A DNA stretch of 64,000 nucleotides from Paraspadella gotoi (GCA_051294375.1 CM119270.1:384713-448712); one strand, 5' to 3'; shown: positions 1-64,000, counted from the first letter of the stretch. Notes: generated by a model not told the origin, from the sequence alone. Numbers and translations: made by a program.

Positions 1-91
1 CACAATGACCCTCCAATGCCCTCCTCCCCCAAAAGCTATCAAAAGGACGAATTTTGCTCAAAGAGCAGAGATCCGAGTATTGACAAAACCG

Positions 92-138
<47 letters not shown>

Positions 139-349
139 CTCATAATCGGCTCCGCGTTTGAGGTGATAATGAGATTCTCTTCCGTTGGTCATCGTCGTCG
201 TCGTCGTCGTCGTCGCTGTTGTTGTTGTTGTTATCATCGTCGGCGCCTTTGATTGCGTCTATGACATCGCAACCTCCTCTTCCTCTTCCTCCTCCCCCAT
301 CCGATTCGCGATTGAAGCAAGCCACACGCCATCTCTCTTGCCTTGCCAC

Positions 350-478
350 TTACCATGTCACAATGTCTCACCATGCCATTCGCAATGTCTTTCGCCATGC
401 CATTCGCCACTTCTATCGCCACGCCATTTACAATGTCTTTTGCCATGCCATTCGCAAAGTCTATCCCATTGCCAGTGC
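350..478. repeat. 24-bp minisatellite (~5 degenerate copies)
   Basis: Unit ~GCCATGCCATTCGCAATGTCTTTC; reads as ANGMAKDI repeats on the minus strand, but coding status is unsupported. Confidence 0.7.
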
Positions 479-751
479 TTTTTAAAGTTTTACATTTATA
501 ATTATAAGCCATATTAATCTTTCCCGTTTCCGATTTTAATCAAATTTAATCTTTCCCGTTTCTACTTCTCCCCATTCCTGTCGACCACCTCATCTCGTTT
601 CCACCATGAAAACTCGAAAAGACGTTGACCTCGATAGCTAAGTCCGCCGCCGCCCGCCGCTGCCCGCCGCCGCCNNNNNNNNNNNNNNNNNNNNNNNNNC
701 CCGCCGCCGCCCAACCGCTGCCCGCCGCCCCTCGCCGCCGCCCCACCGCCG

Positions 752-3068
752 CACACGTTACCTGATGACGGAAAATATCGGTGCCCAACTTTTCACAGCT
801 ACGATCTCAATAGATTTTTCGTAAAGTTGGTTGTGAATTTAAAGTTCTGAGCCGAGATACTGACCTTAGCTATTTGCGTTTGTTTGTCATGGTTGATTTT
901 TGTACAAGTTGTCATTTCGAACATAAATTGATTTTTACTAACTTTTTTCGACATGGCGGACTTTAACCTTAGGTAAAAAATAGTTATTTGAAAAAATATT
1001 TACTTCTTTCCACGATTATCAGAAAGCTCTTTTCATAGGGTTCTGCTGAAACCATGCTTCTTTCAATGATTTAAAGGTCGAATTACTGGAATACAGTGGG
1101 CATGCATGATGACAGCATCATTTTTCTCAGTACTTTCTTTCCTTTAAGTTCCAAAATTTTCATCTTTAAGGTCCTGGGTTAACTAGGGTATTAAAACGAA
1201 ATTGAACCTGAGATGGTATTTAATAGTCAGGAGTAGTTCCCATTTATTACCCCCTGTTGCGGTTTTTTTGCGGTTTCCTTTAAGAAAGAAATAGGCCTCA
1301 CCAGTTGATAGTTCATGCAAATTTAAGATAAAGTTAAATTCATTTTAATTATATTTGACTAAAATAAAATAACCTCAACCTTCAGTATTTAAATAAATAT
1401 ATAAGGATTAAAAGATATATTTTTAACTTTTCATTCGATTTATTATTTTTAAAAAAAATTGTTTTCTTCTATGAGAAACCAAAATATTTATCCTAGGATG
1501 TCAAGATCAAATTTTTAAATTGTTTGAAATATTTGAAACTGCATTTGAACATCTCGGTTTTCCTAGGGTTTCTAGTAGTAACGCATTTAAATGTACGTTT
1601 TAATAGTCAATTTTCATATTTCGTCTACTATGGTAAAGCAGTTTCCTTCGGTTTAAATATCAAAAGAGATATAAAGATAAACAAAACAGTAATCTTCGAA
1701 AATTTTTATTTTCTATATAAATTAACTATAAAAAAAGGATGGAAAATCAACTTTGCCGGACAAATCAATTAAAATAGTGGTGATCAATAAAAATATCAGA
1801 ATTATCTGGCCAAATGTCATAAGCAAACTAATATCAGATTAGTCGATAGATCATTTGTCTTAAGAAACTAACAACGGGAACACAGTAACAACGACAAATA
1901 TGCAGTGTAACGTTTCATATTCAATACAAAAAGAAAAAAATTCTTTAAGTTGAATATATTGTTAATTATTATAATTTACTCTTGTTTTTACTGACGACAA
2001 AACATGTTTCTCTGTCCATCTTGTAAAATGGTCTTGATTAATTCTTTTAAAAATTGAATTTTATTTTGTGAAGTCTCACATTTTTTGGTTATGTACCTTC
2101 AACGCTGAGGTCGCCAAATGACCTAATACTTACTTTTTTGCTTTACTTCAGTCAGTTGTACCTTCTCTCTCTCAATCTCTCTCTCTCCTCTCTATATATA
2201 TATATACAATTATACATAAGAAAGAGAAGAAAGGGAGAAAGTGAGAGAGAATGAGATATATATATATTATCTCTCGCTCTCTTTCTCTGTCTGTATCTGT
2301 CAGGTCTCTCTTTCTAACTCAACATCTTCTTCCCGCTTCTTTGCTCTCCTACACCTCTCCCCTCTCTATCTGTAGAGAAGCATTGGCTCTCTACCCTCTT
2401 GAGGTGAGGATGTCCACTTGCGTCGCAACTTATCTGACGAAAAAGTATCCCAAAACGTTTCTTGTAAACTTTGAAGCTTTCAAAAGCGAAAAAGAAATGC
2501 GGGAATAAATGTAAATAAAATGTAAAAAATGTAGACAAATCCGTAGAGAAAATCGAGATCAATCGAGCAGAATCAATAAATCGTAGTAGGAATCCAATAA
2601 ATCATGAAGAATCTTTTCAGAAATAAGAGATAAACTGTAAGAAAGTAGTTGACAGTCTAGAGTGATCCAGTTGAATCTAAATCTGTCTTGTTTGTCTTGG
2701 TCCAAGTTAAAGTTTGGAGAGAGAGAGAGAAAGAGGAGAGAGGGAGAGAAAGAGTTGGAAGGAGAAAAGAGTCAGGTCAGTCCTGTCCGCGTCGATTCGG
2801 TCAACGGTCGAATGGGCAGACTGGCCCGTACTCCGTCGGTCTCGGCCTTTCTCTTCACTATCTCTCTTTCTGTCCTCTCTCTCTCCGAATGAAATTTGCG
2901 GTGATGTTGGCACTGCTTCGTTGTGTATTGTTTATTTAAAGCATTACTAAACCAATTTGTTGCGTTATTAGTTTATTTGTTTATTAGTTTATTTATCTTT
3001 AGTTATTTTCAATTTTCAAGTTTACTTAATTTATTCTATCCTTGATTTGTACATTTAAAAATGTCATT

Positions 3069-3100
<32 letters not shown>

Positions 3101-4835
3101 TCTCTCACTTTTCACAATTTCAAAAAAAAAACTTACTTCCCCTTTTTCCCTGTGTCCTTATCTTCAACCTGCTCCTTCACATCTGACCACTGGTTCCTTC
3201 TCTCAATTTCTTTTGTTGGAAAACTCCTCTCTCTCTCTCTCTCTTTCTTTCTCTCTATCTCTATCTCACCTCTTATGTCTGTGAAAGTTTGTCCCAAAAC
3301 TAGCGCTGATAGTGCTGAAGACTCAAAAAATGTAAGCAGACGAAAACATTTCACAGGTACACTGAATGTATAATAAAATGCGTTTGTGATTAAACATTTC
3401 TTTCATTTTGTGTTTTGAGTTTTATTTTAAGGATTAAAGACGAAGTCTTATTACGTCAACGATTATTATTTTAATGGCTACAGTACTTTTCGCTTTCATT
3501 TCAAGCTTTCATCAGTTGCTTTTGACAATTCAAATTTTCATGTTATCTAAATTGACTTTGGACGAGATGAGAGAGAGAGAGAGAGAGGAGAGAGAAGAAA
3601 TGGCCAACAAAGAAGTGAGACAGGGCCAGTGCGTTGAAATGTTGAGGACAGCGTTTTAAGTTGGTAGAGAGAGTAGAGAGAGAGAGAGAGAGACAGGGAA
3701 GCCAGAGGGTTAACCAGTTTTTGGAAGTACCATTAAATAAAGTCATTGATGCTAATAAGACTTGGTCTTTAATCTTCAAATAATAAAATCCTTGTCAACC
3801 ATTAAAAACTTTTCGTTTTTCAAAGCTCCGCTAACATTTATATTCAACTAAAAACCATTAAACGGGTTATTAATTCTCATTTGCATATTGTAGTGAAGAG
3901 ATTTTAAATAAAAAAATTAAGAAAAACAAACAAAAAAAAAGAAACCAAATATTTAAAGAAAAAGTGAATACACTTATATAAATGAAAAATATAATATCTA
4001 TATTACAGCATAAATCCCTTTTTTTTTAATTTTTAAAAAAATTATTTTTAATAGATAATGAACTTAGGAATTGCAGAATATTTAAAGTTTTTAGTCATTT
4101 TAAAGTCAAAACGGATTTCTGGAGAGTGGGTGGGATGTTGGCTCAATTACATCTATTTAAAAAAAAAAGGAGTCTTCTGGCCTCTGGATAGCGAGGCCCT
4201 GTGATATTTTCCGTCTATTTCCACCCTACTAAGCTCATTAGTGTAGTCGTTCTGGCTCAGATAGCGAGCGCCCTGTGATATTTTTCCGTCATCCACCGCT
4301 ACTAAGCTCATATAGTGTAAGTCGTTCTGGCTCAGGATTAGCGAGGCCTGTGATATTTTCCGTCATCCACCCTTATTAAGCTCATATTAGTGTAGTCGTT
4401 CTGGCTCGATAGCCGAGGCCCTGTGATATTTTTCCGATTCCAATCCACCCTACTAAGCTTCATATAGTTAGTCGTTCTGGCTTCGATAGCGAGGCCCTGT
4501 TAGATATTTTCCGTCATCCACCCATTACTAAGCTCATATAGTGTAGTACGTCGGGCTCGGATAGCAGGCCCTGTTTTTGATATTTTCCGTCATCCACCCT
4601 ACTAAGCTATATTAGTGTAGTCGTTCTGGCTCGATAGCGAGGCCCTGTTTTGATATTTTCCGTCATCCAACCCTACTAAGCTCATAAGTGTAGTCGTTCT
4701 GGCTCGAGTAGCGAGGCCCCTGTGATATTTTCCGTCATCCACCCCTACTAAGCTCATATAGTGTAGTCGTTCTGGCCTCTGATAGCGAGCCCTGTTGATA
4801 TTTTCCGTCATCCACCCTACTAAGCTCATATAGTG
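752..4835. mobile_element. Non-autonomous TIR DNA transposon, copy 1 (Transib/RAG-like or Chapaev/CACTA-like; CAC...GTG ends)
   Basis: Starts CACACGTTACCTGATGACGGAAAATATC and ends GATATTTTCCGTCATCCACCCTACTAAGCTCATATAGTG (same box inverted). Colinear with 31747-35968 in unrelated flanks. Inserted in a (GCC)-rich tract (cgccg|...|ccggccg). No transposase ORF seen. Confidence 0.85.
4171..4835 (+). repeat. Tandem array of ~9 x 70-bp units forming the right end of the transposon
   Basis: Consensus TAGTCGTTCTGGCTCGATAGCGAGGCCCTGTGATATTTTCCGTCATCCACCCTACTAAGCTCATATAGTG. Unit ends near 4243, 4316, 4392, 4467, 4543, 4617, 4690, 4763, 4835. Confidence 0.95.
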
Positions 4836-5089
4836 CCGGCCGCCCGCCGCTGCCCGCCGCTTTCCGCCCCTCGCCGCTCTGAATCTATAAGATAATGTTA
4901 TAACGAATTATTATGTGTTATGATGTGTGCTATAATAATGAGGTCGTGTATCTGACTAGTGACGTCGTACAGAATCGTCGTACTATTAGACTCATCATTG
5001 TTACGTCGTACGTTGTCGGTCTGTCATCTGTCGTCTGTATCCTGTTGTCGTCTTCTCGTCTGATAACGATCTCTGTCTGTCGATTCACT

Positions 5090-6030
5090 CGTCTATCTAT
5101 CGTCATCGATCGTCGTTCGTTCGTTATCAAGCACAAGTTATTGCCGCGAAATCTAAGTTGTTTTTGATATTGCTCTCATGAGTCGGCGTCCTCAGTACGC
5201 ATGGCCTTTGCGCCTCGTGTGCGAATATACTTTTGCGCCTCGTACGCATTGGGCCTTGCAGCGGTCGTCGTGCTGAGATCACGTGAAGAAGAAACATTAT
5301 TGCTAACTTCTATGTACTGCTTTAATAATCTGTATAATCAAGCCTACGTGAAGCTTGCACGATTGACACATTGGTTCTGCCTCTGTGATGCGAGTGGCTT
5401 ACTATTATGTACTGCCTATGAAAAGGCAATAGAACTAAATTGCCGCTCATTCATTTTGTATCGCTGACAAACTTAACCTTTGCGGCGCTAGTACGACCTT
5501 GTCCTATGCGCATCTGTACGCTTGTCATTGCCGCCTCTGTACTCATTGGCCTGCGCTTCTGGTAGCGGCACATTTGACGCTGTAATAACGAGGCGTACTT
5601 GAGTAAGACTGTATGTAAAATAAGTATTCATATGTCATATAACTGAAAAAAGAAACTATCAAAAGAAAATGTCTGTATATACCTTATTATATGTAACCCT
5701 CTAGAATGCGCCGATAGCCACGTATAATGGAAATATACATTATCGAACGCATTTAGATGGCTAATAATTTACATCAAAATCATCACTAATAATATCTATC
5801 TTTCGGTCGGTCGGTCGTTCCATCGTTGACGCTCACAAATAGAGCAATGCGTGAGTTTAACTTGTTTGTAAGTTATAAGATGTAGTACTTAAGGTTAATG
5901 AAAGATAGTATGTATTAATCGTAATATAAGTGTAGATAACATCTGAGTAAAATGAGTAAGATGCTGAAATCGCAATGTCCTGGGAATTAATGGAAAAACT
6001 CATCGAGGACAAAAAAATTTTAGTAGATAT
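5090..6030 (+). repeat. Error-rich direct duplicate of ~6090-6830
   Basis: Shared anchors ttatcaagca..agttattg, ctcatgagtcggcgtcctcagtacgc, tgagtaagactgtatg, tttcggtcggtcggtc; many indels. Confidence 0.8.
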
Positions 6031-6204
6031 CATCTTACATGTAAATTGGTTATCTCTCTCTGAAATCTAAAAACTCATCTTTCGTCGTCGTCTTCGTCGT
6101 CGTCTTCATCGTCATCATCGTCATCATCGTCGTCGTCGTTATCAAGCAAAGTTATTGCGCGAATCTAAGTTGTTTTGATTATTGCTCTCATGAGTCGGCG
6201 TCCT

Positions 6205-6518
6205 CAGTACGCATTGGCCTTTGCGCCTCTGTGCGAATTATACTTTGCGCCTCTGTACGCATTGGCCTTTGCGCCTCTGTGAGAATTCACCTTTGCAACT
6301 CTGTACGCTTATATCTTTTCGCCTCTGTGCACATTGACCTTTTCGCCTCTGTATGCATTGGCCTTTGCGCCTATTAAGGCACTGGCCTTTGCGCCTCTGT
6401 ACCCATTAACCTTTGCGGCGCTGTACGCCTTGTCCTATGCGCATCTGTACGCCTTGTCCATTGCGCCTCTGTACTCATTGGCCTTTGCGCTTCTGTACGC
6501 ATTGACCTTCGAGCGTCT
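6205..6518. repeat. 24-bp minisatellite (~13 copies)
   Basis: Unit TACGCATTGGCCTTTGCGCCTCTG; stops occur in all six frames. A noisy second copy of the surrounding region lies at ~5090-6030. Confidence 0.9.
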
Positions 6519-6837
6519 GAGTAAGACTGTATGTTAATGTATCATAATCTAAAATAAAAGAAACATCTTATACTTTTTCCCCTGAATCCCAAACCCACGA
6601 TTTAACATTCAACCTTTGATCTTATTTCTCATCATCACAAAATCCTCATCTTTTCGGTCGGTCGGTCTGTCCCACTTACCGCTCAAAATGAGAGCAATGC
6701 TAGTTACTTGTTTAAGTTAGTACTTGGTTTGAAGTATATGTAGTAATATGTAGTAACAGTAAAATGAGATGCTTAAATCGCAGTCCTGTGATAATGTGAA
6801 AAAAACCATCGTAGGAAAAAAAATTTATAATTCACTT

Positions 6838-7190
6838 AATGAAATTGGTACAACCAATATAAATTTATCCATTCATTTAATAAATAAGCTATCTTGTCCC
6901 TGACTTTGGACAGGCTTTGGTGGTTTAAGGCCTCCATCACACTTACAAGATAATAACATAGCAGGTTTAATACTTTATTAAAAGCGTAAAATATTTTCTG
7001 ACTTTTATTGTCTGTATACATACGTTCCATGTAAATCATCACTTGATCTTCCTGCAAACCAAAAACCAAAAACCAAACTAACTAAAAATTATATTTTTAT
7101 TCAAAAAATAAACTATCTTGACCCTGACTTTGGACAGGCTTTGGCGGTTTAAGGCCTCCATCACTTTTACAAGATAAAGACATAGCAAGT
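6838..7190 (+). repeat. Dispersed repeat fragment with internal ~80-bp direct duplication
   Basis: ctatcttg.ccctgactttggacaggctttgg.ggtttaaggcctccatcac occurs at ~6889 and ~7113; 6840-6940 is the reverse complement of 43960-44062. Confidence 0.85.
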
Positions 7191-7869
7191 CCCTGCAAGC
7201 TTTCAATCAAGACTCTCTCACAGTCGACATTTCATTTCTTTTTCTTGTTTTTTTGCCAATCAATACGTTTTTTTTTTCTTTTTTTGTTTNNNNNNNNNNN
7301 NNNNNNNNNNNNNNNNNNNNNNNNNNNNNNNNNNNNNNNNNNNNNNNNNNNNNNNNNNNNNNNNNNNNNNNNNNNNNNNNNNNNNNNNNNNNNNNNNNNN
7401 NNNNNNNNNNNNNNNNNNNNNNNNNNNNNNNNNNNNNNNNNNNNNNNNNNNNNNNNNNNNNNNNNNNNNNNNNNNNNNNNNNNNNNNNNNNNNNNNNNNN
7501 NNNNNNNNNNNNNNNNNNNNNNNNNNNNNNNNNNNNNNNNNNNNNNNNNNNNNNNAGAGAGAGAGAGAGATTAAACAAAGACGATCTTTTTTAGATCCAT
7601 GATTATTCTTTTTGTTTTATTTGCTCTTTTCTTTCTTAATTATTGTTGTGTGTGTTTTTTTTGGGGGGGAGGATCCTTCTTACGTCTGCTAGTCATTTCC
7701 TTTGCGCGCGCGTCCTCTTCCGGAATTCTTTGTTACTAGAAAAAACAAAAGACAAACGAAAAGGAAAACAAAGAGAGAAAAAACAACAAAGGATTTTTTT
7801 GAAAATGAAAACAGTTGTTTATCATTTGAGGCAAAATAAAAGAAAAGAAAGAGAAAAAGAAAGAGAAAA

Positions 7870-7960
<91 letters not shown>

Positions 7961-8755
7961 GAGACTTTTGGAAAACGATTAAGGGAATCTTGAAGACAGA
8001 AGGCGCGTGCCGAAAACGAGAGAAAGAGAAAGAGAGAGAGAAAATAATGTTTTCATTACGATTTTTAAAAAAACAAAAGACGTAACACATTAGAGATTCT
8101 ACATTTCACAACGTTTAACTTTCTAACTAAATAATAATAAAATATTAAATTAGTACATTTAATGTATTCTTATTTTTCTAAATCTTAATCTAATAAAGAA
8201 TTGCTTTTAAAGGTCAATTGTCTGGAAAATAAAAACGTCTACATCTCCTATTAATTTCTAATCTTCTAATCTTCTAATCTTCTTAACTTTTAATCTTTTA
8301 TCAAACAATTTTTTTTTCTCTTAAAATCTCATCCAATAAATTTTATGAGTAGAAAATCTCCTTTCATGAAAAGATTCAAGATATTATGATAAAAATTGTG
8401 ATAACACATTGTGATAAAAATTGATAAAAAATAAAATGAAAAAAAGGGCAAAAGAAAAAAGTCGTGACTTTTAAAGTTTTCTTTATTTTTTGTTGCTTTG
8501 ACGCGACAACGACGACGACGACGACGATGACGACGACGACGACGATAAGACATCGAAATGACATAACACTTAATAAGTAATTTGTTTTCCTCATTTTTTT
8601 TCTCCTTCTAATTCATCTCCTTTTTCTTCTTCTTCTTCTTGATAATCATAAGTTTTCTGTCTTAAGTCAAGAATCTCCAGAAGGAGATTTCGTCTGTCAG
8701 GAGACGGAGTCGTACATCGAATAAACATGAGGGAAAAGAGGAGAGAGAGGAGGAG

Positions 8756-8787
<32 letters not shown>

Positions 8788-9111
8788 GAGAGAAGAGAGA
8801 GAGAGAAGAGAGAGAGGAGAGAGAGAGAGAGAATTGTAACGGTAAAGTCAGGAGAAAAAGTAGAAAAGTGAATAAACTTCCCTCCTTTTCTCCGCTGTTC
8901 TTCTTCTCTCACAAATCCTCTTTCTCTCTCCCATCTCTCTCTGTCTCATTCTATCTCTGTCTGTTCTGCTCTCTGCTCTCTCTCTCTTCTTCTCTCTTCT
9001 CTCTCTCATCCTATCTTTCGCCTAAAACCATTTCTTGCTTCGCTTCCCACTTTTTTCTTCTGACCACACATGGTGTGACGTCATTAAAAATTCATGGACT
9101 GGACATCTCTC

Positions 9112-9185
<74 letters not shown>

Positions 9186-10686
9186 ATCCCGCGCGTTTCC
9201 CTGACAAACGAAGGTTGGCCATTGCCCTCCATTCTAATACAAATTGTTTTCCGCTTCTTTTTTCTCATCTTACACTGTCTTTTCTCTCTCTATTCCTCTC
9301 TTTTCTTTCTCGCCGTCCTGTCTCTCTCTCTTTCTCCTCTCTCTCTACTCCTCCGCTCTCTCTCTCTCTCTCTCTCTTCTCATCTCTCCTCTTATTTCTC
9401 TCTCTCTTTCTCTCTCTCTTGTAATTTTTTTACTAATATATTTACATTTCTTGAAATAATATGTACATTAAGGTGAAATGAAAGTTTGGAATCAAAATTT
9501 AGCAGTTATATTTTGAAAACTATCATATTAGTGAATACTAATCTGTAGTTATTTTTCTTTTTTTACAATTATAATAGCCCAGTCAGCTTATTTTTTATAT
9601 AGTACTACCCTTATATAATGTCAAAATTTACAAATGTTTTTTTTTTAATTTTGAGAACAGATTCAGATTCCTCGTTAAAAGTTGGTGAAAGAAAATATAA
9701 ATCTTTTTCAAAAATTATGGGATTAAGTAGGTTATAATTATAAAAAACTATATTTTTAAGCTGGAAATTAAAAATCAGTATTTTAAATATGGTTTTTTAT
9801 ATTTTTGACTAACTTAATAAAAAAAAATAATTGTACTTTCTTATATCAACTTTTTGCAAAGAATTTAAATCTGATCTTAAAATTTAAAAAATTGCAATTT
9901 GAAATTTTAGCCTATTATATATTTATTATTATATATAAATATAGTTAACTAGTGCCCACTAATGTATAAAATTGAAAAATAAATTTACCAAAGTACTTTT
10001 ATTGGTTTTTATGTTCATGTTTTATATGCTAAATTTTAATTTTCTAAAATTTTATCATTTTCACATCATTCTAATGTACATACATATATATGTACAGCTC
10101 ATTAACAATTGCATTGTTACTGTGTTAAATTTTCACATTTTGAGCATAATAAATCAAATCAAATCTCTCTCTTTCTCTCTCTCTTTTTTTTTCTCTCTCT
10201 CTGTCTGTCTCTCCCTCTCTCCTTATCTCTCTCTCTTTCTTTCTCTGTGTCTCTTTCTCTCTATCTAACCCTAAGATAGAATTTTTCCCCTGCTTCCTCT
10301 TAAAATTAAAAAGAAATTCCGAACCCCCGTGGTTACTACCGACCAGAGGGGTCAGATCAGCTTAGGTCAGACCAGGTCAGGTCAGACCGGGTCAGGTCAG
10401 ACTAGAAAAGGTCAGCACTCCAGGTGGTGGAAAAAGAGCAAAATATTGAAAGGCTTCATTATGTGAATAAACCAACGAAGGAATGAAGTAAAAGACTTGA
10501 TGAATGAAATAAAAGATTTGATGTATGAAATAAATAGTTATAATGATAAAAAAATGAATTTTGATTCCAGTAATTTATTTTGTTCCTATGTTGAGTAAAA
10601 GGGCATTGTAATCGTGTGGGTGAGAGAAAAGGCGAGAGAGAGAAAGAGAGAGAGAAAGAGAGAAGGAGAGAAGAGACGATGAGAGA

Positions 10687-10724
<38 letters not shown>

Positions 10725-10793
10725 GCCTTCGTAAAAACCGATCTTCGTTTCCACCGAATGAATTTTATTGCTGAACCCAAATCGTCGCTACGG

Positions 10794-10916
10794 GATGAGA
10801 GATGAGAGATGAGAGATGAGAGATGAAAGATGAGAGATGAGAGATGAAAGATAAAAGATGAGAGATGAAAGATGAGAGATGAGAGATGAGAGATGAAGAT
10901 TGAAAGATGAGAGAAG
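10794..10916 (+). repeat. 7-bp tandem repeat (GATGAGA)n
   Basis: About 17 units with A/G variants. Confidence 0.9.
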
Positions 10917-11639
10917 AGAGAAAAGAAAACTAGGGAAAAACTATTTTAAAATTTTGACATTTCCTATGTATAAATATTGGGCTAATGCGAAAATTGAGAA
11001 ATTTAAAAAAAAAGTTTATATATCGTCAGCGGATACATTGTAAAGATATCAATGTTCTTTAGTCCAAGTAGTTGATCATGAACACATGATCATTGATCAA
11101 CTATTTGCAACTTTCAATACGCCTTATTGATCAGAAACCTTATTGATCAGAAACCTCGTCTCTTAGAAGGAAACCTGAATCTCGGACCCCGAGGATCTTT
11201 ACCCAGGGTCTTAACCCGGGTTCCAGACCCCCTTAAATTTGCGTTTTATTTCGAATTCAGCAAGGTTGATTCAGTACATACAGGAGCATCAAAAAGGAGA
11301 ATGGGGGGTCTTCAACTTGGTCTCCGCAAAGTCCTCTACTCTTTGCGTCCAAGATTCTGTTTACCCAATTTGAGCTCAATTTTTCGGGACGATGGAAGGC
11401 AGAGTTGTTGTTGTTGTTGTTGTTGTTGTTGATTCTTGTTCTTTTTCGTTGTTGTTATCGTCTTTGTCGTCGGTTTTATTGTTGTTGTCACTTTGTTGTT
11501 GTCGATGTTGTTATCATGTTTGGTTAGGAGAAGACAGAGACAGAGACGTTTTAAAAGTGAAAAGAAAGAATAAGAAAAAAGGAAAAGAGAGAGAAGAGAG
11601 AGAGAGGAGAGAGAGAGAATGAGAGGAGAGAGAGAGAGA

Positions 11640-13714
11640 GAGAGAGAGAGGAGGAGAGAGAGAGATAAGTGAGACGTAAACTTAACAACACGAATGTACG
11701 ACTTCTAATAAAAAGAGACAATTCGCCTTTTTCCGTCGCTCAAACTTGTCGGTCGTTGTCTTCCCTCCTCCTCTTTCCCTATTAGAGTCCAGAGCCCTTA
11801 TCGACTATGATTTCGACTACCTCAAACGGTAACAATGAATACATGATTTCATGATTTTATGTATTCATGGCTCCTGCATCTTCTGATTAAAATGCACTCC
11901 TGTTTTTATTTCGGGCATCTACTTCTCCTCACTCCTCTAACTCGCTTCACTTCTCCTCCTAATTATGAATTCATGTACGGAAAAAGACTAACCAATTCAG
12001 TTTCAGCAACAAAAAGATTACGAGACAAAATTCATAGCGGTGAAATCAATGCAATGAAATTCATTTACACTAAAAAATAAAACGGGTAAAGAATATAAAA
12101 GAAACACTTGGCAATGGTTTACAATCATTAAGCTTTTGTTCGATGGAGTTTCTTTTGTCAGTTTCATTGTAAGATGAATTCACTTCTCAGATTCATTTAT
12201 GAATCAGTTGATGAGATCCGTTAGAAGACAAATTATTTAGTTGAATTTATAATGAATTCATCCCATTGCCAGTAAATAACATGGGAAACTATCAACGATA
12301 TGAGACTGAAAGTTTCCTTGCTCTTTTAAGAGTGACATGTACTAACAACGGTTTTAAAAGATGAATTCACTTTTTCAGATTCATTCTTAAAATTCCCATA
12401 CTATTCGAGACCAGTTTTGAATTTTTTCGTTAAAAACTAATTAATCAATTATTTGTGGAATTGATTTAATTCGCATTGATTTTATTCACGTTTTATTTTG
12501 CCAGTTTTTATATAAAGTATTTTAAAAACATGGATGAAGTAAATCAGGACACATATAAGTCTTTAAAAACAAAAATGGTGCATTTGAAAATTAGAATGAA
12601 CGAAAGATATAAGTGATGCGAAAAGAAGAAAACAAAGGAAATTTGTTTTATTGGAATTCATTAAACATTGAATTCAACTTCTGTTATCAATATTGAAATC
12701 ATTATTAAAGATAAAATTTTGTTTATTTGAATTTCATAAACCAATTGAATTCCTTCTGTTTTAGTTTTTTATTTATTTTTTGTCAAAATGCTTTCTTCTG
12801 GAGGGGTACTAGCCTAATTAAAAATATTATATTACTATAATAGAGCAAAATTTTTTTTTAAATCTTAAAATATTTTTTGATAGAATCTGATAGAGCACAA
12901 AAGTAAACCAAGAAATATAATTATCACAATTGAAATATAAAAAAACTGAATAAAATGCATCAAAAGATGAATGATGATTGTTTATGAGTTTTTCTCCTTA
13001 TTTTTTGATACACTTATCGTAAAAATATTTAAAAACAGAATTATACTTTGGTAGAAGCACTTTTTATGAGACTATTGAATCTGTTCTTAAAATTTAAAAA
13101 ACGTCTAAAATTTCTGGCTTTCCGTATCTAATAATAAATATTAAAATTAATTACTAGGGTATAAGAGCCATATATAGAAATCGTTTTTTGTCCATTGAAA
13201 GTATTCTCTAAATGTTTCGTCTTGACATTTTTCACCCCAATTGGAAGTTGCGGGCTACCCGCCCTATTATAGAACATTGAAATTCACGTATACAATGAAT
13301 ACATTGATCTCGGAAAATTTTTTTTTAAAAGAAAGGGCGTTTAATGAATTCATGCTCTTCGGCCGCGCAATTCGATAGACTGAATACACTGAGTCGAATT
13401 CGACAGCTTTCGAGTCTAACCTAGAATACAGTCGCTGGCGACTTTTCGCGACCGTTTGCGTGAGTCGAGTGGGTCGAATAAAGCTGCTCTGATATACCTC
13501 TCTATACTCCTTCTTTCCTCCTCTTGCCCCTACTCCCCTCCTCCTCTTCCTCCACCCAGGGGGGCGTGGCCTTCGCGGTCAGCGTCATCCGTGACCTTGA
13601 CCTATGACCTTGAGATCGACAGTCGATGACCTTGACGTTTTTTACGACTTCGCTGTTGGCCGAGATTTCCTTTTTTTATTCGTCGTTCCGTCTCTCTCTC
13701 TCTCTCCTCTCTCT

Positions 13715-13766
<52 letters not shown>

Positions 13767-14383
13767 ATCTCTCTCTCTCCTCTTTCCCTCATCCTCCATC
13801 TCTGTCTTCTTCTGACACCGACAAAGACACAGGGTCATCCTTTTAATTGATTTTTCTTCTCCTCTTCCTTCTCTCCTTTGTTATACATGCATATTATTTT
13901 CTCCTCTTCCTGTTTCTCTTTTATTTTTTTTTATCTTTTTTTTTTCTAATATTTTTTCTAATTATTCTTAATATTTTTTTAAAATATCTTTATAAAATTA
14001 TCTTCTCCGATTTTTATCCATATCCAAATATTATGTATGGAACCAATTTCAATTAACCGATATTATTATCAATATCATTATTAATATTCACTAACTATAT
14101 ATTAAGCTGTTTTTTTAAATTTCATTAAGCACTAACATCACATCGACTATCTATCGTGATATCTCGATCAAACATCTGGTATCATAAACTTGTCATTAAA
14201 AATCATCTAGCCAAATTTTTATCATCTCATTTCTATCATTAAAATCGCTTCAGATCTGGAAAAAAAAAGTTTGTTAGAATAAAAAAAAAATATTTACTTG
14301 ATTTAAATCGGAAAAAAATAGTTTTATTTCTCTTTCAAAAACGAAAAAGCGAGAAAATTCCTATAAAACGCTTTTGGATACCG

Positions 14384-14425
<42 letters not shown>

Positions 14426-14427
14426 TC

Positions 14428-14467
<40 letters not shown>

Positions 14468-15932
14468 GGTACCCGCGTTATTTTCTTAAAAAATAGACAT
14501 CCCCAAAAAATTTAAGTTATAACAACATATTTTCAAAACGTCAAAAATAAAAATATGAGAATCAAAAATCTAAAGACTTCCGGCATTAAGTTTTTTATAA
14601 TAAAAGAATATATAGATATAAAAGAAAGAAATAATATAAAAATATTTAAAAAAAAGAAAATTAAAAAGAAAAGAAAGAAAATAAAAAGGTTTTTGCGAAA
14701 ACAACAAGAAAAAAAGTTATACGGAAGCCAATGGAGAAAAAATTTAAATATCCGATTCGCATTTAAAAAAAAAAGAAAACCAGGCTAACATTGCATTAAA
14801 AAAAGAAAGAAAGAAAGAAAGAAAGAGAAAGAAAGAAAGAAAAAAGAAAGAAGAGAAGAAAGAAAGAAAGAAAAGAAAGAAAGAAAGTGAAATTTGAGAT
14901 TCCGGCTAACAAGATTTCCGATTGGCAAAGAACGAGATAATGCTGGATTTTTTTTTCTGTTTTTTTTCCTGTTTTTTGAAATCGAGAAATCGCTCTCTCT
15001 TATTTTTTAATTTTTTGTGATATTTTTTAAATTTTTTTTCATCTCAATACTTGATGGTTTTTCATTCCTCTTTTAAAAATCCATTCGCAGAATTTACAAT
15101 CGTGAAAGATTAAAATTTTTATGCCGGTTTATCTTAAATATAAAGATGAAGTCTTGAACATATCAACCCATAAAGTGAAGTTTCTTTATTTTATTCGTTT
15201 ACTTTTTCACTATAAATCAAAATGAATGTCATGTTAGGGCGATTGATTAGTTTTTTTTAATATCAGCTGTAGACTATAAGAATTAAGGGAGATTATAAAA
15301 AGAGAGTCCTATGTTGAGAAAAGTGAATTTTTAAACTCATTGACTAATCGAAAATCTTAGTCCAACTTTCCAATTTAACAATAAATCAATCAGCAATCAT
15401 TTCATCAATCAACCGATCAATTCAATCAACCATTCATTTAATCAATCAACCGCTCAATCAATCAATCAATTAATCAATCAATCAGCAATCATTTAATCAA
15501 TCAAACGATCAATCAATCCATCGAAACATTCTTGTTTTTCCTACGTCGATATTCATAGACAAGATTTTAAAAGATGTTTCACTAAATAATTTCCTTTTAT
15601 TTCGATTTCACATTATCTTTCTGATTGTGGATCATTTCTGGGTCATCCTCTTGTCCCACTCACCTCCCCCTCCTCTTCCCTCGACCCTCCTCCCATTTCT
15701 AAACCCCAACGACCCTTTAGGAGCCCTGTACCCGCCAACCCCGGCCCACGCGGCACGGCGTCCACCGCCTTGGCCGTCGTGGCCGTTCGCCCGGCCAGGC
15801 ACGCGGGTTCGTTTACCGCCGCGGTCGGGATTCTCCTGTCCGGCTTGGCGATCGCCAATCTGGGCAGCCCGTAAGCGTGCCTCGGGGGGCGAGGCCGGGG
15901 CAGCAAGTGCCGCCCTTTCAACTGCCCAAACC
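11640..15932 (+). repeat. Direct duplicate of 18215-20781 (plus the 1.7-kb insertion), ending at a 25-N gap
   Basis: 11660-11780 matches 18260-18380 and 13507-15932 matches 18380-20781, differing mostly by small indels. Includes a copy of the distal LRR-gene exon at 15662-15932. Confidence 0.9.
11780..13506. mobile_element. ~1.7-kb non-autonomous TIR element (superfamily uncertain; hAT- or MULE-like)
   Basis: Present here but absent from the duplicate locus at ~18380. Left end tattagagtccagagcccttatcgac..tcgactacctcaaacggt matches the reverse complement of the right end (tatagagag..tcagagcagctttattcgac..tcgactcacgcaaacggt). ~8-10 bp of CT-rich target appears duplicated. Internal TGAATTCA motif recurs. 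Confidence 0.75.
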
Positions 15933-18209
15933 NNNNNNNNNNNNNNNNNNNNNNNNNATAATATGAAAAATGAGAATGATTTTACTTTGAAAATTTATTC
16001 ATGAAATTATGGATATTTGATATCTTAACAAATTGGTATGATAAACATGCATGTTGTCATGTTGTCGATCGACGTCAACCACCTGAAAAGGGTTTGACAT
16101 ATTAGCGATGAAATATTGAATAATACGATTGATAGTTGATTAATTTAGTTAGGTCGAGATATTTACATTTTATGTTTTCTCACTAGACTTCGGAAGGATC
16201 TTCGATGTCCCGATTTGGGTTTTTCGATTTGCGCTGAGGCGCGACGGAACGCTTCTTTATTTTTGTTGCGATGACTGAGCAGAGAAGGGACCGACAGACG
16301 ATACTTTGAACTTGACGTTCCTGAATCCAAAAATTGTTGCACCCTTTTCACTATCTGTCTGCACGATCTATTTGCATAATTTCATTTTCAATGATGGTCA
16401 AATTTTTGCATGTTTAGCACGAAAATTAATTTGCACTTGTCACTTACCGACGCAACGACGACACTGCTAGCGACGATGCCAACGAATAAGCCAGACAAAT
16501 GATAGACAGCGTGACAGAACGACCAAATAGAGCGTCGAGTGGTCGGTCTGACAGATGCCGAAAACACCTTGTGACGTGACGGGAATCGAACATGATTTTC
16601 CGTATTTCCGCCTAGTTTGGCGAGAAGCGTGGTAAAATGGCGCGGCAGACTGAAACGAAAATTTCTGAATTAAGTTATGAAAATTCTACAAATCGATATT
16701 TTAAAAATTTTATTTGTAAAAACCCGCTCTGGCTCTATCGAAGTATATCTAACTTAAACATCTGATCTCTTACCCTTCGCGACTGCATCTCTAGCGTATC
16801 GGGCACTTCGGGTTTTTGGTAGACATGCACACACACCTGGCACCTGGCCCCTCCCTCTACTGGCCGCCAGGGTGAGGGCATCAACCAACCCATCTTTGCG
16901 CCGAAACGCAAAACAAAAACGATAATGATATAGGTTCCTATGCAGCCGCCGATCGATACTAAAACCTTCTCTAGAGCCGTCATTGCGTACGAGCGAACGA
17001 CCGAAAGACGGCGTCGAACTCGAAAATGAATCGGAGTCGTCGCCGCCCCGACCGCGCCGTTAAAAAGACGGCGTCGCCCGTCGAAGAGCACATTGCGGCA
17101 CTCGACGGCCTCAGCGAACTGAGGCTGCCGGCACAGCAATGCGAGCCCTTCCTCTGGGCTCAGCACGTCTGAGCTCGTCTCCGAAAGGCCATTTAAAAAC
17201 AAAAAGTGCAATTATGAAAATCATTATTGATTGAAGAAATGGGAATTTGCTGTCGGGAAATTAAAGTTTATTCGATTTTATAGGATAATAAATTCTTAAT
17301 TATAATTTCGCACTTTCGAAGAGGATAACTGGACTTATCGTCACACTTACCATTTCGAGCTCAGGAGTAGGAAGAGCAAGATGGGTTTATTTGAAACGAC
17401 TAGACGAACCAATCAGGTCGATTTGAATCAAAAGCGATAAGATTTTGATGAGATATCGAAAATAGATCGAAGCGAATGATTCGAACGATGGACGATCGAG
17501 TATTGCGTGTGAATGTTTTTGTGAATGTTGTTATGTTTTATGTGGGATCCAAATAAGATTGATTTAATTGTAACTTTTCTCGAACTGTTTGGCCGGCAGT
17601 TTTCGATTTGTTCTCAAACAATTTTATATTTCACTAACGATTTTCATTTAAATGCAGCGTCGATTTATTTTCGTTCTTGATTTATTTTCCTATATCTTAG
17701 CTATATGTGATCAATTGTAATACTGTTATAACTATTGTGATTATTTGTGCTAGTGCTTTACATGTGATCATTTGTACACATTGTTATTTTTACCTGCCTG
17801 TTACAAATTTGTTTTGGGGGGAGATGTCAGTAATATTTTAATTAGCCTCCATTTTAGCTATTACGAATGGGATTAACTTTAGTTTCAAATTTTGTGCTCT
17901 CTAAATATTCCTTAGTCTCAAAGTTTAATATCCTGTAAGATTCTCAGAGCTCGCTCCTATTTTGTAAACATTTAGTGGAATTAGATAAACAAAGGGAGAA
18001 GACGGGAAGGAGGCAGAGAATTAAGTGCATTCCATTTTAGTTTCAAGGGATTAAGGACGGTAATATTGTTATCATGGTTTAAATTACATATTACAACTTG
18101 GGCCAATCTACAATTATTTCAGGTAACTTCAAAACTAATTAGACAGATTATGCATAATCCAGCTCTCTATCCATCATCTTTGAGGGCCACAGGACCACGT
18201 TACCAACGG

Positions 18210-18267
<58 letters not shown>

Positions 18268-18548
18268 ATAATGAGACACGTAAAACTTAACAACACGAAT
18301 GTACGACTTCTCATAAAAAGAGGACAATTTCGCTTTTTCGTCGGCTCAAACTTGTCGGTCGTTGTCTTCCTCCTCCTCTTCCTCCTCTTCCCCTACTCCT
18401 CCTCCTCTTCCTCCACCCAGGGGGCGTGGCCTTCGCGGTCAGCGTCGTCCGTGACCTTGACCTATGACCTTGAGATCGACAGTCGATGACCTTGACGTTT
18501 TTTACGACTTCGCTGTTGGCGAGATTTCCTTTTTTTATTCGTCGTTCC

Positions 18549-18629
<81 letters not shown>

Positions 18630-19185
18630 TCCCCATCTCTGTCTCTCTCTGACACCGACAAAGACACAGGGTCATCCACTTTTATTGATTTTTCTTCTCC
18701 TCTTCCTTCTCTCCTTTGTTATACATGCATATTATTTTCTCCTCTTCCTGTTTCTCTTTTATTTTTTTTTATCTTTTTTTTTTCTATATATTTTTTCTAA
18801 TTATTCTTAATATTTTTTTAAATATCTTTATAAAATATCTTCTCCGATTTTTATCCATATCCAAATAATTATGTATGGAACCAATGTCAATTACCGATAT
18901 TATTATCAATATCATTATTAATATTCACTAACTATATATTAAGTTTTTTTTTAAATTTCATTAAGCACTAACATCACATCGACTATCTATCGTGATATCT
19001 CGATCAAACATCTGGTTATCATAAACTTGTCATTAAAATCATCTAGCCAAATTTTTATCATCTCATTTCTATCATTAAAATCGCTTCAGATCTGGAAAAA
19101 AAAGTTTGTTAGAATAAAAAAATATTTACTTGATTTAAATCGGAAAAAAATAGTTTTATTTCTATAAAACGCTTTTGGATACCGA

Positions 19186-19314
<129 letters not shown>

Positions 19315-19647
19315 ACCCCGGTTTATTTTCTTAAAAAATAGACATCCCCAAAAAATTTAAGTTATAACAACATATTTTCAAAACGTCAAAAATAAAAATA
19401 TGAGAATCAAAAATCTAAAGACTTCCGGCATTAAGTTTTTATATATAAAAGAATATATAGATATAAAAGAAAAGAAATAATATAAAATATTTAAAAAAAA
19501 GAAAATTAAAAAGAAAAGAAAGAAAATCAAAAGGTTTTTGCGATAAACAACAAGAAAAAAAGGTTTACGGAAGCCAATGGAGAAAAAATTTAAATATCCG
19601 ATTCGCATTTAAAAAAAAAAGAAACCAGGCTAACATTGCATTAAAAA

Positions 19648-19730
<83 letters not shown>

Positions 19731-20511
19731 TGAAATTTGAGATTCCGGCTAACAAGATTTCCGATTGGCAAAGAAACGAGATAATGCTGGATTTTTTTTT
19801 CTGTTTTTTTTTCCTGTTTTTTGAAATCGAGAAATCGCTCTCTCTTATTTTTTAATTTTTTTGTGATATTTTTTAAATTTTTTTCATCTCAATACTTGAT
19901 GGTTTTTCATTCCTCTTTTAAAAATCCATTCGGCAGAATTTACAATCGGTGAAAGATTAAAATTTTTTTGCCGGTTTATCTTAAATATAAAGATGAAGTC
20001 TTGAACATATCAAACCATAAAAGTGAAGTTTCTTTATTTTATTCGTTTACTTTTTTCACTATAAATCAAAATGAATGTCATGTTAGGCGATTGATTAGTT
20101 TTTTTTAATATCAGCTGTAGACTATAAGAATTTAGGGAGATTATAAAAAGAGAGTCTATGTTGAGAAAAGTGAATTTTTAAACTCATTGACTAATCGAAA
20201 ATCTTAGTCCAACTTTCCAATTTAACAATAAATCAATCAGCCAATCATTTCATCAATCAACCGATCAATCAATCAACCATTCATTTAATCAATCAACCGC
20301 TCAATCAATCAATCAATTAATCAATCAATCAGCCAATCATTTAATCAATCAAACGATCAATCAATCATCGAAACATTCTTGTTTTTCCTACGTCGATATT
20401 CATAGACAAGAATTTAAAAAGATGTTTCACTAAATCATTTCCTTTTATTTCGATTTCACATTATCTTTCTGATTGTGGATCATTTCTGGGTCATCCTCTT
20501 GTCCCACTCAC

Positions 20512-20868
20512 CTCCCCCTCCTCTTCCCTCGACCCTCCTCCCCATTTCTAAACCCCAACGACCCCTTTAGGAGCCCTGTACCCGGCCACCCCCGGCCCAC
20601 GCGGCACGGCGTCCACCGCCTTGGCCGTCGTGGCCGTTCGCCCGGCCAGGCACGCGGGTTCGTTTACGCCGCGGTCGGGGATTCTCCTGTCCGGCTTGGC
20701 GATCGCCAATCTGGGCAGCCCGTAAGCGTGCCTCGGGGGGCGAGGCCGGGGCAGCAAGTGCCGCCCTTTCAACTCCCAACCGTCGGGGATGAAGAGTTTC
20801 TCGTCTTTCGTAAGATAAACGTCGTAGCGAGAGAGGAAGCGCTTCCGGAGTTTGGAGACGTTTGGAAG
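20512..20868 (-). CDS. LRR-protein gene, probable exon L
   Basis: acag|LPNVSKLRKRFLSRYDVYLTKDEKLFIPDGWELKGRHLLPRPRPPRHAYGLPRL...; GC-rich. Ends at a stop (20548) or a gtgagt donor (20511); indels relative to the 15.7-kb copy make the 3' part uncertain. Confidence 0.55.
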
Positions 20869-20964
20869 CTGTTCGAGAGGGAGGAGGGAGGGGAGGGAGG
20901 GTGAGAGAGAGGGGAGGGGGGAGGAAGGGGAGAGAGAGAGTGGAGGGGAGAGAAAGAGGGTAAA

Positions 20965-21042
<78 letters not shown>

Positions 21043-21196
21043 GAGAGGGAGAGAGAGAAGGAACGAACACAAAAAGAGGAAGAAAGGAAAGAGAGATAAA
21101 AAGAGGTAAAAAATAAACTTTGGCCAAAATTAACTTAAATATTACATTATTGATAAGAAGCCTTGACTAAGCTTAAATGACCAGACCAGGCCTCAC

Positions 21197-21306
21197 CTGT
21201 AACAAGTCCTCTGCAGCGGATAAGGGAAAGGAGCTCCGTCAGGCGTGAAATGAGCGTCAGGCGGATGAAGAATCTTAAGCATCGCCAGCTGCTTCTCAGG
21301 TTTCGC
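21197..21306 (-). CDS. LRR-protein gene, probable exon K
   Basis: ttcag|AKPEKQLAMLKILHPPDAHFTPDGAPFPYPLQ..|gtgagg; frame ambiguous (two frames open). Confidence 0.55.
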
Positions 21307-21608
21307 CTGAAGAGTTAAGTGTTATGAGAATGAAGACAACAACAACAACAACGGTAATGAAGAATAATAACTTGGACGGAATTAACAAAAAAAGGATACA
21401 ACAAAAACAAGAATTAAGAATCAGCCTTGATAATAAGATAAATTAAATGCCGCAAATCCACAATGACTTTAACAAGTAAAACAAGTAAAACAGGTAAAAC
21501 AACCTCATTTAGAACAAAAGCAGCAATAATAACTCATTACAACAATGAAAACAACTCCGACCAACATAAAAACAACAAAAACATCAGCAACAACAATATG
21601 CACATTGC

Positions 21609-21676
<68 letters not shown>

Positions 21677-21696
21677 CCTCCCTCTCTCTTTCTCAC

Positions 21697-21928
21697 CTGA
21701 ATCTCTCCAGCAAAGGCTCTATCCACAAAGACTTCCTCCCCAGCCCTGCAGCCCAGCAATCGCCTCCACTTCCGCCATTCTTCCTCCCGCATGGCCTCCA
21801 GCACCGGAGAATCCGTGATGACCTCAGCAGCGACTTCCGTCGTCGGCTGACCGATTGTGAGAAGACGGGCTGCGTGAAGGACTCGGGTCGTAGACTCACG
21901 GGGGCGATGGAGAGATTAGGCGAAGTAG
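21697..21928 (-). CDS. LRR-protein gene, probable exon J (in-frame TAA near its start)
   Basis: Strong ccag acceptor and gtgag donor, GC-rich; the phase-2 frame reads YFA*SLHRPRES...EAMREEEWRKWRRLLGCRAGEEVFVDRAFAGEIQ. Confidence 0.55.
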
Positions 21929-22170
21929 CTGGAGGGGAATGGAGAGAGAGAGAGAGAGAGAGGGAAAGAGAGAAAGAGAGACAGTGAGTAGGGGTGCGGT
22001 TAGTTAATTAGTTAAAAATCGCTGGCGGAAAATAGTTCATGGCAGAGAAATTCAAAAGGATAATATTGATGATGATGATGATGATGTTGATGATGATGAA
22101 GATGATGATGATGATGATGATGATAATGATGATGACGATGATTCTAAGAATGACGATAACGCCCACTCAC

Positions 22171-22289
22171 GTGAGTGGGTCCATCATAGTGGTGAGTGGT
22201 CCTCTTTTGATCGGATACTCAAACTCTGAACAACTCGGAGATTTGATGAAAGAGATGAGAACTTTAAAGACGCGATCCGGATCCTTGAT
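22171..22289 (-). CDS. LRR-protein gene, exon I
   Basis: Polypyrimidine tract then ccag|IKDPDRVFKVLISFIKSPSCSEFEYPIKRGPLTTMMDPL|gtgagt; phases 0/2. Confidence 0.7.
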
Positions 22290-22723
22290 CTGGTAGTGAT
22301 GAAAGAAAAGGGGGCCTTATCTTCCAAAAACGCCAAATGGGGCACTCTCGGAAAAAAGAGCCCTTATCGCGTGTATTTCCAGGTGATAGATGAGCTTTTG
22401 ACCCCCACTGCATCGGAATTCTCTCTTTTATTCTTTAGGGATGGCTAGTAGTCGCTGAGATTCGAGGTTCTATACGCAAAAATAACGAAAGAGCAACCAA
22501 GAGAGTATTAAAAAAAGACAGACCGACCGACCGAAAAGTGACTTATTGAGTTGCTCCGGAGTTCTCGCGGAGCAACCTAAGTAGGAAATTAAAAAAACAA
22601 TTTTATTCGATATCTCTAGGTACAAAAAACGTAACTTAGATGAGGGTTTCATCCTCTCATCCAATTGAAAGATATTAAAAGAAATATCTGCAAAAATACT
22701 AAACAAATTGAGCCACTCGTTAC

Positions 22724-22913
22724 CTTCTCGGCGTATTTCTGCAACGCCCTGTAAAAATTCTTCCTCACTGTAGCGTGTCGGCAGATCCGCTGCAGAGAAC
22801 GAGAATGCAGCTGCGTCGCGGGATTCACCTCCGCAGAGAAACGCGTCGGAGCAGCGGCTGCGGCGGCGGCGGCGTTTTTGGCCGATTTGTTCCATCGATC
22901 GTCAGTCATCCAT
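22724..22913 (-). CDS. LRR-protein gene, exon H
   Basis: ccag|RWMTDDRWNKSAKNAAAAAAAAPTRF...NFYRALQKYAEK|gtaacg; phases 2/0. Confidence 0.8.
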
Positions 22914-23300
22914 CTGGAGGTGGACAAAGGATATATATCAGTCAGTCGGTCGGTCTTTCTTTCAGGTTTTCTGTCTAAATGACTGTCAATTTGTCTGTGT
23001 CTCTGTCTGTACTCTCTACCATTTTCTCTTTGTCATTCTTAGTGAATCTGAAACACTGTCCGTCTGTCTGTCTAGCTATTTGCCTTGCCGTCAGTCATTG
23101 TCTGTCCTATCTTATCTTATCTTATCTTATCCATCTATCTGGCTGTTTGTCCCTCTATTAATCTCTCTTTCTGTCCTCCAGTCTGTTTATCTGTCTGTCA
23201 ATATGTCTGTCTAGCTATTTGTCGCGAGATCAATCCCTTTGTCTTTTTTTCTGTTCATCTCTTTATCTATCCGTCTGTCCGTCTGTCCAAAAACCCAAAC

Positions 23301-23511
23301 CTCAACGTCTTGGGCGTGGCGGTCAACACCAGCGCCGCCTCCACCGCCAACGCGTGTTGCACTCGCGGCGACATCACGTGGCGTTCGCGTTTCCTGTCGC
23401 GCGCCAGGTGGCGCTCTGGATATTGAGAGGTGACGACGACGCGCGGAGATAGATGGCGTACGAGCCAATCGAGACCGCAATAGAGGCAGTCCATCAGCCA
23501 TGGGGACATGC
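23301..23511 (-). CDS. LRR-protein gene, exon G
   Basis: ccag|GMSPWLMDCLYCGLDWLVRHLSPR...HALAVEAALVLTATPKTL|gtttgg; phases 1/2. Confidence 0.8.
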
Positions 23512-23889
23512 CTGGATGGAAGGGAGGAATAAGGAAAGGGACATGGATAAATGGAGGGATAGAAAAAGTTGGACATGGATAGAAGGAGGGATAGTAAGGT
23601 TCGCGGACATACAGACAGACCGACAGATAGAAAGAAAAGCGTTTTATTGTAACCGAGATTAAAAATAAAAAGGTTGAGACCCAAATGGAATTCTATTTTT
23701 AGATACTGTATCTGAATTTTAGATGGAAAAAACTTTCTACTAGTTTTTCTGGGTCAAAAACTGAGAAAAGAAGAAAAAAAGAAAAAGATGATTTAAGAGC
23801 GAAGTTTATTTAGGACAAAAATAAATCGGAGATAAAAATAGATTTTTATTTTCTTTACCGGAAAATAAAGATATGATCAAGAAGAAACT

Positions 23890-23936
23890 TAGCGTCATAA
23901 TCATCGTCATCATAGTCCTCGTCTTTGTTCAACTTT

Positions 23937-23971
<35 letters not shown>

Positions 23972-24499
23972 AATTATCTTCATCGTTATCATCATCATTA
24001 TCATTATTCATTAATATTATCATTATCATAAGTTACTTAATCCTCATTATAAACACTTTGATTATCCTTGTTTTCTTGAATGTCATCATCATCGTTTGAT
24101 CAACATAATCATCTACTTCATTATGATTTAAAATGATATCATCAGCAACATAACATCATCATCATCATCCATATCAATCCAATCGATTAGTATCATCATC
24201 ATCATCAATCATCATGCACGTTCATCATCATATTCATCATCACGTCATTATCATGCATCATCATCATCTAGCCGTCACATTCATCATCGCAATAGACATC
24301 ATGATCATGCATCATCATCATCACAATCATCAACATCAATGCATGCATCACGTCATCAATCATAACATCTAATCATCATCAGCATTCAATCATCATACAT
24401 CATGTATATATCATCATCTATCAGATCATCATCAATCATCAGCGTCATTCATCATCATATCATCATCATCTATCACGGTCATCATCATCATCATCACCG

Positions 24500-24532
<33 letters not shown>

Positions 24533-24893
24533 ACATTATCATCAACATCATCATCATCACCGTCATCATCATCAACATCATAATCATCATCATTACCTGG
24601 TTTTCCATTGAAGTCTCTTTCCACCTGAATTTCCGCAAGAAGGTAAGCGATGATCCTTACCTTCCATTTTCCCGGAAGTCGAAAGATATAGATGATGTCT
24701 AAACCTGGGGTGAGTCATTTAAAGATATAAGAGGAAGTTACTTAAAACAATTTTTATTTAATTCAAATTATATTCTCTTTATTTTCGTTGAGTTTTTTGT
24801 TAATTCACAAAATTCATTTTCGTCATGGTCATCTTCATCATCATCATCGTCATAAACATCATCATAATCATCATCATCATCATCAATATCATT

Positions 24894-24925
<32 letters not shown>

Positions 24926-25070
24926 GATCATCATCATCATCAATATCGTTATCATCAACATAAACATCATCATCATCATCATCATCATAAACATCATGAT
25001 CATCATAATCATCATTATCATCATCATCATCATAAACATCATCATCATCGTCATCAACATTATTATCTTC
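23890..25070. repeat. Long degenerate (ATC)n tracts in LRR-gene introns
   Basis: Source of the poly-His/Met/Ile ORFs; the tracts flank exon F. Confidence 0.9.
24597..24704 (-). CDS. LRR-protein gene, exon F
   Basis: ccag|GLDIIYIFRLPGKWKVRIIAYLLAEIQVERDFNGKP|gtaatg; phases 1/1; unique island between (ATC)n tracts. Confidence 0.8.
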
Positions 25071-25207
25071 TTCAACTTCAATATGAAAAAGCGTTAAAAT
25101 CTACATTATCATTAAGAAGAACAACAACAAGAACAACAACATCATAATTACAACAACAACAACGACCACAACTCCCCCCCCCCCACAATCCCCACAATTC
25201 GTCTGAC

Positions 25208-25463
25208 CCGCCAAGAAATTGATATCCCAAGCGGCGAGGATTTCCTTCAACAACCAAATCGGCGGCGGATAAACTCCGAGGACGAGCAGCAGAAGGATGA
25301 GGAAGTTTAGCTTCGCGTCTCCACGAAGTTGTTGAAGCCGATCGAGGAAATCGAATCGAATCCCGACGCGGAATTCGGAAGCCGTTCTGGAAGAGCGACA
25401 GGCTTTGCGGAGATTCTTGTCCAGAGCCTCTTGGAGTTCCCGTCGGATCATGCGGAGTTTGAT
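25208..25463 (-). CDS. LRR-protein gene, exon E
   Basis: ttcag|IKLRMIRRELQEALDKNL...KLNFLILLLLVLGVYPPPIWLLKEILAAWDINFLA|gtcag; phases 0/1. Confidence 0.85.
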
Positions 25464-25774
25464 CTGAAGGAAAAATATGATTCGTTTAATTAATATTTGA
25501 TTTGTATTCATTCATTCAATTGTGTATCCATTCATTTTATTCATTCATTCAATTGTTTATTCATTCATTGAGTCATTTTAGATTCATTAATTTATTTAAT
25601 TTATTAATTACACGCAATCATTTATTCAAAAATTCAGTCCTTCAATCGATAAATTTATTCATAGATTCATTAATTCAAACTTTCGTTGGGAACTTTTTTT
25701 TATTTATTTATTTATTTCAAACATTTTATTTCTTGTATTCTCTCTTACTTCGCCCTCTCTCTCCGCTCTCTCAC

Positions 25775-25956
25775 CTTGTCAATATCGGGTGACCTCATGA
25801 GGCCCAATTTGGGGTCAGGGATTGAGCCCATGAATTTATAGGCCTTGGGGTTAAAGTTGAAGCCCAAGGGGTCGGCCTCCATCTTCTTCTGCGCCGTCGT
25901 CGCAAAAACTCCGTGAGGTGAGATTTTGTGATAGACGGGAGTCTCGGCGTCGAGGC
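25775..25956 (-). CDS. LRR-protein gene, exon D
   Basis: tcag|..|gtgag; GLDAETPVYHKISPHGVFATTAQKKMEADPLGFNFNPKAYKFMGSIPDPKLGLMRSPDIDK; phases 1/0 consistent. Confidence 0.85.
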
Positions 25957-26381
25957 CTGAAGGGGGGGTGTGATACATTTTGTGATATATTTTGTGAGAG
26001 AAGGGGGATCTGAGTGTCTTGGTCTTGAGAGGATGTGATAAATTTTGTGATAGACGTTGTGATTAATAGTGGTGTGAATTTTAAGACTTCACCTTCTGAG
26101 TAGGTAAAGATCTTTTTTTTTTTAAACTTCTTTTATCTTTCAATTTTTTTTTCTTTCTTTCAAATCCTTTTTTTCCTTTAAAGTCGTTTCTATCAAACCA
26201 CAACTCCTTTCCTTTCTTTCATCACCTTTCCTTTTTTCATCTCCCTTCCTTTCTTTCAACTCTTTCCTTTCAACTCATTTCTTTTCTTTCAACTTCTTTT
26301 TTTCTTGAACTCCTTTCCTTTCATACACCTTATTTCCTTTCTTTCAACTTCTTTCCTTTCTTTCAACTCATTTTCTTTCAC

Positions 26382-26482
26382 CTTTCAAAGCAAACCAAGT
26401 GGAGACTTTGCATCTTTCCGTCGACGTCGCCATGTGACCGTCGATCATCCAAACTTTGGGCAACATGTCGATGAGGTGGAAA
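26382..26482 (-). CDS. LRR-protein gene, exon C (LRRcap)
   Basis: tcag|..|gtgaaa; the phase-2 join completes YR-FHLIDMLPKVWMIDGHMATSTER, matching the YRxxxIxxLPxLxxLDG..ER LRRcap pattern. Confidence 0.9.
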
Positions 26483-26483
26483 C

Positions 26484-26520
<37 letters not shown>

Positions 26521-26523
<3 letters not shown>

Positions 26524-29462
26524 CTCTCCTCTCTCTCCCTCTTCTCTCTCTCTTCTCTTCTCCATTTTTCTCTTCTGCGTCTTGCGGTCCTTCACACAAG
26601 AAAGAAGAAAATGGTGGTCTTTTTATGGTGCTTGCCATCATCGTCATCGTCTTCGTTTATCGTCTCGTCGTCCGTCCGAGCGCGCGGTCGTCATCGTCAT
26701 AATTCTGTCGACACGTCATTATCCGTCATAAATCGTCGCCCATCGTCGTCGTTCGTCCGTCGTCGTTTGTCCGTCATAATCTGTCCGTCCCTCGTCCTGT
26801 CATAATTCCGTTCACTCGCATCCGTTTTCGTCCGTCATCGTCGTCGCTCGTCGTCGTCGTCGTCTTCCCTGTCCCTCTTTTCGCGATCATCAAGAAAACT
26901 GATTTCTATTGCTTTCGGTCTCACTCGCGCATTTGCAAATATAACTGCCCACATACGTCTGTCAACGACTCCTTAATTTTGCCCGCATCACAAACCGTAT
27001 CCTCCTGGGATAACATATTTGCGAAGGAAAACAGGCGGTAGTTTGGGGGAGAGCGAGGGGGTGGAGCAGGGGAGAGCAGCCGGCGAGGCGGGAAAAGAGG
27101 CTGGGAGGCAAGGGGAAGGGGGGAGGGACTATGGATAGCGAGGAAAGATGAGTAGCAGGGGGGGCCGGAGGGGGAGGGCAGCAGGAAGTGAAAAGAGGAG
27201 GAGCAGGGGCGAGGGGAGCGGAGGCAAAAGACGGGAGAGAGGGGAGAGGGGAGGAGCGGAAAGAGGGGGAAAGGGACGAGGAGCGGCAGCGAAAAGAGGG
27301 GGGAAAGGGGAGAGGAGGAGGAAAGGGCCAGGGGATGATGAGGAAAGAGAGAGGGCGGACTACAGAGTAAGTAAAATAGAGACGGAGCCGAGAGAGAGAG
27401 CCAAAGTCTCAGAGACGAGAGACAAAGAGAGACGAGCAAATGAGGACAGACGAGAAAGAAAGAAAGAAGAGAGAGAAAGAGAGAGGAGAGAAAGAAGACG
27501 AGACGGAAAGAGAGAGGAAAGAGAGCGAGAGGAAAGAGAGAAAGAGAAAGAGAGTGAGACAAGAGAGACGAGAAAGAAGAGAGAGAAAGAACGACCGGAG
27601 AAAGAGCTTCGAGAGATGAGAAAGAGAGCGAGAGAAACGAGACCGGAGAAGCAAAGAGAGACGAGGCAAAGACCGAGCATGAGAAAAGAGAGAGAGATAA
27701 AGAGCACGAGAAGAAAGAGGAGACGAAAGACGAGTCGAGAGAGACAAGACTGAGAGAGAAAGAGAGAGAGAAAAGAGAGCAGAGAAAGAGAGAGAGATTC
27801 CCCTTTTTCTTATTTTTTTAAATGCTTTTCTCTCAATCCACAGAAAAAAAAAATTCGGTATCTGGTTTTCGTTTTTCGCTTGAATCTTCTTATCCTCGAG
27901 TTTTGCTCATTTAAAAGGAATCTTGCGCCTTGACGCTTTAAGAGTTCTGCTCTGTCGTCCGCTCCGCCCGTCCTGCCCGTCCGTCTCTTCCTTCGCGCGT
28001 TCGCCGGTCCATCCGCTCCGATACGGTTGCATTATTTAACTCTGATTAGTGATCTATTTTTAACATTATTGATTGCTTGATTGATTTGATTGATTCCTGT
28101 ATCGATTAAGAGCATGGATTATGTTTCACTGCTTGAAATAAATTCAATTGAATGAATCAGGGATTCTTAAGATAGCAATAATACATTATATACTGAAAAT
28201 CTTTTTAGGACCGCTTGCATGTCTTATTAAACTGATTCATTTAGGACAGATTGATAGATGATTTATGACTTGAATTAGGAGATTATCGATTGATAGAGAT
28301 TTGATGCATTTGATTGATGATTGAATTCGACAGAGCTTATTATTTATATATAATTTGATTCGATCTGATATATCTTGATTTGAATTTATTGTATGGCAGA
28401 GATTACTTGACTTGATCATTGATTTAATGACAGATCATTAATTCCGATTTTGAATATTGATGTGACTGATTGCAAAGATTTGATTGATTGATTGAATTCA
28501 TTCATTCATGTCATTCATTAATTATACCATTATCTTCCTCTTTAAGCATGATTTCCTCAAAGACGGCAATCCGCAAGAAATGTCGAACTTCGCACTGATG
28601 TTCGGCATTCATTGCCAAAATCACTTCTATGACGAGCACAACCGATATGAAGTTGCTGCGGCCATATCTCGATTTGAACGGGTGGGGGGCGTGGCAAATA
28701 ATCAATCTATCAATCATCAATAAATCAATCTATATTAAATCAATATTTGTAAAAATCCAGACTTCCAGAGCTTATTGTAAGCATACTAATTCTTTTTATA
28801 AATCAAATTATCAATATGTTAATTAATAATAATCAATTAAGCCAATCAATCAATTATCAAATAACTATAATAAATAAAAAAGCTCAGTTTCATCAATCTA
28901 ATCAATATCTATCAATCTCCAGGGTCTCTGCAACCGCACTCTGGCATCTCGACCTCTTACCGACGTGGGATTGAAGTGTCTCGGCTTGGGTGTCTTCTTC
29001 TTCATCGTTACTCAACCCTCAAGCAACAACAATTCTTGGATTAATGAATCAACAACTCACAACATTCCTAAACACGGGAAGTCGTGCGAACTCATTTCCT
29101 GCGGGATCCCCCGCTGGAGAAGGAGAACATTTCTTATCGTTCGGGTTTTGACGGGAGGGGGGGCGTGTGAGAGAGGGGGTCTTGAAGGGGGTTTAAGGGT
29201 TTTGAGGGTTAGTGGCCTAATTATGGGGTGTTGGTAGAGGTTGGCTGAGGGTTCGATAGAGAGGTCTTGAGGGTTGAAAGCGTTTTGAGGGAAGTTAGCA
29301 GCGGGCTGGAGGTGTCGGTAGTGAAGGGGTCGGCTCATTTATTGTCTCTTGTTTTTGAGTTTGAAAATTGTTTTAATTTATTTTAATGTGTCTTAAACTT
29401 TCTTCTGTGTGGAAATAATATTAATACTTCTTTTTTTTTCTTTCTTTCTTTCTTCTTTCTTT

Positions 29463-29513
<51 letters not shown>
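26521..29513 (+). repeat. Error-rich inverted duplicate of 29539-36480 lacking the transposon
   Basis: 28923-29140 = rc of 29895-30100; 27790-28030 = rc of 30940-31160; 26860-27045 = rc of 36070-36230. Symmetry centre at the 25-N gap 29514-29538. Exon copies are frameshifted. Confidence 0.9.
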
Positions 29514-29894
29514 NNNNNNNNNNNNNNNNNNNNNNNNNAAGAAAAAAAGAAAGAAAGAAAGAAAGAAAAAAGAAAGAAGTAATTAAATATTTCCACACAG
29601 AAAAAGTTTAAACCAATGTAAAATAAATTAAAACAATATTTCAAACTCAAACCAAGAGACAAATAATGAGCCGACCCCCTCACTACCACCTCCAGACCCC
29701 TCTAACTCCCTCAAAACGCTTCTAACCCCCTCAAGACCTCTCTAACCCCCTCTAGACCCCTCAACCCCCTTAAGACCCCTCTAACCACCTCCAGACCCCA
29801 ATAACCATTTTAGGCCCCACTAACCCCTTCAAGACCCCTCTAACCCCCTCAAGACCCCCCTCCTCAACACCCCCCCTCCCCCTCAAAACCCAAC

Positions 29895-30100
29895 CGATAG
29901 AAATGTTCTCTCTCCAGCGGGGGATTCCCGCAGAGAATGAGTTCCACGACTCCCGTGTTGTGAATGTTGTTGAGTTGATTCCAATCCAGATTGTTGTTGC
30001 TGAGGTTGAGGTAACCGATGAAAGGAAAGACCCCAAGGCCGGAGAGCACTTCCAATCCCACGTCGGAGAGGTCGAGATGCCAGATGCGGTTGCAGAGACC
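29895..30100 (-). CDS. LRR-protein gene, exon B (leucine-rich repeats and start of LRRcap)
   Basis: ccag|GLCNRIWHLDLSDVGLEVLSGLGVFPFIGYLNLSNNNLDWNQLNNIHNTGVVELILCGNPPLEREHFYR|gttggg; LxLSxNxL repeats and the LxGNP..YR cap motif. Confidence 0.9.
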
Positions 30101-30305
30101 CTGGTGGGAGATTGATTAGATTGATTAGATTGATTGAATAACTGACTTTTTTATTTATTATATTATTTGATTAATTGATTGATTGCTTAGATTGATTTAT
30201 TGATTAATTAACATATTGATAGATTTGATTTATAAAAAGAATTAGTATCTTGACACATAGCTGTCTGGAAGTCTGGATTTATTTACAAATATTAATTTAA
30301 TTATA

Positions 30306-30336
<31 letters not shown>

Positions 30337-30349
30337 TTCCACCCCCCAC

Positions 30350-30473
30350 CTTCAAATCGAGAATGGGCAGCAACTTCATCGGTTGTCTCGTCATGAAATG
30401 ATTTTTGCAATGAATCGAACGACAGTCGAAGGTCGACATCTCTTCGCCGATTCCGTCTTTGAGGAAAGTCAGT
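30350..30473 (-). CDS. LRR-protein gene, exon A (most 5' exon identified)
   Basis: ctag|...|gtgggg; LTFLKDGIGEEMSTFDCRSIHCKNHFMTRQPMKLLPILDLK; ends phase 0, matching the next exon; sequence may contain errors. Confidence 0.6.
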
Positions 30474-31155
30474 CTAGAGAGAGAAGAATGAATGTATGAA
30501 TTAATGAATGAATGAATGAATCAATCAATCAATCAATCAATCTTTCAATCAGTCAGTCAATTATTCAAATCAATTAAATGATCTCTCATTAAATCAATGA
30601 ATCAATCAAGTAATCTCTCATACAATAAATCAATCAATATATCAATCAATCAAATTATATAATAATAATCTCGAATTCAATCAATCAATCAATCAATCTA
30701 TCAAATAATCTCTAATTCAATCAATAAATCAATCTATCAATCTGTCTATGAATCATTTAATCGACAATCACGTCTAAAAAGATTTTCAGTATATAAATTA
30801 TTCTATCTAAGAATCCCTGATTCATTCAATTAATTATTCAAGAAGTGAAACAAATCCATCTCTTAATCGATACAGGAATCAATCAATCAATCAAGCAATC
30901 AATAATTTAAAAATAGATCACATAATCAATTAAATAATCAACCGTCGGACGGATGGACCGGCGAACGCGCGAAGGAAGAGACGGACGGGCGGACGGGCGG
31001 ACGGACGGACAGACAGACTATTAAGCGTCAAGCGCAAAATTCTTTTAATGAGCAAAACTCGAGGATAAAGAAATTCAAGCGAAAACGAAAACCAGACGAA
31101 TTTTTTTTTTCTTTGGATGAAAAAACATTTAAAAAAATAAAGAAAAAAAGGGGAA

Positions 31156-31187
<32 letters not shown>

Positions 31188-31746
31188 CCCTCGTCTTCTC
31201 CATCATTCCCATCCCCCGCACTCTTTCTCCCCTCTCTCTCTCTTTCTCTCTTTCGTCTTTATCTCTCTCTTTCTCTCCTCTCTCTTTCTCTCTCTCTTTC
31301 TCTCTCTCTTTCTCTTCTCTCTTTCTCCACACTCTTTCTCTCTCTCTTTTCTCTCTCTCTCTTTCTCTCCCCTCTTGTTCTCTAGTCTCTCTCTTCTCTC
31401 TCTCTCTTTCCTCTCTCCTCTCCTTCCTCTCTTCTCTTTTCCTCTCCTCTCTTTCTCGTGCTCTCTTTGTCTCTGCTCTCTGGAGACTTTTGGCTCTCTC
31501 TCTCCTCCTCTCCCTCTCTATTTTTACTTCTGCTGTATCCCCCTCTCTCTTTCCTCATCAATACCCCCTCTTTTCCTTCCCTCCCCTCTCTACCCTTTCC
31601 CCCCTCTTTTCGCCCTCCTCCCCTCTCCCCCGTTTCCCCGCTCTTTTCCTCCTCCGCCTCTCCCCCTCTCCCCGGCCTCTTGCTCTTTTCCTCTCTTTCG
31701 CCCCTCCCCCTGCTCCCTCTCTTTGCCTTCCTCTCCTCCCCCCTTC

Positions 31747-34134
31747 CACTGTTACCTGATGACGGAAAATATCCCCGGGCCACTTTATCACAGCTACGAT
31801 CTCAATAGATTTTCGTAAAGTTGGTTGAATTTATAAAGTTCCTGAAGCGCGATAGTCTGACCTTTAGAATATTTGGTTTTGGTTTGATCAAGGTTGATTT
31901 TTGTTTATCAAGTTGTCATTTTTGACATAAATGATTTTTTAACTAACTTTTTTTGACATGGCGACTTTAACCGTTAGGTAAAATAGTTTTTTGAATAAAT
32001 ATTTATTCTTTTCTACGATTTATTGGAAGCCTGCTTTTCATAGGATTTCATGCTGACATAGCTTCTTTCAATGATTAAAGTGAACTATAACTGGATACGT
32101 GGCATGCAGATTGACAGCATCATTTTCTCAGTACTTTCTTTTCATTTAAGTTCCGAAATTTTCATCTTTAAGGTCCTGGGGTTAACTAGGGTTAAACGAA
32201 ATTGAACTTGGATGGTATTTATAGTCAGGAGTATTTCCCATTTATTAGCCCCCTGTTGCGGTTTTTTGGCGGTTTTTCCATTTAAGAAAGAAATAGGCCT
32301 CACCCAGTTGACTAGTTCATGCAAATTAAGATAAAGTTAAATTCCATTTTTATTATATTTGACTAAAATAAATACCTAAAGCCTTCAGTGATTTAAATAA
32401 ATATATAAGATTTAAAGATATATTTTTAAGCTTTTCATCATATATTATGTTTTCAAAAAAAATTATTTTCTTCTAATGAGAAACCAAATTATTTATCCGA
32501 GGAGGTCAGATCAAATTAAATTGTTTTGAAAATATCGAATACTGCATTTGAACATCTGCGTTACCGTAGGTTCTAGTATAATGCATTTAAATGTACTTTA
32601 AATAGTCAGTTTTTCATATTTCGTGCTTACTATGTTTAAAGCGGATTCCTTCGGTTTTAAATATCAAAAGAGATATAAGATAAACAAACAGTAATCTTCG
32701 CAATTTTTAATTTTCTATATAAATTTAACTATAAAAAAAGGTTGAAAATCAAAACTTTGCCGGAAAATCAATTAAAATAGTTGTGATCAATTAAAATATC
32801 AGGAATTATGCGGCAAAATGTCCAAAGCAAAACTAATATAGATTAGTCATAGATCATGTTGCTTAAGAACTAACAACGGGAACAAACAGTAAACAACGAC
32901 AAATATGGCAGTGTGAAACGTTCATATTCCATTCCAAAAGAAAAATTTTAAGTGAAATATATTGTTAATATTTATTTAATTTAATTCTTGTTTTTTACTG
33001 ACGACTAAACATGTTTCTCCTGTGCCATCTGTCAAAATGTCTGATAATCTTTTAAAAATTGGATTTTATTGTGAAGTCTCACATTTTTTGTTTTGGTACC
33101 GTTCACGCTGAGGTCGCCTAATGACCTACATACTTATTTTTTGCTTTACTTTTTCAAGTCCAGTATGTACCGTCTCTCTTCTCCTCTCAATCTCTCTCGT
33201 CTATATATATATATACAATTTATCACATATAGAAAGAAAAGAAGGGGAGAAAGAGAGAGAGAAAATGAAGGAAATATATATATACTTCTCTCTCTCTCTT
33301 CTTCTGTCTGTATCTGTCAGTCTCTCTTTCTAAAATCAACATCTTCTTCCCGCTCTTTTGCCTCTCTCTCACACTCTTCTCCTCTCTCTATCTCCTCTTT
33401 CTTATCTGTCTCTCTCCTCTCTCTCTTTGTAGATGGCGCAGGATTCAGTTCACTCCAACGTGAAACGAATGAGAACCGGGAATGAGTTTGGCGGTGATGT
33501 TGGCACCTGCTTAGTTGTGTATTGCTTTATTTAAAAGGCATTACTAAAAGCGCAATTTGTTTGGTTATTAGTTTATTAGTTTATTGTTTATTAGTTTATT
33601 TATCTTTAATCTTTTTCAAATTTCAAGTTTACCTAACTTATCTATCCTTGTTGTACATTAAAAATGTCATGTTTGCTCTCTCTCTCTCTCACTTTGCAAA
33701 ATTGTCAAAAAACAACTTACTTCGCCCTTTTTCCCTGTCCTTATCTTCACCTGTTCGCTTACATCTGACGCACTGTCCCTTTTCTCGGTCAATTCTTTGT
33801 TGGAAATCTCTCTCTCTCTTTCTTCTCTCTATCTCTATGCTCACCCACTTACGTCTATGAAAGTTGTCCCAAAACAAGCCTGAATGAGTGATGAAGACTC
33901 AAAAAATGTAAGAGACGAAACATTTCCGTCACTGAATGTATAAATAAAAATCGTTGTGGATTAAACTTTCTTTCCACTTGTGTTTGAGTTATTTGAATTA
34001 AAGAGCGAATCTTATTACGTCAAACGATTTTATTTTAATTGTACAGACTTTCGGCTTTCCATTCAAAGTTTCATCAGTGCTTTGAGCATTTCACAATTTC
34101 AAATGTAAATCTAAATTGAACCTTTGGAGAGGAG

Positions 34135-34175
<41 letters not shown>

Positions 34176-35968
34176 AAATGGCAATCACAAAAAAGTGAGA
34201 ACAGGACAGTGGGTGAAATGTGAGGAAACAGGTTTAAGTTGAAAAGAGAGAGAGAGAGAGAAGGGAAGCAGAGGTTAACAATTTGGAGTACCATTAAAAT
34301 AAAGTCATTGATGTAATAAGACTTGGTCTTTAATCTAAATAATAAAATCGTTGTCACCATTAAAAACTTTAGTTTTTTCAAACTCCGCTACGTTATATTC
34401 AACTAAAAACGCATGAACGGTTATAATTCTTGCAATTTGCATATTTGTAGTGAAGAGATTTTAAAATAAAAAGGAAGAAAAACAAACAAATAGAAACAAA
34501 TATTTAATAAGAAAAAGTTATACAACTTATATAAATGAAAACTATAATATTATATACAGCATAAATCCCTTTTTTTAATTTTTAAAAAAAATAATTTTAA
34601 TAGATATGAACTTAGATTGAGAGATTAAAGTTCTTAGTCATTATTAAAATGTCAAAAACGGATTTCTAGCGGTGGGTGGGATGTTGGCTCAATTACCCAA
34701 AACTATTAAAAAAAAAAAGGAGTCGTTCTGGCTCGATAGCGAGGCCCTGTGATATTTTCCGTCATCCACCCTACTAAGCTCATATAGTGTAAGTGCGTTC
34801 TGGCTCGATAGCGAGGCCGCTGTGATATTTTCCGTCATCGCCACCCTACTAAGCTCATATAGTGTAGTCGTTTTCTGGGGCTCGATAGCGAGGCCTGTGA
34901 TATTTCCGTCATGCACCCTACTAAGCTCATATAGTGTAGTCGTTCTGGCTCGATAGCGGAGGCCTGTGATATTTTCCGTCGATTCCACCTAACTAAGCTC
35001 AATATAGTGTAGTCGTTCGCTGGGCTGCGTAGCGAGGCGCCTGTGGATATTTGTCCGTCATCCACGCTACTAAGGCTCATATTAGTGTAGTCGTTCTGGC
35101 TCGATAGCGAGGCCGCTGCTGATATTTTCCGTCATGCACACCCTATAAGCTCATAATAGTGTAAGTCGTATCTGGCTCGATAGCGTAGGCCCTGTGATAA
35201 TTTTTCCGTCATCCACCCTATAGGCTCATATAGTGTAGTCGTTCTGCTCGATAGCGAGGCCCTGGCTGTGATATTTCTCCCGTCATCTGCACCCGTACTA
35301 AGCTCATATAGTGTAGTCTGTTCTGGCTCGATTAGCGAGGCCCCGTGATATTTTCCGTCATCCACACTACTAAGCTCATATAGTGTAGTCGTTCTGGGCT
35401 CGATAGCGAGGCCCTGTGAATATTTTCGCGTCTCCACCTAACTAAGCTCAATATAGTGTAGGTCGTTCTGGCTCGATAGCGAGGGCCCTGTGATATTTTC
35501 CGTCATCCACCCTACTAAGCCTCATATAGTGTAGTCGTTCTGGCTGCGATAGCGAGGCCCTGTGATATTTCCGATCATCACCCCTACTAAGCGCTCATTA
35601 GTGTAGCTCGTTCTGGCTCGATAGCGAGGCCCTGTGATATTTTCCGTCATCGCACCCCTACTAAGCTCATAATAGTCGTAGTCGTTCTGGCTTCGATAGC
35701 GAGGCCCTGTGTATTTTCGTCATCCACCCTACTAAGCTCATATAGTGTAAGTCGTTCTGGCTCGATAGCGAGGCCCTGTGAAATTTTCCGTCATCACACG
35801 CCTACTAAGTCATAATAGGTGTAGTCGTTCTGGCTCGATTAGCGAGGCCCTGTGATATTTTCCGTCAATCACCCTAACTAAGCTGCATATAGTGTAGTCG
35901 TTCTGGCTCCGATAGCGAGGCCCTGTTGAATATTTTTCCGTCATCCACCCTACTAAGCTCATATAGTG
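31747..35968. mobile_element. Non-autonomous TIR DNA transposon, copy 2
   Basis: Starts CACTGTTACCTGATGACGGAAAATATCCCCGGGCC and ends ...CTCATATAGTG. Flanks read cccttc|element|cttccc (TSD CTTC, or 5 bp allowing one homopolymer error). The element is absent from the inverted copy of the same locus (~27165). Confidence 0.9.
34721..35968 (+). repeat. Tandem array of ~17 x 70-bp terminal units
   Basis: Same 70-bp consensus as 4171-4835; 17 units counted by their ATAGTG ends; scattered indels typical of noisy long-read sequence. Confidence 0.95.
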
Positions 35969-36454
35969 CTTCCCCGCTCCCTCTCTTTGCCTCGCCTCTC
36001 CCCTCCCCCTCTCCCCTGCCTCCCCCTCTTTTCCCCTCCCCTACTCCTCCCTGTCCCCTCCCTCTCCCCCAAACTACCGCCTGTTTTCTTCCAAAATAAT
36101 GTTATCCCAGGGATTACGGTTGTATGCAAATTAAGTCGTAATGTGGCAGTTTATATGCAAATCGCGTGAGACGAAAGCAATAGAAATCGTTTTCTTGATG
36201 ATGCGAAACAGAGGACAGGGAAGACGACGACGACGACGACGAACGACGATGACGACGAAAACGATGGCGATCGATTATGACGACGACGACGATTATGACG
36301 GACCGAGACGACGACGACGACGATGGCGACGATTATGACGATGACGAACCTCGACGACGGAGGACGATAACGAAGACGATGACGATGATGGCAGCACCAT
36401 AAAAAGACATTTTCCTTCTTTGTGAAGACCAGACGCAGAGAGAGAAAGAGGAGA

Positions 36455-36489
<35 letters not shown>

Positions 36490-36652
36490 GAGAGAGGATT
36501 GAGATGGAGAGAGATGAGAGATAAAGAAAGGATAGAGATAAAGGAAGAAGACTAAGTGTTCTTAAAGAATTATATCAAAAAACGGAGGAAAAGCTAAAAA
36601 CATTTTGTGTTTGAAAAAGTTAAAAGAAGAAAGAGCAAATTGGTTAAAACTG

Positions 36653-36693
<41 letters not shown>

Positions 36694-37477
36694 GTCATCA
36701 CTAAAAAGAGCAAATTGGTTCAATCTGTCATCATCTGTGATATTTAAACTGTCATCTTCTGTGATACTTAAACTTATTAGTTGTTTAAAAGAATGTTTTT
36801 GTAAAGAGTACAAAGATAACTTTTTCACGTTCAAACTATCCTTAATTTCTCTTTATTCAGTCAGAAAAAAAATTCCCTGTGATCTTCTCACATTTTTAAT
36901 TCTAATTCACCCCCACTTTCCTTTCCTCCCCCCACTCTCCCCGTGAATTACAAAAATGTCAATAATATTTTCAGTCTCAAATTCCATTCCCTTTTCACAT
37001 TCCTACTTTCACAACAAAGTAGTTCATTTAAAAGTCATTGTTATTTTATTCCTTCGCGCATTTTCCCCTCGACGTTTCACTGAAATAAAACTCACGTTCA
37101 TTTTACTTTGGTCACAAATTCTTTATCACTAAAAATTCCGTCCTCCACTTCCTCTCTCTTCCTTCCCCTCCCCCTCTTCATCTTCCTCCTTTTCTTCCTC
37201 CCTCCCTCCCATTTCCCCCTCCCTCTTCCGTCTATCTATCTTCTTTCCTCCCTTACTCCCTTCCTCTTCCCTTATCCTTCTCTTCCTGCCCCTTCTCTCT
37301 CTTTCCTCCTTTACACTCTCTTCTTTCTTCCTCTTCCTCCCCCTTCTCTCTCTTTTATCCCTTACTCCCTTTCTTCTCTTCCTTCCTCTCTTCCTCCCTT
37401 CTCTCTCTTTCCTTCCCTTACTCCCTTTCTATTTTTTTCCTCTCTCTCCTCCCCTTCTTCCTCCTCCCTTCCCTTTC

Positions 37478-37708
37478 TCACTTGTATTTCCTCCCGTCCA
37501 TCTCAAAGAATTCCTCTTGCTCTCCCCCTCCTCCTCCTCCTCCTCCTCCTGCCATTTGACCGCATAGACATCTCTCCATCATCGTGAACTCGTCCTCTTC
37601 CTCTTCACTCTGCGCCTTCTTCTTCTCCGTCTTCGACTCCAGCATCGCCCCAGCAGTCATCTGCTCCATCATCATTCGCTCGAGCCAAGTGGGTTCGCGA
37701 CCCCGGCG
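37478..37708 (-). CDS. Gene 2, probable last coding exon
   Basis: acag|RRGREPTWLERMMMEQMTAGAMLESKTEKKKAQSEEEEDEFTMMERCLCGQMAGGGGGGGGGEQEEFFEMDGRKYK*; the stop overlaps a possible gtgag donor. Confidence 0.75.
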   Translation of the reverse strand, partial: RRGREPTWLERMMMEQMTAGAMLESKTEKKKAQSEEEEDEFTMMERCLCGQMAGGGGGGGGGEQEEFFEMDGRKYK

Positions 37709-37948
37709 CTGTTGAAGGAGCGACAGAAAAAGGGGGTTGATAGTTAATAAGTAAGCAATCGACTTATTTATCAATAGTCAATCAATCAATCAAACAAACC
37801 TAAGTCTGTTATTCAGTCAATAAATCAATCAATCAATAAATGAAATCAATCCAATAAAATCAATCCAATCAAATCAATCAATCAATCTAATCCTTCAATC
37901 CAATCAATCCAATCCAATCGATCAATCAAAGGGTATTGTACCTCTTAC

Positions 37949-38044
37949 CCTCATCCACTGTTTCCAGACGACCTCCTCTTCCTCCATCTCCTCCCTGAAT
38001 GCTTCCACAGTCTCTCCGTCTGGCGGATACCAGGGCTTCCTTCC
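37949..38044 (-). CDS. Gene 2, internal exon
   Basis: acag|GRKPWYPPDGETVEAFREEMEEEEVVWKQWMR|gtaaga; phases 0/0. Confidence 0.75.
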
Positions 38045-39815
38045 CTGTGTAAGGGATACATTCTTAGAATAATACTGATTGATGATTGAATTCAACAATC
38101 TCATTTGCATATAGTAGGAAATTATTTCAAGACCCACTGTTTTAATATGCTTTTCTATATCGTTTAGAAGTGTGATTGATTCATGGATAATTCATGGATT
38201 GAGAGAAGATGCAACAATATTAAGAAATAACTAATGGTATATAATTCATCACCTGTGCTTCACTCTTATACCTGTCGCTCGAAAAAACTTCGCTTCATGT
38301 CGGACCTTTTCTCCTCTTGTCAGTTTTGGGTATTAAAATTAAAAAAATGGGAAAGTAAGGTAGGGTAAGGTAAACAATATGTTATAAACACAACAAATGA
38401 GTGAGACTAAACTGAGTAACTTAGGAGAATGATGAATATACAAATCTTGATTACAACAAAATGTTGATACATGTTTAAAGAATGGTGGTCGCAGGATTGT
38501 GCCCACGTAGTATTGGGCACATAAAAATGCGCGCCCCGGATTGATTTATAAATATATCGATTCCTTAACAAACTATACTGATGATGGACTATAAAAAGTT
38601 AAAAGATAGTAAAAACTATTAACTGCATCATTTATGTATGATTGAAGATGCGATTATAAAGTTAAACAAACGAATAATGACGAATAAATTGAAAGGAAAA
38701 AGTTTTTAAAGAAGAAGAAAAAATGACAGAAAGTCAAAAAGAAAGTGGAAAAGTTGAGGGAAATATATTATTAAAATAGAACAAATAAATAAAGAGAGAG
38801 CGAGAGAGAGAGAGAGAGAGAGAGTTTTACTTGGGGTTACCGATAAGCGCTGCACCACAAACTTATGATACTTCTTCTTCCATTTTAAATCCGAATGGAA
38901 GTTGGAATGAGAAATTATGTCACGAGACGAGAAAGAGAAGAGAGAGAGGATGAGAGAAGAGAGAGATGAGAGAGAGAGAGAGAGAGATTCTCTCACTCTG
39001 CAGGGAGGGACTAATGGACTATCGACGTATTATAAAGAGGCTCTGCGGAATTCTCAGAAAACAAAAGGCATTTGATTCTTCTGGCGCCTTTAGTTTCAAA
39101 TGTGGTTGGCAGAAAGAAATAAATGTACAGAAGATAAAAGAAAAAAAAAAGAATAAAAAAAAATTAAAAAAATAAAAAAAGAAAGAAAGAATTATTTGTC
39201 GTCATCAACAGCGTTGGTTCGCGGATTCTGTAGCGACTTTTGTCAGTGAATCTTTCTTAAAAATGACTTTCTTTTATGAAATTTTATGAAATTAAAACCA
39301 TTATGAAAATTATCCATTCATTTACTAAAATATGTTGATTGCAGACTTTTCTTACAATGGGTTAAGGCCTGCATACCTGGAACAAAATAAAGACATATCA
39401 TGTCATAACGTATCATTGCATAACAGAGCATAACACAACTTGATACCTTGTATGATTGTTTATTTTTTAACTGGCATGAATAAAGAAATAATTTATTGTC
39501 TAATATATCTCGTTTAAAAAAAATAGTAAAATTAAATAACTTGACAAGCAATATTATTTCAATTAAAATAATAAACGACGCAGTATATCTTAAAGCCAAG
39601 AAGATGCTACACTGTATAAAACTCTCTGCTCTTTTGTTTGAGAACGATTCGACTTAAAGTTTAAAGTAGAGGCGCCACTGCATCATTCAAGGAAAGAGTC
39701 GACGCTCGTAAATTGTAAAATTCTCTTTAGCCTTAGGTATAGGGTGGTCATTCTCTCTCGCTCTCTCTCTCTCTTCTGCACACATTCCTCCACCCTCTCA
39801 ACATCCCACACTTAC

Positions 39816-39953
39816 CACTTCTTTGCCCACATCCGGCTCTTCGTGTCCATAGTAACCGAAAAAGTCTTCCAGATCAACTTCGTCTGCTGCTGATGGAATA
39901 TCTGGAGTTTCGTTGTCATCGCGGCGAAATCTTGCTTTGTACTCGAGGCAGTC
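39816..39953 (-). CDS. Gene 2, internal exon
   Basis: acag|DCLEYKARFRRDDNETPDIPSAADEVDLEDFFGYYGHEEPDVGKEV|gtaagt; phases 0/0. Confidence 0.7.
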
Positions 39954-40129
39954 CTGTCACAGTGCGGGCGAGGGAGCTTGTTGTTGTTGTTGTTATGGTA
40001 GTTTTGTTCTTGTTATTGTAAATTAAGTTAGTGAAGTAGTTAATAGTCAATAGTTAAATTAGGTATTGTTGTTATTGTTATTAGGGAAGATACATATCTT
40101 TTTCCCTCTCTCTTTCTCTTTTTTTCTTA

Positions 40130-40161
<32 letters not shown>

Positions 40162-40480
40162 NNNNNNNNNNNNNNNNNNNNNNNNNNNNNNNNNNNNNNN
40201 NNNNNNNNNNNNNNNNNNNNNNNNNNNNNNNNNNNNNNNNNNNNNNNNNNNNNNNNNNNNNNNNNNNNNNNNNNNNNNNNNNNNNNNNNNNNNNNNNNNN
40301 NNNNNNNNNNNNNNNNNNNNNNNNNNNNNNNNNNNNNNNNNNNNNNNNNNNNNNNNNNNNNNNNNNNNNNNNAGTGAGAGAGGGAGAAAGTGGGAGAAAA
40401 AGAAATATAGTGAGATAGACAAAGAAACAAAAAGAGAAAAAGAGAAGAAAGTTAAAAGATAGAGAGATAGACCGACCTAC

Positions 40481-40575
40481 CCTAAAGAACTCTTCAGCCA
40501 ACATATTGCAACTGAAAATCCCTCTGGCCCGAGGTCCGTCGTCATAGTAACCGATGATGTAGTCTTCGTACATTT
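40481..40575 (-). CDS. Gene 2, internal exon
   Basis: tcag|xMYEDYIIGYYDDGPRARGIFSCNMLAEEFFR|gtaggt; phases 1/0. Another exon probably lies in the gap region 40679-40899. Confidence 0.7.
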
Positions 40576-41609
40576 CTGATGGTGATGGGGAAAAATATTT
40601 AAACAGGAATTGTGAAGTGAATATAGATTGTTGTATTAGGAAATATTAGGATATTGTTATATTAAGATAGTTCATTACGAATCGGCTTTCCCACGCAGGG
40701 ANNNNNNNNNNNNNNNNNNNNNNNNNNNNNNNNNNNNNNNNNNNNNNNNNNNNNNNNNNNNNNNNNNNNNNNNNNNNNNNNNNNNNNNNNNNNNNNNNNN
40801 NNNNNNNNNNNNNNNNNNNNNNNNNNNNNNNNNNNNNNNNNNNNNNNNNNNNNNNNNNNNNNNNNNNNNNNNNNNNNNNNNNNNNNNNNNNCAGCATCTT
40901 CTACAGACTTTCATTTTTTCCCATTTTATCCCTAATTGACAACATTTTAATCGAGATATCTTCCTCTAATGAAAAAACCGTCGAGAGAATTCAGTTTTTC
41001 TTCTCATTTCTCTCTCTCTCTCTCTCTCTCTCNNNNNNNNNNNNNNNNNNNNNNNNNNNNNNNNNNNNNNNNNNNNNNNNNNNNNNNNNNNNNNNNNNNN
41101 NNNNNNNNNNNNNNNNNNNNNNNNNNNNNNNNNNNNNNNNNNNNNNNNNNNNNNNNNNNNTTTTTTAATTAGTCTTTGTTCATTGTTTATCGTTTACGAG
41201 AAGATACATTTGTCATTTCAGACGAGAATTCAATCTGAAAAAAAAAAACTGTGATAGTTAAAATGAGTTTTTGAAAGATTAATTCATGAAATATTTTTCG
41301 CTTCTCTTTGCAGATAAAGTTTATCTTTTATTGGATGTTAATTTTTTTCTTATACTATTCATATTTACCCTTATTACAATCCCATGTTCGGGATTTCTTC
41401 TTAGAATAAATATCTTTTTTGCTCCATAAAAATCTTTCTCTTTTTTCTTATTCTTTCTTTTTTTATTACTTTTCTCATTACTTGTCAGCGATTAATTGTT
41501 TGATGGATTGATTGATTAATTGATCGATTTACAAAATAATTGATGGATTAAATGATTGATTGAATTTTGACTGAAATTTATTTTTTGATTTATAGAAGGA
41601 TTCAATGAC

Positions 41610-41658
<49 letters not shown>

Positions 41659-41706
41659 GATTGAATGATTGACTGAATGATTGATCGAGCGATTAATCGC
41701 TCTCAC

Positions 41707-42451
41707 CATAAAAATGCACCATCTCGTCCTCGCATTCGTCCAAAAAATCCTCCATCAATTCTTCCAACGCTTCGTCCACGTCCGCCCCTGCTCCGTCGCG
41801 TCTGACGCGCCGCCGCTGCCCGAAGATGGTCGGCAGCAGCGGCAGCGCCGGCACCTCGGGCCTGGAGCCTTCCTCCTCTGGCTCCACGTAGCAGGGCTCC
41901 TCCAGCGGACACGGGCAACGGCAGGGATCTTCGCCGCACGGGCACGGAGGGCGTTGGCAGCGGCGCCGCTCCAGCTCNNNNNNNNNNNNNNNNNNNNNNN
42001 NNNNNNNNNNNNNNNNNNNNNNNNNNNNNNNNNNNNNNNNNNNNNNNNNNNNNNNNNNNNNNNNNNNNNNNNNNNNNNNNNNNNNNNNNNNNNNNNNNNN
42101 NNNNNNNNNNNNNNNNNNNNNNNNNNNNNNNNNNNNNNNNNNNNNNNNNNNNNNNNNNNNNNNNNNNNNNNNNNNNNNNNNNNNNNNNNNNNNNNNNNNN
42201 NNNNNNNNNNNNNNNNNNNNNNNNNNNNNNNNNNNNNNNNNNNNNNNNNNNNNNNNNNNNNNNNNNNNNNNNNNNNNNNNNNNNNNNNNNNNNNNNNNNN
42301 NNNNNNNNNNNNNNNNNNNNNNNNNNNNNNNNNNNNNNNNNNNNNNNNNNNNNNNNNNNNNNNNNNNNNNNNNNTCCGTATTTTATGAGCCTCCTCAGCA
42401 GATATGGAACTGGTCCTGGGTTTGGAACCAGGCTTGGGGGTTTTTTAGGGC
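41707..42451 (-). CDS. Gene 2, exon(s) 5, interrupted by N gap 41978-42374
   Basis: GPKKPPSLVPNPGPVPYLLRRLIKYG-[gap]-ELERRRCQRPPCPCGEDPCRCPCPLEEPCYVEPEEEGSRPEVPALPLLPTIFGQRRRVRRDGAGADVDEALEELMEDFLDECEDEMVHFY|gtgag. Confidence 0.7.
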
Positions 42452-42664
42452 CTTAGGCTAAGGTAGTTGACGGACGTCCTTACGCTTCACAAAGTGTAGG
42501 TACCATTGGGGATCGAAAGGAAAGGAAAGGAAAGGAAAGGAAAGGAAAGGAAAGGAAAGGAAAGGAAAGGAAAGGAAAGGAAAGGAAAGGAAAGGAAAGG
42601 AAAGGAATAAAAAAGAAAGAAAAAGAAATGAAACGCTTCAAGACAGACAGCCAGACTGACCAAC

Positions 42665-42786
42665 CTAGTCTCGCCATCTCCTTTCTCTTCGCTCTCAGTT
42701 GCGCCCTCTCCCGTCGACTTTTCAAAACGTCTCGACTCGGCGAATCTCCGACGCGAGCAACGCCCTCTTCGTAAGCCTCGAACACC
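42665..42786 (-). CDS. Gene 2, exon 4
   Basis: ccag|RVFEAYEEGVARVGDSPSRDVLKSRRERAQLRAKRKEMARL|gttggt; phases 2/1. Confidence 0.65.
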
Positions 42787-42880
42787 CTGGTTAGAGAGAG
42801 AGTCGTTAGTGTCTCTGTCTCCGTGTGTCTCTCTCTCTCTTTCCCCCTCCCCTCTCCCCCCAACCTCTCTATCCCCCTAC

Positions 42881-43020
42881 CTCTCTTCTCCTCTCTTTTC
42901 TTTCGTCGCATCGCTGATTGTAAAGAGCAACTCGTTCATGAAATCCATGCCCATCCCAAGTTTGGTTCTCGATCCGCCGAAAGTCAATTCCTTGGCCAGA
43001 GTCACCGCCCATTGTTTCAC
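42881..43020 (-). CDS. Gene 2, exon 3
   Basis: ttag|VKQWAVTLAKELTFGGSRTKLGMGMDFMNELLFTISDATKEKRGEE|gtaggg; phases 0/2. Confidence 0.65.
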
Positions 43021-43190
43021 CTAATTTGTGATTGGAAGATCGGATTCATACATTAATCAATAATCAATGAAATTCTTTTATCAATACAACATAAAACATC
43101 AAAGTCAATGAATCAATGAATCAATCGTTTGGTGGATAAGGTGCAACGGAGGCTGAAGACTGAAGAGTGCTCTCCGCTACTTCTTTCAAC

Positions 43191-43322
43191 CCCTTCTAGC
43201 TGCCACGGAACGGGTCCTGGGCTTGGAACCCGGCTGGAGGGTTTTTTTAGTCCCCCAAGGTGGTTTACGGTCGTCCTCACGATTTCCGCAGGGTACAGAT
43301 CCCAGTGCCTAATCGTCATGTG
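43191..43322 (-). CDS. Gene 2, exon 2 (boundaries tentative)
   Basis: aatcag|HMTIRHWDLYPAEIVRTTVNHLGGLKKPSSRVPSPGPVPWQLEG|gttgaa; phases 0/0. Confidence 0.5.
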
Positions 43323-43523
43323 CTGATTGTATTACTCAATGAGCCAACGGGTCGCGACTGAAGGCGACTTGCTAATAAGCGGAATGAACATATTGCAATG
43401 CATGAAAACAAATTGAACAATAATAATATCCAATTATTATCCCAAATAATTAGTCAATCTTATAATCGATAATTTGAATGAAATCAATCATTCGATCAAT
43501 CAATCAACCAATCAATCAATTAC

Positions 43524-43577
43524 CTTAGGACCCCTCGGGTCCGGAACCAAAGCGTCAATTTCTTCGTCCGTCAACAT
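43524..43577 (-). CDS. Gene 2 (uncharacterised protein), exon 1
   Basis: aaaATG MLTDEEIDALVPDPRGPK|gtaatt. Confidence 0.6.
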
Positions 43578-43959
43578 TTTCGTTTCTAATTATGTATAAT
43601 TGTTTTTTTTTAAATATTACTACTTAAAACATTTATAAAAATTAGTTATGGCTACTAAACTCTGTCGTAAGAATGTCGAATAACCGATCAGAGGAAACAT
43701 TTAATTTTTATAGGAAAAGAAGATGAACCGGAAAAAATTTAAGCGATGAAAGTAGATGCGAGAAAGGAGAGAGTAGAGAAGAGAGAGAGAGGAGGAGATG
43801 GAGAGAGAGAGAGAGGAGGAGAGAGAGAGAGAGAGAGAGAGGTGTGAAGACATTTCGTGCGGGTTTGCCATGGGATTGTAAAAGTCAATCTTAACCTCAC
43901 CGATTAATCTACTAAACTATTTAATGTATTTAACTATTTAATGTATAATAATAAAATAA

Positions 43960-44062
43960 GTGATGGGGCCCTTAAACCACCAAAGCCTGTCCAAAGTCAG
44001 GGGCAAGATAGCTTATTTATTAAATGAATGGATAATTTTTATATTGGTTGTACCAATTTCAT
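43960..44062 (-). repeat. Second copy of the 6840-6940 dispersed repeat
   Basis: gtgatggggcccttaaaccaccaaagcctgtccaaagtcagggg...ttggttgtaccaatttcat is a near-identical reverse complement of 6840-6940. Confidence 0.85.
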
Positions 44063-45852
44063 AAATAAGATTAATCTCTGATCTTGTTTTCTCTAATCCA
44101 CTGTGGGAGTGAGTCTCGACTCTTTGCCCTCAAATTCACTGTGCCGACTCTATTGACCGAGAGACGAACTTCAGAAGGCGAAGGTCAATCGTCAGGGGAA
44201 ATTAAAACGCAAAAATATTTCCTCTCTTTTCTTTTCTTTTCTTTTCTTTTCTTTTCTACTCTTTTCTTTTCTTTTGATATTTCGTAAACTACCACACTCC
44301 TCTATCCTTTTCTTTTATTTTTTCTACTTTTTTTCTTCTCTTTTCCTCTCTTTTTTCTTCTCTTTTCCTATCTTTTTCCTTCTCTTTTCCTCTCTTTTTT
44401 CCTTTTCTTTTCCCATCTTTTTTCCTTCTCTTTTCCTCTCTTTTTTCCTTCTCTTTTTCTTCTCATTTTTCCTTCTCTTTTCCTCTCTTTTTCCCTTTTC
44501 TTTTCACATAATTTTTTCTTCTCTCTTCCTCTCGTTTTTACTTCTCTGTTCCTCTCTTTTTCCTTCTCTTTTCCTCTCTTTTTTCTTCTCTTTTCCTCTC
44601 GCCATAATTCGTTTTGAATACTTAAAATCTCTAACATGAAACCGACGACTGACAACGACGACGACAACGACAAAAATGACGACGACAATGACGACGACAA
44701 TGACGACGACGACGACGACGATGACAAAGACGACGACAATGACGACGATGACGACGACGACGACGACGACGACGATGACAAATACGAAGAACACCGTCTG
44801 TGACTTTGTTTATTGAGGTGAAATTTCATTAGCCAATCTTCACAGTGCTATTTTTGTGATTCATTGATTCAGCTAATGTTTAATATACTCGTTTCACTCT
44901 ATTGACATAAATTTTGTCGTCATTGTCATCATTTCCATCATTTTTGTCATTATTGTCATTATTTTTATCATTTCTATAATTATTGTCATTTTGGTTTTCG
45001 TTTTCATAGTATTCATCATTGTTAATCATCATTGTCATCATTGCGATCAAAGTTGTCGTCATCATCGAAGTCGCATAACTTTTTTTCGTCTTCGTCATCA
45101 TCGTCTTCTTTATCGTCGTCGTCATCGTCGTCTTCTTTATCGTCGTCGTCATCGTCGTCTTCTTCGTCCCCGTTCGCCACATTTTAAGTCCAACGCAAAA
45201 CTTTTCCGATTTTATGAGTCGAGGCGAAGAAAACACGAAACACAAAATGTTTTCCCAAAATTCTCTCCNNNNNNNNNNNNNNNNNNNNNNNNNNNNNNNN
45301 NNNNNNNNNNNNNNNNNNNNNNNNNNNNNNNNNNNNNNNNNNNNNNNNNNNNNNNNNNNNNNNNNNNNNNNNNNNNNNNNNNNNNNNNNNNNNNNNNNNN
45401 NNNNNNNNNNNNNNNNNNNNNNNNNNNNNNNNNNNNNNNTTTTTTAAACTAAAAAATCACGATTGACTGATTTTAGTGGAATTTTGTTGTGGTTGATTTT
45501 ATCGTGTCGTTCGTCGTCGTCGTCGTTGTCGTTTGTTGTCGTCGTCTTCGTTGTCGTTCGTCGTCGTCTTCGTTGTCGTTCGTCGTCTTCGTTGTCGTCG
45601 TTCGTCGTCGTCATCCGCTTCTAGTGAATAATTTTGTTAGACTAACAAAACGTTAATATTATGTAATATTAATTTCAACGATTATTAACCCAAAAAATGA
45701 AACAGAACATAAACAAAACGTTTTTTTTTTTTTTTTAAGAAATCTCAGAAAAGTTAAACAACAACAACAAAGACAACAAGAGCAACAACAGCAACAACAG
45801 CAACAACAGCAACAACAATAACGATCGGAAAACTCGCTTTTAGCGAAAAAAA

Positions 45853-45908
<56 letters not shown>

Positions 45909-47624
45909 TTATAGAGATAAACAACGAGTTTTTTTTTCATCTCAAACGAAAACGAAGTCATTTTTCTTTCTAATGTTTTTTCCGAGTTTCACTCTTTTTC
46001 TTTCCTTTTTACTTTTCTTTTCTTTCCTTTTTACTTTTCTTTTCTTTCCTTTTTACTTTTCTTTTCTTTTCTTTTTACTTTTCTTTTCTTTCCTTTTTAC
46101 TTTTCTTTTTTCATATCTTTTCCTTTCTTTCCTTTTTATTATTTTTTTCTTTTATTCTTTTTTTTCTGATTCTTTCTTTCTTTTCTCCTTTTTATGTTTT
46201 CTATTCTTTTCTTTTTTCACTTTCCTCCATTATTTTAATCCTCACGAAATTTCCCTTCGCGCTTTTTAAAACAAAAATATTCTAATTCGATAAAATATCA
46301 TTTAGCCTAAAAAGTATGAAATGTGAAGAAGGAAGAGGAAGGGGGAAGGAGAAAGAGAAGGAGGAAGTAAAAGAGGAAGATAAGAAAGAAGAGATGGAGG
46401 AAAAAGAAGGAGGAAGAAAAAGAGGAAGAGAAAGAGGAAGAGAAGGAGGAAGAGGAAGGAGAAAAAAAGAGGAAGAAAAGGAGAAAGAGAAGGAGGAAGA
46501 GAAGGAGGAAGAGGAAGGAGAANNNNNNNNNNNNNNNNNNNNNNNNNNNNNNNNNNNNNNNNNNNNNNNNNNNNNNNNNNNNNNNNNNNNNNNNNNNNNN
46601 NNNNNNNNNNNNNNNNNNNAGAGAAGGAGGAAGAGAAGGAGGAAGAGGAAGGAGAAAAAAATAGGAAAAAACGGAGAAAGAGAAGGAGGAAGAGGAAATA
46701 AAGGAAGGAGGAAGAGAAGGAGGAAGAGGAAGGAGGAAGAGAAGGAGGCGAAGGCATAAATAAGATAAAAACGAGTAAAGAATTTGAGTCGAAAATCTTT
46801 TGTTTTTTCTTGTAAAAAGACGGAAATAAACTCGAAGTGGATAACTGTTCCAACTTCCAACTTACCTGACTCTTAACGTTACTTACCTTTTTAGGCTCGA
46901 GCAAATCGATTCAGATTTGGATTCAAAATAAAATTAAGTTAAGATTATGATTCAAATTTAGATTAGAATTTAAATTAAGATTTAGATTAAGAATTAGCTT
47001 TTGATTCAAATAAAGATTTAGATTACAAGTCAAACTAAAATTTTAGTTATAATTTAGATTTGCATTGAGATTAAGATTTAGATTAGAAGTTAGATTAGAA
47101 TTGAGAGCAAAATTTATATTATATAGGATATAGGATTACATTAAGATGATGATTTAGAACAAGGTAAAAAAACTAAATACTAAAAATTAAAAACTTTTTT
47201 CTTCTCTTCATTTTTTAGTGAATCAAAATTTTGTTTAAAATTTTCATTTAAAAAAAAAATTAAGCTTGAAATTTAATATTTTAATCTGAGATTATTCTAG
47301 ATTTACTCTAACTTCATTTAATTTTGAAAAATTTTTTCCGAACTTATATAATTTTTGTTTTTAGTTTTCCTACGTATTATTTTTTCTTTTTTCTTTTTTT
47401 TGTCTTTTTTCCTTTTATTTTCTTCTTTCTTTTCTTTTTTTTTTCTGCTGAGCCCCACGGTTTTTAAAGGTTTTCATTTTTTTCCCTTAGCTCAGAACGA
47501 TTAACGTTTGAAAAAGACGACGACGACGACGACGACTACGACGACGACGACGCCAAAAAATTCCGAGTCACGTGATCATTCCCTCGAGAGGAGGCGGCGG
47601 GGGTTCTTAAAACTGAAGGATTCG

Positions 47625-47677
<53 letters not shown>

Positions 47678-50633
47678 GAGAGGGAAGAAGAGGAAAAAGA
47701 GAGGAAGAGGGAGTGAAAAAAGGGAGAGGAAAGTGAGGTAGGAAGGTAGAAAGAGGAAGGAAATAGAGAAAAAGAAAAGAAGAAGAAAAGAAGAGTCAAG
47801 AAAAATAGGGAAGAGAAAAATAAGAAGGAAAGGAAAGAAGAAGAAAAAAAAGAGAGAGAAAAAAAGGAAAGGAAAGGAAAAGAAATGGAAAGGGAGGAAA
47901 GGAAAAAATAAAAAGAAAACGAGAGAGAAAAGGAAAAAAAGAAGGAAAGAAAAGAAAAAGAAAAAGAAAAGGAGTAAAGGAAAGAAAAAAAAAGGAGGAA
48001 AAAAGGAAGAAGAAAAAGAAAAGGAGGAGTGAGAAAAGGAGGAAAAAAGAAGAAAAAAATAGAAGAAATAGAGGAAAAAGAAAAGGAGGAAAGAAAAGAA
48101 AAAGAAAAAAAGGAGGAAAGAAAAGAAGAAGAAAAAGAAAAGGAAGAAAGAAAATGTTGAGAAAAAAAGAAGAAGAAAGAGAAAATAAAAGGAGGAGAGA
48201 GAAAAGAAGGAAAAAAGAAGAATAAAAAAAAAGAAATAGAGGAGAAAGAAAAGGAGGAAAGAAAAGAAGAAGAAAAAGNNNNNNNNNNNNNNNNNNNNNN
48301 NNNNNNNNNNNNNNNNNNNNNNNNNNNNNNNNNNNNNNNNNNNNNNNNNNNNNNNNNNNNNNNNNNNNNNNNNNNNNNNNNNNNNNNNNNNNNNNNNNNN
48401 NNNNNNNNNNNNNNNNNNNNNNNNNNNNNNNNNNNNNNNNNNNNNNNNNNNNNNNNNNNNNNNNNNNNNNNNNNNNNNNNNNNNNNNNNNNNNNNNNNNN
48501 NNNNNNNNNNNNNNNNNNNNNNNNNNNNNNNNNNNNNNNNNNNGAAAGAAAAGGAGGAAAGAAAAGAAGAAGAAAAAGAAAAGAAAAGGAGGAGAGAGAA
48601 AAGGGTTAAAGTTCTTCTTTTTGTTTTGCGTCGCGAACGAAACCATCGATCAAGAAACTCGCGAAATTGTGTCACGGAGGATTCACCGTTTTTGGCGGTG
48701 AAGACTGTGAGAGGAGAGGAGGAGAAGGAGGAGGAAGAGAAAGAGGATGAGGNNNNNNNNNNNNNNNNNNNNNNNNNGAGGATGAAGGAGGAATGGAAGA
48801 GAAAACAAAATTTTGGATGGACTAAGATTAACCCAAAAGATGGATAGAAATTAAGAGGTCCAGAAAATTGAGACAATGAGGAACATAAACAAAGATTTAA
48901 TTAAGTAAGAGTTACGATCAAAATACATTTATAAATTAAATCAAGCTGATTTATGAGAATAAACCATGAGTTATTTTTTTTTCCGGGGAAACCAATCTGG
49001 AGATTTGGAATCTTGATATCTGCATGTGAGCACCACAAATATATCGATACTAGACTTCAATCGTCCATCAACTTTGTACGTAATACTTTCCAGTCAATAC
49101 TCATGTTCAAAACCGTACCTTCTTAAAATTGACTGGGCCATCAGCCCATTTAGAACCCAACTTTAGCCCATACCTCACTAAATCGTTCGCCTTTTTCAAA
49201 GTCGGATTCTTAGTTTCGACTGACAAACTTTGTTTCATTCGAGAATTTTTCTTCCATTGCATTCAGTCTCTTTTTCTTCCCTCCTCGTTCGTCCTTAACT
49301 CTCCTCTCTCTCTCTTTTCCTTCCACCTCTCCTCTAATTCATTTCCTTCCTCCAATCTCCATCTTTCCTCCCTCTTTTTATCCTTTGTTCTCTCTTTTCC
49401 TCCATCTCTACCTCCTTTCCTCTCCCTCATCCTCCTTCCTCGTTTCTTCCTTCCTTCTCCCCTTCCTCCATTCTTCCTTTCCCTACTTCCTCTTCCTCCG
49501 TCTTTTCTCTTCTCCTCCCTCTCTCCATTTTGTTTCCATACCCTCGCGGTTTGGAGACAATTCCGTGCAATCAGAGGCCCATCATGAGACCGAAGCCTTA
49601 GAATAAGGAGGGAGAGAGAGAGAAGAGTCCAAGAGAGAGAGAGAGCAGAGAGACAGAGAGAGAAATATTGTCTTTCTCTCATCAAATTCTAATTAGAATC
49701 TTCTTATCTTAAAAGCGGTCATTTTCTCTCTCTCTCTCTCTCTCTCTCTTCTTCTCTCTTCTCTCTCTCTCTCTCTCTCTCTATCTATCCTCTCTATCAC
49801 CTCCTTTCACTCTTCCCAGATTGATCCGCCCCCTCTGTCTAATAACTCGCACTTACACACACACATATAGTCGCTCGTGTTCTCCTTCTCTCCTCCTTTT
49901 CTCTCTCTTTCCTCTTTCCTCTTTTTCCTCTCTTCCTTCTTCCCCCTTTCTCATCTCTCTCCTCCTTTCGCCACTTTTCTCTCGTCTTTTCTTCTCTCGT
50001 CTCTCTGTGTTCCAGTCAATACTGGCAATATTTCTTGTTTGATCTCATTTTCCATAACTCTTTGCCTGTCGCTCAATCCTCGCCTGTGCCAGTTATCCAC
50101 TCGATTTATATTGGCTTTTCCTCTTCTTGCCAGTTTCCTTGCCATTCTTTGCCAGTTCCTTTACTTGTTTTTCTCATTTCCCGTACTTTGTTCGTACGTA
50201 TTTTATGACCTTTTGTTAAATCAATTAATGTTTGTTGTTCTACTGTTTAATTATAATTGTATAGAGTGTTGTATTTGTAAACAATTGCCGCCTTCCGAAT
50301 CGCATACGAGATTTCAGGCGCTTTTTCTTAAGTAAAACAGTTCTGTACCAAATTAAAAATACAAATTCATTTGTTATGATTCATATATTCAAATATTTTT
50401 TATTATTACTAAGCGTCTTAATCATTATTACAAGTTAAGCGTGAGATTGAAAGACTTTATCAAAAGCCTATTTCATTGTTGTGAAGTTAAATGGCCTGTT
50501 GAACACCATTCAATTTTAGGAATTTAATTTAATTAAATTTAGGAAATTCAAATAATCTTAATAGTGACCGGTAGCTTTTAAACCAACTCTTATTTGGATC
50601 AAAACTTCTACGTCGTCGCAAAACTATCATTAA

Positions 50634-50676
<43 letters not shown>

Positions 50677-50763
50677 TATGTTTTTTTCATTCCTCGCAAA
50701 CGCAAACAAACGCTATATCGGATGATGTATGCAAATCGTGTAATTGCAAATCGCCGCGAGATT

Positions 50764-50796
<33 letters not shown>

Positions 50797-51185
50797 TGCT
50801 CTTTTATATTCGCGTTATTACATCAGAAACGAGGACGGAATTTCTTCTTTTTTTCTTTTTTCTTTTTTTTTTCTTATTTTTAATATTTAAAAACATTTTC
50901 CTATTTTTTTTTATTCAGAGTTATGATTTGCATCAGAAAGTGAGATTTTGTTTAGAATCCGGATATTTTATCCATTTTATATTCCCTAGACCATATATAT
51001 ATAATTACTACAACATGCAGATGAGAACAAGTTTTTATTTTCTTTCCTCCTTTAATTTTTTCCACCTTTTTTTCCTCCTTCATTTTTCTCTCCCTTCATT
51101 TTCATCTCCTTTTTCGATTTCCGACTTTTGACTTTTGACTTTTGTAGCCGTCGAACGAAGAGATATTTATTATTATAAATAATCA

Positions 51186-51261
51186 ATCCGCTCCGGGAAT
51201 CGAACCCGGTATCGAGAATCCCGGGACGCCTGGCTTAGTGCCCACTGCCATCCGGGCGGCT
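51186..51261 (-). pseudogene. tRNA-like relic or tRNA-derived SINE head
   Basis: Perfect T arm CCGGG-TTCGATT-CCCGG (B box) and an A-box-like TGGCAGTGGG; acceptor and anticodon stems imperfect. Confidence 0.5.

Positions 51262-64000: not shown

What the first reader, a model, noticed from the sequence alone, without database searches (positions are those of the whole stretch)
31747..35968. Transposon with RSS-like asymmetric ends (about 11-12 / 23 spacing)
Seen: read inward, the left end is CACTGTT-ACCT-GATGACGGAAAATATCcCcGGGCC and the right end is CACTATA-TGAGCTTAGTAGGGTG-GATGACGGAAAATATCaCaGGGCC. The same ~24-bp box sits 12 bp (11 bp in copy 1) further from the terminus on one side. Taking the A-rich GAAAATATC as a nonamer equivalent gives heptamer-to-nonamer spacers of 11 (12 in copy 1) and 23. 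Both insertions are in C-rich targets with a short TSD. Known: CAC termini, bipartite TIRs and 5-bp GC-rich TSDs characterise Transib/RAG-like transposons; V(D)J RSSs use 12/23 spacers; amphioxus ProtoRAG ends begin CACTATG. Inference: a non-autonomous Transib/RAG-like family with a one-helical-turn end asymmetry. Chapaev (CAC..GTG, 4-bp TSD) remains an alternative because only CTTC is cleanly duplicated, and the nonamer assignment is my choice.
Basis: partly seen in the sequence, partly recalled or inferred. Interest (0 to 1): 0.8.

Follow-up and report, generated by a model that had tools for sequence, protein, structure and literature searches.

The report
Transposon with stacked V(D)J-signal-like ends
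This is a repeated, non-coding jumping-DNA element of a likely animal genome whose two ends differ by about one helical turn, as antibody-gene recombination signals do, and whose longer end is stacked 9-17 times head to tail; it is likely, but not shown to be, a passenger of a Transib/RAG-like transposase, a group in which such uneven ends are already known.

Summary
Two copies lie in the window (752-4835, 31747-35968). An empty copy of the second site lies nearby, so the 4.2-kb unit is an insertion. Both ends begin CAC and share an exact 16-bp box set 12 bp deeper at the right end. Short-read contigs confirm the 11-bp left spacer; the '12 in copy 1' is likely a read error. However, 12/23-type ends are already described in Transib and RAG-like transposons. 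The family-defining 5-bp target duplication is not met here: copy 2 reads 4 bp, copy 1 reads 3 bp, and an error model favours 3-4 over 5 by 6- to 15-fold. No transposase was found. This finding did not mention that the whole 70-bp right end is repeated head to tail (17 and 9 units), flush with the terminus, and appears far more abundant than the interior. Verdict: non-autonomous CAC..GTG DNA transposon; Transib/RAG-like about 50%, Chapaev/EnSpm about 40%. The scan's look-ups showed no earlier report of it. Interest is modest.

The parts
31747..35968 (+). Copy 2 of the element (4222 bp of raw long-read quality sequence)
   Evidence: absent from the empty arm at 27162-27169
31747..31773 (+). Left ('12-type') end: heptamer 31747-31753, 11-bp spacer, nonamer-like 31765-31773; shared 16-bp box 31758-31773
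   Evidence: start and spacer length confirmed by contigs in 4 of 4 runs
31774..34720 (.). AT-rich (31% GC) interior with microsatellites; no transposase family hit
   Evidence: depth in 29-30 of 30 bins in each of 4 runs
34721..35968 (-). Tandem array of 17 complete right ('23-type') ends, unit 70 bp; each unit, read inward, has heptamer, 23-bp spacer and nonamer-like box
   Evidence: head-to-tail joint 34790>34721 in 4 of 4 runs
34721..34789 (-). Innermost unit, identical to the majority of the 26 units over its 69 bp; box at 34751-34766
31743..31746 (+). Left copy of the apparent 4-bp target duplication (CTTC)
35969..35972 (+). Right copy of the apparent 4-bp target duplication (CTTC)
752..4835 (+). 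Copy 1 of the element, inserted in a (CCG)n-rich tract; apparent 3-bp duplication; start could be 752 or 754
4171..4835 (-). Array of 9 right-end units in copy 1
27162..27169 (-). Empty version of the copy-2 insertion site (other allele or paralogue), very noisy
   Evidence: 29465-27170 aligns with 29540-31742 (81%, 2431 columns) and 27161-26521 with 35972-36497 (76%, 655 columns)

Best explanation
This is a non-coding DNA transposon insertion with unequal CAC ends (spacers 11 and 23 bp) and a tandemly stacked right end, likely young and likely moved in trans by a Transib/RAG-like transposase encoded elsewhere in the genome. Shown: the boundaries, the insertion against an empty site, the repeated and nearly uniform left arm, the 12-bp offset, and the array lying inside the mobile unit and flush with the terminus. 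Inferred from Transib/RAG biology: the enzyme would cut at the CAC, grip the inner box through a nonamer-binding domain, pair one short with one long end, and insert into GC-rich DNA. The array likely began as one duplication of the terminal 69 bp plus one base and grew by slippage or unequal exchange. Because every unit is a whole end, any unit could in principle serve as the long end (untested).
For: Right end against the published Transib consensus (CACAATG, 23 bp, AAAAAAATC; PMC1131882 section 9): CAC at 1-3, A at 34 and 35, nonamer 7 of 9 starting exactly at position 31. Chance of 7 of 9 or better: 0.2% exact and 0.6% within 1 bp in 200,000 shuffles; 0.9-1.1% and 2.5-2.7% in background DNA; 8% if only the position of an intact box is randomised. 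The same box at the left end is 12 bp closer; published offsets are 11 and 10 in TransibN1_AG and N2_AG (my count), 11 in oyster RAGL and 10 in PflRAGL-A. Right end begins CACTAT like TransibN1_DP/DM and oyster RAGL. Targets are 66-90% GC, as for Transib and RAG. Copy 1's left flank ends CGCCG and 4 right-junction contigs in run X9 begin CGGCG (agreement only 0.51); CGGCG is a TSD of sea-urchin Transib-N1_SP and of an amphioxus element. One unbranched contig of 962-964 letters covers 31747-32725 in 3 of 4 runs, as expected of a uniform family.
Against: The 5-bp TSD is not seen in either copy (0 of 2). A pair-HMM with error rates from the array gives likelihood ratios against no duplication, both copies together, of 17 (3 bp), 12 (4 bp) and 1.1 (5 bp) at 1.4% deletions, and 13, 18 and 2.1 at 3%. 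Neither end has G at position 7 or 8, whereas 12 of 12 ends of the six Transib consensus lines seen do. Neither 5-bp candidate at copy 2 ends in G, unlike most TSDs. The protostome RAGL AAA at positions 8-10 is absent. No transposase: 0 transposase families in 104 translated stretches, and no genome was available to search. CAC termini are shared by the whole CMCT clade. I found no set of Chapaev 4-bp-TSD ends to compare, so bipartite uneven ends may not be peculiar to Transib/RAG.
Confidence: 0.5

Rival explanations
1. A non-autonomous Chapaev or EnSpm/CACTA (CMC) element with a 4- or 3-bp duplication. The shared box would be a subterminal transposase-binding site, the array an expanded subterminal repeat, and the 11/23 spacing a coincidence or a shared inheritance within the CMCT clade.
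For: Chapaev: CAC..GTG termini with 3-4-bp TSD (PMC4079192). Copy 2 shows a clean 4 bp, copy 1 a clean 3 bp, and the error model favours 3-4 over 5 by 6- to 15-fold. The right end begins CACTA, the CACTA hallmark. Anolis Chapaev3 TIRs begin CACTATG or CACTG. Subterminal tandem repeats are typical of CACTA elements (recalled, not from a call).
Against: It does not explain the 7 of 9 match to the Transib nonamer at the published distance, nor the one-turn offset. No single duplication length fits both copies without an error. The Chapaev3 TWA target is not met. The repeats here are whole ends at one side only, not short motifs at both sides (one weak extra box in the interior).
Confidence: 0.4
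2. The 70-bp unit is primarily a satellite that an unrelated short-TIR transposon captured, or the ends belong to another, undescribed CAC-terminal family.
For: Summed contig depth of the bin holding the unit is about 150- to 2,900-fold that of the interior in 4 of 4 runs, and unit junctions carry many variants, so most units may lie outside elements.
Against: The unit holds the same 16-bp box as the left end and ends flush with the flank in 2 of 2 copies. A 1266-letter contig in run X4 carries one such end (71 letters, 7 differences) and then unlike sequence, which suggests a sister family with the same end.
Confidence: 0.08
3. The element or the array is an assembly or long-read artefact.
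For: The window is raw-read quality (9 substitutions, 116 insertions, 24 deletions per 1680 bases) and has duplications beside 25-N gaps.
Against: Independent short-read contigs reproduce the left terminus (6 of 6 runs laid), the interior and the head-to-tail joint (4 of 4). Two copies sit in unrelated flanks. Unit counts (17, 9) could still be off.
Confidence: 0.02

Closest known systems
Non-autonomous 12/23-type Transib families TransibN1_AG, N2_AG, N3_AG, with Transib5 and Transib2_AG (Kapitonov and Jurka 2005, PMC1131882; passages, section 9 and parts of Fig. S4 read)
   Same: CAC termini; short 5' and long 3' end with a shared inner box offset by about one turn; A-rich nonamer-like block 23 bp behind the heptamer; GC-rich targets; no coding capacity.
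   Different: Offset 12 rather than 10-11; no G at positions 7-8; 5-bp TSD not shown; larger (about 3 kb without the array); right end stacked 9-17 times.
Oyster CviRAGL_B transposon ends (Martin et al. 2020, PMC7204232; passages and supplement hits) and P. flava RAGL-A (PMC10462144, passages)
   Same: CACTAT terminus (oyster); shared distal box offset by 11 or 10 bp; GC-rich targets.
   Different: Those ends share 13-16 terminal bases with an A-rich block after the heptamer, have 5-bp TSDs and flank RAG1L/RAG2L genes; here the ends share only CAC plus the inner box and no gene is present.
Chapaev and Chapaev3 (PMC4079192, PMC3014272; passages) and EnSpm/CACTA (PMC4158355, passages)
   Same: CAC..GTG or CACTA termini; 3-4-bp duplications fit each copy taken alone.
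   Different: TWA target of Chapaev3 not met; bipartite uneven ends are not described in the passages I saw.
Satellites derived from transposon ends: Tetris TIR-220, Xmix/Xstir, Rehavkus subterminal repeats (PMC9659126, PMC12581902; passages)
   Same: Tandem amplification of terminal or subterminal transposon sequence.
   Different: Here the monomer is one whole end including the cut site, on one side only; I did not read the primary papers, so how close those cases come is unchecked.

Membership tests
Transib / RAG-like | CAC at positions 1-3 of both ends | tested here: met
Transib / RAG-like | A-rich nonamer-like block 23+/-1 bp behind the heptamer, A at positions 34-35 | tested here: met
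   7 of 9 to the consensus at start 31; A34, A35
Transib (12/23 subgroup) / RAGL | One end shorter by about one helical turn | tested here: met
   spacers 11 and 23, left spacer confirmed in 4 of 4 runs; published offsets 10-11
Transib | Heptamer consensus CACAATG with G at position 7 | tested here: not met
   right end 5 of 7 with A at 7; left end T at 7; 12 of 12 published ends seen have G
Transib / RAG-like | 5-bp target site duplication | tested here: inconclusive
   0 of 2 copies show it; 3-4 bp favoured 6- to 15-fold, but flanks are low-complexity raw reads and one lost C would give 5 bp at copy 2
Transib / RAG-like | GC-rich targets | tested here: met
   2 of 2 sites, 66-90% GC against 37%; only two sites
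Transib / RAG-like | RAG1-core-like transposase in the element or in a partner with the same ends | not testable with these tools
   none in the window; no whole genome held; no related loci in collection scans
Protostome RAGL | 13-15-bp shared terminal core with AAA at positions 8-10 | tested here: not met
   consensus; ends
Chapaev | CAC..GTG termini | tested here: met
Chapaev | 3-4-bp target site duplication | tested here: inconclusive
   4 bp at copy 2, 3 bp at copy 1; no one length fits both without an error
Chapaev3 | TWA duplication between A and T | tested here: not met
   targets are C/G-rich
EnSpm/CACTA | CACTA..TAGTG termini with 3-bp duplication | tested here: inconclusive
   right end CACTA, left end not; 3 bp fits copy 1 only
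Chapaev / EnSpm (CMC) | CMC-type transposase with the same ends | not testable with these tools

The most novel reading that the evidence does not exclude
A RAG-family transposon with one 12-type end facing an array of interchangeable 23-type ends. The transposase picks any unit as partner, so copies leave with different unit numbers and strand the outer units at donor sites, seeding a genome-wide satellite made of working recombination signals. This would be a natural, non-immune model of 'one signal choosing among many', as in V(D)J loci.
Probability: 0.2. Interest if true: 0.6.

Novelty: new variant of a known kind. Interest (0 to 1): 0.35.

Why it matters
If the partner enzyme is Transib/RAG-like, this adds an apparently young family with 12/23-like ends whose long end is multiplied. 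That would be a ready substrate for asking whether an invertebrate transposase obeys a pairing rule and how it chooses among many signals, and a direct route from transposon end to satellite DNA. If the partner is Chapaev or EnSpm, it would show that one-turn end asymmetry extends across the CMCT clade. The 12/23-like spacing alone does not change what is known about the origin of V(D)J signals.

Tried and rejected
Whole genome: none held, so copies, TSD tables and partner transposases could not be collected. Collection scans for end motifs found 0 loci each: metagenome contigs, viral contigs (22, 68), genome contigs (67). Pfam on 104 translated stretches (the 90 longest of 141 high-complexity stretches of 45 aa or more, out of 636, plus 14 more from the two copies): no transposase; two low-complexity stretches hit DUF3915, which I regard as noise. 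Rfam and ARAGORN: one tRNA only. Empty site as a TSD ruler: scores nearly flat for 0-4 bp (225-230) and lower for 5-6 (221), but the read is very noisy, and 3-, 4- and 5-bp readings with one error give the same empty sequence, so it cannot decide. Short-read contigs gave no left-junction flanks and no end-to-interior joints that would show a TSD. No RNA holder was on record; this says nothing on expression. Literature: no paper holds six end motifs; none were found in the supplement of PMC9435367 in a TIR context. Searches on a guessed host group (penaeid shrimp, from recall of repeat-rich genomes, untested) found no description. Searches for Chapaev end structure gave nothing usable. Searches for Transib-derived or whole-end arrays listed only general TE-satellite papers (listings seen, two papers opened in passages). 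Repbase entries are not in the library, so the family may already be named there. Scan look-ups showed nothing on this element. Supplements not seen that may bear on this: file 1 of PMC4079192, the .doc tables and main Fig. 4 of PMC1131882.

Full report
Setting. The window is microsatellite-rich, 37% GC, with 23 N gaps. It looks like an animal scaffold whose gaps were filled with raw long reads; the host is not identified. No whole genome is held.

The observation. A fuzzy search for the shared box found two left-type hits (763, 31757) and 24 right-type hits in two clusters. These belong to two copies in the same orientation, 752-4835 and 31747-35968, alignable along their length except for one internal segment. 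The first 45 bp of the two ends share an exact 16-bp word; 5000 shuffles never exceeded 11. The window also holds an inverted duplicate of copy 2's surroundings without the element: 29465-27170 matches 29540-31742, and 27161-26521 matches 35972-36497. The 4.2-kb unit is therefore an insertion with these boundaries.

What the finding left out. The right end is the outermost of 17 tandem units in copy 2 and 9 in copy 1. The majority unit is 70 bp: the terminal 69 bp plus one base. Each unit carries heptamer, spacer and box. Departures from the majority in 24 complete units are 9 substitutions, 116 insertions and 24 deletions in 1680 bases, the profile of raw long reads. In both copies the outermost unit ends at GTG and the flank follows directly.

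Short-read check. Nine runs of one coded organism hold 6-7% of the sampled words, as expected for a query with about 8% error. I laid six of the nine. The main contig begins at 31747 in all six. Over 31747-31833 it has no gap and three other letters, two listed (31779, 31781) and one unlisted, which I infer lies near the terminus. So the left spacer is 11, the offset between ends is 12, and the box is 16 exact bases plus 4 of 8. One unbranched contig of 962-964 letters covers the first kilobase in 3 of 4 runs, which suggests a uniform, likely young family. The head-to-tail joint appears in 4 of 4 runs. Summed depth at the unit is about 150, 330, 780 and 2,900 times the interior depth in X9, X3, X4 and X8. 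The tool warns that this is no copy number; I take it only as a sign that units far outnumber 9-17 per element.

For Transib/RAG-like. Kapitonov and Jurka give the Transib end as CACAATG, 23 bp, AAAAAAATC, with conserved A near positions 34-35, and report 12/23-type ends in five families (PMC1131882). The right end has CAC, A34, A35 and 7 of 9 nonamer letters starting at position 31. Chance estimates run from 0.2% (shuffle, exact position) to 2.7% (background, within 1 bp) and 8% (position only); A34 plus A35 alone has a 10.6% chance. Published offsets of a shared inner box are 11 and 10 in two mosquito families (my count), 11 in oyster RAGL, 10 in P. flava RAGL-A; all Subgroup I Transibs have uneven ends (PMC9435367, whole main text read). 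Both targets are GC-rich.

Against. The defining 5-bp duplication is seen in 0 of 2 copies. Copy 2 gives a clean CTTC; copy 1, in (CCG)n, a clean CCG. My pair-HMM puts 3 or 4 bp 6- to 15-fold above 5 bp. It uses error rates from the array and no target preference, and one lost C would make copy 2 a 5-bp case. The empty site cannot decide. Neither end has the G at position 7 found in 12 of 12 Transib ends that I saw, and the protostome RAGL core is not met. CAC ends with 3-4-bp duplications describe Chapaev, the right end begins CACTA, and all these groups share CA..TG ends. I found no Chapaev end set for a fair comparison. No transposase was found in the window or through five collection scans. 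Repbase classifies such elements by TSD length and terminal letters, and that is exactly what remains open.

Mechanism. Shown: an insertion bounded by CAC ends, uneven by 12 bp, with the array inside. Inferred: a transposase supplied in trans binds the inner box, cuts at CAC and inserts into GC-rich DNA. I weigh the end architecture somewhat above the two noisy junctions and put Transib/RAG-like at 0.5, Chapaev/EnSpm at 0.4. It works like a 12/23-type Transib passenger in its anatomy; I do not file it as a member. The array most simply grew by slippage or unequal exchange. Since each unit is a whole end, cutting at an inner unit would move a shorter copy and leave orphan units behind; differing unit numbers and the excess depth fit this but do not show it.

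Novelty. The 12/23-like spacing is known. Satellites born from transposon ends are known in general. A one-sided stack of complete long ends on a CAC-terminal element did not appear in searches, but Repbase is not in the library. What I saw of each paper: whole main text of PMC9435367 plus a supplement search; section 9, abstract, passages and parts of Fig. S4 of PMC1131882; passages, a supplement search and supplement 2 of PMC7204232; passages and a supplement search of PMC4079192; passages only of PMC8355894, PMC4411706, PMC3014272, PMC8289069, PMC9659126, PMC12730594, PMC12581902, PMC10462144, PMC4455052 and PMC4158355. Verdict: real feature, new variant of a known kind, interest 0.35.

Noticed in passing
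window 26521-29465 and 29540-36497: Inverted duplication around the 25-N gap at 29514-29538; one arm lacks the element. Either two alleles assembled side by side or a true inverted duplication.
   Followed up: yes
window 13501-15929 and 18365-20779: Direct 2.4-kb duplication (94%) ending at the 25-N gap at 15933; likely gap over-filling in assembly.
   Followed up: no
window 2372-2886: Copy 1 has about 520 bp of other sequence where copy 2 has about 86 bp (33394-33479); a short-read contig follows copy 2 there.
   Followed up: partly
window 34719-34789, run X4 record 16: A 1266-letter contig starts with a 90%-identical right end and continues unlike this interior: a likely sister family, possibly the autonomous partner.
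   Followed up: no
window 32294-32705: A contig two- to five-fold deeper than the interior joins these two places with 37 other letters between in 4 of 4 runs; another repeat family seems to share two short motifs with the interior.
   Followed up: no
window 59583-59654 (-): tRNA-Cys(GCA) gene.
   Followed up: no
window 5048-6849: Repeat directly right of copy 1, with a 24-bp tandem array at 6202-6509, duplicated locally at about 72-84% identity.
   Followed up: no
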